Assembly (NCBI RefSeq): GCF_016717175.1
Contig: NZ_JADKFZ010000003.1
DNA: 64,000 nt
Strand: one strand, 5' to 3'
DNA from: Nannocystis sp.
Lineage (GTDB): Bacteria; Myxococcota_A; Polyangia; Nannocystales; Nannocystaceae
The notes beneath the pieces were generated by a model, which was given only the letters and a program-made list of their open reading frames with translations, was not told the origin of the DNA and made no database searches. Positions 1-64,000 of the stretch are shown here, in pieces; position 1 is the first letter of the stretch; the number at the start of each line of letters is the position of its first letter. The position numbers and the translations under genes are program-made.

Positions 1-722
1 TCTCGCTCGCCGAGGCCCGCAGCTTCCTGCGCGGCCCCTACCGGCGCGTCGGCGCCGCGATCGATCTCCCGCTGGAGGCCGGCGGGACCCAGCCACTGCC
101 CTTCGCCGCGCTCGTGCCCGTCGCCCCCGGCGCGCCCGGTCGGGTGCTGGTGGCCACCGCCGCCGGGGTCAGCAGCGCCCGCGCCGACGACCTACGCTTC
201 GCCGACAGCCCGCGTCCGCTGACCCGCCGCGCCGTGCTCGAGGAGGCCTTCGCCTACCTCGGCGAGCGCTACGGCTGGGGCGACCGCAACGGCGGTCGCG
301 ACTGCTCGCGCTACCTCATGGACCTGTTCGCCGGCCTCGGCGTGCTGCTCCCGCGGCACACCAGCGACCAGGCGATCGCGGGCTCCTACACCGTCGAGGT
401 CGCCCCCGGCCTGCCCGAGGCCGATCGCCTGCAGCTGCTCGACACCCACCACCGCCGCGGCGTGCTGCTGCTGCACTTCCCGGGGCACATCATGCTGTAC
501 CTCGGTCGCAACGCCGAGGGCACGCCGATGGTGATCCACTCCTTCGCCGAGTATCTGATCCCCTGCGAGGGTCGCCGCGACGGCGCCCCTGCAGGCGAGC
601 GCGAGACCCTGCTCAAGGTCGACGGTGTCCACGTCAGCGACCTCGAACTCGGGCGTGGGACCTCGCGCACGGCCTTCATCCAGCGCATCACGAAAATCAC
701 CGTGCTCGGCCCCAACCGCTGA
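1..722 (+). CDS. NlpC/P60 family peptidase (C40), 5'-partial at window edge
   Basis: The reading frame is open from the window start, and the track ORF at 114..722 is only its downstream part. NlpC/P60 hallmarks are present: GWGDRNGGRDCSRYLMDLFAGLGV (catalytic Cys) and HIMLYLG (His). Confidence 0.7.
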   Translation, partial: SLAEARSFLRGPYRRVGAAIDLPLEAGGTQPLPFAALVPVAPGAPGRVLVATAAGVSSARADDLRFADSPRPLTRRAVLEEAFAYLGERYGWGDRNGGRDCSRYLMDLFAGLGVLLPRHTSDQAIAGSYTVEVAPGLPEADRLQLLDTHHRRGVLLLHFPGHIMLYLGRNAEGTPMVIHSFAEYLIPCEGRRDGAPAGERETLLKVDGVHVSDLELGRGTSRTAFIQRITKITVLGPNR

Positions 723-747
723 GGCGCCGCGTTAGAGTGCGGCTCCT

Positions 748-1470
748 ATGCGCGGCCCCTCCACCAACGCCGACCCGACCCTCGACGCGCTCCTCGACGA
801 AGTCTATGGCGCCGCCGAGGACGACCCCGACGCCGCCCTGACGATGCTCGTCGACGCGGAGGCGAGCTGGCCCGACCACCCCGAGCTGTTGTTCGCGCGC
901 GGCGAGCTCGAGTGGACGCTGCACGGACCCGAGGCCGCCGAGTCGCACTACCGCCGCGCGGTCGAGCTCGCGCCCGAATTCGCCGACGCCCGCTACGCCC
1001 TCGGCGAGGTCCTCGGTCTGCTCGGCGAGGAGCAGGCGATGATCGCCGAGAACCTCGCGGTCCGCCGCCTCGACATCCAGGCCGACCTCGGCGACGGCGT
1101 CGGCACCCGCGAGGACCAGCGCTTCATCGCCCAGGTCGCCGAGGACGTGCTCGCCGCGATCCCCGAGGAGTTCCGCGACCGCCTGCAAAACGTTCCGGTC
1201 GTGCTCGAGGCCCGCCCCGGCGAGCCGCTGGTGCTCGAGGGCTTCGACCCGCGCGCGCTCGGCCTCTTCGAGGGCCAGGGCGACCTCGGCCAGCACAGCA
1301 ACGCCACCCACGACGCGCCGACCCGGATCGTCCTCTTCTACGCCAACCTCCTCGCCAGCTTCCCCGACGAGGACGCCCTCCGCGAGGAGATCGAGGTGAC
1401 GATCCTGCACGAGATCGGCCACTTCTTCGGCCTCGACGAGGACGACATGGAGCGGCTCGGCCTCGAGTGA
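748..1470 (+). CDS. TPR-containing zincin-like metallopeptidase family protein
   Basis: C-terminal HEIGHFFGLDEDDMERLGL motif typical of the metallopeptidase-family (HExxH) proteins, preceded by a TPR-like N-terminus. Confidence 0.65.
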   Translation: MRGPSTNADPTLDALLDEVYGAAEDDPDAALTMLVDAEASWPDHPELLFARGELEWTLHGPEAAESHYRRAVELAPEFADARYALGEVLGLLGEEQAMIAENLAVRRLDIQADLGDGVGTREDQRFIAQVAEDVLAAIPEEFRDRLQNVPVVLEARPGEPLVLEGFDPRALGLFEGQGDLGQHSNATHDAPTRIVLFYANLLASFPDEDALREEIEVTILHEIGHFFGLDEDDMERLGLE

Positions 1471-1552
1471 GTCGCCCCGCGATCAAGCCGCCGCGAACGT
1501 CGGGCAGAAAAGATTGACCCGCCGCGCGACATGGTTCTTAGTGGGCCCTCGC

Positions 1553-2191
1553 ATGCTCCCACGCCGCCTCACCCTCGTATTCGTCCTCGTGCCCACACTC
1601 GCTGGGCTCACTGGGCTCGCTGGGCTCGCTGCGCCAGGCTGTGGTGGCGACGGCGGCTCAAGTGAGAGCGCCGACTCGAGCGGATCGAGCGCCGCGAGCG
1701 ATCCCACGGGTGGCCCGACCGCGCTCGACTGCAAGAGCTACTGCGCCACCATGACCAACAACTGCACCGCAGGCAACGCCCAGTACGCCAGCATCCAGCA
1801 GTGCCAGAGCACCTGCGCCGCCTTCGAGCTCGGCAGCGAGTCCGACCGCGACGGCAACACCCTCGGCTGCCGCGTCTACCACGCCGACGTCGCCGCGGGC
1901 GACCCCGACATGCACTGCACCCACGCCGGCCCCGGCGGCGCCGGTCAGTGCGGCAGCAATTGCGAGGGGTTCTGCACGATCGCCGCCCTGGCCTGCCCGG
2001 GGAGCTTCGCCGACGACGCCGCGTGCATGACCGCCTGCGCCGGGTTCAACGACAGCGAGCCCTACGACGCCGGCGACAAGGCCGGCGACTCGCTGGCCTG
2101 CCGCCTCTATCACCTCACGGTCGCCACCGAGGAGCCGGCCATGCACTGCCCGCACATCCTCCCCGACTCGCTGCCCTGCGGCGGCGCCTGA
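1553..2191 (+). CDS. secreted cysteine-rich protein with internal duplication
   Basis: Signal-peptide-like N-terminus (MLPRRLTLVFVLVPTLAGL...). Two copies of a Cys-rich module, each ending in LxCR(V/L)YH...HCxH. The in-frame ATG at 1553 is preferred over the upstream GTG. Confidence 0.55.
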   Translation: MLPRRLTLVFVLVPTLAGLTGLAGLAAPGCGGDGGSSESADSSGSSAASDPTGGPTALDCKSYCATMTNNCTAGNAQYASIQQCQSTCAAFELGSESDRDGNTLGCRVYHADVAAGDPDMHCTHAGPGGAGQCGSNCEGFCTIAALACPGSFADDAACMTACAGFNDSEPYDAGDKAGDSLACRLYHLTVATEEPAMHCPHILPDSLPCGGA

Positions 2192-2371
2192 GCCCCGCTG
2201 GCGCGAAAGCATGGCGTCTTGACAAGAAGCGCCGCGGCTTCGATCGTGATCGTCGGGTCAGCGCGTCGATCCTGAAGACGCGCTCCCGCGGTTCGCCCGC
2301 GAGCTCATACGGGCCTCCTGGACTGCGCGGTGGCCCGCCGCGCGCGCCACGGTCGGCGCGGTCACCACGCC

Positions 2372-3262
2372 ATGACCCGCCGCCTCGCCACGCTCCTCGT
2401 CCTGCCGCTCGCCGGCTGCTTCGTCGATCCCGGTCGCCACGGCAGCGACGGCGCCAGCGCGAGCGGACCCGGGAGCAGCGGCGCTGACGACACCAGCGGG
2501 CCGGTCCTCACCAGCACCGGCGAGCTCGAGACCAGCACCGGCATCACCCCCATCTCGACCTCCGGCGTCGATCCCACGAGCTCGGCGAGCGACCCGTCGG
2601 CGAGTGACCCATCGGCGAGCGACCCGTCGGCGAGCGACCCGACCATGACCGCGACCACGCTCCCGCCCGCGCACTGCGGTGACGGCGTCGTCGACCCCGG
2701 CGAGGGCTGCGACGACGGCAACAACCTCGACGCCGACGCCTGCCTCGCCAATTGCCAGCCAGCCAGCTGCAGCGACGGCGTCCAGAGCCAGAGCGAGAGC
2801 GACGTCGACTGCGGCGGCCCCTGCTCGTCGTGCGGCAGCTGCCACCTGTGCGGCGGCGACGGCGACTGCGAGGGCGGCCTCGTCTGCGACGGGGCCCGCT
2901 GCGTCGCCGCCGCCAAGCTGAGCGTCGACTGGGTCACGCACTGCGGCGTCGACAGCAGCAATTGGTACGTCGGTCCAGCGCTGCCAGCCGGGCCCTACCG
3001 CGTCCTCGCGCTGGGCGGCGGCGGGACCAACTTCGTCCAGGGCTCCAACTACGCGTGGCAGGTCGCCTGCGAGGGCATCGACCTCACCGCCCTGGACTCC
3101 GGCTACGGCCACGCCTCGCCCGACGAGGCCTTCAACGCGCTGCCGGTCAAGCAGATCGTCCGCGACTACGCGGGCGGTCCCCTGCGCTGCGGCATCATCG
3201 ACGACCCCTGCGACGACAACGCCGGGAGCGTCGAATTCACCTTCACCCTCGACTGCCCGTAA
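2372..3262 (+). CDS. lipoprotein with Myxococcus cysteine-rich repeat
   Basis: Lipobox LPLAGC. Four SASDP repeats. CGDGVVDPGEGCDDGNNLDADACLANCQ matches the Myxococcus cysteine-rich repeat signature. Confidence 0.65.
   Translation: MTRRLATLLVLPLAGCFVDPGRHGSDGASASGPGSSGADDTSGPVLTSTGELETSTGITPISTSGVDPTSSASDPSASDPSASDPSASDPTMTATTLPPAHCGDGVVDPGEGCDDGNNLDADACLANCQPASCSDGVQSQSESDVDCGGPCSSCGSCHLCGGDGDCEGGLVCDGARCVAAAKLSVDWVTHCGVDSSNWYVGPALPAGPYRVLALGGGGTNFVQGSNYAWQVACEGIDLTALDSGYGHASPDEAFNALPVKQIVRDYAGGPLRCGIIDDPCDDNAGSVEFTFTLDCP
2586..2640 (+). repeat. 12-bp tandem repeat x4 (encodes SASDP)
   Basis: gcgagcgacccgtcggcgagtgacccatcggcgagcgacccgtcggcgagcgaccc, seen directly in the sequence. Confidence 0.8.
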
Positions 3263-3345
3263 TTGCGAGAAGGCCAGGTCCCGGGTGGGGCCTGGCCTTT
3301 GGAGCCTGGCCTTTGGGGCCTGGCCTTTGGGTCATGTCCTTCGGG

Positions 3346-5610
3346 TCAGCCGCGGGCGCCCGGCCAGGCCGCGGGCGCGGCGACCGGGTCGCGGCGCACG
3401 GGGTTGCGCGGCCGCTCGTAGCGCGAGCAGAACTTGTCCCACAGGCCGAGCACGCGGTTGGCCTCGGGGTCGCTGAGGCCCTGGGCCAGCGCGCTCAGCT
3501 CGCCGCGCCCGGTGTCGCAGGCCTGCCAGCCCTCGGGATCGTCCCACGAGCCCTCGACCATGCCGCGACCGGAGGGCTGCGGGCGCTGGGCGAGCAGCGC
3601 CAGGCGGTCGGCCCAGCCGATCAACAGGCGCCCCTTGCGGACGTTGAACGCGTCCTCCTGCAGCGCCTCCCCGAGCGTGAAGGCCTGCTCCTCGACCATC
3701 TGCGTGCCGGTCTCCGGGTCCTCGTACTCGATCGTCAGCATGATCTGGTCCTGCGGGCGCAGCTTGCCGCCGCGGGCCATCAGGTCGGAGAGGAACAGCT
3801 GCGAGGTGTTGGCGAAGTAGTGGATCGCCTGCACGTCCTCCTTCACCACCGAGCTCTCCTCGCCGTAGAACACGTTCATGCGCAGCGAGGGCGGCAGGTG
3901 CAGCTGGAAGTGCACGTCCATCGCCGTGGTCTCGAGCAGCGAGATGAAACGCGCGCCGAACACCGCGTCGACCTCCGCCTCCGAGCCGAGGAACACGTAG
4001 GCCCCCTTGCCGCGCTCGGTCAGCTTGTCGAGCAGCGCGTCGTTGAACTCGCGGCCGACGCCGACGCCCGACAGGCGGATCTTCCGCGAATCGTAGTACT
4101 TCGAGATCATCGACATCGTCCGCGGGTCGGTGTCGCCGGTGTTGGCCAGCGCGTCGGTCACCAGGACCACGCGGTTGTTGTAGGTCGGCTGGTACGACGA
4201 GTCGGCCAGCGCGTAGCCCTTGCTGAGCCCGAGGTGCACGTCGGTCGAGCCGCGCGGCTTCATCTTGTCGATCGCCTTCTGCAAGATCTCCGGCTTGTCG
4301 CGCCCGACGACGAAGTTCTCGATCGGGGTGCACTCCTCGTGGTCAAACAGCACCACGTTGACCAGGTCCCCGGTCTTGAGCTGCGAGGTCATCTTGGTCA
4401 TGCCGCGCTTCAGGTAGTCCATGCGACCCTCGTCCGACATCGAGCCCGAGCGGTCGACCACGAAGGTGAGGTTGGCGTTGCGCCGCGCCTGCAGATCGAC
4501 CGGCCGGCCCTTGATCGCCAGCGCCAGGTTGTAGATGCCCGCCTGGTTCGGATCCGGGGCGATGTCCGCCAGCACCGAGAAGTCGTCCTGCGGGGCCACC
4601 GGGGCGGTCTGGAACGAGAAGTAGTTGAGCAGCTCGTGCGGCCGGATGTGCTCGACCGGCAGCGGCAAGAACTTCTCGATCGCGAAGATCACCCGCTGCG
4701 CCGACGACAGGCTCATCGTGTCGTCGTTGCTGAGGTAGATCGCTTGACCCCAGTCCTTGTACTGCTCGCGCGGGTCGTCGAGCTGGACCGGCTTCATCTC
4801 CTCGTCCGCGGCGATGTCCATCGGCGCCGAGGCCGAGGCCGGCTCCTGCGCCGCCTCGCCGGCGGACGGGCGGTTACTCGCCTCCCTCGCTTCCTTCTTG
4901 GCCAGACGATCGGCCTTGCGCTCGGCGCTGCGCTCCGACAGCGAGGTCTTGTCCGCCGGCCGCGGGGGCGCCGGGGACGTGGCAACCGGCGCGCTCATCG
5001 GCGAAGACATCCCCGCCGACACCTCGGCGGCGGGCGCTGGCCCCGACGCGCGGCCCTTGCCCGCGCTGTCGCCGTCGCTGGCGTCCTTCCTCGGCGGCGC
5101 CGCCGGCTTGTTCGGCGCTGGCGCCCGGGTCGCGGGGTCCGGAGCGCTGGCGCCGTAGCCCTGACTGGACCCGCCGAGCACGCCGCCGCTGCTGCCGGTC
5201 GGCTGGATCGCCGTCGACCCGCCGGCCGAGCCGTACTGAACCTTCTTGTACTTCCCCTGGTAGCCCGTCGGCGGCTTCGGCTTCGGCGTCGGCTGGCGCG
5301 GCCCGCTGGCGATCGGCTGCGGGTGCTCGCCGCCGTAGCAGCGGTCGATGTGGTTGACGAGCTTGGGCAGCGCGTTCAGGTTCGGCGCGGGCGGATCGAC
5401 GCGCGTGTGCGCCGGGTGCGGCCGCGGTGAGAACAGGTGCGGCGGCGCCTCGTAGGCGCCCTGGCCCTGGACCAGCAGGGCCCCGTTGCCGCCGCCCTGG
5501 CCCGGATCGACGGTGCCGCCGATCGGCGTGACGGTCGAGCCGGTGCGGCAGCCGACGAAGCACAGGGGCAGCGACAGCAGGATCCACTTCGCAATAGACG
5601 GGGCGTTCAT
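3346..5610 (-). CDS. VWA-domain lipoprotein (YfbK-like)
   Basis: Start reassigned to MNAPSIAKWILLSLPLCFVGC (lipobox), with GGAG 8 nt upstream. MIDAS motif DRSGSMSDEGR. Long Pro/Ala-rich low-complexity N-region. C-terminal DUF3520-like tail. Confidence 0.7.
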   Translation of the reverse strand: MNAPSIAKWILLSLPLCFVGCRTGSTVTPIGGTVDPGQGGGNGALLVQGQGAYEAPPHLFSPRPHPAHTRVDPPAPNLNALPKLVNHIDRCYGGEHPQPIASGPRQPTPKPKPPTGYQGKYKKVQYGSAGGSTAIQPTGSSGGVLGGSSQGYGASAPDPATRAPAPNKPAAPPRKDASDGDSAGKGRASGPAPAAEVSAGMSSPMSAPVATSPAPPRPADKTSLSERSAERKADRLAKKEAREASNRPSAGEAAQEPASASAPMDIAADEEMKPVQLDDPREQYKDWGQAIYLSNDDTMSLSSAQRVIFAIEKFLPLPVEHIRPHELLNYFSFQTAPVAPQDDFSVLADIAPDPNQAGIYNLALAIKGRPVDLQARRNANLTFVVDRSGSMSDEGRMDYLKRGMTKMTSQLKTGDLVNVVLFDHEECTPIENFVVGRDKPEILQKAIDKMKPRGSTDVHLGLSKGYALADSSYQPTYNNRVVLVTDALANTGDTDPRTMSMISKYYDSRKIRLSGVGVGREFNDALLDKLTERGKGAYVFLGSEAEVDAVFGARFISLLETTAMDVHFQLHLPPSLRMNVFYGEESSVVKEDVQAIHYFANTSQLFLSDLMARGGKLRPQDQIMLTIEYEDPETGTQMVEEQAFTLGEALQEDAFNVRKGRLLIGWADRLALLAQRPQPSGRGMVEGSWDDPEGWQACDTGRGELSALAQGLSDPEANRVLGLWDKFCSRYERPRNPVRRDPVAAPAAWPGARG

Positions 5611-5940
5611 CGTTGTCTCCTCGAGCCTTCTTTGCAGCAGGGACCGAGCATGGCACAGATCGTCGGCCGTCTCGGCCGCGATCGCCGGGGTCCCCGGGCG
5701 CCCCTGGAACGACGCCCCGAGCCCCGACCTTTCGCCCACCCGAGAAATTTGTCCACGGCCCGCGGAGACCGCCATAAACGGTGTTCTGATGGCCCCGGCG
5801 CTCGCCGGTGCCCGCCGCTCGCGCGCCACCACCTGCGCGCGCCCGCTCGCCTGGCTGTCAGGACATGCTCTCGCGGACACCCACTCGCGCTCGCACGCCC
5901 GCAAAGCACTCGCACAGCACCTGTACTGAAGCCGGTGATG

Positions 5941-5975
5941 GCATGTCCCAAAGGACATGTCCATCGGGACATGCA
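5941..5975. promoter_or_regulatory. triple GGACAT/ATGTCC half-site palindrome cluster in divergent intergenic region
   Basis: gcATGTCCCAAAGGACATGTCCATCGGGACATGc. It lies between the minus-strand VWA gene start (5610) and the plus-strand membrane protein start (~6093). Confidence 0.45.
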
Positions 5976-6092
5976 GCAGCGCATCGGCACGGTGACCGAC
6001 GAGGTCGATCAGGGCCCAGTACTGCGCGCATGTCAAGCCGTGGGGCCCGGCGGTCCGGCGGACCTGGCCCGCGGACTTGGCCCGCGCCGGGC

Positions 6093-7304
6093 GTGGGTGC
6101 GACAATCACGGCGGTGGACTCGCTGCTCCTCGTCGTCGCCGAACTGGTGGCGGTGCCGCGTCTCGTCGCGGCCGTGCTGTTGCTCGCGATCGGCGGCGGC
6201 ACGCTGCTCGTGCTCGGGCAGTGGACCTTCGGGCGGCGCCTGCGGGCCCGCCTGCAGCGCTGGTGGCGGCGTCTGCTGTGGGCCACCGTCGGCGGCCTCG
6301 GTGCGCTCCTGCTCGGGCTCCTGCTGATCGACCTCCTGCTGTTCGCGCCGGCCCTGCGCATCGCCCTCGACCAGGTCGAGCTGCGATCGGGCGTCGACGT
6401 CAGCTTCCAGCGCGCGCGCGGCAGCCTGTTCACCGGACGCCTCGAGCTCGAGGACGTGAGCGTGCGCCGCAGCGGCCGCGGCCTCGACTTCTCGCTCACG
6501 GTCCGCGAGCTCGTCGTCGACGTCGACATGCTCGGCCTCCTCCGCGACGAGCTGCCGATCGCCGAGCTGCGGGTGGCCGGGGTGCGCGGCTCGCTGGTAC
6601 GGCGGGAGGAGGGCGCCCCGGGTCCGGCGCGGCGCTTTGCGATCGCCAGCCTCGACCTCCGCGACGTCCAGCTCGACTTCGAGGACACGATCACCGCGCC
6701 GTTCCGCAATCTCCCGCTCGAGTTCGAGGTGCTGCAGATAAGCCCCCTGCGCAGCGACTACGCCATGCTCGACGTGGTGTGCGGCAGCGAGGCCCGCGGC
6801 AGCGCCCGCGGCCACCGCTTCAGCGCCGGCGGCCACGCCTGGCAGGCCCGCGGGATCCCGGTCGGCCCCGCCGCGCACAAGCTCGGCGCCGCCGGGCGCT
6901 GGATCCGGGGTGGTGACCTCGACGTGACCCTGCGCTGCGCCGGCGACCGCGACGCCGCCGAGCTCTCCCTCGCCGTCGACCTCCGCCTGCACAACTTCAA
7001 GATCGCCCCGCCCGGCGACAGCGATCGCAGCCTGCCCGTCAGCCGAATCACCGATGCCCTCACCCGCCTGGGCCCCGAGATCCAGTTTCACTTCAGCTTC
7101 TCGCTCCCGCGCGAGCGCTTTCACGGCGCCAGCAACGTCGGCAGCCTCGGCCTGTGGGAGGGCGCGATCCAGGCCTGGAACCTCGAGCTCGGGACTCGCC
7201 TCGGCCTCGGCGGCGACGACCTGCGCATGCTCGGCGTCGGCTCGCGCGTGCTGGACCGATTGCGACAGGACGGTCGACCCGCGCCCGATCGGCGGCGTGA
7301 TTGA
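6093..7304 (+). CDS. membrane protein of unknown function
   Basis: Two strongly hydrophobic helices near the N-terminus (LLLVVAELVAVPRLVAAVLLLAIGGG and LWATVGGLGALLLGLLLIDLLLF), followed by a soluble domain. The start (GTG 6093) is uncertain. Confidence 0.5.
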   Translation: MGATITAVDSLLLVVAELVAVPRLVAAVLLLAIGGGTLLVLGQWTFGRRLRARLQRWWRRLLWATVGGLGALLLGLLLIDLLLFAPALRIALDQVELRSGVDVSFQRARGSLFTGRLELEDVSVRRSGRGLDFSLTVRELVVDVDMLGLLRDELPIAELRVAGVRGSLVRREEGAPGPARRFAIASLDLRDVQLDFEDTITAPFRNLPLEFEVLQISPLRSDYAMLDVVCGSEARGSARGHRFSAGGHAWQARGIPVGPAAHKLGAAGRWIRGGDLDVTLRCAGDRDAAELSLAVDLRLHNFKIAPPGDSDRSLPVSRITDALTRLGPEIQFHFSFSLPRERFHGASNVGSLGLWEGAIQAWNLELGTRLGLGGDDLRMLGVGSRVLDRLRQDGRPAPDRRRD

Positions 7305-7336
7305 CCCGTCGTCGCGCATTTGCAAGGATCGGCCGC

Positions 7337-8140
7337 ATGCTTGGCCTACGTATCAGCCGCCTCGTCCACGCCACGCTCGCGGGCGGCGGCCTCGCCCTCA
7401 CCACCGGCTGTCCCAGCGGCGGGCAGGACACCGACACCGACACGGACACCGATAGCACCGGCACCGACGGCGACAGCGACGATCCCACCACGACCGTCAC
7501 GCCGACCACCGACCCGCCGCCGCCACCTCCTCCGCCGGTCGACGTCACGCCGCCGCAGCTGATCGCCGTCGAGTTCATCGACCCGCAGATCCTCCGCCTC
7601 ACCTTCACCGAGGCGATCGCCCCGGTCGACGACGTGAACCCCAAGCGCTTCCGCCTCAGCGTCGGTCGCTACCAGAAGAACGATTACTACGACGACTATC
7701 GGCGCACGATCTATAGCGACCCGGAGCAGTACAACCACCAGCAGTACTGCAAGGAGGTCTGCTACGACTACGGTTACTGCTACTACCAGTGTTACTACGG
7801 GCCCACGCTCGAGCTCGATCCCCTCGACGTCCTCGCCGACGCCTACAACCCGGCCCAGGTCGTGCTGCTGCTCACCCAGCCGGCCACTCCCAACCTGTGC
7901 AACTTGATCAACGCGATCAGCGGCGACCCGGAGCGCCCCGCCGGCCTCCTGCTGCACTACGCGGACGGCGGCGCCGCCCAGATCACCGACCTCGTCGGCA
8001 TCCCGCTCGCCAGCTTCGGCGCGAGCTGGGTGAAGGAGGGCAACAACCCCTTCATGTACGTCGACGACCTCAAGTTCCCCGAGCTCAACCCCTTCCTGCC
8101 GATCCCCTGCCCGTTCGAGATGCCCGTGCCTCCGCCCTGA
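7337..8140 (+). CDS. lipoprotein, unknown function
   Basis: ATG at 7337 with AAGGA 8 nt upstream. Lipobox LTTGC. Segments include (DT)n, a poly-Pro run, and a Tyr/Cys-rich stretch. Confidence 0.6.
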   Translation: MLGLRISRLVHATLAGGGLALTTGCPSGGQDTDTDTDTDSTGTDGDSDDPTTTVTPTTDPPPPPPPPVDVTPPQLIAVEFIDPQILRLTFTEAIAPVDDVNPKRFRLSVGRYQKNDYYDDYRRTIYSDPEQYNHQQYCKEVCYDYGYCYYQCYYGPTLELDPLDVLADAYNPAQVVLLLTQPATPNLCNLINAISGDPERPAGLLLHYADGGAAQITDLVGIPLASFGASWVKEGNNPFMYVDDLKFPELNPFLPIPCPFEMPVPPP

Positions 8141-8201
8141 GCTCGGCCGCCCGCGCAGCTTGCGCGAGCGCGCGCCGACAGGCTGACCTTTCGGACAGGT
8201 T

Positions 8202-10001
<1,800 letters not shown>

Positions 10002-10012
10002 GCTGCACCCAA

Positions 10013-10049
10013 GGACATGTTCCAAGGGGCATGTCCCAAGGACCATGCC
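10013..10049. repeat. GGACATGTYCC-type hairpin repeat pair immediately downstream of the kinase stop
   Basis: aaGGACATGTTCCaaggGGCATGTCCCaaGGACCATGCC. Confidence 0.45.
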
Positions 10050-10247
10050 TCGCGCGCAGGCGCGCTCACGGCCGCGGCGGAGCACGCGCTCGCGCGCTGG
10101 CACAATCGCCGCACCGCGGGCCATTGCGCGCCGGGCCTACCTCCACGCCTGTGACAGCACACGCTCCCCCCGCAGATCCCTGCTAGCGAGGCGGCCGCGA
10201 CTCGGTTCTACTGGGGGCCGTTCCTGCGAACGAGTGCGAGGTTGGTC

Positions 10248-12371
10248 ATGACAACGAGAATCTATCTGCTCCTCACGGGTGCGTGTGTGCTCGCCACGGC
10301 GTGCAGCGACGACGGTCGCGCCGAATCCAACAGCAACACCGATGGCGGCAGCGGCAGCGTCAGCGCCAGCGCGACCGATGCCGACACCGAACCGGTGCCG
10401 ACCACCAACCCGACGACCGCGACCGACCCGAGCGGCGGCACGCCGGGCACCGCGAGCCAGACCAGCGAGGCGACCGAGGCCACCACCGTCGACCCGAGCG
10501 CGGGCACGGTGATGACCAGCGCCGACACGACCACCGGCGACGACCCGATCGTCGAGGTCGTGATCGATCCGCTCGACGCGATCGTCACCGTCATCGACGG
10601 CCAGATCCCCGCGCCGCTGCAGTACACCGCCAAGGGCATCACCCAGAACAACGTCGAGATCCCGCTCGACGGCACCTGGACCTACGACCGCCTCGACCTC
10701 GCCAGCCTCGGCGGCCAGTCCGGCTCCTTCACCGCGACGGGCTTCGCTGGCGGCAAGGGCACCGTCAGCTTCGACCCCGCCGGCGACCTCCTCCCGGTCC
10801 AGACCTCCGCCACCGTCAAGCTGCAGTACACCAGCGAGCCCGACCCCGTCGACCCCGGCATCAAGGACGGCTTCGGCATGGCCGTCGAGCCCGACCCGGC
10901 GATGGTCCTGCTCTACCCCTACGACAAGACCGTGTTCCCTCGCGGCCTCACCGGCCCGACCGTGCAGTGGAACGGCGGCGCCGCCGACGACCTCTACTAC
11001 ATCCACGTCTACAGCGACTTCTTCGAGTTCAAGGGCTACACCAAGGTCCCGCCGCCCTCGCGCTACAACTTCCCGAAGCTGCCCGCGGACGTGTGGCTCA
11101 AGCTCACCGCCTCGACCGAGGGCCCGGTGACCTTCGACATCCAGCGCTTCGACGGCAACAAGGCCTACCTCGCCAAGACCCAGACCTGGACGATCGCCCC
11201 CGCCAACCTCACCGGCGCCGTCTACTACTGGGAGGTCAACAACGGCAACGTCGTCCGCCTCAAGATCGGCGACCCCGCCCCGCAGCAGTTCATCAACAAG
11301 CCGCCGGGCGTCGCCTGCGTCGCCTGCCACAGCGTCTCGAAGGACGGCTCGCGCATCGCCGCCGCCTTCCACGGCGGCTACAGCCCGTGGAACGTGATCG
11401 AGGCCGCGACCGGCAACGTGCTCTACTTCCCGAACATCGCCTCCGGTTTCCAGGCCATCTCGCCCAACGGCTCGCACGTGCTGTGGGGCCAGTCCGACGA
11501 GACCGGCTCGCTCAAGCTGACGACCTTCGACAACGCCGCCGTGCTCACCACCCTGACCACCCCCGGCGGCAAGCCGGTCCACCCGGCCTGGGCCGGCGAT
11601 CCCAGCCGCGTCGCCTTCGCGCGCAAGACCGACGGCAACTGGCTCGACTTCAACAACAGCGAGCTGTGGACCGCCAACGTCGATCTCATGACCAACAGCT
11701 TCTCGAACGTGAAGCAGATCGTCGACAAGGCCCCGCCGCTCGGCACCACCACCTTCCCGACCTTCGCCCCCGACTCCGAGTGGATCGCGTTCAGCCGCCT
11801 CAACCAGGCCCGCACCCGCGGCGCCGTCACCGAGGTCTGGGTCACCAACTTCGACGGCAGCGCCCAGATGCGCCTCGACAAGGCCAACGGCCTCGGCATC
11901 ATCGAGCCCGGTCAGGACCAGACCACCTACGAGCCCACCTTCCTCCCGGTCTCGGTCGGCGGCTACTTCTGGCTCATCATCGGCAGCGAGCGCAAGTACG
12001 GCAACACCCTCACCGACACCAACCCCGGCAGCCGTCGCAAGCAGCTGTGGGTCTCGGCGATCGACGCCAACATCCAGCCCGGCCAGGACCCGAGCCACCC
12101 GCCGTTCTGGCTGCCCGGTCAGGAGCTCAACAACTCCAACATGCGCGGCGAGTGGGCGCTCGCCCCGTGCAAGCAGATCGGCGAGGGCTGCAACGCCGGC
12201 TTCGACTGCTGCGGCGGCTTCTGCTACCCGCCCGCCGAGGGCGAGGAGCCGACCTGCAACGACATGCCCGACAGCTGCTCGCACATGGGCGACGCCTGTG
12301 AGGTCGACGCGGCCTGCTGCGAGGGCGAGGGCAGCTGCATCGGCGGCTTCTGCTCGATCATGCCCGGCTGA
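10248..12371 (+). CDS. lipoprotein with beta-propeller-like region, CxxCH motif and C-terminal Cys-rich knot
   Basis: Lipobox LATAC. GAGGT sits 7 nt upstream of the ATG at 10248. GVACVACHSV is a CxxCH motif. FAPDSEWIAFSR and similar TolB/PD40-like strands are present. The C-terminus CKQIGEGCNAGFDCCGGFC... is Cys-rich. Confidence 0.6.
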   Translation: MTTRIYLLLTGACVLATACSDDGRAESNSNTDGGSGSVSASATDADTEPVPTTNPTTATDPSGGTPGTASQTSEATEATTVDPSAGTVMTSADTTTGDDPIVEVVIDPLDAIVTVIDGQIPAPLQYTAKGITQNNVEIPLDGTWTYDRLDLASLGGQSGSFTATGFAGGKGTVSFDPAGDLLPVQTSATVKLQYTSEPDPVDPGIKDGFGMAVEPDPAMVLLYPYDKTVFPRGLTGPTVQWNGGAADDLYYIHVYSDFFEFKGYTKVPPPSRYNFPKLPADVWLKLTASTEGPVTFDIQRFDGNKAYLAKTQTWTIAPANLTGAVYYWEVNNGNVVRLKIGDPAPQQFINKPPGVACVACHSVSKDGSRIAAAFHGGYSPWNVIEAATGNVLYFPNIASGFQAISPNGSHVLWGQSDETGSLKLTTFDNAAVLTTLTTPGGKPVHPAWAGDPSRVAFARKTDGNWLDFNNSELWTANVDLMTNSFSNVKQIVDKAPPLGTTTFPTFAPDSEWIAFSRLNQARTRGAVTEVWVTNFDGSAQMRLDKANGLGIIEPGQDQTTYEPTFLPVSVGGYFWLIIGSERKYGNTLTDTNPGSRRKQLWVSAIDANIQPGQDPSHPPFWLPGQELNNSNMRGEWALAPCKQIGEGCNAGFDCCGGFCYPPAEGEEPTCNDMPDSCSHMGDACEVDAACCEGEGSCIGGFCSIMPG

Positions 12372-12436
12372 TCGACGCAGCCCACACGCATTGAACGTGA
12401 CCCTCGGGCCAGCAGCGGCCGGTCCGGGGGTCACGG

Positions 12437-12536
12437 CGTTCGGGCGCTTGGCAAGCGGCGCCGCGTCCACGCCAGCGTTGGTGGCCGCCACGTTGGCCAC
12501 GGTCATTGCGTTCGGGCGCTTGGCAAGCGGCGCCGG
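12437..12536. repeat. 27-bp direct repeat pair in intergenic region
   Basis: gcgttcgggcgcttggcaagcggcgccg at 12437 and 12510. Confidence 0.7.
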
Positions 12537-12558
12537 CCCGCGGTAGCGTGCGCGCACG

Positions 12559-13623
12559 ATGGCCGTCCAGGTGCGCCGGGTGCATACGCCGCTGCGGGCC
12601 CGGCTGCGCTTCGGGGCCTACGCCGCGCGCCTCCTGGTCGGCCGCTTGCTGGTGCTGACGACCCTGCTGGTGGTCGGCGGCGCGACCCTGCTGTGGCGCG
12701 GCGATCCGGCGGTGGTCGAGCACCTCGACTTCGTCGGCGCCTGCTTCCTGGTCTACACCCAGCTGTTCTTCGAGCACCTCACCGACCTGCCGGGCGACTG
12801 GGTGCTGCGGATCATGTACTTCACGGTGCCGGTCGCCGGCGCCTTCATCATCGCCGAGGGCCTGCTGAAGGTCGGCACCTCGCTGATGGACTTCAACAAC
12901 CACCGGCAGGCCTGGGTGCGCATCATGGCGGAGATCTACCGCGACCACATCGTCCTGATCGGCCTCGGCCACGTCGGCTTCCGCGTCCTCGGCGAGCTGC
13001 TCGGCCGCGGCCGCCAGGTCATCGCCGTCGAGGCTCTCGACCACGGCCAATTCGTCGAGGAGGCCCGCGCCCGCGGCGTCCCGCTCGTCATCGGCGACGC
13101 CCGCCGCGAGAGCCTGCTGCGCGACCTCGGCATCGAGCACGCCGCCTGCGTGATCGCGTGCACCGACAACGACCTCGTCAACCTCGAGGTCGCCCTCGAC
13201 GTGCGCGCGATCAACCCGAAGGTCCGCCTCGTCATGCGCTTCTTCGACCAGAACATGGCCCAGAAGCTCGGCAAGGCCTTCCACGTCGACTCGACCTTCT
13301 CCACCTCGGCCCTCGCCGCGCCGCTGTTCGCCGCCGCCGCCCTCGACGAGCAGGTCCTCGGCGCCTACCGCCTCGGCGACACCGTGATGGCCAGCGTGCA
13401 GATCGACCTCCACCCCGGCAGCCCGTTGATCGCCAAGCCGCTGCGCGAGGCCGAGGAGCTGCTCGACGCCGCGATCGTCGGCATCCGCCGCGAGAAGCAG
13501 GCCGCCACCCACAAGTTCTCGCGCAGCGAGTCCCTGCGCCAGGGCGACGCGCTCATCTGCCACGTCGCCGTCGAGGAGATCGCCGGCGTGAAGCGCCGCG
13601 CAGCGCCCACCGCGACCACCTGA
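12559..13623 (+). CDS. RCK/TrkA-N domain membrane protein (potassium channel/transporter family)
   Basis: N-terminal TM helices, then the Rossmann motif IVLIGLGHVGFRVLGEL (TrkA-N), and a TrkA-C-like tail. Confidence 0.65.
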   Translation: MAVQVRRVHTPLRARLRFGAYAARLLVGRLLVLTTLLVVGGATLLWRGDPAVVEHLDFVGACFLVYTQLFFEHLTDLPGDWVLRIMYFTVPVAGAFIIAEGLLKVGTSLMDFNNHRQAWVRIMAEIYRDHIVLIGLGHVGFRVLGELLGRGRQVIAVEALDHGQFVEEARARGVPLVIGDARRESLLRDLGIEHAACVIACTDNDLVNLEVALDVRAINPKVRLVMRFFDQNMAQKLGKAFHVDSTFSTSALAAPLFAAAALDEQVLGAYRLGDTVMASVQIDLHPGSPLIAKPLREAEELLDAAIVGIRREKQAATHKFSRSESLRQGDALICHVAVEEIAGVKRRAAPTATT

Positions 13624-13640
13624 TCGCTTATCTTCACGCC

Positions 13641-14291
13641 ATGCGACTGATCGTCTTCGGCGCCTCCGGCCAGTGCGGCCGCATCCTCGTCGAGCTCGCC
13701 GCGGCCGCGGGCCATGAGGTCAGCGCGCAGGTCCGCGACGGCGCTGACTACACGCCGCCAGCCGGCGTCCGGGTGCTGCGCGGCGACCCGCTCGACGCCG
13801 CCTTCGTGGCCGCCGCGATCGTCGGCCACGATCACGTCGCCAGCGGCCTCGGCCTGCGCCGCAGCAACCCGGCGAACCCGTGGTCGCGGCTGGTCTCCCC
13901 GCCGGACTTCTGCTCGCGCAGCGCCGTGCACATCGTCGCCGGCATGCGGACCGCCGGGGTCACGCGCGTCACGGCGATCAGCGCGGCCGGGGTGGGGGAC
14001 AGCGCCGCCCGCATGAATTGGCTGATGCGCTTCTTCGTGGCGACCAGCAACGTGGGCGTCGGCTACCGCGACCTCGCCGTGATGGAGCGGGTCTACGCCG
14101 CGAGCGGCCTCGACTGGCAGACGCCGCGCCCGACTCGCCTGACGGACGGCCCCGCCAGCGGCGCGGTGATCGAGACCGACGCCTTCCCGATCTCCGCCGC
14201 CATCGCCCGCGCCGACGTGGCCGCGTACATGCTTGCGCAGCTGCAGGCCCCGACCTTCGCCCGCCGCACGCCGACGATCACCCGCGGGTGA
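13641..14291 (+). CDS. NAD(P)H-binding (NmrA/atypical SDR-like) protein
   Basis: MRLIVFGASGQCGRILVELAAAAGHEV is an N-terminal Rossmann motif typical of NAD(P)-binding oxidoreductases. Confidence 0.6.
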   Translation: MRLIVFGASGQCGRILVELAAAAGHEVSAQVRDGADYTPPAGVRVLRGDPLDAAFVAAAIVGHDHVASGLGLRRSNPANPWSRLVSPPDFCSRSAVHIVAGMRTAGVTRVTAISAAGVGDSAARMNWLMRFFVATSNVGVGYRDLAVMERVYAASGLDWQTPRPTRLTDGPASGAVIETDAFPISAAIARADVAAYMLAQLQAPTFARRTPTITRG

Positions 14292-14385
14292 GCTCGGCCC
14301 CAAGGCCACGAACTGGCCGACAACCACACGGTGATCGCCGACGATCACCGCGGGTGACCCCGGCCCCATTGCCGCCATCACGTTC

Positions 14386-16218
14386 ATGGGTCGCGTGGAC
14401 CCCTCGCCCGTCCTTGCCGCTACAAAGTCGCCAGGTCGCCAGGACCCCTCCACCCGGGCGACGTTTCGTGCGATAGCTGCAGGCGTGCGGGTCCCCCACG
14501 GTCCACCTTCCACGCTCGGCCTCGCCGTTTGCTTGGCCCTCGTCGCCGCGTGCTACTCGGGCAGCCCGGCGGGCGACAGCAGCGACGAGCTCACAGCCGC
14601 GTCCGCGTCCAGCTCGGGCGACCCGCCGACCACCTCCGTCGGCGAATCCTCCGGAGGCTCCGCGGGCGACGACACCGGCGATCCAGTCAAACCCTTCATG
14701 CCCGGTCCGCCGGTGCTCCCCCGCCTCACGCAGCGGCAGTACCTCAACAGCATCGAGGCGCTGCTCGGCCCCGGCCTGCCGGTCCCGCTGCTCGAGCCCG
14801 ACACCAACCCGTACCTGTTCTTCAACATCGGCGCCGCCAGCACGACCCTCTCCGAGCCCGGCGTGCAGCAGTACGAGGAGGCCGCCGACCTGTTCACCGG
14901 CATCGTGTTCGCCGACGCGCCGCGGCGCGAGGCCCTGGTCGGCTGCCTGCCGGCCGCGCCGGGCGACGCCTGCGTGGCTGACTTCATCGCCCGCTTCGGT
15001 CGCCGCGCCTATCGTCGCCCGCTGTCCGTCGACGAGCAGGCGCGCTGGCTCGGCATGGCCAGCGAGCTGTCCGACGGCGACGCCTGGCAGGGCCTGCGCC
15101 ACGCGGTCGCCGGCATGCTGCAGTCGCCGCACTTCCTCTACCGCGTCGAGCTCGGCGAGCCCGACCCGATCGATCCGACCCGCTTGCGCTACACCAGCCA
15201 CGAGATGGCGAGCCGCCTGTCGTTCCTGCTGTGGAACAGCACCCCGGACGACGCGCTGCTCGACGCCGCCGACGCCGGCGACCTGCTCTCCGAGGTCGGT
15301 CTGCTCGCCGAGACCGATCGCCTGCTCGCCGACCCGCGCTCGCGCACCGCGATCCGCGACTTCTTCGCCCAGTTCCTCGACCTCGGCCGCCTCGACGGCA
15401 TCACCCGCGACCCGACCCGCTACCCGCAGTTCTCGCCGACGATGATCGAGTCGATGCGCACCGAGGTCCGCCTGCTCGTCGAGGACCTCGTCTATCGCCA
15501 GCAGGGCGACATCCGCAGCATGTTCAGCACCCGCAACACCTTCGTGAACAGCGAGCTGGCCGCGCTCTACGGCGTCACCGCCGAGGGCGCCACGCCGGTC
15601 ACCTTCGTCCCGGTCGAGCTGCCCGCGGACGGCCCGCGCGCGGGCCTGCTGACCCTCGGCGCCTTCCTGACGATGAACGCCCACGAGACCGAGAACTCGC
15701 CGACCGCCCGCGGCAAGTACGTGCGCACGCGCGTGCTGTGCCAGGACGTGCCGCCGCCGCCGCCCGACGTCGATCTCAAGCTCGACCCCGAGGAGGCCGA
15801 GGGCAAGACCCTGCGTCAGCGCCTCGAGCAGCACCGCGCCGACCCGAGCTGCGCCGGCTGCCACTCCTTCGTCGACCCGCCCGGCTTCCTGTTCGAGCAC
15901 TTCAACCCGATCGGCGCCTGGCAGGACCTCGACAGCGGCTACCCGATCGACAGCTCCGGCGACCTCGACGGCAAGCCCCTCGCCGACGCGCGCGGCCTCG
16001 CTGATCTGCTCAAGGACGACAAGCGCGTCGGTCGTTGCATCGTCACCCAGCTGTACCGCCACGCGATCGGCCGCCGCGACGTCGCCTCCGAGTGGCCCGC
16101 GCTCGACGAGGTCGCCGACGACTTCGGCGCGGCGGGCCACCGCTTCACCGAGCTGCTGCAGATCCTCGTGATCAGCGACCTGTTTCGCACCGTCGCCGAG
16201 GAGGAGATCGACCCATGA
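14386..16218 (+). CDS. DUF1592/DUF1588/DUF1585-family protein (PSD1-like), lipoprotein
   Basis: CxxCH-like CAGCHS, plus conserved PSD1-type blocks and the lipobox LVAAC. The true start may be the GTG at ~14485. Confidence 0.6.
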   Translation: MGRVDPSPVLAATKSPGRQDPSTRATFRAIAAGVRVPHGPPSTLGLAVCLALVAACYSGSPAGDSSDELTAASASSSGDPPTTSVGESSGGSAGDDTGDPVKPFMPGPPVLPRLTQRQYLNSIEALLGPGLPVPLLEPDTNPYLFFNIGAASTTLSEPGVQQYEEAADLFTGIVFADAPRREALVGCLPAAPGDACVADFIARFGRRAYRRPLSVDEQARWLGMASELSDGDAWQGLRHAVAGMLQSPHFLYRVELGEPDPIDPTRLRYTSHEMASRLSFLLWNSTPDDALLDAADAGDLLSEVGLLAETDRLLADPRSRTAIRDFFAQFLDLGRLDGITRDPTRYPQFSPTMIESMRTEVRLLVEDLVYRQQGDIRSMFSTRNTFVNSELAALYGVTAEGATPVTFVPVELPADGPRAGLLTLGAFLTMNAHETENSPTARGKYVRTRVLCQDVPPPPPDVDLKLDPEEAEGKTLRQRLEQHRADPSCAGCHSFVDPPGFLFEHFNPIGAWQDLDSGYPIDSSGDLDGKPLADARGLADLLKDDKRVGRCIVTQLYRHAIGRRDVASEWPALDEVADDFGAAGHRFTELLQILVISDLFRTVAEEEIDP

Positions 16219-17591
16219 CCCCGCGCAAGCCCCTCGCACGACGCACCTTCCTCCGCGGCGCCCTCGCTGGCGGCGCGCTCGTCTCGCTCGGCGTGCCGCT
16301 GCTCGACGCGATGCTGCCGACCCGCCCGGCCCGCGCCGACGCGCCCAAGGTCCTGCCGATCTTCGGCATCTTCTACTGGGCCAACGGCATGCCCTGGCAC
16401 GCCGGCCACGGCGAGACCCAGGGCCAGGGCGGCTACCCTGATCTCTGGACCCCCGCCGCCACCGGCCCCGCGTACGCCCCGAGCCCGCTGCTCACGCCGC
16501 TCGCCGCGCATCAGGTCAGCGTCGTCACCGGCCTCGAGCCCAAGACCGTGATCCCCGACGTGCCGGGGGGCCAGGGCGACGGCCACATGCGTGGCTGGCA
16601 CGTGGCCATGACCGGCGCCCCGATGCGCTCCGAGGGCTTCGATCAGCCCTCGCACACGATGACCGTGCTGCAGCCGACCCTCGATCAGGTGGTCGCCACC
16701 AACGAGCAGTTCTACGGCAAGACCCCGCCGCGCTTCCGCTCGCTGCAGGTCGGCGTCAGCGAGGCCCGCTTCCACGACTTCGGCCACTGGAACGCCATCT
16801 CGTACACCGGCCCCGACGCGCCGATCGCCCCGGTCATGAGCACCGCGCAGCTCCACGGCCTGCTGTTCAACGTCCCCGGCGACCTCGTGAGCCTGGGTCG
16901 GCGCGCTCGCCTGCTCGACGCCGTGCTCGACGACGCCGAGAGCCTGCGCGTGCGCCTCGGCGCGACCGACCGCCAGCGCCTCGAGGCCCACCTCGACTCG
17001 CTCAGCGAGATCCAGCGGCGCCTGCAGCTGACCTCGGGCACCTGCGACCCGGTGCCGCCGGTCCCCGAGGAGTCGGGCGACCTCCTGGTCAAGACCGAGA
17101 TCATGGGCCAGATCCTCGCGGTCGCGCTGCAGTGCGACCTGACCCGCGTGTTCTCCTTCATGCTCACCTCGCCGGCGACCACCCACGTGTTCGCCAACCT
17201 CGGGGTCGCCAACGACATGCACAAGACCTGTCACGACGGCGCGTGGGAGCAGGTGCGGGCGATCACCGATTATCAGATGCAGGCCTTCGCGCGCATGCTC
17301 GACCAGCTCGCCAAGGTCAAGGACGCGATGGACATGACCCTGTTCGACCGCTCGCTGGTGTTCGGCACCTCCGAGTACGGCGAGGGCTACCAGCACAGCG
17401 ACCGCGAGATGGCCGTCATCTTCGCCGGTAAGGCGGGTGGCAAGCTGATCCCCAACGTGCATGTGCGCGAGCCCGAGGGCAACTTCAGCAAGGCTCACGT
17501 GACCATGCTGCGGGCGATCGGCATCGACACCCCGAGCTTCGGCTTCAACGGCGGCGAGACCAGCGACCAGTTCTCGGAGCTGCTCGCGTAG
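16215..17591 (+). CDS. DUF1552 domain protein with Tat signal
   Basis: The ATG overlaps the upstream stop (ATGA). RRTFLRGALAGGALVSLG is a twin-arginine signal. Canonical partner of DUF1592 proteins. Confidence 0.65.
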   Translation: MTPRKPLARRTFLRGALAGGALVSLGVPLLDAMLPTRPARADAPKVLPIFGIFYWANGMPWHAGHGETQGQGGYPDLWTPAATGPAYAPSPLLTPLAAHQVSVVTGLEPKTVIPDVPGGQGDGHMRGWHVAMTGAPMRSEGFDQPSHTMTVLQPTLDQVVATNEQFYGKTPPRFRSLQVGVSEARFHDFGHWNAISYTGPDAPIAPVMSTAQLHGLLFNVPGDLVSLGRRARLLDAVLDDAESLRVRLGATDRQRLEAHLDSLSEIQRRLQLTSGTCDPVPPVPEESGDLLVKTEIMGQILAVALQCDLTRVFSFMLTSPATTHVFANLGVANDMHKTCHDGAWEQVRAITDYQMQAFARMLDQLAKVKDAMDMTLFDRSLVFGTSEYGEGYQHSDREMAVIFAGKAGGKLIPNVHVREPEGNFSKAHVTMLRAIGIDTPSFGFNGGETSDQFSELLA

Positions 17592-17600
17592 GCCCGAACG

Positions 17601-18518
17601 ATGACAGTCGCGCCCTCCCACGGCATCGCGGCGTTCGCCCTGATCGTGTGCGCCTGCTCCGGCGACGGCAACGGCGACGGCGACGATCCCAGCACGAGCG
17701 GATCGAGCAGCAGCTCGACCGGCGCAGTGACCACCAGCGACGGTTCCAGCAGCGGCGAGGCGAGCAGCGGCGACGCGAGCAGCAGCAGCGGTATCCCCGA
17801 GCTGCCGCCGCCGGAGTGCGGCCCGCTCAGCGTGTGCGGTCAGCTCTGCGTCGACCTCAGCGTCGACCCCGGCAATTGTGGCAAGTGCGGGGTGAGCTGC
17901 GTGATCCCCCACGCGAGCCCGGCGTGCAGCGGCAACGCCTGCGCGATCGCCAGCTGCGACCCCGGCTGGACCGACTGCGACGGCGACCCGCAGAACGGCT
18001 GCGAGCTGCTCGGCCCCGGCGAGAACTGCACGCCCGTGTGCAAGCAGGGCCAGCCCGAGGCCTGTAACCTGCTCGACGACAACTGCGACGGCCAGTGCGA
18101 CGAGGGAGCCGTGCCCGGCTGCCGCCAACCGGTCCATCGCGCCAGCAGCCCGACCCTCGGCCACTTCTACACGCTCGACCAGGCCGAGGCCGCATCCGGC
18201 GACTTCAAGCCCGAGTTCCTCAACTACTTCTATATGCACACGGCCGCGCAGCCGGGCCTGGTGCCGCTGTACCGCTGCCTCAAGGGCGACGGCCGCCGCT
18301 TCTACACCACCAGCGACACCTGCGAGGGCGCGGGCCCGGTCGAGGGCACGCTCGGCTATCTCGGCACCGAGGCCTTCTGCGGGGCAGTGCCGCTGTACCG
18401 GCTCTACGGGAAGGCCGACCATTTCTACACGACCAGCGTCGAGGAGCGCGACAACGCGGTGGCGATGTACGGCTATCTGTTCGAGTCGCAGGTCGGCTTC
18501 GTGTGGCCAGGACCGTGA
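17601..18518 (+). CDS. Cys-rich lipoprotein with C-terminal HFYT-type repeats
   Basis: Lipobox LIVCAC. Ser-rich linker. Multiple CxxC-rich modules. Three HFYT...GY repeats. Confidence 0.6.
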   Translation: MTVAPSHGIAAFALIVCACSGDGNGDGDDPSTSGSSSSSTGAVTTSDGSSSGEASSGDASSSSGIPELPPPECGPLSVCGQLCVDLSVDPGNCGKCGVSCVIPHASPACSGNACAIASCDPGWTDCDGDPQNGCELLGPGENCTPVCKQGQPEACNLLDDNCDGQCDEGAVPGCRQPVHRASSPTLGHFYTLDQAEAASGDFKPEFLNYFYMHTAAQPGLVPLYRCLKGDGRRFYTTSDTCEGAGPVEGTLGYLGTEAFCGAVPLYRLYGKADHFYTTSVEERDNAVAMYGYLFESQVGFVWPGP

Positions 18519-18545
18519 GCAGGTCGCGCGGGCCGGCTCGAGCGA

Positions 18546-18827
18546 TCAGCGCAGACACTCGTGGCTGATCTGCTCGCTCGAACCGGCCCGCGCGACGCAC
18601 TCGCGGGCCCCGGCCGGCAAGCGCACGCCCTCGCAGCGCGTCATCTCGGCGGCGTAGCGCTGCGCGAAGGCCTCCTGCTTGCGCTGCGTCAGCGCGGGGT
18701 CGCGATAACCCTGCTCGGCGAGCTCGAGCGCGACGATGCGATCGAGGATCTCCCGGCAATCGGCGGCCGTGGCCGGCTCGCCGCGGCACGCGGCGAACAG
18801 GAGCAGTGGGGCGAGGAGGCGGCGCAT
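18546..18827 (-). CDS. small secreted/lipoprotein, unknown function
   Basis: MRRLLAPLLLFAAC signal with lipobox, 94 aa, four Cys. Confidence 0.45.
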   Translation of the reverse strand: MRRLLAPLLLFAACRGEPATAADCREILDRIVALELAEQGYRDPALTQRKQEAFAQRYAAEMTRCEGVRLPAGARECVARAGSSEQISHECLR

Positions 18828-18832
18828 GGCGG

Positions 18833-19474
18833 TCAATCGAAGAGGTGATCGAGGCCCGCGCCGAGCCGGCCGCGGACCAGCGCAGTGAACGGGGCGCGGC
18901 GCGAGAAGTCGAGGCGCAGCGGCTCCTCCCACGCGGCACGGACCGGCCCGCGCGTCGCGCTGCCATGGGCGCGAAACTCGAGCACTCGTTCGAGGATCTC
19001 GTCGATCCGCTGGTTGATCGCCGCGCGGAGCTCGGCCGCCTTCACCGACTTACCGTTGTGCAGATAATGGAGCTCCCGGGCGGTGGCCACGGCGAGCGCG
19101 TCTGTGGCGTCGATGGCCGCGAACCGTGGGGCTTCGGAGTTGTCGCGAGCGTCGGCCTGGGTGGTCTGAGCGAGCCGCGCCTCGACATCGTCGCAGGTCG
19201 GATCGAGGAGGCCTTCTGGCGGAAACGCCGGCCGCCGCTCGTTGCAGTCGCGGCAGCTCGGGAACAGATTGGTCCATGCGTATGTGAGATCGGGGAATCG
19301 GGCCTTGGGCCGGCGATGGTCCACCGAATGTTCACGCACCGAGATCCGAATCTCGCAGAGGTAGCATTTGCCCAGGAAGTCGCGCAGGAGCGTGTCAACG
19401 ACGTCTGGCGCGTTGTACTTCGTGCCCGCCGCGAGGCTCTGCGGCGCCTCGGTCGAGCGACGCGCGTTGATCAT
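18833..19474 (-). CDS. HNH endonuclease (PtuB-like)
   Basis: Start reassigned to MINARR, which overlaps the upstream stop. HNH motif CYLCE...HSVDHRRPKA...WTNLFPSCRDCN. Lower local GC. Confidence 0.7.
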   Translation of the reverse strand: MINARRSTEAPQSLAAGTKYNAPDVVDTLLRDFLGKCYLCEIRISVREHSVDHRRPKARFPDLTYAWTNLFPSCRDCNERRPAFPPEGLLDPTCDDVEARLAQTTQADARDNSEAPRFAAIDATDALAVATARELHYLHNGKSVKAAELRAAINQRIDEILERVLEFRAHGSATRGPVRAAWEEPLRLDFSRRAPFTALVRGRLGAGLDHLFD

Positions 19475-20577
19475 GACGCACCTGCGAGGGCCCGCACCGG
19501 GCTGGGGTTTTGGATCTTCCACACCTCGAGCGCCAGGGTCCTGGAGCGCTCGCTGAGCGTGTCGCTCAGGGTTGTCATTTCCTGCTCCTCCGCGGCGCTC
19601 CGCGCCCGCCCGGCCAGCTCGCGCAGGCGCTGGAGCTTCGCGGTCGAGTCGAGGTCCATGTCGGCGGTGATACCGAAGTGGTGCGTCATCAGGGTGCCGT
19701 AGCGGACCCCCTGGAGGTCGGCACTGTCGGTCGCCTCGCGCTTGCCGAGATCGTACACGACGGCGTCGGGGATGCTGGCGATCACCGCGGGCGAGTGGGT
19801 AGCGACGATGAATTGAAAGGTGGGGAAGACGTCGGTGAGGAACGGCAGGATGAGCTCCTGCAGGCGAATGTGCAGGTGGGTCTCGATCTCGTCGATGAGG
19901 ACAATGCCAGCGAGCTGCTCCCGCTTGAACTCCTCGCGGTGGGCCTGCGACTGAAGGAGCAGCTCGAAGAAGATGCTGAGCGCCGCCGAATGGCCCTGGG
20001 CGAGCTGCGCGAAGGAGACCTCGCGACCGTCGCTGTAGCGCAGGCTCACCGTGAAGTTCTTGCGATCGAAGTGCAGGGCCAGCGCCGGATCCTCGAACAA
20101 ATGCGCCAGGTGTCCCTGCAGCTCCGCGAACCAAGCCTCGATCGCCGCGACCGCGGCCTGATCGCCGTCGTCGCGCGCGAACGACTGTTCGACCTTGCGA
20201 TTGACGAGATACTGCACCGTCTGCTGAGTGGCAGTGATCCGGCCGCGGAGAATGTTCATCCAGTCGATCTTGGAGGGACCCGAAACCTCCTCGATCCGCA
20301 GCAGTCGCTGGGCCTGAAAGAACGCCACGATCTGCCCGCGGCCACCGTCATGCGGCTGCTCGTCGAGGCCGACATGACACGGCGCACTCGGCTGCGCCGG
20401 CATGGTGAGCTTGGGGAGGGCAGCATGAATCAGCTCGAGCGCGCTGCTCTTGCCCGAGCCGTTCGGGCCCGTCAGGATCAGGTGGCGAAACTTCGTCCCG
20501 TCGCGTGGCGATAGATCGACATCCAGCCGCTCGATGCCGCGGAATTTGGCGATCGTGATCCTGCGAATGTAGCTCAT
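19471..20577 (-). CDS. ABC-type/AAA_21-like P-loop ATPase (PtuA-like)
   Basis: Walker A GPNGSGKSS, Walker B LIDEIETHLH, and H-loop ATHSP. GC is about 60% against the ~70% background. Confidence 0.7.
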   Translation of the reverse strand: MSYIRRITIAKFRGIERLDVDLSPRDGTKFRHLILTGPNGSGKSSALELIHAALPKLTMPAQPSAPCHVGLDEQPHDGGRGQIVAFFQAQRLLRIEEVSGPSKIDWMNILRGRITATQQTVQYLVNRKVEQSFARDDGDQAAVAAIEAWFAELQGHLAHLFEDPALALHFDRKNFTVSLRYSDGREVSFAQLAQGHSAALSIFFELLLQSQAHREEFKREQLAGIVLIDEIETHLHIRLQELILPFLTDVFPTFQFIVATHSPAVIASIPDAVVYDLGKREATDSADLQGVRYGTLMTHHFGITADMDLDSTAKLQRLRELAGRARSAAEEQEMTTLSDTLSERSRTLALEVWKIQNPSPVRALAGAS

Positions 20578-20622
20578 CGCGTGGCCAGGATAGCGCTTCT
20601 CGGTGACGGGGTGAACGGCGCC

Positions 20623-21501
20623 TCAGCGGTAGAAGTGCAGCCGGATCGGCGGGGAGACGGCGCGGATCGGGCGGCCCTCGGGGTCCTTCGCCGGGGTGAA
20701 GCGCGTGCGGCGAGCGCAGCGGATCGCGGCGGCGGCGAAGCCGTCGCCCGGGTCCTGCACGACCGTGCTGGACTCGACGCTGCCGTCGGCGCGCACGGTG
20801 ACGCGGATCGTCGCGGTCTGCTCGTCGATCGGGAGCTCGCTCGCCTCGTCGGGCCAGGGACAGTTCCACTCGTCGGTCGGCAGCGACACCGGGGCGGCTC
20901 GGCTCGGCTTGTTCGGCGTCGGTGGCGGTGTCGGTGACTCGGCGGGCGGCGGGGCGCCGACCTGCTTCGTGGGCGTCGTGCCGGTGCCGCCGGGGCTGGT
21001 GGCTCCGCCGGCGTAGGCGCTGCCCTGGCCCTCGACGAAGACCTCGCCGGTGAGGTCGAGCGGGGCGCCAGGGGCCGACACGATCTTGCCGGCGCGGGCC
21101 GGGGCGGCGCCGACTTTGAGCCGCACGCGCGGCGCGGGCTCGCTGGGCGGCGGCGTCGCGGAGGGCGTGGTGTCGGGCGCCAGGGCCGGTGGAGCGGCGA
21201 CGGGTGATGGCTCCGGGGGCTTCGGCGGGGCGAGCTCGACGATCTCGACGCGCGTGAGCTCGTCGTGGATCCGCGAGGCCAGGTCGGCGCTCCAGGCCTC
21301 GAGGCTCGGCTGCATGCCGACGATCCACACGCCGAGGGCCAGGTGCGCGAGCCCGGCGATCAGCGCGGCCGGCAGGCGTCGACGCGGCGCGGCGCGGCCC
21401 GGGGCGAACACGAGGTCGACGATGCGCGGGCTGTCCGTGGGGACAGGTGCACCTGGCGCGGAGGACAGGTCCGCGGGGACAGGTGCCTCGCGCTCGCTCA
21501 C
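20623..21501 (-). CDS. tonB: TonB energy transducer
   Basis: N-terminal TM helix, Pro-rich spacer, and a C-terminal TonB domain. Confidence 0.75.
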   Translation of the reverse strand: MSEREAPVPADLSSAPGAPVPTDSPRIVDLVFAPGRAAPRRRLPAALIAGLAHLALGVWIVGMQPSLEAWSADLASRIHDELTRVEIVELAPPKPPEPSPVAAPPALAPDTTPSATPPPSEPAPRVRLKVGAAPARAGKIVSAPGAPLDLTGEVFVEGQGSAYAGGATSPGGTGTTPTKQVGAPPPAESPTPPPTPNKPSRAAPVSLPTDEWNCPWPDEASELPIDEQTATIRVTVRADGSVESSTVVQDPGDGFAAAAIRCARRTRFTPAKDPEGRPIRAVSPPIRLHFYR

Positions 21502-21956
21502 GGGGAGCCTCCGGCAGGCGGCGACGAGATCGCCGGGCCCAGGCGCGGGGTCGTCGGCTCCTCGGCGCCGAAGGCGACGCGGGTGAGGCCGGCCTGCTTG
21601 AGCGCGTCGAGGGTCTGGAGGACGCGGCGGTGGGGCACGCCGCCGTCGGCGTGGATGACGGCGCGCAGCTCGGGGTCGCGGGCGCGGGCCTCGGCGGCGA
21701 GGCGGGTGAGCTCGGCGGGGGTGGGCGCGGGCTCGCCGTCGACGAGGGTGACGCCGCGCTCGGGCACCACCACGGAGAACACGACCTGGACCTGCTCGAC
21801 CTGGCTGGCCTCGGGGAGGTCCATCGGCACCGCGGGGGTGACGATGATCTTGGCGGTGACGATGAAGATGATCAGCAGCACCAGCATGATGTCGACCATC
21901 GGCGTGACGTTGATGCCGACGATCAGGCCGTCGCCCTGGGGCTGCTGGCTAGCCAC
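21498..21956 (-). CDS. exbD: ExbD/TolR biopolymer transport protein
   Basis: Single TM (MVDIMLVLLIIFIV), 152 aa, and a 4-nt overlap with tonB. Confidence 0.8.
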   Translation of the reverse strand: MASQQPQGDGLIVGINVTPMVDIMLVLLIIFIVTAKIIVTPAVPMDLPEASQVEQVQVVFSVVVPERGVTLVDGEPAPTPAELTRLAAEARARDPELRAVIHADGGVPHRRVLQTLDALKQAGLTRVAFGAEEPTTPRLGPAISSPPAGGSP

Positions 21957-22644
21957 GCGGCCCTCCCGGGGCGTTCTTCGTGGCTGTCTCCGAGGACAGG
22001 TAGGCGAGGACCAGGCTGGACAGCACCTCGGAGCTGGCGCACAGGCCGGCGATGCGGCGCTGGAAGTAGTTGTAGGCGGCGACCGCGGGGAGGGCGACCA
22101 GCAGGCCGACGGCGGTGGCGACCAGGGCCTCGGCGATGCTCGACATGACCGCCTGCGAGGCGACCTGCGAGGCCGCGCCGGTGCCAGCGCCGTGGCCCGG
22201 GCTGGCGTGGCCGAGCTCCTCGAACGCGGCGACCACGCCGATCACGGTGCCGAGCAGGCCGACGAAGGGGGCGTTGTTGCCGACGGTGCCGAGGAAGGCG
22301 AGGCCGCGCTCGAGGCGGCCGCGCTCGAGCGCGAGGGCGCTGTGCATCGCGTGCTCGACCGCCGCGGGGCCGCGCGGGGCGAGGCGCAGGCCGGCGGCGG
22401 CGACGTCGGCGGCGAGGCTGTCGGCGGCGCGCAGCTCGGTGATCGCGGTGGCGTGGTCGCCGCGGGCGAGGTGGGCGTCGAGGCGGATCGCCAGGGCCTG
22501 GAGGTCGCCGCCGCGGCGGCGCAGGACCAGCGCGCGCTCGATCGTCAGGCCGACGCTGACCAGCGAGAGCAGGCCGAGCAGGCCGAGGACCCAGCCGGCG
22601 CCGAGGCGGAGGAGCAGCTGTTGCAGGGCGTCGACGACGTGCAT
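21949..22644 (-). CDS. exbB: MotA/TolQ/ExbB proton channel
   Basis: Three TM helices and the TolQ/ExbB signature region GNNAPFVGLLGTVIGV. Confidence 0.8.
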   Translation of the reverse strand: MHVVDALQQLLLRLGAGWVLGLLGLLSLVSVGLTIERALVLRRRGGDLQALAIRLDAHLARGDHATAITELRAADSLAADVAAAGLRLAPRGPAAVEHAMHSALALERGRLERGLAFLGTVGNNAPFVGLLGTVIGVVAAFEELGHASPGHGAGTGAASQVASQAVMSSIAEALVATAVGLLVALPAVAAYNYFQRRIAGLCASSEVLSSLVLAYLSSETATKNAPGGPRG

Positions 22645-22729
22645 GGCGCTACAGGGTCAGCCTTTCTTACGGGTCTCGCTGCGCTCGACGGTGTTGCAGG
22701 GCGTCGACGACGTGCATGGCGCTACAGGG
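22621..22729. repeat. 36-bp perfect direct repeat duplicating the exbB start region
   Basis: ttgcagggcgtcgacgacgtgcatggcgctacaggg at 22621..22656 and again at 22694..22729, with a 37-bp spacer. Confidence 0.85.
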
Positions 22730-23624
22730 GGTCGCGGGTGGGGCACTCGCCCTCGCCCTGGAAGTCGCCCAGCGTGCGCGCCTGGGCCTCAACGTAGTCG
22801 TGGGCGGTGACGATCGGGATGATCGCGCCGGAGAGGTTGTAGCCGAGCTCGGCGGGGAAGGCGACGGCGGCGGGGACCTGCTTGAGCTCGGCCAGCGTGG
22901 TCTCGCCGTCGCGATCGAGGTCGGCGTCGGCGATCCACTGCGCGCGGCGCTGCGTGATCTCGGCGCCCTGCGTGAGGGTGGTGAAGAACCAGTGGTCGCC
23001 GTGCACGGTCGGCTTGACCTGGGCCGTGCCGCCCGAGGGCACCGCGAAGCCGAGGCCGCCGCTCGGCGGGGCGCAGTCGGAGAAGCGGGTACCGGCGGCC
23101 AGACCCCAGCGGAAGCGGATCGTCGGCGCGGGCGTGCAGGTGACGGGCTCGCCGTGATCGCAGGATTCGCCGTCCGGCTTGCTGATCTCGCCCTCGAAGT
23201 AGACCGAGTAGCCGGCCTTCACCATGAGGTCGTGGTCGGCGGCAGCGGTGCCCTCGGCGGCCTTCGTGTCGGCGTCGGCGTCGGGCAGCGAGTAGGCGAC
23301 CTCGTCCCAGCGCACCGCCGCGACCTCGCTGAACTCGGCGAGCACGAGGCCGCCTGCCTGCAGGTGGAGGAGGTCGACGACGCGGGCGCCGGGGACCGTG
23401 AGGATGTCGTTGCCGTTGTCGCTGCGCTCGGCCGTGAAGTCGCCGACGACCACCAGGAACTTGTCGTAGCGGACGCTCCAGCCGTCGACGACCTGCTCCT
23501 CGCCGCTGCCGGCCTGCAGGCCCTCGGGGATGGTGTCCTCGGCCTCGATGAAGACCTGCACGCTGCCGATGCTGGTCTCGCAGGCGGCGAGGAGGATGAG
23601 CAGGGTGGCGATGGTGCTGCGCAT
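22722..23624 (-). CDS. lipoprotein, unknown function (TonB-locus accessory)
   Basis: Lipobox LLAAC. Located between the TonB-dependent receptor and exbB. Confidence 0.6.
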   Translation of the reverse strand: MRSTIATLLILLAACETSIGSVQVFIEAEDTIPEGLQAGSGEEQVVDGWSVRYDKFLVVVGDFTAERSDNGNDILTVPGARVVDLLHLQAGGLVLAEFSEVAAVRWDEVAYSLPDADADTKAAEGTAAADHDLMVKAGYSVYFEGEISKPDGESCDHGEPVTCTPAPTIRFRWGLAAGTRFSDCAPPSGGLGFAVPSGGTAQVKPTVHGDHWFFTTLTQGAEITQRRAQWIADADLDRDGETTLAELKQVPAAVAFPAELGYNLSGAIIPIVTAHDYVEAQARTLGDFQGEGECPTRDPL

Positions 23625-23638
23625 GGGGCTTGTGGCTT

Positions 23639-24361
23639 TCAGTCGTGGGTCCAGCGGAAGCTGGGCGGCTGGGTGGTCATGGCGAAGGCGATCGCGGCGT
23701 GGGCGGGGTCGCCGGGGCGGATGCTCGCGTCGAGGCCGGACGCGGCGAGGGCGTCGAAGTCGACGCCGGTCAACCAGGCGCGGGGGTCGAGGCGCAGCTC
23801 GAGGCGGCTGCCCTCGTCCTGGAATTCGCTGTGGGCCCGCACACCGACCAGGGCCGGGCTGCCGCGCAGCGGCGGGACGACGTCGACCTGCGCGTCGAAG
23901 TTCAGGGAGGCGCCGTCGCGGACGGCGGTGCCAGCGAGCCGGGCGGAGTGGCCGAGCGCGGCGAGGGCCTCGGGTCGCGACTGGGTGGTGAACCAGGAGA
24001 TGCCGTAGTCGAGCATCGCCGAGCGCGGCTCGCCGGGGCGGGCGTGGAGCTCACCGATCTCTGCGGCCGGGGCCAGCGCGTCGACGACGGCGACCTCGGT
24101 GAATTCGGCGAGGGCCACGTCGCACAGGTCGGGCGAGGCGGCCGCGGTGGCGCACACGTAGATCGGGCCGATCGCGACCTCGGCGCGGGTCAGCGTGACC
24201 TGCCAGTCGCCGACCGGGAAAGGCCCGGCGCCGGCGCCGACGGCCGCGAGCGGGTAGCTGAAGGGCTCGCCGCCGCTGCTGCCGCAGGCGAGCAGCAGCA
24301 CGGCCGCGAGGAGCCATCTGGGCTTGCTGTCTCTCGGGCCAGGCTGGGATCGTGCGGGCAT
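23639..24361 (-). CDS. lipoprotein, unknown function (TonB-locus accessory)
   Basis: Signal MPARSQPGPRDSKPRWLLAAVLLLAC. An alternative start at 24415 lies within a 54-bp tandem duplication. Confidence 0.55.
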   Translation of the reverse strand: MPARSQPGPRDSKPRWLLAAVLLLACGSSGGEPFSYPLAAVGAGAGPFPVGDWQVTLTRAEVAIGPIYVCATAAASPDLCDVALAEFTEVAVVDALAPAAEIGELHARPGEPRSAMLDYGISWFTTQSRPEALAALGHSARLAGTAVRDGASLNFDAQVDVVPPLRGSPALVGVRAHSEFQDEGSRLELRLDPRAWLTGVDFDALAASGLDASIRPGDPAHAAIAFAMTTQPPSFRWTHD

Positions 24362-24427
24362 TTTGAACCCGCCGGGCTTGCTGTCTCTCGGGCCAGGCTG
24401 GGATCGTTCGCGCATATCGGACCTGGT
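24320..24427. repeat. 54-bp in-frame tandem duplication at 5' end of lipoprotein gene
   Basis: gggcttgctgtctctcgggccaggctgggatcg... appears twice and duplicates RSQPGPRDSKP. Confidence 0.8.
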
Positions 24428-27168
24428 CAAAAGGACAGGGTGAGGGTACCGAGGACGCTGAGCGGCGGACCGGCGGCGAAGTGGCGCGCGGGCAGGCGCG
24501 AGGGCACGGGGGTCGTGCCCCAGTCGGACACGAAGGAGTAGACGCTGGCGGCGTAGCGGCGCGCGAGCAGGTTGTAGGCCTCGACGCCGAGCTCGATCCA
24601 CGACCAACGCAGCGACGCGGAGGCGTCGAGCAGGTACAGGGGATCGGAGCTCTGGCCGTACGGGAGCGGGCGCGCGGACAGGTAGTTGAAGCCGCCGCCG
24701 AGGCGCATGGCGAGCGGGTGAGCGCCGAGCTGCACGAGGTCCTTGCTGACGCCGAGGTCGAGGCGCACGACCACCGGCGGCACGTAGGGCAGCAGCTGGC
24801 CCGCGACGTAGGCGGGGTTCGGGTCCTCGACCGTGGCCGGCGGCGGGGCGGTGAGGATCGCGTGCACGTAGGTGACCGAGGTGGAGACTTGCAGCCACGG
24901 CCACGGGCGGGTCTGCAGGGCGGCGACCACGCCGCTGCGACGGGTCGGGCCGATCTTCTCGAGGCGGCCCTCCTCGGGGTCGAAGGCGAGGTCCTGGGCG
25001 AGGAAGGTGCCGTAGCCGGCGGCCGTGAGCTCGACGGGTCGGCGCCAGCGCGGGGCCAGGCGCACGCCGCCCTCGACGCTGTGCACCTTGGTGAAGGGGG
25101 CCCGCTCGCCCTCCTCGAGCTGACGCGCCTGCGGTGAGCGGTAGCCCTGGCCGTAGGCGACGAAGGTCTTGAGCCACGGCAGCGGCGTGACCTCGAGGGC
25201 GACGCGCGGGCCCGCGGCGACGCCGGTGGCGGTGCGGCGGTAGCCGACCAGGTGCGAGGCGACCTGGTAGGGGGCGATGAAGTTGCCGAGGTGATCGTCG
25301 ATGTCGTAGTGCAGGACGTCGGCGCGGGCGCCCCCGCGCAATTGCACGTACTTGCCGAATCGCAGCTCGAGGTCGGCGAAGAGGCCGACGTCGGTGGCGA
25401 GGATCTCGGCGTCGACGCGGTGGTCCCAGGTCTCGTTGCTGGGGGCTTGCAGCAGGTTCTGGCCCTGCCGGACGCGGTGGATGCGGGCGCTGCTGCCGAG
25501 CTCGAGGGTGGCCGCGAACCACCGCGCGGGCCGCCACCAGCCTGTCCGATGGGACAGGCGAAAACCGCCGCCGAGGTCGCGGTTCTGCTGCTCGATCAGG
25601 TCGCCGCGGCCGACCCAGGCGGGCATGACCATGCTGCGCTGCAGGTAGCCGGTGAAGTTCTCGCGGCTGTGGAAATCGACCAGCGCCGCGTGGGCGGCGA
25701 ACAGGGTGCGGCCGCCGGTCTCGCTGCGGTGCGTGAGCTCGAGCCCGAGTTGGCCGCGCGCGGCCGAGGCCGACTGGGCGCCGGCGCCGGGGTCGGGGTA
25801 GCGGTCGTAGAAGCCGACGCGGCCGGCCTCGACGTCGTCGTTGCGCAGCACGCCGGCCATGCCGGCGCGGGCGGCGTGGGCGGCGACCATCAGCTTGCCC
25901 GCCAGGCCGCCGGGGCCGGTGAAGGCGAACTGGCCGAGGCCGGTGCCGGACAGGGCGCCGCGGTTCATGCCGAAGCCGCTGCTGCGGCGGATCGCGGCGG
26001 CGGCGAAGGTCTCCTCGGACTGGCCGCGCGGGGCCCACATGGCGAGCTGGCGAAAGGTCCCGAAGGAGCCGCCGGTCGAGCGCAGGAGGAAGCCGCGCTG
26101 GGCCACGCCGAGGTCGAAGTCGATGCTCCCGGCGACCGCGAAGTCGCCCTGGTGCGGGTCGTACACGCCCTCGGTGACGCGGATCGATCGCACGACCTCC
26201 GGCAGGATGAAGTTGAGGTCGGCGTAGCCCTGGCCGTGCAGGTGCGAGATCTGGTTGATCGGTGCGCCGCCGACGGTGAACTCGATGTCCTGGCCGTGGG
26301 CCGCGTTGAAGCCGCGGAGGTAGATCTCGTGCGCGACCGCGTCGCCCTCGGGCCGCGAGACGTACACGCCGGGCGCCCGCGTGAGCATGTCGCCGCTGCT
26401 CTGCTTCGGCGCGGCGTTCAGGACCTCGGGGCCGAGCACGAAGTCGCTGGCGGCCCGCGGCGGCGGCGGGCGCCGGCCGTGGGTGGAGACCTCGATCACG
26501 CCCTCGTCGCCCGGGGACGGGGCCGAGCCGGCTGAAGGGACAGGTTGCGTGGAGCTGTCTGAAGGGACAGGTGCGACGGGGGCCGGCGCGCTGGCCGTGG
26601 GGACAGGTGCGGATGTGCTGGCTGAAGGGACAGGTTGCGTGGGGCTGTCTGAAGGGGCAGGTGCGACGGGGGCCGGCGAGCTGGCCGCGGGGACAGGTGC
26701 GGATGGGCTGGCTGAAGGGACAGGTCGGGTGGGAGCTGGCGAGCTGGCCGCGGGGACAGGTGACGCGGGGATGTCTGAAGGGACAGGTGCGGGAGGAGCC
26801 GGCTCGGCGAGCGGCGGCGGGAACACGAAGGGGACGCGGATCCGGGCCGCGACGGGGGCGCCGCCCTGGGTCGCGGGGGTGAAGCGCCACTGGCGGACCG
26901 CGGCGATCGCCGCGGCGTCGAAGGCCGGGCCGGCGCTGCTGGCCACGGTGACCTCGCCGACGTCGCCGTCGACGCCGACGGTGACCAGCAGCTCGACGCG
27001 CTGCGGGCTGCTGCTGGCCGCGGCGAGCGGGTAGGCGGCCTCCACTTGCTGCACCGGGCGCGGCGCCTGCACGGCCGGGGCAGCGGCGGCGCTGCGGGCC
27101 GTGAGGGCGGCGAGGAGCAGGGCGGCGCCGCAGCGGACGCGGCGCGCCGGTGTCAGGGCCGGGGGCAT
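24427..27168 (-). CDS. TonB-dependent receptor with N-terminal TonB_C-like domain and Pro-rich repeats
   Basis: After the signal peptide comes a TonB-C-like domain. Next are 30-aa Pro-rich repeats (PAPVPSD...), then a plug region, then a long beta-barrel ending in a terminal F. Confidence 0.8.
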   Translation of the reverse strand: MPPALTPARRVRCGAALLLAALTARSAAAAPAVQAPRPVQQVEAAYPLAAASSSPQRVELLVTVGVDGDVGEVTVASSAGPAFDAAAIAAVRQWRFTPATQGGAPVAARIRVPFVFPPPLAEPAPPAPVPSDIPASPVPAASSPAPTRPVPSASPSAPVPAASSPAPVAPAPSDSPTQPVPSASTSAPVPTASAPAPVAPVPSDSSTQPVPSAGSAPSPGDEGVIEVSTHGRRPPPPRAASDFVLGPEVLNAAPKQSSGDMLTRAPGVYVSRPEGDAVAHEIYLRGFNAAHGQDIEFTVGGAPINQISHLHGQGYADLNFILPEVVRSIRVTEGVYDPHQGDFAVAGSIDFDLGVAQRGFLLRSTGGSFGTFRQLAMWAPRGQSEETFAAAAIRRSSGFGMNRGALSGTGLGQFAFTGPGGLAGKLMVAAHAARAGMAGVLRNDDVEAGRVGFYDRYPDPGAGAQSASAARGQLGLELTHRSETGGRTLFAAHAALVDFHSRENFTGYLQRSMVMPAWVGRGDLIEQQNRDLGGGFRLSHRTGWWRPARWFAATLELGSSARIHRVRQGQNLLQAPSNETWDHRVDAEILATDVGLFADLELRFGKYVQLRGGARADVLHYDIDDHLGNFIAPYQVASHLVGYRRTATGVAAGPRVALEVTPLPWLKTFVAYGQGYRSPQARQLEEGERAPFTKVHSVEGGVRLAPRWRRPVELTAAGYGTFLAQDLAFDPEEGRLEKIGPTRRSGVVAALQTRPWPWLQVSTSVTYVHAILTAPPPATVEDPNPAYVAGQLLPYVPPVVVRLDLGVSKDLVQLGAHPLAMRLGGGFNYLSARPLPYGQSSDPLYLLDASASLRWSWIELGVEAYNLLARRYAASVYSFVSDWGTTPVPSRLPARHFAAGPPLSVLGTLTLSF
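26531..26800. repeat. 90-bp tandem repeat x3 (coding, Pro-rich linker of TBDR)
   Basis: gctgaagggacaggttgcgtgg... recurs at 26531, 26621 and 26711. Confidence 0.8.
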
Positions 27169-27241
27169 GGGCGATCCTCGTCGTAGGCGGAAAGCCCGGG
27201 GGCGTCAAGCGCAGCAGCGTCGCTGTTGCCACGAGATGTTT

Positions 27242-27296
27242 GTTGCAGTCTTATTGCAAGAGACAGCGAGATTGATTGCAGCCGCATTGCAAGAGC
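27242..27296 (-). promoter_or_regulatory. four phased (T/C)TGCAA(T/C) direct repeats in AT-rich leader upstream of TBDR
   Basis: Read on the minus strand: CTCTTGCAATgcggcTGCAATCAATctcgctgtcTCTTGCAATaagacTGCAACaaac, with spacings of 11, 22 and 11 bp. Confidence 0.45.
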
Positions 27297-27416
27297 ACTC
27301 GCGGGCGGGCGTCGATCGCGGCGCACGAGCGGCGGCGCGTGGCTTCACTGGGCCGCTCGTGGGCCGGCGCGGGGGTCATCGGCGCGGCGCTGCTGCAATC
27401 CGCGACGTGCGTTCGC

Positions 27417-28970
27417 TCAGCGCGGCGTGACGTCGAGGGAGATGCCGTCGCGGCGGGGGTCGCCGGCGCCCGCGAGGCGGCCGTCCGGGGCGCGCGTCAC
27501 GGTGTGGCAGCCGCCGAAGTACATGTTGCGGCCCTCCCACGCGATGACGCGCTCGAACAGGGCTGCGAGCCCGGCCGGCGCGGCGTCGGGGAAGCCGCCC
27601 TCGAGGTTGAGCTGGCCGGCGTCGGCGTGCATGCGCGGGGCGGCGACGGCCTCGGCGATCGGCATGGCGAAGTCGACGAGGTTGCTGATCACCTGGAGGA
27701 TGGCGCTGCGGATCCGCTTCGAGCCGCCGCTGCCGGTGACGGCGAACCAGCCGTCGTCGCGGGCGATCGCGGTGGGGGCCATCATCGAGGAGAGCCGGAC
27801 GTCCTGCGGCCAGGCGTGCGGGCCGGCGGGGTTCACGTCGTCCTCGCCGAGCATGTTGTTGAGCATCACGCCGGTGCCGGGGATCAGCGAGCCGCAGCCC
27901 TCGCCGTTGGACAGGGTGACCGCGGCGGCGTTGCCCTCGCGGTCGATCACGCTGATGTGGGTGGTGCCGCGGTGGGCCGTGCGGGCCGCGGCGAGCTCGC
28001 GCAGGAGCGCCTCGCCGTGCGCGCCGAGCACCGCCTGGCTGAGCAGGGCGTCGAGGTTGCTGTGGGCGGCGCGGGCGTCGACGGTGCGGGCGAGCACGCG
28101 GGCGAGCAGGGCCAGGTGCTCGCCTGACCCGAAGGACAGGTCGTGCATGGGCACGCGGGCGAGCAGGCCGAGGCCGAAGGCGATCAACGTGCCGCCGGCG
28201 GAGGGCGGCGGGTTGGTGATGAGGGTGGCGTCGCGGTAGCGCAGGGTCAGCGGCTCGCGGACGCGGACGCGGTAGCTGGCGAGGTCGTCGCGGGTGATGT
28301 GGCCGCCGCGGGCGCGGCACTGCTCGACGATCGCGGCCGCGACCTCGCCCTCGTAGAACAGGCGCTCGCCGTCGCGGCCGAGCTGCTCGAACAGGTCGCC
28401 GAGCTCGGGGTTTCGCATGTGGTCGCCGCAGTTGCGCGAGCCGCCGTCGGGGTTGCCGAACAGCGCGCGGGCGTCGGGCTCGCCGAGGTAGATCGGCGCG
28501 ACCAGGGTCATGAGATAGGCCTGGAAGGGCGTGACGGCGACGCCCTCGTGGGCCGCGCGGACGGCCGGCGCGAGGACCTGCGGCATCGCCAGGCGCCCGA
28601 GCGCGGCGTGCACGGCGAACAGGCCGCGCACGAGCCCGGGGGTGGCGGCGGTGCCGATGCCGATCTGAAACTCCTGCTGGGTGGTGCCCCAGTCGGTGAC
28701 GATCGGGTGGGCGCTGGACTCGGCCTCGGGTCGACGCACGCGCGGGGTGTGGACGAAGAAGTCGAACACGCGGGCGGGTCCCTCGGCCGGGCGCGCGAGC
28801 AGGAAACCACCGCCGCCGGGCGAGGCGAGCACCGACTCGGCGACGCAGGCGGCGGCGACGGCCGCGAGCGCGGCGTCGAAGGCGTTGCCGCCGGCGCGCA
28901 GGACACAGGCGGCGGCCTCGGCGGTGACGGGGTGGCCGGCGGCGACGCAGCCGTGGATGTCAGGGGTCAT
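27417..28970 (-). CDS. ggt: gamma-glutamyltransferase family protein
   Basis: TTHISVIDREGNAAAVTLSNGEGCGS contains the catalytic Thr. GVMLNNMLGEDD is also present. GGAGAG sits upstream of the ATG at 28970. Confidence 0.8.
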   Translation of the reverse strand: MTPDIHGCVAAGHPVTAEAAACVLRAGGNAFDAALAAVAAACVAESVLASPGGGGFLLARPAEGPARVFDFFVHTPRVRRPEAESSAHPIVTDWGTTQQEFQIGIGTAATPGLVRGLFAVHAALGRLAMPQVLAPAVRAAHEGVAVTPFQAYLMTLVAPIYLGEPDARALFGNPDGGSRNCGDHMRNPELGDLFEQLGRDGERLFYEGEVAAAIVEQCRARGGHITRDDLASYRVRVREPLTLRYRDATLITNPPPSAGGTLIAFGLGLLARVPMHDLSFGSGEHLALLARVLARTVDARAAHSNLDALLSQAVLGAHGEALLRELAAARTAHRGTTHISVIDREGNAAAVTLSNGEGCGSLIPGTGVMLNNMLGEDDVNPAGPHAWPQDVRLSSMMAPTAIARDDGWFAVTGSGGSKRIRSAILQVISNLVDFAMPIAEAVAAPRMHADAGQLNLEGGFPDAAPAGLAALFERVIAWEGRNMYFGGCHTVTRAPDGRLAGAGDPRRDGISLDVTPR

Positions 28971-29135
28971 GACGAGCACTCTCCTGGAGGCTTTGGCGCG
29001 AGCCGACATTGCCTGCCTTGCTGCGCGTCCTGATGGTCATCCAAGCTGCGCCACGGCTCGCGGCTTATACCGCGGTGGCGGCGGGGTAGCCAGGGCTTGG
29101 CGGGTCTGCGGGCGGTCGCTATCCTCGCGGCCGCA

Positions 29136-30053
29136 ATGACGGAGCGACACACCCATCCTGCGTCGCCGGAGGCTCGCGCGGAGCTCGTGCTCGGCGTGGT
29201 CGGCGGCTCGGGGCTGTACGAGATCGACGGGCTGCAGGCGGCGCGGCAGGTGGAGGTGGAGACGCCCTTCGGTCGGCCGTCGGACGCGTACACGCTGGGC
29301 GAGCTGGCGCGCGAGGGGGCGCCGCCGCTGCGCGCGGTGTTCCTGCCGCGGCACGGTCGCGGGCACGTGCTCACGCCGTCGGAGATCAACTACCGGGCCA
29401 ACATCCACGGGTTCAAGCAGCTCGGCGTGACCCACCTGCTGAGCGTGTCGGCGGTCGGATCGTTGCGTGAGCACATCGCCCCGGGGCACGTGGTGGCGCC
29501 CGATCAATTCATTGATCGCAGCACGCAGCGGATCGCCACCTTCTTCGGGAACGGTGTGGTAGCACACGTGCAGATGGGTGACCCGGTGGACGCGCAGCTG
29601 CGTGCGCGGGTGGTCGCGGCGGCGCGGGCCGAGGGGGCCACGGTGCACGACGGTGGGACCTGCGTCGTGATGGAGGGGCCGGCCTTCAGCACGCGCGCCG
29701 AGTCGGAGCTGTATCGCAGCTGGGGCGCCAGCGTGATCGGCATGACGGCGCTGCCCGAGGCGAAGCTGGCCCGCGAGGCGGAGATCGCCTACGCGATGCT
29801 GGCGCTCAGCACCGATTACGACTGCTGGCATGTCAGTGAGGCGGAGGTATCGGTGGCCGACGTGATCGCGGTGCTGCAACGCAACGTCGCGCTGTCGCGG
29901 CGGATCATCCGGGCCCTCGCGCTGGCGCTGCCGGCCCGCTGCGCCGAGCTGCCGTATCCGCGGGCGCTCGCGCATGCCATCATCACCGCGCCCGAACGGG
30001 TGCCCGCGGCCACGCGGGCCCGCCTCGACCTGATCCTCGGTCATTACCTCTGA
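29136..30053 (+). CDS. mtnP: S-methyl-5'-thioadenosine phosphorylase
   Basis: GVVGGSGLY, RHGRGHVLTPSEINYRANI and LSVSAVGSL are PNP family-2/MTAP signatures. Confidence 0.8.
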   Translation: MTERHTHPASPEARAELVLGVVGGSGLYEIDGLQAARQVEVETPFGRPSDAYTLGELAREGAPPLRAVFLPRHGRGHVLTPSEINYRANIHGFKQLGVTHLLSVSAVGSLREHIAPGHVVAPDQFIDRSTQRIATFFGNGVVAHVQMGDPVDAQLRARVVAAARAEGATVHDGGTCVVMEGPAFSTRAESELYRSWGASVIGMTALPEAKLAREAEIAYAMLALSTDYDCWHVSEAEVSVADVIAVLQRNVALSRRIIRALALALPARCAELPYPRALAHAIITAPERVPAATRARLDLILGHYL

Positions 30054-30080
30054 ACCGCCTAGCCCCCCAGCCTCGCTCGC

Positions 30081-31025
30081 ATGCACAGCTCCAATCCCCA
30101 CCTGCTCGTCGTCGGTAGCGTCGCCATCGACTGGATCATCACCCCCCACGCCGAGCGCGAGGAGAGCGTCGGCGGGTCCGCGACCTTCTTCGCGATGGCG
30201 GCCTCGTACCTGTCGCGCGTGCGCCTGGTCGGGGTGGTCGGCGGGGACTTCCCGCAGGCGGCGATCGGCGATCTGCGCGATCGCGGGGTCGACCTCACCG
30301 GCCTCGAGGTGATCGCCGACGGCAAGACCTTCCGCTGGAAGGGCCGCTACCACGAGAACATGAACGATCGCACGACGCTGGCGACCGACCTCAACGTGTT
30401 CGAGAGCTTCACGCCGAAGCTGCCGCCGGAGTTTCGCGGCAGCGACTTCCTGTTCCTGGCCAACATCCAGCCGAAGCTGCAGGAGCAGGTGTTCACGCAG
30501 ATGCAGCGGCCGCGCCTGGTCGGGCTCGACACCATGAACCTGTGGATCTCGATCGCCAACGAGGAGCTGCGCTCGGTGCTGCGTCACGTCGACGTGCTGA
30601 CGCTCAACGACGAGGAGGCGCGCCAGCTGAGCGGCGAGCACAACCTGGTCAAGGCGGCGCGCGGGGTCCAGCGGCTCGGGCCGAAGAACCTGGTGATCAA
30701 GCGCGGCGAGAGCGGGGCGCTGCTGTTCGACCACGAGGGGCACGTGTTCGCCGCGCCGGCGCTGCCGCTCGAGGAGGTCATCGATCCGACGGGCGCGGGC
30801 GACAGCTTCGCGGGCGGCTTCATGGGCTACCTGGCGCGCCCGGGCGTCGAGCCCACGGGGGCCAGCCTGCGCACGGCGATGATCTACGGGTCGGTGATGG
30901 CGAGCTTCTGCGTCGAGGGCTTCTCCTACGACCGCCTGCGCCAGCTCGACACCGCGAGCATCCAGCACCGCTTCGAGGCGTTCTCGTCGCTGACGAACTT
31001 CGCGCGGGCCAACCTGTTGGATTGA
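30081..31025 (+). CDS. PfkB family carbohydrate kinase
   Basis: DPTGAGDSFAGGF anion-hole motif and a ribokinase-like fold. Confidence 0.75.
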   Translation: MHSSNPHLLVVGSVAIDWIITPHAEREESVGGSATFFAMAASYLSRVRLVGVVGGDFPQAAIGDLRDRGVDLTGLEVIADGKTFRWKGRYHENMNDRTTLATDLNVFESFTPKLPPEFRGSDFLFLANIQPKLQEQVFTQMQRPRLVGLDTMNLWISIANEELRSVLRHVDVLTLNDEEARQLSGEHNLVKAARGVQRLGPKNLVIKRGESGALLFDHEGHVFAAPALPLEEVIDPTGAGDSFAGGFMGYLARPGVEPTGASLRTAMIYGSVMASFCVEGFSYDRLRQLDTASIQHRFEAFSSLTNFARANLLD

Positions 31026-31040
31026 GGGCTCGCTCGGGGC

Positions 31041-31979
31041 TCAGTACTCGTAGCCGAGCTGGTAGTTGACGCAGCTCGCGGGGGGGTCGGCGGGGAGATC
31101 GGGGTCGCGGCGGACCTCGATCCACACGCTCGCGTCCTCGTCGAGGCCCTTGCAGTCGAGGTAGGGCTGGAAGCTGCCGAAGCCGCAGCAGCCCTGCTGG
31201 CCGAGCGGGGCGTTGTCGGCGACGCTGTCGCCCGGGCACACGACCTTGGTGCCGGCGTTCTTGCACTGGAAATAGACGCAGACCTGGAGGTCGTCGGGGT
31301 CGCCGACGACGGCGGGCGCGACCTTGCCGAGCACGCTGTCGATCGCGTCGAAGGTGAACCAGTCGACGTCGCCGGGGCTGCCGAGGGCCTCGCACAGGTA
31401 GGTGATGTCGTCGGCGTCGCTCTGCTGCGGCAGGGCGAAGGCCTTGCTCTGGGTCTCGTTGGGTTCGGCGAGGCTCGTGTCCTCGCAGGTCTCGCGCTCG
31501 GCGCAGGGTTGGCAGCTGAGGTCGGCGTGGCAGTAGCCGCCGTCGCAGGGGCTGCCCGGGTCCTGCGGGGTGTTCTCGGGCGCGGCGTCGGGGCTGCAGG
31601 CGTCGACGGTGCAGCTGTTGCCGTCGTCGGGGAGGTCATTGAGGTCGTCGACCGGGGTGGCGCCGCTGTTGCCGTCGCAGACATAGCTGTGGCAGTCGCC
31701 GGGGATGTCGTCGTCGGGCTGGCCGGCGGCGCGGCGGGTGTACACGCAGGCGTCGTCGATGCACTGCACGCGCTCGCACAGCGCGGCCGCGGGGCAGTCG
31801 TCGACGCCGACGCAGTGCGTCGGTTCGCCGGTGGTCGGCACGAAGGTGGCGGCGGTCCCGAAGGTGGCGGCCTCGCTGTCGCCCTCGCTGGCGCCCGCGG
31901 AGGCGCCGTCCAGCAGGCCGCAGGCGGGCAGCAGCAGGAGGGCGAGTGTGGGGACGAGGCGAGGCAGGGTGGCGAGCAT
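31041..31979 (-). CDS. Cys-rich lipoprotein, unknown function
   Basis: Lipobox LLLPAC and many Cys pairs. Confidence 0.6.
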   Translation of the reverse strand: MLATLPRLVPTLALLLLPACGLLDGASAGASEGDSEAATFGTAATFVPTTGEPTHCVGVDDCPAAALCERVQCIDDACVYTRRAAGQPDDDIPGDCHSYVCDGNSGATPVDDLNDLPDDGNSCTVDACSPDAAPENTPQDPGSPCDGGYCHADLSCQPCAERETCEDTSLAEPNETQSKAFALPQQSDADDITYLCEALGSPGDVDWFTFDAIDSVLGKVAPAVVGDPDDLQVCVYFQCKNAGTKVVCPGDSVADNAPLGQQGCCGFGSFQPYLDCKGLDEDASVWIEVRRDPDLPADPPASCVNYQLGYEY

Positions 31980-32028
31980 CCGCGGGGATTATCGCCAGAT
32001 CGGGCGCGGATGCTAAGGTGCCGCGGCG

Positions 32029-33894
32029 GTGCTGCGCGCGGGTCACAGGGGCGAGGCGCATGGCGCGGACGATCCGGATGTGCGCGGGCGCCGGAGCTCG
32101 CTGCGGCGCGCGCTGGCGCTGGTGGGCGTCGGGGTCGCGGCGAAGCTGGTGCTCGTCCTGCTGCGCGCGGCCGATGGGGAGGCGGCCGGGCTGCTCGGTC
32201 CCTGGGCGCCGCCGACCCTGCTGTACCAGGAGCTGTGGCCGGTGATCGGGCTCTACGGGCTCGATCGCGCGCTGCTGTCTCTCGGGACCTGGCTCAAGCG
32301 ACCTGTCCTTGCGGACAGGCTGTGTTGGGGCCTGTACGCGCTGCTGGCGGTGTACACGGCGATCAACGTGCCGATCGCCCGGCAATTCTCGACGCCGCTG
32401 ACCTACGCCTTCATCGAGGCGGCCGGGGGGGCGCTGCGCGACTCGATCACGGCGTACGCGACGGCGAGCAACGTGGCGGCGCTGCTCGGGCTGCTGGCGC
32501 TGGTGCTGGTGGCTCCGCGGATCGTGCGGGCGCCGCGACGGCCCGTGGCGGCGGTCGTGGTCGGGGTGCTGGTGCTGGTGTTGGGGCCGATCGGGGCGCG
32601 GCGCAGCGAGACTCTCGGGCTGCATCGCGGGGCGGTGGCGACGTTGCTCCGGACCTCCTGGGCGCGCCTGGGGCCGCGTTCGGCGGCGCCCCGGGACGGC
32701 GCGGCGGCGGCCATCGAGCTGCCGCCCGAGGGGCCGGGGCTCGAGCTCTCGCACCTGTCAGGTGCGGCCCGCGGCTACCACGTGATCTGGGTGATCCTCG
32801 AGTCGACCGGGGCGCGGCACCTGCCAGCCTACGGCGCGGCGATCGACGCGATGCCGCGGCTCGGCGAGCTGGCGCGCACGGGCCTGGTGTTCGAGCGCAT
32901 GTACACGAGCTATCCGGAGAGCATCAAGAGCCTGCTGCCGATCCTTTGCGGGGCCGCTCCGGCGCCGTACAGCGCGGCGAGTGACTACGCGGCCGGGCTT
33001 GCGCCTTGCGCCGCGCTGCCGGCGACGCTGGCGGCGGCGGGCTATCGCACCGGGCTGTTTCACTCGGGGCGCTTCATGTATCTCGGGATGCAGGCGATGG
33101 TGGAGGGGCGGGGCTTCGACGTGCTGGCCGACGCGGCGGAGATCGGCGGACCGTATGCGGCGAGCTTCGGCACCGACGATCGCTCGACCGCGCGGCGGGT
33201 GCTTGGGTTCATCGACGAGCGCGGCGAGCGGCCGGTGTTTGCGCTGTACATGCCGATCGCGGGGCACCACCCGTACCGCTCGCCGGGCGCGGGGACGCGG
33301 CCGTTCCCGGCGCACACGGAGGCGGAGCACCATCGCAATGACCTGCACGTCGGCGACGAGGCGCTCGGCGAATTGATCGACGGGGTGCGCGCGCGCGGGC
33401 TGATGGATCGGACGCTGTGGATCGTGATGGGCGACCACGGCGAGGCGTTCCACGAGCACCCGGGGAACTTCGCCCACTCGCTGTTCGTGTACGAGGAGAA
33501 CGTGCACATCCCGGTGATCATCGTGGTGCCGGGGGCGCTGCGGCAGGCGTTGCGGGTGCCGCAGGTCGGCGGGACGATCGACCTGGCGCCGACGCTGCAG
33601 GACCTGCTCGGCCTGCCGCAGACCGGCGTCGGGCGATCGCTGCTGCGCGGCGAGCCGGGGGTGGCCCGCTTCTTCACCGATCACAGCACGCTGCTGCTCG
33701 GGCTGCGGCAAGATCGCTGGAAGTGCATCGTCGAGCCGGAGGCCGGGCGCACGCGGCTGTTCGACCTCGAGGCGGATCCTGGCGAGACGGTCGACCTCGC
33801 GGGACAGGAGCCGGCCCGCAGCGAACGCTACCGCGAGGCGCTGATGGCCTGGTCGGCGCAGCAGTCGGCGCGGCTCGGCACCCACCTGCGTTGA
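32029..33894 (+). CDS. LTA synthase/sulfatase-family (alkaline phosphatase superfamily) membrane transferase
   Basis: N-terminal multi-TM region, then a sulfatase-like domain (HVIWVILESTGARH, MGDHGEAFHEHPG). The start is uncertain. Confidence 0.7.
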   Translation: MLRAGHRGEAHGADDPDVRGRRSSLRRALALVGVGVAAKLVLVLLRAADGEAAGLLGPWAPPTLLYQELWPVIGLYGLDRALLSLGTWLKRPVLADRLCWGLYALLAVYTAINVPIARQFSTPLTYAFIEAAGGALRDSITAYATASNVAALLGLLALVLVAPRIVRAPRRPVAAVVVGVLVLVLGPIGARRSETLGLHRGAVATLLRTSWARLGPRSAAPRDGAAAAIELPPEGPGLELSHLSGAARGYHVIWVILESTGARHLPAYGAAIDAMPRLGELARTGLVFERMYTSYPESIKSLLPILCGAAPAPYSAASDYAAGLAPCAALPATLAAAGYRTGLFHSGRFMYLGMQAMVEGRGFDVLADAAEIGGPYAASFGTDDRSTARRVLGFIDERGERPVFALYMPIAGHHPYRSPGAGTRPFPAHTEAEHHRNDLHVGDEALGELIDGVRARGLMDRTLWIVMGDHGEAFHEHPGNFAHSLFVYEENVHIPVIIVVPGALRQALRVPQVGGTIDLAPTLQDLLGLPQTGVGRSLLRGEPGVARFFTDHSTLLLGLRQDRWKCIVEPEAGRTRLFDLEADPGETVDLAGQEPARSERYREALMAWSAQQSARLGTHLR

Positions 33895-33898
33895 GCGA

Positions 33899-34744
33899 TC
33901 ACCACAGGCGCTGGCCCATGCGCAGGTGGGCGCCGAGCGGCGGCGGTAGGCCGGCGAGCGCGGGCGGGACCAGGAGGACCACGGTGGAGCCGAAGCTGAA
34001 GTGGCCGAGCTCCTCGCCGCGGGCGAAGTGGCGGCCCCAGGGCACGGGGTAGGGGCGGACGAAGTCGCGGCGCTCGCGGCCCTGCAGGTGGATGCCGCCG
34101 ATCAGGCTGGCGCCGACCATGACGAGCAGGAACTCGGGGCCGGCGTCGCTGCGACAGCGCAGGGTGACCCGCTCGTTGCGCTCGTAGATCCGCGGGATGT
34201 GGCGCAGGGCGTCCTGGTTCTGCGGGAAGGCGCGGCCGGAGATCCAGCGCAGATCGACGACGGTGCCGGCGAGCGGCATGTGCACGTAGTGGTAGCCGTG
34301 CGGGGTGAGGAAGATGGTGGTGTAGCGGCCGCCCTCGTAGTCGGCGAGCGGCAGCACCGGGCCGCGGCCGCTGGTGAGGCGGGCGAGCGACAGCGGGACG
34401 CCCTTGATCTGGAGGATCGCGGCCTCGGCGATCGGTCCGGCGCCGACCACCACGCCGTCGACGGGGGCGATGAAGCCGTCGCCGATCGGGCGCGCGCCGG
34501 GTCGGAGGCGGCGCAGGAAGAAGGACTCGAGGCTGGCGAAGGGGCCGGGGAGGTAGTCGTCCATGCGGATCGCGGCGCGCTCGGTCCAGCGACGCACGGC
34601 GAGGTCGATCGCCCAGCGCGGCCGCGTGGCCCGGGCGAGCGCGCGGCTGAGGCGGCCGAGCAGGCCGTGCGGCAAGTAGCGATAGAGGCGCAGGAACGTG
34701 GCGCTGCGGTGCAGACGGAGCGTCCCGGGCCGGTGCCAGCGCAT
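33899..34744 (-). CDS. psd: phosphatidylserine decarboxylase
   Basis: FGSTV pyruvoyl-forming site plus conserved PSD blocks (FLTPHGYHYVHMP). Confidence 0.75.
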   Translation of the reverse strand: MRWHRPGTLRLHRSATFLRLYRYLPHGLLGRLSRALARATRPRWAIDLAVRRWTERAAIRMDDYLPGPFASLESFFLRRLRPGARPIGDGFIAPVDGVVVGAGPIAEAAILQIKGVPLSLARLTSGRGPVLPLADYEGGRYTTIFLTPHGYHYVHMPLAGTVVDLRWISGRAFPQNQDALRHIPRIYERNERVTLRCRSDAGPEFLLVMVGASLIGGIHLQGRERRDFVRPYPVPWGRHFARGEELGHFSFGSTVVLLVPPALAGLPPPLGAHLRMGQRLW

Positions 34745-34818
34745 CCCTCGAGGGTAACACCGGGCGCCCGAGGAATACACGCTGTGGGCCCGCGGTAGCG
34801 CTCGCGGAGGGTGTCACG

Positions 34819-35691
34819 ATGGAGCTCGTGGGTCTCGGCGCGGCCGCGGGTCTGTGCCTGTGCACGATCTGGCTGGCGCCGGCGCAGGAGCTGCGCGCGG
34901 GCGAGGCGGCGCAGGCCAGGGTGAGCCAGGCGGCGGCGGCGAGTGAGCGTGTCGTGCCTGCGCCGCGGGTGTCGGCCGGGCTCATGCTGCGTGAGGATCG
35001 ATCGCCGGACACGGGTCCGAAGCTGCGGTCGATCGGCGGCGGGCGGCTCGTGCACGAGGACGGTCGCTTCACCGCGACGATCGCGGCCGACGGCAGCGTC
35101 CGGTTCAAGGATGTGTGGGTCAAGCCGAAGGTCGTGGTCGTGGGTCTCGATGTCCTGAGTGGCAAGGCGGACGAGTCGCAGCCGCGCGACGCGTTCGCGG
35201 AGCGGGCGGTGTACCCCTTTGGTCCGTCGACGGCGGCGATGCTCGGCGGCGGCGGCGGGGTGCCGGGGCTGGCGGACATGCTGATCGGGACGCGGCACGC
35301 GGCCGCGAAGACCCGCTTCCTGCGCGCGACCGAGGCGCTGCGCATGCGGATGGCGTACGCGTGGCTGCGGCAGCAGCTGGAGGCGCAGCTCGGCGAGCTG
35401 GTGCCGCGCATGCTGGCGATCTGGCACGACCGGTCGCTCGCGCTGGCGGAGCGGCGGCGGCGGATCTTCGTCGCGTGGGACGAGTGCGCCGAGGCGAGCG
35501 CGAGCCCGGGCTCGCCCGCGGAGGCGCTGCGCGGGGAGGCGGCGATGCAGGCCCGCGATCGCATCGAGCGGCTGGTGCGGACGATCGCCCCGTCCGGATC
35601 GCCGCAGCAGTTCACGCCGGCCGAGCTGGAAGCGCTGAACGCGGGGCGTCGCAGTCGGCGGCGCTTCGAGCCGTACGCGGCGGGGCCGTGA
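34819..35691 (+). CDS. hypothetical secreted protein
   Basis: Signal-like N-terminus. No recognisable domain. Confidence 0.45.
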   Translation: MELVGLGAAAGLCLCTIWLAPAQELRAGEAAQARVSQAAAASERVVPAPRVSAGLMLREDRSPDTGPKLRSIGGGRLVHEDGRFTATIAADGSVRFKDVWVKPKVVVVGLDVLSGKADESQPRDAFAERAVYPFGPSTAAMLGGGGGVPGLADMLIGTRHAAAKTRFLRATEALRMRMAYAWLRQQLEAQLGELVPRMLAIWHDRSLALAERRRRIFVAWDECAEASASPGSPAEALRGEAAMQARDRIERLVRTIAPSGSPQQFTPAELEALNAGRRSRRRFEPYAAGP

Positions 35692-35706
35692 GGGCCGGGC
35701 CAGTGA

Positions 35707-36969
35707 TCAGATCGCTGGTGTCGAGGTGCCGCGCGGGTGCACGAGGTTCAGGCGCTTGAGCAGCGGCCAGGAGACGACGACGCCGGGGCCGCGGCGGCGC
35801 CACAGCCAGTCGTGGACCAGGCGCGGCGGGCCGGCGGCGCTGTAGACCGCGGCCCGGTCGCCGACCAGGGCGAGCGGGACGATCACGAGGTCGTGGGTCT
35901 GCGGCGCGCGCGGGTCCCAGATCGCGTGCACGAGCTCGACCTCGGGGTGGCCGGCGGCGGCCAGGTGGGCGCGGGCGCGGGCGAGGTGGCCGGCGTCGGC
36001 GTCGACGATCGTGACGCGGGCGGCTGGCCACACGCGGGCCAGGGCGAGGGCGGTGCGCGGGAACAGGCCGCCGCCGATGACGGCGATTCGGACGGGCCTT
36101 CGGGACAGGTCGGATGGGACATGTCCTGAGGGACATGTCGCGGGATCGTGCGACAGGTCGGAGGGGACATGTCCCGGGAGACAGGTGGCGAGCTCGGGCA
36201 TCAGCCGCGCGAGGGCGCGGGCGTGGCTGGCGACCAGGCGGGCTTGCAGGCGCGGGCTGCGGAGGGCGAGGCGCTCGAGGCCGCCGAGGCCGCGGGCGAG
36301 GGCGCTGGCGAGGGCGAGGTGCAGGCCGCGGAGCACCGGGGGCCAGGGGCTGCGCGGGGCGTCGGCGAGGCGGCGGGCGGGGAGGGCGGTCCAGTGGGCG
36401 CCGGGCCAGCGGTGGTGCTCGGCGTGGAGGCCGTCGTTGAGCCACAGGAGGTTGTAGAGGCGGCCGTCGTGGGAGACGCCGCCGCGAGCGGCGAAGGGGT
36501 GCTCGCCCAGGCCCTGGAGCTGGCACAGGCCGAGGCCGAGGAGGAAGCCGGGGAGGTAGACGAGGAGCAGGAAGCGGGGGGCGAGGACGGCGAGGGCGAG
36601 CCAGAGGTGGGCGACGGCGGCGAGCTCGAGGCTGCCCTGGAGGCCGAGGCGGAGCGGGCCGGGGGCCTCGCCGCGGTGGTGGGCGAGGTGGCGGGCGCGC
36701 CAGATCGTCTGCGGCACGCCGGTGAGCAGGGACAGGGCCAGCGAGAACAGACGGTTGGGCAGCCGCGCCCGGAACACCGGGGTGTGCAGGTGGATGTGCG
36801 CGGCGGTGTTGGAGACCCACCAGACGACCAGGCCGATCGCACAGGTCGCAAGGGACATGCCCCAGAGGCCATGTCCCGAGAGCCAGACGGTGAGCGGGGC
36901 GAGCAGGGCCAGGAGGGCCGGGAGCGCGACGACCCAGGCGTCGCGCGGGCTGTGGCGCCAGCGCGGCAC
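35707..36969 (-). CDS. fatty-acid desaturase/hydroxylase-like His-box membrane domain fused to a Rossmann-like C-terminal domain
   Basis: His boxes HIHLH, HLAHH and HAEHH. The C-terminal RIAVIGGGLF Rossmann motif is joined via a repeat-encoded linker, CLPGHVPSDLS x2. Confidence 0.55.
   Translation of the reverse strand: MPRWRHSPRDAWVVALPALLALLAPLTVWLSGHGLWGMSLATCAIGLVVWWVSNTAAHIHLHTPVFRARLPNRLFSLALSLLTGVPQTIWRARHLAHHRGEAPGPLRLGLQGSLELAAVAHLWLALAVLAPRFLLLVYLPGFLLGLGLCQLQGLGEHPFAARGGVSHDGRLYNLLWLNDGLHAEHHRWPGAHWTALPARRLADAPRSPWPPVLRGLHLALASALARGLGGLERLALRSPRLQARLVASHARALARLMPELATCLPGHVPSDLSHDPATCPSGHVPSDLSRRPVRIAVIGGGLFPRTALALARVWPAARVTIVDADAGHLARARAHLAAAGHPEVELVHAIWDPRAPQTHDLVIVPLALVGDRAAVYSAAGPPRLVHDWLWRRRGPGVVVSWPLLKRLNLVHPRGTSTPAI
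36101..36190. repeat. tandem ~14-bp GGGACA(T/G)GTC units (42-48-bp duplication) embedded in-frame in coding sequence
   Basis: GGGACAGGTCggatGGGACATGTCCtgaGGGACATGTCgcgg...GGGGACATGTCCCgg. Confidence 0.7.
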
Positions 36970-36972
36970 GGG

Positions 36973-37869
36973 CTAGGCGCGGCGGCGGCGGAGGCCGAGG
37001 ACGCCGAGGAGGGCGAGCGCGGCGAGGCCGGGGCGGGCCGGGGCGGCGCTGTCACAGGCGCAGCCGCCCTTGTCGTCCGCGCCGCTGGGTCGGTCGGTGG
37101 CGGTGGCGGTGGTGTTGTTGCCGCCGCTGGTCGAGGCGGGGCCGCCCTCGGTGGGGGCCGAGGTGGTGGTGGCGGTGTCGCTGCCGGTGCCGCCGCCGGT
37201 GCCGCCGGTGCCCGGGTCGGTGGTGGCCGGGGTGCCGCTGGTGGAGCCGGGCTCGCCGCTGGTGGAGCCGGGGGCGGTGCTGGTCTCGGGGGGCGCGGTG
37301 GTGGTCTCCGGAGTGCCGGTGGAGCCGAGCTCACCGGTGGAGCCGGGGTCGCCGGTGCCCGAGGTGGTGCCCGGCGGCGGATCGTCGGGCGGCGGGTTCT
37401 CGACCTGCCAGGCCTTGATCGCGGCGCAGGGGGAGAAGCCCTGGACCACGCCGAGCGCGATCGGGTAGGCGTCGGGCTTCTGCTCGGGGTCCATCGCGGG
37501 GCGCACCGTGCCGTTGTTGAGCTGGCTGTTGTCACCCCAGCCGCGGCAAATGTCGTCGCTGCCGACGGCCTTCTGCAGCTCGGTCCATTGCATGAGGCAC
37601 ATCGGCTGCTCCTTGGGCATCGCGCAGTTGTAGAGCATGTAGCCGTACTGCGGGACCGAGTAGCCGGGGTAGTCGGGGAAGTCGGGCTTCTGGTTGGCGA
37701 CCATGAACACGCCGTCGATGCGGACGACCGGGACCTTCATGTTGGGATCGAAGGTGACCTTGTCGAGGCGGCCCCACACGCCGGCGGGGGAGCTGGCGTG
37801 GGCGACGGAGGCGAGGCCGAGGGTGGTGAGGACAGCGGCAAGGAGGGGGACACGGCGCAGGTAAGTCAT
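36973..37869 (-). CDS. secreted protein with MYXO-CTERM sorting domain
   Basis: Signal peptide, Thr/Gly/Ser-rich linker, and C-terminal GGCACDSAAPARPGLAALALLGVLGLRRRRA. Confidence 0.7.
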   Translation of the reverse strand: MTYLRRVPLLAAVLTTLGLASVAHASSPAGVWGRLDKVTFDPNMKVPVVRIDGVFMVANQKPDFPDYPGYSVPQYGYMLYNCAMPKEQPMCLMQWTELQKAVGSDDICRGWGDNSQLNNGTVRPAMDPEQKPDAYPIALGVVQGFSPCAAIKAWQVENPPPDDPPPGTTSGTGDPGSTGELGSTGTPETTTAPPETSTAPGSTSGEPGSTSGTPATTDPGTGGTGGGTGSDTATTTSAPTEGGPASTSGGNNTTATATDRPSGADDKGGCACDSAAPARPGLAALALLGVLGLRRRRA

Positions 37870-38067
37870 GGACAGCTCCAATGCGGCGAAGGGAGGGCCG
37901 GCAGCCGACCGTATCACAGCGGCGCGGACCGCGACCGTCGGCGTCGATCGGGCGTCTCTAGCCCTGTGGCAAGGCGCTGGCCTGAGCGTCGCGGAGAACG
38001 CGCTGCGGGCTGTGGCTAGCTGTGGCTAGCCCCCGGCGGCGCCGCTTGTGATAAGGAGGCGAACCCC

Positions 38068-39417
38068 ATGCGCACCCCGGAGGCTCTGGAGACGCTCGTC
38101 GAGTACGGCATCGTCGAGGAGGTGCTGCGCCCGCTGATGAGCGGCAAAGAGGCGCAGATCTTCCTCGTGCGATCGGCCGGCGAGCTGCGCGTGGCGAAGA
38201 TCTACAAGGACGCGGAGCAGCGGTCGTTTCGCCAGCGCAGCGACTACACCGAGGGCCGCACGACCCGCAACACGCGCGACCGCCGGGCGATGGCCAAGCA
38301 CTCGCGGCACGGCAAGGCCCAGGACGAGGCGGCCTGGCGATCGGCGGAGGTCAACGCGATCTATCGCCTCAGCGAGGCGGGCGTGCGCGTGCCGGTGCCG
38401 TACCACTTCATCGATGGCGTGCTGGTGATGGAGCTGGTCCGCGACCACGAGGGCCAGCCGGCGCCGCGCCTGGGCGACCTGGTGTACGCGCCCGCGGTGG
38501 CCCAGCAGATCTTCGACATCCTGCTCGCTGCGGTGGTGCGGATGCTCTGCGCCGGGGTCGTGCACGGCGATCTGTCCGAGTTCAATGTGCTGATGGCCGC
38601 GGACGGGCCGGTGGTGATCGACTTCCCGCAGGCGGTCGACCCGGCGAGCAACCTGAGCGCGCGCAAGCTGCTCATCCGCGACGTCGATAATCTCCACACT
38701 TTCCTCGGCCGACACTTTCGCGGCTACCGCCCGCTGCCCTACGCGCAGGAGATGTGGGAGCTGTATCAGCAGAACCTGCTGACCCCGGAGACGCGCCTGC
38801 GCGGGCGGGTGTCGGCGTCGCAGCGGCCGACGAATACGTCGGAGGTGCTGGCGCTGATCGGCGACGCGGAGCGCGAGCAACGGCGGCGCACCGGTGCGGC
38901 GCCGCAGGGGGGGGCGCAGCGGGGGTCGCCCTCGGGGCCGCGCGGGTCGCAGGGATCGCAGGGTCAGCAGGGTTCGCGGGGTCCGCAGGGATCGCGGGCA
39001 TCGCAGGCTCCGCGGGCATCGCAGGCTCCGCGACAGCAGCCAGATCGTGGTGGGCCGCGCGGGCCGAAGGTCGAGGTGGTGGTGAAGCGCGGCGGGAGCT
39101 CGCAGCAGGACGCTCGACGCGACGAGGCCGCGAGGCCGGCGCAGGAGCCGCGGCGTGACGGGGCTGCGGCGCCGGCTCGCCAGGAGCCGCGACGCGACGG
39201 GGCTGCGGCGCCGGCTCGCCAGGAGCCGCGACGCGACGGGGCTGCGGCGCCGGCTCGGCAGGACGCGCGGGCCGGGGTGCGTGAGGCGAAGGCGCCAGTA
39301 CAGGATGCCCAGGGCACGGCGGCGGCGCAGGACCCCAGCGCGGACGAGGGCGCGTCGCGACGGCGGCGACGTCGGCGCTCGCGCGGATCGGCGGCCAGCG
39401 ACGCGCCGGGGGCCTGA
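38068..39417 (+). CDS. RIO1-family serine protein kinase with Arg/Gln-rich repetitive tail
   Basis: VHGDLSEFNVL catalytic loop, IDFPQAV metal-binding region, and C-terminal 39-bp x3 repeats. Confidence 0.7.
   Translation: MRTPEALETLVEYGIVEEVLRPLMSGKEAQIFLVRSAGELRVAKIYKDAEQRSFRQRSDYTEGRTTRNTRDRRAMAKHSRHGKAQDEAAWRSAEVNAIYRLSEAGVRVPVPYHFIDGVLVMELVRDHEGQPAPRLGDLVYAPAVAQQIFDILLAAVVRMLCAGVVHGDLSEFNVLMAADGPVVIDFPQAVDPASNLSARKLLIRDVDNLHTFLGRHFRGYRPLPYAQEMWELYQQNLLTPETRLRGRVSASQRPTNTSEVLALIGDAEREQRRRTGAAPQGGAQRGSPSGPRGSQGSQGQQGSRGPQGSRASQAPRASQAPRQQPDRGGPRGPKVEVVVKRGGSSQQDARRDEAARPAQEPRRDGAAAPARQEPRRDGAAAPARQEPRRDGAAAPARQDARAGVREAKAPVQDAQGTAAAQDPSADEGASRRRRRRRSRGSAASDAPGA
39150..39270 (+). repeat. 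39-bp tandem repeat x3 (DGAAAPARQEPRR)
   Basis: gacggggctgcggcgccggctcgccaggagccgcgacgc x3. Confidence 0.8.
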
Positions 39418-39471
39418 GGGCGAGGACGAGGGAGCCACCGCTCGTGGTGCCCACTGGGGTACACTGGCCCA

Positions 39472-40386
39472 ATGACACCGCTCCGATGGCGATGCGCATG
39501 TCAGCTCGGAGTGGGCGTTGCGCTCGCGGTGACGTCGGGTTGCGGACCCGTCCAGCCGCTCGCCGAGACCAGCGCCACGGTGGCGGCCGGTACCAGCGAT
39601 ACGAGCAATGGCAGCACCACGAGCGGGACGCCGCCGACTGGCAGCACGACCAGCACGACCAGCACGACCAGCACCGATACCAGCGGCATCGACGACGGCA
39701 CGTTCATCGTCAAGTCGGACTTCCAGGGTCCCGAGATGGAGTGCGATATCTACGCGCAGGACTGTCCCGCGGGCCAGAAGTGCGCCTGGTGGGGCGTGGG
39801 CACCTGGGACGCGACAAAGTGCGTCGAGGTGACGGGTGACAAGGTGCCGGGCGAGGCGTGCACGCCCGTCGGTGGACCGACCAGCGGCATCGACGATTGC
39901 GTCGCCGGCGCGTGGTGCTGGAATGTCGACAGCATGAATATCGGCACCTGCGTGGCATTGTGCACGGGTAGCGAGGAGGCCTTGACCTGCCCGCCTGGCT
40001 TTGTCTGTCTGACCTCGCGGCTCATCGCCATCTGCTATGAGACCTGCGATCCGCTGTTGCAGGACTGCGAGCGAGACGACGCGCTCTGTCTCCCCGATGG
40101 CTTCGAGGGGTTCGCGTATTGCTCCCGCGACGGGGGCGGGCTCGCGGGGGTGGCCAACGATCCTTGCAAGGGTCTCGACGACTGCGCGCCTGGCTACGCT
40201 TGCCGCCCGAGCGCCGAGGCGCCCAAGGCGTGCCTCCAGGACTTCTACGGCTGCTGCCAGCCCTTCTGCGAGTTCCCGGGCGGCGATTGTCCGAACCCCG
40301 ATCAGCAGTGTCGACAGTGGTACGACCCGATGAACGAGCTGCCGGCGGGGGCCGAGAAGCTCGGTGTCTGCGCCATCCCGGCGTGA
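39472..40386 (+). CDS. Cys-rich lipoprotein, unknown function
   Basis: Lipobox VTSGC, a Ser/Thr-rich linker, and about 30 Cys. Confidence 0.6.
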   Translation: MTPLRWRCACQLGVGVALAVTSGCGPVQPLAETSATVAAGTSDTSNGSTTSGTPPTGSTTSTTSTTSTDTSGIDDGTFIVKSDFQGPEMECDIYAQDCPAGQKCAWWGVGTWDATKCVEVTGDKVPGEACTPVGGPTSGIDDCVAGAWCWNVDSMNIGTCVALCTGSEEALTCPPGFVCLTSRLIAICYETCDPLLQDCERDDALCLPDGFEGFAYCSRDGGGLAGVANDPCKGLDDCAPGYACRPSAEAPKACLQDFYGCCQPFCEFPGGDCPNPDQQCRQWYDPMNELPAGAEKLGVCAIPA

Positions 40387-40467
40387 CTCGGCGGCGAGGC
40401 GGCGAGCGAAGCGAGCCTGGCCCGAAGGCCAGGCTCGCTGGTTGGCTGTCCCGGGGGACAGGTGAGC

Positions 40468-42210
40468 TCAGCGCTGGGGCAGGCGCGGGAAGCCGCCGTC
40501 GCCCTGGCCGGGGGTCTTGGCCGGGGGTGGCGCGGCCTGGTCGACGCTGCGGCGGACGATGTCGCCGGCGACGTCGCGGCCGCCGAGGCCGAAGGCGAGG
40601 GCCATGGCCAGGCACAGGCCGCCGAACAGCAGGCCGAAGGCGAGCAGGACGAACTCGGGGGCCACGTCGAGCTGATGGACGGCCATGGTGAAGGCGAAGA
40701 CCAGCACGGCGTAGCGGGCGAACTCGCCGAGCCAGCGGCTCTGGGTCTCGCCGGGGGCGGCGCTGCGGGCCCGCACGAGCTCGCGGACGTAGTTGCCGAT
40801 CGCCACGCCGACGCCGACGATCGCGACCGCGACGAGCACGTGCTTGAGCAGGTAGCCGAGGAAGCCGTTGAGGTAGTGCGACCAGGTGTCGAGCTCGAGG
40901 TTGTCGCAGGCCTGGGCGGTGGCGAGGAGGATCACGGCGAGCTGGACCAGGAAACCGACCAGCTCGCTCGGGCGCTCGAGGTTGTCGGCGCGCGGGCTGA
41001 GGGCGGGGAAGCCGAGGCGGGCGGCGAGGTCGTCGAAGCCGAGGTTCTTGAGGGTGGCCGCGGCGGCGCCGCGCAGCAGGCGGCCGATGAACACGCCGGC
41101 GAACACCACCAGGGCGGACACGGCGAGGTTCGGGAGGAGCAGCCAGAAGCGGGCCATCATCGCGGTGAGCGGGCCGCTGAGGGTGACGAGGCCGAGCTCG
41201 TTGAGCGCGGCGACGCTGGTCTGGAACACGATGAAGGCCATGGCGAGCAGGCCGACGACGGCGCTCGGGCGGGTGTGGCCGAACAGCTTGCCGAGGCCGA
41301 GGCGGTCGACGAGGCGGTTGAAGCCGAGGCTGTCGAGGAGGTTGTGGAGGACGACGCGGACGACGCGGCCGAGGACGTAGCCGGCGAGCACGAGCAGGGC
41401 GGCGAAGCCGAGCGAGGGGACGACGGCGATGACGCGGTCGAGGGCGTTGTGCAGCGGCTCGGAGATCGGGGTGATGTGGAGGGCATCGAAGGCGCCAGCG
41501 AGGCCGGCGACCATGACGAGCCAGAACACGATGTCGCCGGCGGCGCGCGAGAAGGGCTTGGCGTCGGCGGCGGGGGCGTCGGCGGCGGGCTGGTCGGGGC
41601 TGCTGAGCTCGGCGAAGCGGGCGTCGAGGCGCAGGCCGGAGATCGCGGCGCCGACGAGGCGGCTGAGGATGAGGCCGGCGAAGTAGGCGATGACGACGAT
41701 CAGCGCGGCCTTGCCGACCAGCGGGAGGGCCTGGATCACGGTGTCGACGAGGCCCTGGATCGGACCGGCGGCCTGGCTGAGGCCGGCGAACTGCAGCACG
41801 CCGACGACGACGAGCAGCATCAACATGTAATAGACGACGCGGGCGATGGCCCGCTCGAGCGCGTTGGGCTGGCTCGGCTTGCCGGCGGGCTGGCCGTCGC
41901 TGAGCACGCCGAGGTGCAGCTTGGCGGCCAGCTTGTTGTCGAGGCTGGTGCGACACAGGCCGCGGTACACGGCGAAGGAGATGAGCTTGGCGACCAGCCA
42001 GCCGCCGAGGAAGAGCAGCAGCGAGAGCAGCACCTGCTTGCCGACGACGAGCGCGTCGCTCGAGAGCAGGTCCTGGACGGAGTCCCACCAGGTCGGCCCG
42101 CTCGGCGCGCCGGGGCGAGGTACGGGCGCCGGGGTGGCGGCGTGGGCGAGGCCCGAGGTCCATGCGGACGCTCCGAGCAGCAGGGTCAGGACACATCGTT
42201 GCAGCTTCAC
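40468..42210 (-). CDS. mechanosensitive ion channel-family / conserved-TM-helix-repeat membrane protein
   Basis: Signal peptide followed by many TM helices. The weak MscS-like assignment rests only on TM-repeat organisation. Confidence 0.5.
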   Translation of the reverse strand: MKLQRCVLTLLLGASAWTSGLAHAATPAPVPRPGAPSGPTWWDSVQDLLSSDALVVGKQVLLSLLLFLGGWLVAKLISFAVYRGLCRTSLDNKLAAKLHLGVLSDGQPAGKPSQPNALERAIARVVYYMLMLLVVVGVLQFAGLSQAAGPIQGLVDTVIQALPLVGKAALIVVIAYFAGLILSRLVGAAISGLRLDARFAELSSPDQPAADAPAADAKPFSRAAGDIVFWLVMVAGLAGAFDALHITPISEPLHNALDRVIAVVPSLGFAALLVLAGYVLGRVVRVVLHNLLDSLGFNRLVDRLGLGKLFGHTRPSAVVGLLAMAFIVFQTSVAALNELGLVTLSGPLTAMMARFWLLLPNLAVSALVVFAGVFIGRLLRGAAAATLKNLGFDDLAARLGFPALSPRADNLERPSELVGFLVQLAVILLATAQACDNLELDTWSHYLNGFLGYLLKHVLVAVAIVGVGVAIGNYVRELVRARSAAPGETQSRWLGEFARYAVLVFAFTMAVHQLDVAPEFVLLAFGLLFGGLCLAMALAFGLGGRDVAGDIVRRSVDQAAPPPAKTPGQGDGGFPRLPQR

Positions 42211-42408
42211 GGCAGATCCTCCGAAGATTGGCGCCGCATACGGCGGCGAGGCCGTTACGATCGTTCACCGGCGGCCGCGTTGACAAGCCGCGGCATAGTG
42301 TTCCGTGACGGGCGAAGCTCGGCGGGCGCGCGAGAATGGCGATCACATGGCCCAAAGGACAGTCGCCGCTTGTCGCCGCGTGGGGCGGTCGTGCGCGCTC
42401 GCGGACTC

Positions 42409-45400
42409 TCAGGGCCCCGGGAGCGGGTGCTCGCGCAGCCACTGCTGGACCTCGGCGAGCGCCGCGAGGGCGCCGGCGCGGCGGTGGGCGTCGGCAGCGG
42501 TGCGGGCGAGGACGTGGGCGCGCGGGCGGTCGCGCTTGCTGTCCCAAAGGACACGCGCGTGTTGGAGGTCGAGCGAGGCGAGCAGGCTCGGCAGCTGCTC
42601 GCGGGTCGCGAGGACGCGGGCGCGATCGAGGTCGGCGAGCGCCGCGTCGTACTGGCCGATGCCGTTGTGGGCGGCGGCGAGGACCAGCAGGGGCTCGATC
42701 AGCCAGCGAGCGTCGGGGCCGTGGTCCTTCTCGATGGTGGCGACGAGGGCCTGCAGCTGCGGCTGCGCGGCCGCGGCCTCGCCGGCCTCGACGCGCTGTT
42801 GCAGCAGCAACATCTCGGCCATCAGGGCGTAGAGGTGGGTCGCGCCGAAGGCGGCGGCGGCGGTGGTCCGGGCGCGCTCGGCGAGGACGCGGGCGGTGGC
42901 GAGGTCGTGCTCGGCGGTCGCGATCTGGGCGCGGGTGAGGAGGGCGAGGGTGAGGCCGCCGGGGTCGGGGTCGGGGCGGCTGTCCCAGGCCCGCACGGCG
43001 CGCTCGGCCAGCGCCCGCGCGGGGGCCAGCGAGCCCTCGATGAGCAGCACGTTGGCGAGGCGCTCATGCATGATGATCACCGAGGGGTAGTCGGCGCCGA
43101 AGTGCAGCTCCCAGACGATGCGGGCCTCGTCGTAGTAGCGGCGGGCCTCGTCGTAGGCGCCGCGCTGGAGCGCGAGGTCGCCGAGCGCGGCGAGCGGGAA
43201 GGCCAGGCGATCGTGGCGCGGCGGCAGGCTGGCGCGCCAGATCTGGAGGGCTCGACGCTGGGCGGCCTCGGCCGCGGCGTTGTCGCCGAGCAGGGCGTAG
43301 GTGCCGCCGAGGTTGGTGAGCACGTTGGCGATGCTGGGGTGGCCGGGCCCGAGCGAGGCGCTGCGCATGGCGAGCGCGCGCTGAGACAGGGCGATGGCCT
43401 CGTCGAATTGACCGACGGTGCCGAGGAGGCTGGCGAGGTTGCCGATCGCAGCGGCGAGGGCGTCGGTGTCGGGGACGGGGGCGGCCTCGTGGGCCGCGAT
43501 GGCGGCGCGGTAGGCCGCCTCGGCGCCGGCATAGTCGCCGCTGCGCGCCGCGATGCCGCCGCGGGCGGCGTGCAGGCGGGCCTCGGTCTCGGGGCTGCGA
43601 CCGACGCGGTCGAGCAGGGCGTCCGCGTGGCGGAGCCAGCGGAGGCCGACCTCGGGGTGGGCGAGGCGATCGCCGGTGAGGTTGGCGAGGTTGAGGGCGG
43701 ACTCGAGGGCGAGCTCGTCGCGGCCGAGGGCGAGGGCGTCGAAGTAGGCGGCCTCGAGGTCGCGCTCGCCGGGGCCGTGCTCGGCGAGCTCGACCTCGAT
43801 GACGCCGAGGCTCTGCTCGGCGAGGGCGCGGAGGTGGCGGTCGTCCTGGCGGACGGCGACGGCGAGGACCTCCTGCGCGAGCGTGCGGGCGGCGGCGAAT
43901 CTCCCGGCGCTGGACTGGGCGCCAGCGGCGGCGAGGCGGCGGCGGGCCTCGGCGACGGCGAGGGCCAGCGCAGGATCGGCGGGAAGGGCCTCGGCGCGCT
44001 CGAGGGCCTCGAGGTCGGCGCAGGCCTCGACGGCCGGGAGGGCGCGGACCGCCGCGACGGCGTGCTCGACGACGTCGGCGTCGGCGGCCGCGAACACGGC
44101 GAGCACGGCGAGCAGCTCGTCGCGGCGCTGCTGCAGGCAGAGCATGCGGCGGTCCATGAGCGCGGGCGACTGGGTGCGGCGGACGTTGGCGGCGAGGCAG
44201 GCGTCGGTGTGAACGGCGAGCCAGCGGGTGCGGTAGTCGTCCAGGTGCTCGGCGACGCGGTCGGCGGTGTCGGCCGCGTAGGCGAGCTTGGTGGTAGCGA
44301 AGGCGCGGTCGATCTCGGCGCGCGGGGCCTCGCCCCAGGCCTCGGCGAAGGCGGCGGGCGCCCCGGTGCACACGTCGGCGCGGGCGGCCGCGTAGGCGCC
44401 GAGGCCAGCGCCCAGCATCGCGACCGCGAGGACCGCGGCGGCGATGCGTCCGCGGCGGCGACGGAGCAGGCGCTCGAGCTCGGCGAGCAGGGCCGGGAGC
44501 GAGGGCCAGCGCTCCTTCGGCGCGGCCGCGAGTCCGCGCAGCACCAGGCGGTGCAGGCCCTTGGGCAAGCGGACGGGGCGACGCGGCGGATCGATCGCGC
44601 CGCCGAGCTTGGCCATCTCGAGGGCGTAGATGTTCTCGCCGGAGAAGGGCCGGTTGCCGAACAGGCCCTCGTAGAGCGCGACGCAGAAGCTGAATTGATC
44701 GGAGCGCTCGTCGACCTCCTCGCCGCCGCGCTGCTCGGGGGCCATGTACGCGGGCGTGCCGATGAAGGCGCCGTACTGGGTGAGCGGGCTGGACAGGGTG
44801 GAGGAGAAGGTCTCGTGCAGGCTCTCGCTGCTGAGCTCGCGCTGCTGCGAGGGCACCGCGCCGGCCGAGCGCGCGAGGCCGAAGTCGAAGACGTGCACGC
44901 TGCCGTCGCTGCGCACGAGCACGTTGCTGGGCTTGAAGTCGCGGTGGATCACGCCGACCGCGTGGGCGGCGACCAGGCCGTGGCCGGCGGCGAGGAAGGT
45001 CTCCACGACCTCACGCCACGAGCGTGGTCGTTCCTCGAGCCAGCGGGCGAGGGTGACGCCCTCGATGTACTCCATCACCAGGAACACGCCCTGGCCGGTG
45101 TCGTCGCGGTGGCCCTGACCGTAGAGGGCGCCGGCGTCGTAGGTGCCGACGTCGTAGACGGCGACGACGTTGGGGTGCGAGAGCTTGGCCAGCGCCTGGG
45201 CCTCGCGGTGCAGCCGGGCGTGGGCCTCGGCGGCGGGCTCCTGATCGTCGCCGCCAGGGCGCAGCAGCTTGATCGCGACCTTGCGATCGAGGCTGGGATC
45301 GTAGGCGAGGTAGACCAGGCCCATGCCGCCGGCGCCGAGCCGTGAGAGCAGGCGGTAGCGCGAGATGACCAGGTCGCGCTCCCGCGGGCTGAGGCTCGAG

Positions 45401-45552
45401 CGGTCGAGCTCGGGGGGCAGCTCGCGCTCCAGGGAGAGGCCGGCGCGGCTGCCCGAGAGGACCGAGGGTGGGGCGGCGGTCGCGAGCAGGCTGCCGGCGA
45501 CGGTGGCGTCGCTGCCGATGTCGAACTTCGGCGGCTTCGGTGCGTCGCTCAC
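42409..45552 (-). CDS. Ser/Thr protein kinase with long TPR-repeat C-terminus
   Basis: Kinase motifs GAGGMGLVY, AIK, HRDFKPSNVLV and DFGLAR. Roughly 700 aa of TPR-like repeats. Confidence 0.85.
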   Translation of the reverse strand: MSDAPKPPKFDIGSDATVAGSLLATAAPPSVLSGSRAGLSLERELPPELDRSSLSPRERDLVISRYRLLSRLGAGGMGLVYLAYDPSLDRKVAIKLLRPGGDDQEPAAEAHARLHREAQALAKLSHPNVVAVYDVGTYDAGALYGQGHRDDTGQGVFLVMEYIEGVTLARWLEERPRSWREVVETFLAAGHGLVAAHAVGVIHRDFKPSNVLVRSDGSVHVFDFGLARSAGAVPSQQRELSSESLHETFSSTLSSPLTQYGAFIGTPAYMAPEQRGGEEVDERSDQFSFCVALYEGLFGNRPFSGENIYALEMAKLGGAIDPPRRPVRLPKGLHRLVLRGLAAAPKERWPSLPALLAELERLLRRRRGRIAAAVLAVAMLGAGLGAYAAARADVCTGAPAAFAEAWGEAPRAEIDRAFATTKLAYAADTADRVAEHLDDYRTRWLAVHTDACLAANVRRTQSPALMDRRMLCLQQRRDELLAVLAVFAAADADVVEHAVAAVRALPAVEACADLEALERAEALPADPALALAVAEARRRLAAAGAQSSAGRFAAARTLAQEVLAVAVRQDDRHLRALAEQSLGVIEVELAEHGPGERDLEAAYFDALALGRDELALESALNLANLTGDRLAHPEVGLRWLRHADALLDRVGRSPETEARLHAARGGIAARSGDYAGAEAAYRAAIAAHEAAPVPDTDALAAAIGNLASLLGTVGQFDEAIALSQRALAMRSASLGPGHPSIANVLTNLGGTYALLGDNAAAEAAQRRALQIWRASLPPRHDRLAFPLAALGDLALQRGAYDEARRYYDEARIVWELHFGADYPSVIIMHERLANVLLIEGSLAPARALAERAVRAWDSRPDPDPGGLTLALLTRAQIATAEHDLATARVLAERARTTAAAAFGATHLYALMAEMLLLQQRVEAGEAAAAQPQLQALVATIEKDHGPDARWLIEPLLVLAAAHNGIGQYDAALADLDRARVLATREQLPSLLASLDLQHARVLWDSKRDRPRAHVLARTAADAHRRAGALAALAEVQQWLREHPLPGP

Positions 45553-45662
45553 GCGGCCAGGTTAACAAAGACCACGCCGCCCCGTGGATGCGCGGATCGG
45601 CGAGGCGATGGCGGGCGTCGCCGCTGGAGGAACACAAGCGCGCGAGATAGGATGCGCCGGTC

Positions 45663-46661
45663 ATGCGCGTCGTCGTCACCGGTGCCACGGGCCACGTCGG
45701 ATCCAACCTCGTTCGGGCGCTGCTCCGCCGGGGAGACGAGGTGCGGGTGATGGTCCGCGGCCAGCAGCGCTCGCTCGAGGGCCTCGAGGTCGAGCGCGTG
45801 ACCGGCGACGTGCGCGACGCGGACTCGCTGCGCGCCGCGTTCGCGGGGGCGGAGATCGTCTACCACCTGGCGGCGGTCATCTCGATCACCGGTGACCCGA
45901 GCGGGATGGTCCGCGCGGTCAACGTCGACGGCACGCGCCGCGTCGCCGAGGCGGCCCTGGCGGCGGGCGTGCGCCGCCTGGTCCACTGCAGCTCGGTGCA
46001 CGCCTTCGACCTGTATCAGGCGGGTCGCGCGGACGGCGAGGCGATCGACGAGACCTGGGCCCGCGTGCCGGACGCGGCGAGCCACTTCGCCTACGACCGA
46101 TCGAAGGCGGCCGGCGAGCGGGCGCTCCGCGAGGTGGTCGCCCGCGGTCTCGACGCGGTGATCGTGCACCCGTCGGGGATCGTCGGGCCCTACGACTTCG
46201 GGCCGTCGCGCATGGGTCGGGTGCTGCTCGGGCTCTACCACCGCAGGCTGCCGAGCCTGGTCGACGGCGGCTTCGACTTCGTCGACGTGCGGGACGTGGT
46301 CGCCGCGTTGATGGCGGCGGAGGAGCAGGGGCGGACCGGCGAGAGCTACCTGGCGACCGGGCACTTCCTCGGCGTGCCGGAGCTGGCCCGCATGGCCGAG
46401 CAGATCACCGGCGTGCGGCCGCCGCGGCTGAACGCGCCGATCTGGCTGTGCCGCGTGGGCGTGCCCTTCGCCGCGGCCTACGGGCGCGTGCGCCGGCAGG
46501 AGCCGCTCTACACCCACGAGTCGCTGGCGGTGCTCGAGACCAAGGGGCGCTTCAGCTGGGCGAAGGCGCAGCGCGAGCTCGGCTATTCGCCGCGCGCGAT
46601 GACGGAGACCCTGCGCGACACCTACGCGTGGTTCGACGCGGCCGGGATCCTGCGGCGCTGA
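45663..46661 (+). CDS. NAD-dependent epimerase/dehydratase (HpnA-like extended SDR)
   Basis: VVTGATGHVGSNLVRALL motif and catalytic YDRSK. Confidence 0.75.
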   Translation: MRVVVTGATGHVGSNLVRALLRRGDEVRVMVRGQQRSLEGLEVERVTGDVRDADSLRAAFAGAEIVYHLAAVISITGDPSGMVRAVNVDGTRRVAEAALAAGVRRLVHCSSVHAFDLYQAGRADGEAIDETWARVPDAASHFAYDRSKAAGERALREVVARGLDAVIVHPSGIVGPYDFGPSRMGRVLLGLYHRRLPSLVDGGFDFVDVRDVVAALMAAEEQGRTGESYLATGHFLGVPELARMAEQITGVRPPRLNAPIWLCRVGVPFAAAYGRVRRQEPLYTHESLAVLETKGRFSWAKAQRELGYSPRAMTETLRDTYAWFDAAGILRR

Positions 46662-46715
46662 TCGGGGCGTGGCCGAGGGCTTGTCGTCCGGGTGGGCGGC
46701 GGCGACAATCGCGGG

Positions 46716-47483
46716 ATGCGGATCGTCGGCGTGGCGCTGTTGTTGTTGGTGGCATGCACGGATCGAAAACAGGCGGATACGGACGCGGAGGGCACGGAGA
46801 CGGGCGACACGGGCGACACGGGCGACACGGGCGGCTCGACGCCCACGACCGGCGAGCTCGAGAATCCGTCGGGCTTCTGTTCGCCGGCCGTGGCGGCGCC
46901 CGGGGCTTGCCCGCAGAACTATCAGTGCTGCTCGGACGACCCGGCGACGACGCTGGGGCGGCTGCCCAATTACTTCACCGGCAAGGTCGACGACAAGTAC
47001 GGGGTGCCGATCTTCTCGGGGGTCAACAATGTGCTCAGTTACTCGGGGCAGTGCGTCGACAATGGCGGCAACCCGTCGCCGTTTAGTAACGGCTGCCCGG
47101 TGCCCTGCAACCCGACCTGGTCTGACGCGCAGAAGGCCGAGATCTGCGGCGTGGGCTCGGCGTGTTGCGCGTTCCAGACGGTCGATCCGGTCAAGGATTG
47201 TGTGCTCGATCCGAACACCGGGCGCTGGCGCTCGGCGCGGGGCAGCGACATCCCCAATCTCAGCACCTGGGGCCAGGCGCACACGACGAATCAGGACCCG
47301 CAGGGGGCGTCGTGCCTGATCTTCGCCACGGGCGGCGGCGGCATCCTCGACATGGAGGCGCTCAAGGACTGTTATATGCAGCTCACCGTCGCCGATCAGC
47401 GCGGGTTCTGTTATGTGGGCTGCGATTGCACCGAGGATCTGTGCGACATGAAGAATCCGGACTGGACGCCGCGCTGCGGGTGA
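46716..47483 (+). CDS. Cys-rich lipoprotein, unknown function
   Basis: Lipobox LLVAC, (TGD)n repeats, and many Cys. Confidence 0.6.
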   Translation: MRIVGVALLLLVACTDRKQADTDAEGTETGDTGDTGDTGGSTPTTGELENPSGFCSPAVAAPGACPQNYQCCSDDPATTLGRLPNYFTGKVDDKYGVPIFSGVNNVLSYSGQCVDNGGNPSPFSNGCPVPCNPTWSDAQKAEICGVGSACCAFQTVDPVKDCVLDPNTGRWRSARGSDIPNLSTWGQAHTTNQDPQGASCLIFATGGGGILDMEALKDCYMQLTVADQRGFCYVGCDCTEDLCDMKNPDWTPRCG

Positions 47484-48677
47484 TGGTGGTCGAGATGGTG
47501 CGTGTCCTTCACCGCGCCGCGCTCGCCGTTTCGGTGGTCGGGCTGTGTCTCGCCGCCGGGGCGTGCCACAGCGGGCAGCAGCGATCACCGCCGCCGCTGC
47601 CGGTGGTGTCAGATCTGCCGCCGAGCCCGCCGGTGATCGAGCCGGCGGCGCCGGTTGTGGCGCCGGCGTTGGTGCGTCCTGGCGCGGTGAAGACGGTGTC
47701 GCTGCGCGCACGCCTGCCGCACACCAACTGGCTCGGGGAGGTCGCGGTGGGCCCCCGACGGTGCGCGCCTGGCCAGCGGCGACGACGATGGCGCGCTGCG
47801 CATCTGGGACGCGCGCACCGGCAAGCTCGCGCTGGATCTCGGCAAGCACGAGCGGCGGATCACCGCCCTGGCCTATGCACCGGACGGGACCCAGGTCGCG
47901 GTCGCGGGTATGACCGACCTGCGGATCTGGGACACGGATACTGGCGCCGTGGCGCACCGTCTGCCCGGGCACGAGGATATCATCACAGACCTGCGCTGCG
48001 TCGGCGACGAGCTGTACGCCGTCGATCTGCGCAATGCGCTGGTGCGCTGGGACCTGCGGAGCGGGCGACGGATCGCCACGATCGAGGTGCCGACGATCCA
48101 CAGCCTGTCGCTGGCGATCGCCCCGGGCGGGCGAGCGCTGGCGCTGGGCGGCTATGGGGATATCGAGCTGATCGAGCTGTCGGGTCGCAAGTCGCGCTTC
48201 AAGCTCGAGATGCCGCGCTGTGATCAGCAGCCGGGCGACCTCCTGTGCGCGCGCTGGAAGGTGCGGGAGGTCGAGGAGTTCGGCTACGAGGGCGGCTCGC
48301 CGAGTCGGCACAAAGAGAGCGGGCCGCAGTGGTATGTGCAGGACCTCGCGTTCTCGGGCGACGGCGGGCTGCTGCTGGCCGGCCGCGCCGACGGCGTGGC
48401 GATCCTCATTGATACGGCGAGCGGCAAGCCGCTGGCTCGCCTCGCGATCGGGGACGATGACCACGCCGCCGTGGCGTTGACGGCCGACGGCGCCACGGCG
48501 GCGCTCGGCAACCGCGACGGGCTCGTGACCCTGTGGGATGTCGCGTCGCGTACCGAGCTGCGGGTGACCCATGAGTCCGGTGAGATCGTCGCGGGTCTGG
48601 CGTTCTCGCCGGACGCGACCGCGCTGGCGGCGGCGGGGCCGGGGCAAGCCGTGACGATCTGGGAGCTCGGGCGCTGA
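47483..48677 (+). pseudogene. WD40-repeat lipoprotein interrupted by +1 frameshift in a C5 homopolymer (~47752-47756)
   Basis: The upstream frame encodes a signal plus lipobox (LCLAAGAC). The downstream frame encodes WD repeats (LASGDDDGALRIWD, GLVTLWD). Deleting one C restores ...VAVGPDGARLASG. Confidence 0.6.
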
Positions 48678-48830
48678 GCGGGCGCGTGCACGATTTTCGG
48701 ATCGCTGCAAACCTTGCATTCGACCGGGGCGCGTCGCCCGTCCAAGGCGTCGAGATTCCTCGTCAGTCTCGGTTCGCCGGGCCACGTCGCGGCTGGAACC
48801 GGAGCTGCATGGCGCCTCGCGGGTCGACGG

Positions 48831-51545
48831 ATGCTATCGCTCACCTCCTTCTCATTGCGTCGGCCGTGGTGGATCCTCCTCTGTTTCGTCGCGCTCACGG
48901 CCGTCGCGCTGATCGGCGTCATGCGGATCGAGAGCGAGGATGACGTGTTTGTATTCCTCCCGGACGAGGATCCCGACGTCCGCGGATTTCGCGAGGTGAG
49001 TGACCGATTTGGTTCGCTGCGGGTGGCGCTCATCGGGGCCGAGGCCCGCGATCCCACGGGTGATGTATTTGGGCCGGAGGAGGCCCGCGCGCTGGCAGCG
49101 GCGACCGAGGCGCTGGGTGCCACACCCGGGGTCGCGCGCGTGATGTCGCTGGCCAACACCGCCGACGTGGTGAGCACCGAGGACGGCGCCGAGATCGGGC
49201 CGCTCCTGCCCGGTCCGCCGGCGTCCGTCGCGGCCCACGCGGCGGTTCGGCAGCGGGTGCTCGCGCTGGACCACATCGTAGGTAACCTGGTGTCCGCCGA
49301 TGGCCGGGCCACGACCATCTATGTATATATGCTGGACGGCGTCGGCACCGAGGAGACGGTGACGGCATTGCGCGCGGTCGCCGAGCGCGAGTTGGCCCCA
49401 TTCGAGGTCCATTACGCCGGGGCGGCCTTCGCCGCCGAGGCGATCTATGGCGAGGCCCGCGACGACGTACGCCACCTGTCTCCGGTCGCCGCGCTCGTGC
49501 TCATCCTCGTCGTCCTGCTGTCCTTTCGCGATCCGGTGGGCGTCGTGCTCACCCTCGGGTCGGTCGGCATCGCCACCGTGGTCGTGTTCGGCGCGATGGG
49601 CTTCGCGGGTGAGCGCTACACGGCGCTGACCTCGACGATGCCCGTCATCCTGCTGGCGACCGGGAGCGCCTACACGGTGCACGTGCTCGGTCGCTACTAC
49701 CTCGAGCGCGAGGGGGCGACGCCCCGGGTCGCGCTCGAGCGAGCGAGCCGTATCGTCGCCCGTCCGCTGGCGATCGCCGCGTGGACGACCGCCGCTGCGT
49801 TCCTCTCGTTCCTGGTGATGGATGTGCGGCCGATGCGGGCCTTCGGCCTGGCCGTCGCGGTCGGCACGCTGTTGTGCTGGTTCATCGCCCGGACCCTGGT
49901 CCCGGCGGTGATGATCCTGTGGCCGCGAGCGCCGAGCCGCGAGCAACTGCTGCCATTCGGCGCGGCGCTGGCCGGGATGTGGCGAGCCGTCGAGCGCCGC
50001 CCGAAGACGGTGGCGGCGGCGATGCTGCTCGTGACCGCGGCCTCGCTGCTGCCGCTCGGGGAGGTCGAGGTGCGGATGGAGGCCCAGGCCTTCTTGCGCG
50101 AGGGCTCCCCCGCGTGGCGAGACCAACGATTCTTCGAGGACCGCTTCGGCGGCGCGCGCTTCGTCCAGATCGAGATCGCGGGCGACATGCAAGATCCGGC
50201 GAGCCTCCGCGAGATCGCGCGCCTCGCCGACTATGCACGCAGTCTCCCGGGCGTGTCCCAGGTGTCGTCACTCATCGACCCGCTGGCGATCGGTGCCGAG
50301 GTGTTGAGCGGCGAATACCGGCTGCCGACCTCGCGCCGTGAGGCGGCCCAGGTCTACCTGTTCCTCGCTGGTGAGACCGGCCTGGCCTCGCTGCTGACGC
50401 CCGATCGCGGGCACGCCCTGATCAATGCCCGGGTGAAAGGCGAGGCCGCACCGGTCGTCGCGGGGCTCGAGGCGTACCTCACGGAGCAGCTGCAGACCAC
50501 GCCGTCCGGCCCGACGCCCACATCGGTCGCGGAGCGCCTGGTGCTCGTCGCTCGGGGCGCCGGCGGTACGGTGGACGCGCGGGCGGTCGGCGCAATGATC
50601 GATCGCGGGGCGGCCGTCGACGAGGCCTCGCCGACGTGGGGATCGGCGGTCGCCCAGCAGGTCGACCAGCACCTGCGCGGGGATCTGGCGCCGCCCTTCG
50701 ACGCCGCCGCGCAGGCCGAGATCCGGGCCGCGGCGGGGCGATCGGGGGTCGCGCTGCGGGCCCTCCTGGTCGAGCGAGCGCAGGGCGACCGCGACGCCGA
50801 TCTGTACCAGGAGATGCTGCGTCTGCTCGACGGGGCGCGGCGCAGCTTCCAGGTCCAGCAGACCGCGACCGCGGTGCTCGCCGCGGCGGGGCTCGATGCG
50901 AGTAACGCGACCCTGCGAAGGCGGGCCGAGCTGATCCTCCGCGACCTCAACGCCCCGCCGATCGAGCGCGCCTCGACCGAGCTCGTGGCCCGCGTCACCG
51001 GCGAGCCGGTCCTCGATCGTGCGCTCTCGCGTTCGGTCGAGCGCAACCAGCTGCGCAGTATGGCCGTCGGGTTGGTGACCGTATCGGCCCTGTTGCTGCT
51101 GTTGTTCCGCTCGCTGACGCTGTCGCTGCTCTGCGTCGTGCCAGCGGCGGTCACGGCCGTGATCGTCGGCGGTGTCATGGGAATGATGGGGGCCCGGATC
51201 GACCTCAGCACGGCGATGGTCGGGGCGATCCTCACGGACACGGCCTCCGATTTCGGCATGCATTACGTATGGTACCTCCGGCGGCGTGCACCGGAGGAGG
51301 TGGCGCGTCGTGTCGGTCCGGTGATGCTCGTCAGCACGGCTCTGGTCGCCCTCGGCTTCTACGTGTTCGCCGCGGGCCAGTCGACGGTGATGCGGACCTT
51401 CGGCCTGCTCGCCGGCAGCACCTGCCTGGTATCTGGGCTCGTCACGATCCTCCTGCTCCCGGTCGTGTGGCCGTGGCTCCGGCGGCTTCACCCGGAGTGG
51501 AGCAGCGCGCCCACTGATCTGGCCGAGGACGACGTGGCGCCCTAG
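48831..51545 (+). CDS. MMPL/RND-superfamily transporter (HpnN-like)
   Basis: Twelve TM helices in two 6-TM blocks with periplasmic loops. Start reassigned to MLSLTSFSLRRPWWILL. Confidence 0.75.
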   Translation: MLSLTSFSLRRPWWILLCFVALTAVALIGVMRIESEDDVFVFLPDEDPDVRGFREVSDRFGSLRVALIGAEARDPTGDVFGPEEARALAAATEALGATPGVARVMSLANTADVVSTEDGAEIGPLLPGPPASVAAHAAVRQRVLALDHIVGNLVSADGRATTIYVYMLDGVGTEETVTALRAVAERELAPFEVHYAGAAFAAEAIYGEARDDVRHLSPVAALVLILVVLLSFRDPVGVVLTLGSVGIATVVVFGAMGFAGERYTALTSTMPVILLATGSAYTVHVLGRYYLEREGATPRVALERASRIVARPLAIAAWTTAAAFLSFLVMDVRPMRAFGLAVAVGTLLCWFIARTLVPAVMILWPRAPSREQLLPFGAALAGMWRAVERRPKTVAAAMLLVTAASLLPLGEVEVRMEAQAFLREGSPAWRDQRFFEDRFGGARFVQIEIAGDMQDPASLREIARLADYARSLPGVSQVSSLIDPLAIGAEVLSGEYRLPTSRREAAQVYLFLAGETGLASLLTPDRGHALINARVKGEAAPVVAGLEAYLTEQLQTTPSGPTPTSVAERLVLVARGAGGTVDARAVGAMIDRGAAVDEASPTWGSAVAQQVDQHLRGDLAPPFDAAAQAEIRAAAGRSGVALRALLVERAQGDRDADLYQEMLRLLDGARRSFQVQQTATAVLAAAGLDASNATLRRRAELILRDLNAPPIERASTELVARVTGEPVLDRALSRSVERNQLRSMAVGLVTVSALLLLLFRSLTLSLLCVVPAAVTAVIVGGVMGMMGARIDLSTAMVGAILTDTASDFGMHYVWYLRRRAPEEVARRVGPVMLVSTALVALGFYVFAAGQSTVMRTFGLLAGSTCLVSGLVTILLLPVVWPWLRRLHPEWSSAPTDLAEDDVAP

Positions 51546-51668
51546 TCGGACGCGGACCGGGGAACACGCAGGACTTGCACGTGGGTGCAAGGGGTTCCGC
51601 TGGCGGCGAAGCCCATGCTGGATCTCATGGCGAGGGCCGCGGCACGGGTCTTGCTGGGTGGACCCGTC

Positions 51669-52439
51669 ATGAAGTCAGGCACCCTCCTGCTGTCGTCGTT
51701 GCTCGGGCTAGCGAGCGTTCTGGTGTTCCCCCAGCGATCGGTCGTGGCCTCGGCGGAGTCTGTCGCTCAGGGAGCGGCGGTCTTGCGCGTCGCCGACGAA
51801 CGTGCGGCCCGGTTCCCGGATCAGACATATACGGCGAACATGGACATCTACAAGCACGGCGAGCTGCGCTCGACGCTGGTGTTCTCGATGGCGATGAAGA
51901 ACCTCGAGAAGCAGCTGATCCGCTTTGTTGAGCCCGGTGACGTCGCGGGCATGAAGATCTTGATGGAGAATCGCGACACCATTTATATGTACAGCCCCGA
52001 GTTCCAGAAGGTCCGGCGGATCGCGGCCCACATGCAGAACCAGGGCTTCCTCGGGAGCGAGTTCACGCCCGAGGACATGATCCTGGCCCGGCTGTCGCCG
52101 AGCTTCGACGCCGACCTGATCGGCAAGACCGGCACCGAGACGGCCCTGGTCCTCACGCCGAAGAGCGGCGCGACGGTGTCCTTCTCGAAGCTCGAGATCT
52201 TCATCGATTCGACCGTCGGGGGCATCTCGCGGATCCACTACTACGACGTCGGCGGCAGCCACGTCCGCACCCAGCTCCGGGAGGTCTGGAAGCGCTTCGA
52301 GGACACCCAGATGCCGACCCAGATCCGCATGAAGAACCTCGTGACCGGCGACGAGACGATCATCCGCCTGTCCAATATCGACGTGAAGTCGCCGGTCCCT
52401 GACGATTTGTTCTCGCGCCGCACCCTGATGAGCGGGTGA
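51669..52439 (+). CDS. outer-membrane lipoprotein-sorting (LolA-like) protein
   Basis: Signal peptide and a LolA-like fold family commonly paired with MMPL transporters. Lower GC. Confidence 0.6.
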   Translation: MKSGTLLLSSLLGLASVLVFPQRSVVASAESVAQGAAVLRVADERAARFPDQTYTANMDIYKHGELRSTLVFSMAMKNLEKQLIRFVEPGDVAGMKILMENRDTIYMYSPEFQKVRRIAAHMQNQGFLGSEFTPEDMILARLSPSFDADLIGKTGTETALVLTPKSGATVSFSKLEIFIDSTVGGISRIHYYDVGGSHVRTQLREVWKRFEDTQMPTQIRMKNLVTGDETIIRLSNIDVKSPVPDDLFSRRTLMSG

Positions 52440-52623
52440 GCGGGTGAGGGCCCTGGCCGTCGCGCCGGGTCTGGGCGATAGTGCCCACAGGACGCGGGTC
52501 CCCGCGGGCCGAGGTCGATGGGCGAGGCGGTAGGCGCCGGGTTTCATCATTCGCGCGGGTCCCCGCGGGGCGAGGTCGATGGTGCGCCGGTGATCGGGCT
52601 GATATCCTCGCGCTCCGGTCGGC

Positions 52624-53934
52624 GTGCGAGCTCCTGGACCTTCGATCGTGCCGCGCTTCGTCGGCGACTCGCGTGACATCGTCGGGCCCCTCGACGAGGC
52701 CGCCTTCGACGAGCAGCGGGCTCTGCTGAGCGGCGAGTTCACCAAGCTGACGGCGTGGATCTTGATCGTCCTTACGGTGGTGCTGTGGCCGACGGACGCG
52801 CTGCTGTTTCGCGGGCAGCCGGCGGTGCTCGAGTTCTTCGCCCGCTGGCGGCCGCCGATCCTCGCGCTCGCGGTGATCACCCTGCTGGGCTTCCGCTTCT
52901 CCGCGACGGTACGCGGGCGGGCGGCGTTGTTCGCGATGATCGCCCTCACCATGGGCGCGGCGATCTGCGGCGGGGCGCTCGGCCAGCTCGGGGCGCCCGG
53001 CGAGGTCTACTATCCGTGCTCTTATCTGCTATCGCAGGCGACGGTGCCGCTGATCGTCCGGCCGGTCGCGCGCCTGGTCGGCAGCATCGTCGTGCCGCTG
53101 GCCTTCACCCTGCCATACGCCTACTGCAACCCCAGCTATTTCACGGACAATCCTTACGCGATCTCGCTGCTGGTATTCCAGCTGCTGGCGATCGTCGGTG
53201 GATTCGGGCTCGGCCACAGCCTCTATTCGCTGGTCCGCGGCAACTTCGCGCGGCGCGAGGCGCTCGCGGCCCAGGCCGCCGAGCTGGCCCGGGCGCGGGA
53301 GAAGACGGAGCGGCTGCTGCTCAACATCTTGCCCGGGACGGTGGCGGCCCAGCTCAAGGACGGGGCCGCCACCATCGCCGAGGCGCACGCGGATGTCACG
53401 GTGCTGTTCGTCGACATCTGCGGGTTCACGCGCCTGTCGACCGGGTCGGGCGCGGCGGAGGTGGTGCAGATGCTGAACAAGGTGTTCTCGGCCTTCGACG
53501 CGCTGGTCGAGCTGCACGGCGTCGAGAAGATCAAGACGATCGGCGACGCGTACATGGTCGCCGCGGGCCTGCCGGAGCCGCGCAGCGACCACGCCCGGGC
53601 GATCGCCGACCTCGCCCTCGATATGCTCGCGGTGATCCGGGGGCTATGTGATCCGGCGGGGGCCCCGATCCAGGTGCGTATCGGTGCACATTGCGGGCCG
53701 GTGATCGCGGGGGTGATCGGGCGCAAGAAGTTTATCTATGACCTTTGGGGCGACACGGTCAATACGGCGAGTCGGATGGAGTCGCACGGCGAGCCGGGGA
53801 CGATCCAGATCACCGATGCGCTCGCCCGTCGTCTCGGGCCCGCGTACCGCTGCGAGCTGCGCGGGGCGATCGCCGTCAAGGGCAAGGGCGAGATGGTCAC
53901 CCACTTCCTGCGCGGCGTCGCCGGGGGGCCTTAG
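52624..53934 (+). CDS. membrane-anchored class III adenylate/guanylate cyclase
   Basis: Six TM helices, then a CHD domain (FVDICGFT, IKTIGDAYM, GDTVNTASRMES). Confidence 0.8.
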   Translation: MRAPGPSIVPRFVGDSRDIVGPLDEAAFDEQRALLSGEFTKLTAWILIVLTVVLWPTDALLFRGQPAVLEFFARWRPPILALAVITLLGFRFSATVRGRAALFAMIALTMGAAICGGALGQLGAPGEVYYPCSYLLSQATVPLIVRPVARLVGSIVVPLAFTLPYAYCNPSYFTDNPYAISLLVFQLLAIVGGFGLGHSLYSLVRGNFARREALAAQAAELARAREKTERLLLNILPGTVAAQLKDGAATIAEAHADVTVLFVDICGFTRLSTGSGAAEVVQMLNKVFSAFDALVELHGVEKIKTIGDAYMVAAGLPEPRSDHARAIADLALDMLAVIRGLCDPAGAPIQVRIGAHCGPVIAGVIGRKKFIYDLWGDTVNTASRMESHGEPGTIQITDALARRLGPAYRCELRGAIAVKGKGEMVTHFLRGVAGGP

Positions 53935-53955
53935 CGACGGTGGCGGCGAATGCAC

Positions 53956-56082
53956 TCACCGCGACTGGGCCAGGAAGCCCTCGCTGGCCGCGGCGTGGCG
54001 CGGCGCGACCGCGAGGACCTCGCGGAACTGGGCTACGGCTTCGTCGGCGAGGCCGAGCTTGAGGAGCGCCCAGCCGAGCCCGGCCTTGACCTCGATATCG
54101 CCGGGGTAGGCGGCCAGCAAGGCGCTGTATCCCGCGGCCGCGGCGGCATGGTCGCCCTGCGAGTAATGAATGTACGCGAGGCGCAGCGAGGCGAGGTAGT
54201 TGCGCGGGTCGAGCTCGAGGATCTCGTGGGCCTCGGCGATCGCCGCGGCGTAGCGCCGGTCCGCGATCAATGGGAGCATGCGCCCGAGCCGTGATTCGAC
54301 GGCGGCCGGCGCGAGCTCGGTGGCCCGGGCGTACGCGGCGCTGGCGTCGGCGTGGCGACCGAGCTGGTAGAGCAGCCAGCCGCGGCGCAGCTCGGCGATG
54401 TAGCTCGATCGCTCGGGCCCGGGCAGGCATTCGATCGCCGCGAGCGCGGCGAGGTGGAGACCGGCGGCTTCCTTATCATAGGACAGCTGGTAGAGCATCG
54501 CGGGGCCGCTCTCGACGATCTGGCGGAGCTCGCCTAAGTGCTGGGCGCGGCTCCACGGGCGCGCCGCGAACAGGCGCCGGATGCCGGCGATCCACTCGCG
54601 GGCGCGGGGGGTCAGCGCGTGGTGGTCGTCCATCGCGCGCCCGGGCAGCAGGAGGATGCCGAGGTCGGCGCCCTCGTAGAGGTGGTCGCCGACCCGGAGG
54701 ATCCGCAGGAAGAACGCCTCGTGGTCGCCACGCACCGCTCGGTGGTCGGGCTCGAAGCGGTCGAACACGACGGTGCCGTCGTCCTCGAGGCGGTAAACGC
54801 CGCTCGCCGGGGCGGCGCCGATGAGGTCCGAGGTCGGCTCGGTGTGTTTGATCGCCATCTGCGACCACGGCTCGAACCCCACCGGGTCGGACCAGGCGCT
54901 GCTCAGCGCGTCGAGGTCGAGGCCTGGGTCGGCGTCGGCGAACTCGAGCAGGTGCAGCAGGAACAGCGGGATGCCGGCGGTCGCGCGGGTGGCGTGGCTG
55001 GTCATCGGCGATGCGCCGGTGATGCGCGGGTTGAGCTCGCCGAGCCACAGCTCGCCGGTGTCGAGGTCGAGCAGGAGGTCGAGCTCAAAGCAGCCGCGGT
55101 AGCCCTCGGCGCGCAGCTGTTCGCCAAAGGCGAGGGTGTAGGCGCGGGCCCTCGCGCGGAGCTCGGGGGTGAAGGCGTCGGCGAACACCTCGTTGCCGCA
55201 CCAACCCCCGCGGTACGGGGTCAGCTCCGGGAAGCCGATCAGCTCGGTCATCAGCGGGCCGACGGCGGTCCCCCGCCGGGTCGTGCAGCCCTCGATCGCG
55301 GTGCCGAGGCAGCGGATCCGTCGCATGATCTTGACCTCGCCCTTGCCGAGGATCGCGTCGGCGTGGCGCGCGAAGTCAGCCTCGTCCTTGATGAAGTATG
55401 TGGTGTGGCCGCTGTCGCCGTAGGCGGTCTGGACGACCAGGTCGCGGCCGAGCCCGTGGGCGTCGGCGAGGCGGCACAATTGCGCGTAGCCGGTGACCTC
55501 GGCGAGGGTGCCGGGCACCGACGGGACGCCCGCGCGCTCGCCGAGGCGCACGGTCTCGATCTTGCTGTCGATGCGCCCGCGCAAGCGGGCAGGCGGGAGC
55601 CACACCTCGGCGCCCAGCGCCCGCGCGAGCGCCTCGCTGTGCTCGTCGAACATCAGGAACACGAGCCGCGCCCCGCCGGGGCTCCCGGCCAGGCGATCGC
55701 GCACCTCGTCGTGTTGCAGCAGGTAATTGTTGATGTCCTCGATCGAGGTGAATGGCGCGTGCATGTGCTCCCTCGGCGAGAGCACGTGGGGGTGGCGCCC
55801 GTCGAATGAATCGATGGAGGTGATGAACTCGAAATTGCCCACGTCGGCGTCGACGCCGAGCAGGTTGAAGCTGGTCGCGCTCATGAAGTAGATCGGCTGT
55901 TCGTTGCGCCCAAGGTATCGACAGGCCTCGGCGACCCCCGCGATCGCGCGTGGGGGGGCCGCGGCCACACGCGGCGAAGTCGGGGGCGCGCGGGCCTCAT
56001 CGATCCGGCTCAGGGGGGCGCTGTCTACCGTCGTGGGTTCAGCAAATGTGTCGGGCCCGGGGGCGGGTGCAACGAGTTCCAT
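53956..56082 (-). CDS. ATP-grasp domain protein with C-terminal TPR repeats
   Basis: ELNPRITGASPM matches the ATP-grasp ExN motif. TPR repeats are C-terminal. Start uncertain (the ATG at 56082 has GGTGG upstream). Confidence 0.55.
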   Translation of the reverse strand: MELVAPAPGPDTFAEPTTVDSAPLSRIDEARAPPTSPRVAAAPPRAIAGVAEACRYLGRNEQPIYFMSATSFNLLGVDADVGNFEFITSIDSFDGRHPHVLSPREHMHAPFTSIEDINNYLLQHDEVRDRLAGSPGGARLVFLMFDEHSEALARALGAEVWLPPARLRGRIDSKIETVRLGERAGVPSVPGTLAEVTGYAQLCRLADAHGLGRDLVVQTAYGDSGHTTYFIKDEADFARHADAILGKGEVKIMRRIRCLGTAIEGCTTRRGTAVGPLMTELIGFPELTPYRGGWCGNEVFADAFTPELRARARAYTLAFGEQLRAEGYRGCFELDLLLDLDTGELWLGELNPRITGASPMTSHATRATAGIPLFLLHLLEFADADPGLDLDALSSAWSDPVGFEPWSQMAIKHTEPTSDLIGAAPASGVYRLEDDGTVVFDRFEPDHRAVRGDHEAFFLRILRVGDHLYEGADLGILLLPGRAMDDHHALTPRAREWIAGIRRLFAARPWSRAQHLGELRQIVESGPAMLYQLSYDKEAAGLHLAALAAIECLPGPERSSYIAELRRGWLLYQLGRHADASAAYARATELAPAAVESRLGRMLPLIADRRYAAAIAEAHEILELDPRNYLASLRLAYIHYSQGDHAAAAAGYSALLAAYPGDIEVKAGLGWALLKLGLADEAVAQFREVLAVAPRHAAASEGFLAQSR

Positions 56083-56534
56083 GCCACCAATCTCGCGCGG
56101 AGGAAGGCCGCCATCATAGCTGCTAATGCACCGCTCAGACAAGCCGTGATACACGGGCGGCAATGTCCGCGCGAGCGCCGATTCGCCCGCGGTCGCTATG
56201 CGCGGAGTACATCGTTAAGTCAGCGCCCACGACGGCGCGGCGCGGTACTGGGTGCTTGAACTCCGCGGGCTGCCATGCGATGTTGCCGCCCTCCTCGCTG
56301 TCAATCGACTGTCCCGCGCGCACACCATACGGGTGCGTGGCTCGCAGTCGCGGTGAATGCATGCAGCACCGATCCCCGGCTCGAAGGAGCGCGCCGTTCG
56401 GGACCGCTCGTCCGCGGTGGTATCATCGGAAGGCTTGACAGGCCGGAGCCTTATCCTCTAAGTGTAGCGTCGCCGATGGTGTTGGTTCGGCTTGTGAACA
56501 ACGCCGAGGGCGAGCAACAGACGGGGGCAACTTC

Positions 56535-58064
56535 ATGGCTACGTACAATGTCGAGAATCAGTGGGGTGGAAACAGCGCGCCGTGGCATCCGGGGGGGAGC
56601 TACGTACTGGGCGGTCGTGACACCCAGAGTGTCGTCGCGATCGACGTGACCTCCCCAGACGGCGGCCAGACGCTGGTCGGGACGATGACCTACGAGGGGG
56701 AAGGTCCGATCGGATTCAGGGGCACGTTGACCGGCGACAACAACTTCGATGTGCAGAACCAATGGGGCGGGGACGCTGCGCCCTGGCACCCCGGGGGGAC
56801 CTGGGTCATCGGAGGTCGCGTCGGCCAGAATGTCGTCGCGCTGAGTGTCAGCTCGGCGGACGGAGGCCGGACCCTGACCGGGACGATGACCTACGCGGGC
56901 GAGGGTCCGATCGGGTTCACCGGCACGCTGCAGCCGGCGCCCCCGATCGCGAACCCGGAGCCGCCGGCGAACCCGGAGCCGCCGGCGAACCCGGAGCCGC
57001 CGGTGAACCCGCCGTCGCGGCCGTGGATCTTCGTTCAGGGGCTGGACAGCGCCGGCGGTGACATCGGGAACTTCGGGGGCGGCAGGCCCTCCGACGAGAT
57101 GATCGCCCAGGCGGATGCGACCCCGGGCTGCATCGCGTTCAATACGAACGGCTGGTTCAAGAACGTCCTCCTTCCGCGCGACCAGTGGACGCGGTGGTCG
57201 GACAATCCCAATGAGGGCATGTGGGTCCGCGAGGGTGCGGACGTGCCCGCGCCGCCGGTGGAACCGCCGGCTCCTCCGAGTGAGCCGCCGCCGCGCACGC
57301 CCGTGGACTTCTCCGACCGCGGTGCGATCGTCACGCCGATCCTCAATGTCTCGGACATCGGCGCGAGCATCCGGTGGCTCGAGGCGCTCGGGTGGACCCG
57401 CCGCAACGTGTACAACGCCGGAGGCGCGGTCCCCGACGTGCACGCCGAGGCTGACGTGGCGACCGCGCTGTTCGCCACGCTGCGCTTCGGGTACGGCCAG
57501 ATCTTCCTCAGCCTGAACGCCCAGGGCCTGCGCGGCGGGCTCGCGGTCGGCCCGGGCAGTGGCGAGGACGCCGGCGCGACGTGGATGTACTGGTATATGA
57601 GCTCGCCGGCCGAGGTCGACGAGATCTTCGCGCGCGCCACCGCGGCCGGTGTCACGATCGTGGCGGCGCCCGAGGCCAAGCCGTGGGGTGAGCACGAGCT
57701 GCGCCTCGCCCACCCGGATGGCCACGTGTTCCGCATCGCCGCGACGATCATCGCGCCTGCGCCCGAGCCGGTGCCGGAGCCCGAGCCGGCCCCCACGCCC
57801 GAGCCGGAGGCGAAGGTGACGGTGTTCGAACACGGCGACTACCAGGGTCGCAGCCAGGAGCTGGTCGTCGGCTACAACGCCGGCCCGCTCGCGGTCGGCA
57901 ACGACGTCATCAGCTCGGTGCGGGTGCCCAGGGGCTTCCGCGTGACGCTCTACGAGCACGGCCCCGGCACCGGCCGGGAGCTCGTCCTGACCGAGGACAG
58001 GTCCTCGCTGCCCGACTTCAATGATGTGACATCGAACATCCTGGTCGAGCGCATCGAAGGATAG
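56535..58064 (+). CDS. multidomain protein: OAA/MBHA-family lectin + VOC (glyoxalase/bleomycin-resistance) + beta-gamma-crystallin
   Basis: The 134-residue N-terminal segment (residues 1-~134) is two ~67-aa OAA-type repeats (NQWGG..APWHPGG..GTMTYEGEGPIGF). Next come a PEPPAN linker, a VOC domain (ILNVSDIGASIRWLEALGW...PWGEHELRLAHPDGHVFRI), and a C-terminal beta-gamma-crystallin Greek key (VTVFEHGDYQGRSQ...NDVISSVRVPRGFRVTLYEHG). Confidence 0.75.
   Translation: MATYNVENQWGGNSAPWHPGGSYVLGGRDTQSVVAIDVTSPDGGQTLVGTMTYEGEGPIGFRGTLTGDNNFDVQNQWGGDAAPWHPGGTWVIGGRVGQNVVALSVSSADGGRTLTGTMTYAGEGPIGFTGTLQPAPPIANPEPPANPEPPANPEPPVNPPSRPWIFVQGLDSAGGDIGNFGGGRPSDEMIAQADATPGCIAFNTNGWFKNVLLPRDQWTRWSDNPNEGMWVREGADVPAPPVEPPAPPSEPPPRTPVDFSDRGAIVTPILNVSDIGASIRWLEALGWTRRNVYNAGGAVPDVHAEADVATALFATLRFGYGQIFLSLNAQGLRGGLAVGPGSGEDAGATWMYWYMSSPAEVDEIFARATAAGVTIVAAPEAKPWGEHELRLAHPDGHVFRIAATIIAPAPEPVPEPEPAPTPEPEAKVTVFEHGDYQGRSQELVVGYNAGPLAVGNDVISSVRVPRGFRVTLYEHGPGTGRELVLTEDRSSLPDFNDVTSNILVERIEG

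Positions 58065-64000: not shown

Follow-up and report, generated by a model that had tools for sequence, protein, structure and literature searches.

A Nannocystis-specific family of very small, strictly phased palindromic repeats that probably behaves like REP elements

Results

Hairpin repeats and their gene neighbourhoods

Copies of a short palindromic hairpin are scattered through the 64-kb stretch of Nannocystis DNA analysed here (the window in what follows), which has a GC content of ~72% and a gene content that is myxobacterial in character, with many Ser/Thr kinases, PSD/DUF15xx proteins, TonB systems and lipoproteins. The initial annotation had recorded related inverted repeats at eight sites, all of which we found within 1-2 nt of the positions it gave; its list missed three further members, at 3288-3353, 21432 and 25541. 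Together the sites are as follows, with loops and spacers in lower case:

3288-3353, unstranded: Array E, degenerate, with a 14-bp period detected by TRF, GGGCCTGGCC tttg GAGCCTGGCC tttg GGGCCTGGCC tttg GGTCATGTCC ttcg GGTCAGCCGC
5939-5976, unstranded: Array A, the site originally flagged, three 14-bp-phased units TGGCATGTCC caaa GGACATGTCC atcg GGACATGCAG
10013-10050, unstranded: Array B, three units GGACATGTTC caag GGGCATGTCC caag GACCATGCCT
21432-21486, unstranded: exact module TGTCCgtggGGACA, followed by degenerate units GGACAGGTCC gcgg GGACAGGTGC
25541-25558, unstranded: lone hairpin of the C-G subtype, CCTGTCC gatg GGACAGG, inside a TonB-dependent receptor gene (minus strand)
32302-32319, unstranded: lone hairpin of the C-G subtype, CCTGTCC ttgc GGACAGG, inside a sulfatase-family gene (32080-33894, plus strand)
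36103-36188, minus strand: Array C, six units at 36103, 36117, 36131, 36151, 36165 and 36179
36839-36876, minus strand: Array D, two good units GGACATGCCC caga GGCCATGTCC and one weak unit
40446-40461, unstranded: lone hairpin CTGTCC cggg GGACAG in the convergent gap 40386-40468
42343-42366, unstranded: degenerate two-unit relic TCACATGGCC caaa GGACAGTCGC, with 3 and 4 mismatches
42540-42553, unstranded: lone module TGTCC caaa GGACA inside the 3' coding part of a kinase-TPR gene (42409-45552, minus strand)

Array A occupies the divergent gap between a VWA lipoprotein gene (3346-5610, minus strand) and a DUF748-like gene (6114-7304, plus strand) and holds exact TGTCC-N4-GGACA modules at 5944 and 5958; scanning it for promoter and terminator consensus sequences revealed neither an overlap with a sigma-70-like promoter nor a terminator. 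Array B begins 12 nt past the stop codon of a Ser/Thr kinase gene (8235-10001, plus strand), upstream of a gene at 10287-12371 (plus strand), and Arrays C and D both lie inside a single ORF on the minus strand (35707-36969). The mixture of intergenic, post-stop and in-frame copies described in the initial annotation is therefore exactly what these four arrays display. Array E lies in the convergent gap between a gene at 2372-3262 (plus strand) and the VWA lipoprotein gene, and its identical TTTG spacers point to recent 14-bp duplications.

The remaining sites are smaller. The copies at 21432-21486 sit at the 5' end of a TonB-like gene (minus strand), inside a longer ORF (20623-21501) but upstream of the called start at 21411, and whether they count as coding or 5' non-coding depends on the start chosen. 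The hairpin at 32302-32319 is read in a frame giving ..PVLAD..., and that at 40446-40461 adjoins an unrelated GC hairpin with a 13-bp stem (40405-40440). The relic at 42343-42366, 43 nt beyond the stop codon of the kinase-TPR gene, is probably a degenerate family member. An exact 12-mer, TCCCAAAGGACA, had been reported at three places; it stands at 5946 and 42542, and the copy at 42350 reads GCCCAAAGGACA, with one mismatch. When folded as RNA the sites formed stable hairpins (z -3.2 to -5.1), with Array A at -24.7/-25.6 kcal/mol (z -3.3/-3.5) and Array C at -40.9 kcal/mol (z -5.1); Array B folded more weakly (z -1.5).

A fixed module that abuts head to tail in 14-bp phase

The basic module is TGTCC-N4-GGACA, in which two 5-nt arms enclose a loop of exactly 4 nt and of any sequence. 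Matches to it in the window number 8 (starting at 5944, 5958, 21432, 25543, 32304, 36122, 40447 and 42540), against 0.06 expected from shuffled sequence and 0.05 expected from the 5-mer counts (47 x 67 / 64,000), so that the motif clearly exceeds its shuffled expectation. The loop was first thought to span 3-5 nt, a range that the data narrow to a single length: across 106 related loci, with all spacings TGTCC-Nk-GGACA from k=0 to k=24 counted, N4 occurs 300 times and N18 (that is, 4+14) 28 times, and every other spacing occurs at most 3 times.

Modules abut head to tail without a gap, so that each junction GGACA/TGTCC forms a 10-bp palindrome, GGACATGTCC, that recurs with a 14-bp period. Allowing at most one mismatch, GGACATGTCC occurs 13 times in the 64-kb window where 2.35 occurrences are expected, and among looser matches 14 bp is virtually the only spacing to recur, being found six times. 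The initial annotation did not record that the palindromic 10-bp units are strictly phased at 14 bp.

We extended the analysis to 898 kb, made up of the window and 106 loci from Nannocystis and Nannocystaceae, using a simple array detector, which returned 204 arrays and none in a reversed-sequence control. The step between units was 14 bp in 346 of 353 cases. Most arrays are short, with two units in 130, three in 30, four in 23, five in 14, six in 6 and nine in 1. The same DNA contains 308 exact modules and 201 perfect copies of the 10-mer GGACATGTCC (fewer than 1 expected), and nearly all of the apparent singletons have degenerate phased neighbours. The unit logo is R-GGACATGTCC-Y, with C-A-T-G conserved at 92-98%. 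The pair immediately flanking the core distinguishes two subtypes, CATGTCC...GGACATG and CCTGTCC...GGACAGG; beyond the unit there is a weak R...Y preference, and the flanks hold no conserved GTAG-like tetranucleotide.

The 4-nt spacers comprise 125 distinct tetramers that are AT-enriched and otherwise nearly random. Neighbouring spacers in the 898-kb arrays show no complementarity beyond the null, on which ground we rejected longer palindromes built from complementary neighbouring spacers. Identical neighbouring spacers are slightly in excess (2.3% against a null of 0.9%), and pure 14-bp slippage or target duplication was likewise rejected, identity between neighbours being at or near the null.

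Restriction to Nannocystis

When 185,579 species, each represented by a single genome, were scanned with the two-unit pattern GGACATGTCCNNNNGGACATG, at least 120 loci were returned. Among the matches listed, 106 of 120 come from a Nannocystis species or a Nannocystaceae MAG, the Nannocystis sources among them being exedens, pusilla, punicea, bainbridge, radixulma, RBIL2 and MAGs. The remaining 14 of the 120 listed loci, together with 14 viral contigs, mostly contain a single module each and have unrelated GC contents; two of the non-Nannocystis genome loci and one viral contig carry 2-3 modules. These are isolated, chance-level matches, and a link to phages was rejected, since the 14 viral matches are isolated and of unrelated GC content.

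Non-seed modules occur at ~1 per 4.7 kb in the Nannocystis loci and at 1 per 8 kb in the window. Extrapolating to a genome of 12-13 Mb, we estimate a thousand or more modules per genome, roughly 1,500-2,500. Our literature searches found no report of REP-like repeats in Nannocystis or in myxobacteria; the sequence GGACATGTCC appeared in the literature solely as a p53 half-site, a coincidence. An Rfam search of the window at the gathering threshold matched no known structured RNA family. The hairpin repeat family of Nannocystis has apparently not been described before.

Arrays concentrate behind stop codons

Genes were called with our own codon-log-odds caller, trained on long ORFs, which makes coding and intergenic fractions approximate; by these calls, 75% of classifiable arrays (141/189) are intergenic, compared with 16.5% of the DNA. 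Convergent gaps hold 73 of the intergenic arrays, tandem gaps 60 and divergent gaps 8, where their respective length shares are 18%, 58% and 24%. The median distance from an array is 24.5 nt to a facing stop codon and 197 nt to a facing start, and in tandem (co-directional) gaps 49 arrays lie nearer the stop and 11 nearer the start. The positional bias that the initial annotation had led one to look for is thus present, and within the window Arrays B and E and the hairpin at 40446 occupy typical positions, Array A a less common divergent gap, and Arrays C and D intragenic ones. That the family exceeds chance, has the architecture described, is taxonomically restricted and favours particular positions is thus directly shown and no artefact, as are the translated insert with its varying copy number and the contrast between conserved units and free spacers described below.

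Called genes contain 25% of the arrays and 44% of the non-seed single modules. Intact modules of the CATG type are found 41 times in intergenic DNA and 4 times in coding sequence, and degenerate types are coding in about half of cases. No U-tract follows the arrays: the 12 nt downstream contain 2.16 T against a background of 1.75, 7% of tails have 5 T or more, and TTTT appears in 2%. Several arrays adjoin separate conventional GC hairpins, among them those in loci L058 and L081 and the window copy beside 40405-40440. One conserved array lies just upstream of a -35-like TTGACA at an Hsp70-like gene in three species.

Repeat copies translated as protein linkers

The ORF that contains Arrays C and D joins a fatty-acid desaturase domain to a Rossmann-like domain, and its product matches, at 100% identity, a protein that carries the annotation 'fatty acid desaturase [Nannocystis sp.]'. 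Since full-length homologues exist in Myxococcales and Gemmataceae, the ORF encodes one genuine protein. Array C, which consists of two 48-bp copies of a three-unit block, falls in the linker between the two domains, where the minus strand is translated as ATCLPGHVPSDLSHDP-ATCPSGHVPSDLSRRP, that is, ATCLPGHVPSDLS...

Protein alignment combined with DNA comparison shows that the linker block is present in 0, 1, 2 or ~5 copies across homologues. It is absent from N. exedens, from strain ILAH1 and from all distant homologues; it occurs once in many Nannocystis-like homologues (with 3 units in locus L124), twice in the window, and ~5 times in a 95%-identical metagenomic homologue (with ~5 in locus L125). 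This series suggests that a block of three units (42 bp, 14 codons) was inserted into a linker that tolerated it and expanded afterwards. Array D, in the 5' coding part of the ORF, encodes ..GHGLWGMS..., a peptide kept in the Nannocystis orthologues and replaced by a 13-residue gap in two distant homologues.

Modules in called genes are read as V-P/L-x-D in 52 cases, as L/M-S-x-x-T in 25 and as C-P-x-G in 7, a frame bias, with avoidance of the Cys-Pro frame, that is as expected from filtering at the level of translation. In-frame copies need T-ending codons (CAT or CCT before GTC), which are rare here, the genome having a GC3 of ~93%.

Units outlast their spacers between species

In orthologous arrays of different species, units are 88.6% identical and spacers 54%. 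Among 14 non-redundant orthologous pairs, identity reaches 97.5% in the CATG core and 82-87% at the outer unit bases, against 48% in the spacers; aligned non-coding flanks are 80% and coding flanks 91.5% identical, the flank figure being biased upward because the pairs were chosen for alignable flanks. Orthologues differ in unit number through 14-bp or 28-bp duplications. Locus L010 carries a 28-bp duplication, and L081 has identical CTTC spacers.

Whole arrays also come and go. Array A is kept in two relatives whose neighbouring protein is 93% and 84% identical (L141 and L142) and is absent from two at 66% and 61% (L143 and L144). At the position of Array B, after the stop codon of the orthologous kinase, an array is present in the latter two (66% and 61%), even though nothing else in the gap can be aligned there; the 84% relative (L142) lacks it. 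In other gaps, too, an array is present in one species and absent in another. That arrays are retained at orthologous sites could reflect a host function rather than selfish spread, and the near-random spacers are unexpected under simple copy-and-paste unless most copies are old.

Fixed bases point to a sequence-specific reader

Compensatory double changes between adjacent units are in modest excess (56 against 39.3 +/- 5.6), and the first outer pair (L5-R6) alternates between A-T and C-G, with 105 Watson-Crick combinations against 82.6 +/- 6.5. Within a unit, as would apply to a cruciform centred on CATG, there is no excess of compensatory change (23 against 25); the 5-bp core shows no enrichment of compensatory double mutants, and outer pairs 3-5 do not covary. 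Covariation being weak, and absent from the core and from outer pairs 3-5, it lends pairing weak support. The core G/C pair of CATG is essentially invariant and has no compensatory variants, and at arm position 3 the two sides of the A/T pair vary independently. The combination of fixed bases, a fixed loop length and a free loop sequence points to a sequence-specific reader, whose substrate could be either the hairpin, as single-stranded DNA or RNA, or the 5-4-5 inverted repeat in duplex DNA.

Searches for associated machinery returned nothing specific. A tblastn search with E. coli RayT against the 898 kb (~1% of the genomes) gave only a spurious match opposite a real gene, and a regular expression combining HUH and YxxxNP matched the same ~1% 0 times. 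Pfam scans of the window ORFs detected no RAYT/HUH transposase, no transposase was seen in the sampled loci, and the twelve genes flanked by modules there are all ordinary.

Comparison with known repeat systems

REP/REPIN elements consist of conserved arms and a spacer whose length, and not its sequence, matters (PMC3116915). The Nannocystis arrays share this design, as inverted doublets with hairpin potential, conserved arms (89%) and a spacer that is fixed at 4 nt and ~50% conserved, and the family as a whole is a short palindrome at high copy number in one lineage. As in the REP/REPIN-RAYT systems of Pseudomonas and Enterobacteria (PMC3116915, PMC3337134), the palindromes are short, lineage-specific and present in hundreds to thousands of copies, and their arrays lie mostly outside genes, a tendency less clear for the single modules; in both, they can form hairpins in single-stranded DNA or mRNA, occur as singlets, doublets and clusters, and persist over speciation. 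The differences are equally clear. The Nannocystis unit measures 14 nt with a 5-7-bp stem, compared with roughly 20-40 nt for REP and roughly 70-110 nt for REPIN; its units overlap one another as perfect palindromes, held strictly to a 14-bp phase; the flanks lack a tetranucleotide of the GTAG type (GTAG/GTGG); at least a quarter of copies lie in coding sequence; and the sampled DNA (~1% of genomes) yielded no RAYT. The REP-like label of the initial annotation thus fits the behaviour of the family (high copy number, restriction to a genus, extragenic and 3'-end bias, hairpins, and differences in presence and copy number) and does not establish membership in REP/REPIN-RAYT.

The BIMEs of E. coli and the SMAG-type REP arrays of Stenotrophomonas resemble the Nannocystis arrays in being tandem clusters of palindromes with fixed spacing, located behind genes. 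Arrays of this type bind host proteins (gyrase, IHF and Pol I) and affect mRNA. BIMEs have conserved linker motifs and REPs in alternating orientation, whereas the Nannocystis arrays have near-random 4-nt spacers and a unit without orientation.

Rickettsia palindromic elements (RPEs) insert in frame into unrelated genes and are translated at tolerated positions (PMC10969869), which finds a counterpart in the frame-preserving, translated insert of the desaturase linker and in the 52:25:7 frame bias. RPEs are ~100-150 bp long and mostly genic, whereas the 14-bp Nannocystis units, about ten times shorter than the roughly 150 bp given for RPEs (PMC10969869), come in multiples and are mostly extragenic and tandem.

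MITEs such as Correia/NEMIS, ERIC, BOX and RUP are similarly small, dispersed, structured and non-autonomous in appearance, can lie in 3' UTRs and may be co-transcribed. A MITE-like origin, raised in the initial annotation, found no support: the Nannocystis element is wholly inverted repeat, without an interior bounded by terminal inverted repeats and without target-site duplications, it is an order of magnitude smaller, and no related insertion sequence or transposase accompanies it in the sampled loci. For target-site duplication specifically, flanking tetramers were identical in 2.3% of cases against a null of 0.9%, and flank complementarity was at the null.

Intrinsic terminators, too, are GC-rich stem-loops just past stop codons and enriched between convergent genes. 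They differ in that the Nannocystis arrays lack a U-tract, use one shared stem sequence genome-wide with a strict tetraloop length, also occupy coding and promoter-side positions, and often adjoin a separate conventional hairpin. With CRISPR arrays the likeness is formal only, extending to an architecture of constant palindromic repeat and variable, fixed-length spacers; here the repeat is 10 bp, the spacer 4 bp and the array 2-9 units, with no cas context, and the loci are estimated at a thousand or more in each genome. CRISPR and tmRNA/tRNA identities were dismissed from anatomy alone.

The tests do not establish that the family belongs to REP-RAYT systems, to MITEs, to intrinsic terminators or to operator regulons, and several defining features were looked for and not found. 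The repeats are best described as a very small, strictly phased, REP-like hairpin family specific to Nannocystis, which selection filters to the 3' ends of genes and to tolerant linkers.

Discussion

Taken together, these observations make it probable, in our judgement, that the sites in the window are members of one family of miniature hairpin repeats, dispersed and genus-specific, whose behaviour resembles that of REP/REPIN elements, spreading by insertion and local duplication and being kept by a sequence-specific factor. In the comparisons made, copies turn up at new places, in-frame positions inside genes included, and arrays grow and shrink as segments of 14, 28 or 48 bp are duplicated locally. 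The copies that persist are in places of little harm, behind stop codons and especially in convergent gaps, or in tolerant protein linkers, and their arms, above all C-A-T-G, stay constant over speciation as the loops change freely. The constancy of particular bases without compensatory replacement suggests that a sequence-specific factor reads the module, and this putative reader would most likely be an enzyme or binding protein that serves spread or maintenance in a manner analogous to RAYT. Where arrays are transcribed, they would form stable 3' hairpins on either strand, which may protect mRNA ends or attenuate convergent read-through. How the family spreads, what the reader is and which substrate it reads, and any role at mRNA 3' ends or in DNA topology are our inferences.

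A more radical version, which we hold only tentatively, is that the family represents a new class of bacterial repeat and not a small REP, defined by a 14-bp self-overlapping module, rigid phasing and hypervariable tetraloops in a repeat-spacer architecture, served by a Nannocystis-specific factor other than RAYT and seeding linkers of the GHVPxDMSxGTCP type. If this were true, the arrays would constitute a domesticated genome-structuring or 3'-end system with its own machinery.

It is unlikely that the modules are duplex-DNA sites for an abundant dimeric protein, such as a nucleoid-associated or topology factor or a global regulator, and are created and kept by selection for binding with hairpins irrelevant. 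The strictly fixed spacing of the half-sites, the invariant bases without compensation, the independent variation on the two sides of the A/T pair at arm position 3, and the AT-enriched but otherwise free spacers would all suit such a protein, as would the retention of arrays at orthologous sites while their flanks decay and the conserved array beside the -35-like TTGACA of the Hsp70-like gene in three species. Supercoiling stress accumulates between convergent genes, where the arrays are enriched, which may fit a topology-managing factor of the kind that gyrase or IHF is for BIMEs. But binding in duplex DNA leaves unexplained the multi-unit in-frame linker inserts and the variation in copy number; promoter-bearing divergent gaps hold only 8 of 141 intergenic arrays; compensatory changes are in excess between adjacent units and at L5-R6; and there is no candidate protein. 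The initial annotation had offered a dimeric transcription-factor operator as its alternative. The 5-4-5 geometry fits a classical operator, which we nevertheless consider unlikely in view of the scarcity of divergent positions, the ~1,500-2,500 modules mostly behind stops and the in-frame inserts; what survives of that proposal is the pointer to sequence-specific, possibly dimeric, recognition.

Selection on RNA could in principle produce much of the positional pattern. Arrays lie ~25 nt past stop codons and are enriched between convergent genes, a palindrome serves both strands, and the folds are stable, with conserved stems and free loops, all of which would be expected of 3'-end elements selected by the host, whether hairpins that terminate transcription in both directions or stem-loops that stabilise mRNA; these would have arisen where they stand and owe their common sequence to recognition by an RNA-binding factor or RNase. 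We nonetheless consider this account improbable: the U-tract is absent, with at least 5 T in only 7% of tails, separate canonical GC hairpins often stand beside the arrays, copies exist in coding and promoter-side positions, and a thermodynamic role would permit other loop lengths and compensatory stems, neither of which is seen.

It is very improbable that the module is a motif of the DNA-uptake-sequence type, favoured in natural transformation. Such a signal would, like the module, be short, genus-specific, present at very high copy number and tolerated at coding positions, and DUS/USS motifs often occur as inverted pairs behind genes. But single half-sites or units are not enriched, only the N4 arrangement and its 14-bp multiples being so; one module per 5-8 kb is far below the DUS/USS density of ~1 per kb; and Nannocystis is not known to be competent. 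The idea that the pattern reflects chance, or arises incidentally from codon usage or peptide repeats at a GC content of 72%, can be given practically no credence even though several window copies lie in coding sequence and Pro-rich repeats, because 8 modules stand against 0.06 expected, other spacings are unenriched, reversed sequence yields 0 arrays, most arrays are intergenic and in-frame copies need rare T-ending codons.

Nannocystis genomes (11-13 Mb) are among the largest bacterial genomes, and a mini-hairpin family of this kind would be a major unannotated feature of them. Practically, the arrays mark the 3' ends of genes and can mislead gene callers through ORFs that read across them, and they are potential strain-typing markers as well as assembly and PCR hazards in a genus mined for natural products. 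The family also demonstrates how repeat DNA becomes protein linkers. With fixed arms beside free loops, it is usable for separating mutation from selection, and it offers a clean natural case of the spread and constancy of very short palindromes without an obvious transposase.

Elements adjoining the hairpin family

Two elements of the window lie close to members of the hairpin family:

6020-6039: box TACTGCGCGCATGTCAAGCC, in front of the DUF748-like gene at a distance of approximately 95 nt
40405-40440: perfect GC hairpin in a convergent gap, 13-bp stem, GCGAGCCTGGCC cgaa GGCCAGGCTCGC

The box was kept in the orthologous gaps of three related loci (L141, L142 and L144), within surrounding DNA that has diverged, and is probably a promoter or operator of the DUF748-like gene, outside the repeat family. 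The GC hairpin, which adjoins the family hairpin of the same gap and is unrelated to the family, is accompanied by no U-tract; both hairpins fall within a 76-nt stretch (40395-40470) with a fold of -42 kcal/mol.

Repeats and inserts in coding regions

26530-26803, in a gene on the - strand: tandem repeat, periods 90/63/27 bp, rich in GGGACAGGTGC
homologues P0016 and P0013/P0014/P0017 of ORF 35707-36969: low-complexity inserts (VHPGVHPGLGVHSGLGVRSGL, and RLAAVSLPRPRLAAAV...)
36973-37881, - strand: gene for a 303-aa protein
58117-61310, - strand: three paralogous genes in tandem (approximately 58225-59049, 59195-60187 and 60471-61310)

The first of these repeats occupies the Pro-rich linker of a TonB_C and TonB-dependent-receptor fusion (24427-27168, - strand), and since a GGACAGG half-arm is common to it and the hairpin family, it may be a relative of the family, or a source of it. 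The further inserts in the desaturase fusion protein reside in different loops and occur in some relatives. The 303-aa gene, whose product had no Pfam match, is divided from the desaturase fusion ORF by a single stop codon in an identical frame (36970-36975), with a GTG at 36969 as the first start past that stop; because of this arrangement, the two may be translationally coupled. Likewise lacking a Pfam match, the three tandem paralogues share 92-95% identity over 300-nt blocks, and one of them contains a 108-bp internal tandem repeat (60062-60269).

Arrays in other Nannocystis genomes

L010 4065-4088, L034 5196-5219, L071 3445-3468: two-unit array before an Hsp70-like gene
L104 4940-5240, L095 2266-2510, L048 7711-7860, L092 2040-2140, L080 3667-3790: arrays within higher-order duplications

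The two-unit array directly precedes the -35-like TTGACA of the Hsp70-like gene and is kept in three species with differing spacers; a second array follows the stop codon of this gene on its 3' side. At the five other loci, higher-order tandem duplications, 36-123 bp in size, enclose the arrays; this suggests that local duplication is promoted by the arrays themselves.

Follow-up and report, generated by a model that had tools for sequence, protein, structure and literature searches.

Does the pair of genes that separates tonB from a small lipoprotein gene in this Nannocystis genome form a Septu (PtuA/PtuB) anti-phage system, as a first-pass annotation read from its gene content and order, or is it a retron effector, another ATPase-based defense module, a part of the TonB operon or a selfish addiction element? 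We analyzed the window, a stretch of 64,000 nucleotides in which both genes, as ORFs read from the sequence, lie on the minus strand, and conclude that the pair is very probably a stand-alone Septu (type I, PtuA/PtuB) anti-phage cassette, horizontally acquired and inserted in the tightly coupled tonB/lipoprotein junction. The locus is organized as follows:

20623..21501, minus strand: tonB (flanking, outside the system), last gene of a TBDR-237aa-300aa-exbB-exbD-tonB operon, from ORFs and Pfam matches of the syntenic genes in locus L003
19471..20577, minus strand: ptuA, encoding an ABC-type (AAA_15/AAA_21) ATPase of 368 aa that is a short PtuA of stand-alone Septu, from the ORF, Pfam, PADLOC and AF2/Foldseek
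19471..19474, minus strand: ptuA/ptuB stop/start overlap ATGA, translational coupling, from sequence
18833..19474, minus strand: ptuB, encoding an HNH (beta-beta-alpha-Me) nuclease of 213 aa whose C-terminal domain is helical, from Pfam, PADLOC and AF2/Foldseek
18546..18827, minus strand: lipoprotein gene of 93 aa (flanking, outside the system), starting 5 nt past the ptuB stop, from sequence

The tonB stop codon ends at 20623 and the ptuA ATG lies at 20577, giving a spacer of exactly 45 bp on a shared strand, as the first-pass annotation had described without stating that this is the minus strand. The overlapping stop and start that it noted is the ATGA at 19474..19471. The same 4-bp overlap recurs in six other loci (L001, L003, L086, L089, L091 and L093), and the arrangement with ptuA first, co-oriented with ptuB and joined to it through ATGA, is kept in every relative examined. 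The 368-aa length of ptuA is counted from the most upstream start codon possible, and the 213-aa ptuB ORF sits nested inside a longer mechanical ORF. Both are real genes and not chance ORFs, because HMM searches reach E-values of 1e-74, homologues number in the hundreds, both proteins are modeled with confidence and both genes have a dN/dS of 0.18–0.35.

The motifs assigned earlier to the 368-aa ATPase (GPNGSGKSS, DEIE and ATHSP) are all present and invariant or nearly so in 60 homologues. They are located, together with a signature-like motif and the C-terminal helices, as follows:

20443..20469, minus strand: PtuA Walker A/P-loop, G37-PNGSGKSS-45 (K43), from sequence; G37, N39, G40, G42 and K43 invariant in 60 homologues
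19987..20004, minus strand: PtuA ABC signature-like motif, L192-AQGHS-197, matching LSDGQR of Ec78 PtuA in a phmmer alignment to 9vh1_D
19882..19893, minus strand: PtuA Walker B and catalytic Glu, D229-E230-I-E232, from sequence; D229, E230 and E232 invariant in 60 homologues
19789..19803, minus strand: PtuA H-loop, A259-THSP-263, from sequence; all five residues invariant in 60 homologues
19510..19653, minus strand: three predicted C-terminal helices of PtuA, residues 309–356, from DSSP on the AF2 model (H309–322, H328–344, H346–356)

Within the signature-like motif, G195 is invariant and L192, A193 and H196 are nearly invariant across the 60 homologues. PtuA matched the Pfam families AAA_21 (2.5e-17) and AAA_15 (5.5e-17), both above the gathering score, and the PADLOC profile PDLC00268 with an E-value of 1.5e-74 and 250 bits; PtuA models made up 22 of the 25 best PADLOC matches. 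Its AF2 model (pLDDT 88.7) was compared with solved structures using Foldseek, and the best 50 matches were all PtuA, including the E. coli Septu chains 8eea and 8ee4. The solved chains nearest to it by sequence are likewise PtuA, with AriA far behind. In the model, helices 309–356 are probably the counterpart of the C-terminal domain of three helices by which PtuA clamps PtuB in solved complexes of the two proteins (PMC12673091, PMC12819146).

The second protein had been described as a 213-aa HNH nuclease with a CxxC...DH...N...CxxC pattern, all elements of which are present and invariant or nearly so in 56 homologues:

19241..19366, minus strand: PtuB HNH core, C37xxC40 ... D52-H53 ... N69 ... 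C74xxC77-N78 (Cys4 site and H-N-N catalytic triad), from sequence

Here C37, C40, H53, C74 and N78 are invariant, and D52, N69 and C77 nearly so. The protein matched Pfam HNH at 3.7e-6 (27.4 bits against a cut-off of 21.4) and PADLOC PDLC00331 at 2e-26 over residues 1–202, that is, over its full length. All eight significant Foldseek matches of its AF2 model (pLDDT 96.3) were PtuB, covering the full length with a TMq of 0.65, and the nearest solved chains by sequence are also PtuB; the monomer model predicts a helical C-terminal element at H126–204. Its 213 aa also lie within the range of about 200–230 aa expected of a PtuB. HMM and PADLOC searches of the kind proposed in the first-pass annotation returned AAA_15/AAA_21, HNH, PtuA and PtuB profiles, the lack of similarity that it named as refuting was not seen, and its Septu assignment is borne out by best profiles and best folds that are PtuA and PtuB and by the conserved gene order. 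Overall identity to characterized PtuA and PtuB is about 15–20%. Defense by Septu EcB88 needs the Walker A Lys, the Walker B Asp/Glu and the HNH His/Asn (PMC13096335), and the catalytic and motif residues of this pair are intact: K43, D229, E230 and H261 of PtuA, and H53, N69, N78 and the four Cys of PtuB.

These matches also bear on the reading that the pair is some other ABC-ATPase defense system (PARIS AriA/AriB, MADS mad3, a Gabija/OLD-like system or the PADLOC candidate PDC-M01) with no more than a resemblance to Septu, which we consider highly unlikely. PARIS AriA (PDB 8UX9, 8V45-49) is indeed a related ABC-type (AAA_15/21) defense ATPase, which serves its nuclease partner as scaffold and restraint, and PADLOC returned weaker matches of the ATPase to AriA (1.3e-19), mad3 (4e-20) and ATPase_I-A (2.2e-28) and of the HNH protein to PDC-M01B (1.3e-10). 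The PtuA and PtuB profiles are nevertheless far stronger (1e-74 and 2e-26) and run the full length, whereas AriA structures are matched at only 3.7e-4. The partner in this locus belongs to the HNH proteins and has a helical C-terminal domain of the PtuB type, unlike the Toprim/DUF4435 AriB of PARIS; there is no fused Toprim as in OLD/GajA, and neither a methylase nor any other MADS part lies nearby. On this partner, and on the missing Toprim and MADS components, the PARIS, MADS and OLD readings were rejected.

Among characterized systems, E. coli Septu PtuAB (PDB 8EE4, 8EE7, 8EEA, 8SUX) and Septu EcB88 (PMC13096335) are likewise two-gene ptuA-ptuB operons with no RT. The E. coli Septu proteins likewise comprise an ABC-type ATPase with Walker A/B, H-loop and three-helix C-terminal domain and a nuclease of the HNH type, about 215 aa long and helical in its C-terminal domain. 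The predicted folds match the 8eea/8ee4 chains at E-values of 4e-13 for PtuA and 8.8e-4 for PtuB, although sequence identity is about 15%. The primary structure paper for this E. coli complex is reportedly that of Li et al. 2024 in NSMB.

The ATPase is short, as had been remarked, with 368 aa against 465 in E. coli Septu PtuA and 550 in Ec78 PtuA. Relative to the E. coli protein the shortfall lies before the signature motif (profile position 159 corresponds to chain residue 228), and the C-terminal parts are of equal length. The further suggestion of a reduced or divergent variant gains nothing from the length: because PtuA proteins of 350–440 aa are common in Myxococcota and usual for this clade, and because PADLOC's PtuA models range from 294 to 733 positions, the short length is not a sign of a new variant. 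The protein retains the ATPase core and, at its C terminus, a three-helix domain of the kind that binds PtuB, but has neither the N-terminal domain specific to retrons nor about 100 residues of the interior. The coiled-coil/helical flap and N-terminal domain of the retron type are missing from E. coli Septu PtuA as well (PMC12673091). Since PtuA is about 100 residues below E. coli Septu PtuA, its oligomeric state could differ, and the hexameric 6:2 complex may not form. At the signature motif the residue is His196 here, Gln361 in the ATPase-active Ec78 protein and Leu in the inactive E. coli Septu protein (PMC12819146), so that the PtuA studied here may or may not hydrolyze ATP. The second CxxC pair of PtuB (C74xxC77) is complete; in Ec78 PtuB, the characterized PtuB with which residues were compared, the alignment shows only one Cys of this pair.

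The nearest solved structures nonetheless come from type I-A retrons, which share the ATPase core and the PtuB fold (Retron-Eco7/Ec78 and Ec83; PDB 9KJX, 9NNB, 9E8Z, 9E90 and others) and in which a PtuA dimer binds one PtuB through its C-terminal domains. If the cassette were such an effector, RT-msDNA would hold PtuAB inactive until phage factors degrade the msDNA. Consistent with that reading, the lowest E-values in the PDB belong to Ec78 and Ec83 retron-associated PtuA and PtuB (9e90_A, 1.2e-14, TMq 0.64; 9u9y_H, 6.5e-7, TMq 0.65), and the best NCBIfam matches are retron PtuA/PtuB models. Those models, however, are missed widely at their curated cut-offs (93.7 against 500 for PtuA NF041760 and 27.7 against 150 for PtuB NF041761, both equivalog models for the retron Ec78 type). 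The HNH protein also stays below the cut-off of TIGR02646, at 37.7 against 52.15, and the NCBIfam shortfalls count to some degree against the Septu assignment too. The cassette is without RT or msDNA: no RT or ncRNA is adjacent, the neighbors being tonB and the lipoprotein gene, syntenic neighbors within about 10 kb are otherwise annotated with no RVT, Rfam finds nothing in the window, and an RT stands beside the pair in none of the five contexts examined. Residue 3 of our PtuA aligns with residue 65 of Ec78 PtuA, and it therefore lacks the N-terminal domain (63 residues in retron PtuA) that contacts the RT as well as msrRNA and that retron defense requires (PMC12673091). Positions 4–358 of the family profile align end to end with residues 63–509 of the Ec83 PtuA chain, so that 355 profile positions span 447 residues; the insertions absent here amount to about 100 residues, among them the coiled-coil/helical flap with which retron PtuA wraps msDNA. 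We regard the retron reading as extremely unlikely and, with neither RT/ncRNA nor the PtuA N-terminal domain, effectively refuted; because no reverse transcriptase is nearby, the pair is assigned to stand-alone Septu and not to a type I-A retron.

We then consider whether the pair belongs to the operon it follows. A lineage-specific housekeeping or accessory role in TonB uptake, for example as a DNA- or nutrient-processing nuclease co-regulated with TonB and without immune function, would fit its position: it shares the strand of tonB, from which 45 bp separate it, the next operon gene follows after 5 nt, and neither spacer holds a terminator-like site. It would also fit the conservation of this arrangement in several metagenomic lineages that are related and have flanks 79–94% identical. 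We judge such a role very improbable. In nine related genomes with the same operon the site is empty, and tonB adjoins the lipoprotein gene without the cassette; in L052 a 12-nt spacer separates the two, and in L021, L030 and L043 the lipoprotein gene overlaps tonB by ATGA. Conversely, the same cassette, 55–74% identical, occurs in at least four other contexts without TonB genes: between a FAD oxidase and a D12 methylase, after p450/AF_1499, between IleRS and HisRS and, in Sorangium, beside a DDE transposase. The genomic context was drawn from relatives at 73–75% identity, and a PtuA 99% identical exists in Nannocystis sp. The proteins themselves are of cytoplasmic ATPase and nuclease types with no evident signal peptide, from a family with known anti-phage activity. 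On the empty sites and other contexts, the TonB-operon reading was rejected as strongly disfavored, and the comparison with relatives that the first-pass annotation had called for speaks against a housekeeping locus.

Composition and divergence also set the cassette apart from the operon. Its GC content is 66.5% (65.3% for ptuA, 68.2% for ptuB), whereas the window averages 72.0%, with an sd of 2.3 among segments of equal length. Nowhere else in the 64 kb does a 1.7-kb segment fall this low, and the 0.2% of sliding positions that are equally low all overlap the pair. The low GC noted earlier is therefore confirmed; the figures given for it, about 60% against about 70%, are not, the gap being about 5.5 points and not 10. 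GC3 is 86% and 83% in the pair against 90–98% in its neighbors. Likewise, dS is 0.70–0.87 in the cassette against 0.14–0.39 in the flanks, an excess that may stem partly from weaker codon bias and not from a separate history. Judged by its distribution among genomes, the cassette is accessory and mobile, inserted between tonB and the lipoprotein gene in one Nannocystis lineage.

Traces of the insertion itself were sought. The tonB-ptuA spacer measures 45 bp in the window, 151 bp in L003, 61 bp in L006 and 108 bp in L086. Searches of these four spacers with blastn-short and tblastx against all fetched loci yielded self-matches and GC-rich noise, with no donor-context remnants or target-site duplications. 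The L003 spacer resembles the tail of a coding sequence, for which no match was found. In the window the cassette has neither repeats nor an integrase or transposase at its flanks, and viral contigs scanned with the family alignment gave no close relative (best 38% identity over a partial stretch). The other low-GC genes of the window had no PADLOC match except a generic cyclase-domain match to PycC, 32 kb away, and the methylase partner seen in L001 is absent from the window. The cassette thus lies outside any defense island in the window, which offers no local guilt by association.

Mobility of this kind would also suit a selfish addiction module of the toxin-antitoxin type, or a decaying one, in which post-segregational killing maintains an ATPase-restrained nuclease toxin that plays no anti-phage part at present. 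In E. coli, PtuAB is toxic when its retron is missing (PMC12673091), and the Pfam label of AAA_21 reads 'putative AbiEii toxin, type IV TA'. Against decay stand the intact catalytic residues, the kept coupling and the dN/dS of 0.18–0.35, which indicates that both genes are maintained under purifying selection. Phage phenotypes are known for stand-alone Septu systems (PMC13096335). Abortive-infection and toxin-antitoxin modules moreover overlap mechanistically, making addiction a re-description more than a true alternative; we hold it to be quite improbable.

As for its expression, the stand-alone Septu cassette appears, from sequence, to carry its own promoter-like element:

20587..20615, minus strand: promoter-like element in the tonB-ptuA spacer, TTCACC (20615..20610), 17 nt, TATCCT (20592..20587), 9 nt to the ATG; putative function

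Its position is kept in L003, L006 and L086 and in the unrelated contexts L001 and L089. It is weak: 8 of 12 positions match the consensus, and the promoter scan passed over it. That consensus scan found no promoter upstream of ptuA and no terminator in either spacer; its two terminator-like matches and one promoter-like match fall within coding sequence, a number equal to chance expectation. There is no room for a Shine-Dalgarno sequence between the element and the ATG, which implies a leaderless or near-leaderless transcript. The weak promoter would thus probably yield a near-leaderless ptuA-ptuB transcript. Read-through from the tonB operon into the cassette may also occur, and the downstream lipoprotein gene would now rely on transcription crossing the cassette.

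Complex formation, trigger, substrate, promoter use and an anti-phage phenotype are inferred, the likely mechanism by homology with characterized E. coli Septu and retron-associated PtuAB. The accessory and mobile distribution, the low GC and the purifying selection would fit protection against phage, indirectly. PtuA would dimerize head-to-head around ATP through K43, D229/E230, the signature-like LAQGH motif and the H-loop H261. The paired three-helix C-terminal domains of the dimer would clamp the helical C-terminal domain of one PtuB, keeping the HNH nuclease in an ATP-bound, quiescent complex. Phage infection would release or activate the nuclease; for E. coli Septu, an ATP drop and/or a phage structural protein have been proposed as the trigger (PMC12819146, PMC12673091, PMC13376987). 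The nuclease would then cut nucleic acid, and phage replication would be aborted or curbed. E. coli systems nick and degrade DNA in vitro (PMC12819146, PMC12673091, PMC13376987), and Septu EcB88 cleaves the tRNA-Tyr variable loop in vivo (PMC13096335).

The cassette is real but an ordinary member of a known system, of a kind that standard defense annotators would call automatically; Septu is reported to be among the dominant defense systems in a survey of 3,229 myxobacterial genomes. PtuA of the short clade has neither an N-terminal domain nor a coiled-coil, its ATPase insertions are shorter by about 100 residues, and its signature motif carries a His. TonB-dependent receptors are common phage entry routes. 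It is conceivable but unlikely that the Myxococcota short-PtuA clade constitutes a minimal Septu, with a simple PtuA2:PtuB1 complex and not an inflammasome-like 6:2 one, and that insertion in the TonB operon might couple defense expression to TonB-dependent receptors. The finding adds a correctly assigned Septu to a Nannocystis genome and has little importance beyond annotation. It does provide a clean natural example of occupied and empty sites: a defense cassette of two genes, which apparently has its own promoter, entered an operon junction with translational coupling and left the operon undisrupted. The short-PtuA clade could also serve as a handy minimal system for structures of PtuA restraining PtuB, a gain that would be practical and not conceptual.

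The ATPase and HNH genes follow tonB on the same strand, as the first-pass annotation had placed them, and precede a lipoprotein gene.

Genes and overlap at the cassette, in order of transcription
20623..21501, minus strand: tonB, whose stop lies 45 bp before the ATG of ptuA
19471..20577, minus strand: ptuA, a 368-aa ORF when read from the upstream-most start codon
19474..19471, minus strand: ATGA, the sequence overlap of ptuA and ptuB
18833..19474, minus strand: ptuB, an ORF of 213 aa
18546..18827, minus strand: lipoprotein gene of 93 aa, starting 5 nt past the ptuB stop

The motifs described for the 368-aa ATPase, GPNGSGKSS (residues 37–45), DEIE (229–232) and ATHSP (259–263), are all present, as are those of the 213-aa HNH nuclease coupled to it by the stop/start overlap (C37xxC40, D52-H53, N69 and C74xxC77-N78). 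In homologue alignments, both sets are invariant or nearly so.

Profile searches assigned both proteins to Septu, as had been proposed. Pfam matches to AAA_21/AAA_15 in the ATPase and to HNH in its partner all exceeded gathering scores, and PADLOC identified PtuA (PDLC00268, 1.5e-74, 250 bits) and PtuB (PDLC00331, 2e-26, residues 1–202 of 213), with AriA, mad3, ATPase_I-A and PDC-M01B scoring far below. The best NCBIfam matches were the retron-Ec78 PtuA and PtuB models and TIGR02646, each under its curated cut-off. Among PDB sequences, the ATPase lies nearest to PtuA of retron Ec78/Ec83 and E. coli Septu (8ee4), followed by AriA, and the partner nearest to PtuB chains. A profile of 60 family members aligned end to end with Ec83 PtuA (profile 4–358 against chain 63–509).

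AlphaFold models built on homologue alignments were confident, reaching pLDDT 88.7 and pTM 0.78 for PtuA, and 96.3 and 0.91 for PtuB. Using Foldseek against the PDB, we found that the 50 best matches of the ATPase were all PtuA chains, led by Ec83 (9e90_A, 1.2e-14, TMq 0.64) and including E. coli Septu (8eea, ~4e-13). All eight significant matches of the partner were PtuB with full-length coverage; generic HNH domains (Gme HNH, Cas9 HNH) ranked next, over the core only. The modeled PtuA ends in three helices (309–322, 328–344 and 346–356), which match the PtuB-clamping C-terminal domain (CTD), and the PtuB model has a corresponding helical C-terminal half (helices 126–204). Together, these data support identification of the pair as a Septu system, confirming the earlier observation.

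The ATPase had been suspected of being a reduced or divergent variant because of its length. Retron-Eco7 PtuA comprises an N-terminal domain (NTD, 1–63), an ATPase (64–254 and 311–442) interrupted by a coiled-coil (255–310) that is absent from E. coli Septu PtuA, a linker (443–483) and a three-helix CTD (484–550) (PMC12673091). Because residue 3 of our PtuA corresponds to Ec78 residue 65 in the alignment, the protein lacks the 63-residue NTD that contacts the reverse transcriptase and msrRNA (PMC12673091). It also has ~100 fewer residues than Ec78 PtuA ahead of the signature motif (residue 182 against 347), and family-profile position 159 aligns to residue 228 of E. coli Septu PtuA (8ee4); past this motif, its length essentially equals that of solved PtuA chains. 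Relatives in its clade, mostly Myxococcota (Nannocystis, Sorangium, Minicystis, Polyangium), span 350–440 aa and PADLOC PtuA models 294–733 positions, so the protein is indeed short but within the known range. Its signature-like motif, LAQGH, carries His196, where ATPase-active Ec78 PtuA has Gln and ATPase-inactive E. coli Septu PtuA has Leu (PMC12819146). In PtuB, the second CxxC pair is complete, unlike in the Ec78 PtuB alignment, which shows only one Cys of that pair.

We also considered a retron effector and rejected it: no reverse transcriptase was found within ~10 kb in the relatives' syntenic genes by precomputed Pfam annotation, Rfam detected no RNA families in the whole window, and PtuA lacks the NTD that contacts the retron components. 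The immediate neighbors of the pair are tonB and the lipoprotein gene. Separately, ARAGORN called an unusually long (97-nt) tRNA-Pro(CGG) at 10371–10467 (minus strand), probably a false positive because it lies inside an opposite-strand 709-aa high-GC3 ORF (10242..12371) and has no Rfam tRNA support.

To compare insertion sites, 80 genome loci were fetched with the operon-specific 300-aa protein (22722..23624) as query. The full exbB-exbD-tonB-lipoprotein arrangement occurs in 10 of them, nine with tonB followed directly by the lipoprotein gene (L011, L013, L021, L030, L043, L052, L060, L082 and L085); in Nannocystis sp. L052 the two genes lie 12 nt apart, and in L021, L030 and L043 they overlap by ATGA. 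The cassette occupies this junction only in L006 (a Nannocystis sp. MAG) and in metagenomic loci L003–5 and L086–88. Given these nine empty syntenic sites, the pair is therefore not a housekeeping locus conserved in all relatives, a possibility the first-pass annotation had raised. The 93-aa lipoprotein gene matches no Pfam family. At all nine sites, in Nannocystaceae and Polyangiaceae, its coupling to tonB is tight or translational, and it appears to be a conserved final gene of the TonB operon that has gone unrecognized. The operon genes within 22722–27168 (minus strand) include those for two lipoproteins without a Pfam family, of about 237 and 300 aa, and for a TonB-dependent receptor in which an N-terminal TonB_C domain leads into a long, repetitive linker rich in Pro, Ala and Ser; the 80 loci of the 300-aa gene extend across Polyangia, many next to a comparable receptor gene.

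Beyond the tonB junction, the cassette recurs in four further contexts, with its 4-bp overlap intact.

Further contexts of the cassette
L001/2: between FAD oxidase and D12 methylase
L089/90: after p450/AF_1499
L091/92: between IleRS and HisRS
L093, Sorangium: beside a DDE transposase

The cassette is accessory and mobile. Viral contigs yielded no close relative, and the window no further recognizable defense gene near the cassette. In L001, the cassette is immediately followed by a type II D12 (Dam-like) methyltransferase (4543–5586, plus strand; PADLOC MTase_II, 9e-153); a 69% identical enzyme occurs in the unrelated context of L091 (2247–3314, plus strand), 4.7 kb upstream of the cassette and adjoining a 383-aa gene without annotation, which might encode its endonuclease. 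These loci may represent a recurrent R-M/Septu neighborhood; the window contains no D12-type methylase.

Base composition sets the pair apart, although by about half the estimated gap (~60% against ~70%): its GC content is 66.5% (65.3 for ptuA, 68.2 for ptuB), where the window averages 72.0%, and its GC3 is 86/83%, compared with 90–98% in neighbors. Among 1.7-kb segments of the window it has the lowest GC, 2.4 sd under the mean. The second lowest-GC stretch (51585–53934, plus strand) contains a LolA_like lipoprotein-sorting gene (63.9% GC), then a class III adenylate/guanylate cyclase; its moderate PADLOC PycC (Pycsar cyclase) match (9.7e-19), with no effector identified, is most likely a generic cyclase-domain match. 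Elsewhere, the GC3/GC2 filter called no gene over ~2.4 kb (58100–60450), which nevertheless contains a 724-aa ORF (58225..60399, minus strand).

Between the window and L003, L006 and L086, flanking genes are 77–94% identical (dS 0.14–0.39), whereas PtuA and PtuB are 73–80% identical (dS 0.70–0.87); cassette dS exceeds that of each flanking gene by a factor of 2–5. At 74%/72% identity, the copy in L001, which lies in a different context, is no further from the window copy than the other tonB-site copies are. The downstream junction, TGA-CCGCC-ATG, is near-identical in all four occupied sites (L006 and L086 differ at 1–2 spacer bases), and the upstream tonB-ptuA spacer differs in length between sites (45–151 bp). 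These data fit two histories: an old, single insertion that then evolved fast, with weaker codon bias contributing, or allele replacement at a fixed site. The dN/dS of ptuA and ptuB (0.18–0.35) indicates that both genes are maintained. Part of the 151-bp spacer of L003 (9850–10000) resembles the C-terminal end of a coding sequence (…LRDRAAALALIDRLREAADQAWGPAPAP, then a stop), with no counterpart in any fetched locus.

The 45-bp spacer contains TTCACC, 17 nt, TATCCT and 9 nt before the ptuA ATG, a weak consensus match (8/12) that the promoter scan did not call. At the same distance from the ATG, L003, L006 and L086 have TTCACC/TTTACC/TTCACG with TACTCT/TACCCT, and the unrelated contexts L001 and L089 have GTACAC-type with TACGGT and TTGACA with TACTCT, respectively; L091, where the pair lies 12 nt after IleRS, lacks such an element. 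This pattern suggests a putative cassette-borne promoter and a near-leaderless mRNA. No terminator-like sites were detected by scanning the spacer on either side of the pair, which makes it plausible that transcription continues from tonB into the pair and onward into the lipoprotein gene.

In the PtuAB systems characterized to date, a PtuA dimer binds ATP and sandwiches one PtuB between its CTDs; ATP/ADP-bound PtuAB oligomers are quiescent, and ATP inhibits E. coli Septu PtuAB as a DNase (PMC12673091, PMC13376987). Declining ATP has been proposed as a trigger, as have phage proteins, for example tail fibre (PMC12819146). Septu EcB88, which depends on Walker A/B and HNH residues, acts as abortive infection, with the tRNA-Tyr variable loop cleaved in infected cells (PMC13096335). 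By homology, PtuAB of the window would follow the same scheme. Septu is already known in myxobacteria, having been reported among the dominant defense systems in 3,229 myxobacterial genomes, and the clade of this pair is covered by the PADLOC PtuA and PtuB models; the only mildly notable features are that it is cleanly inserted between coupled operon genes and that its PtuA is compact.
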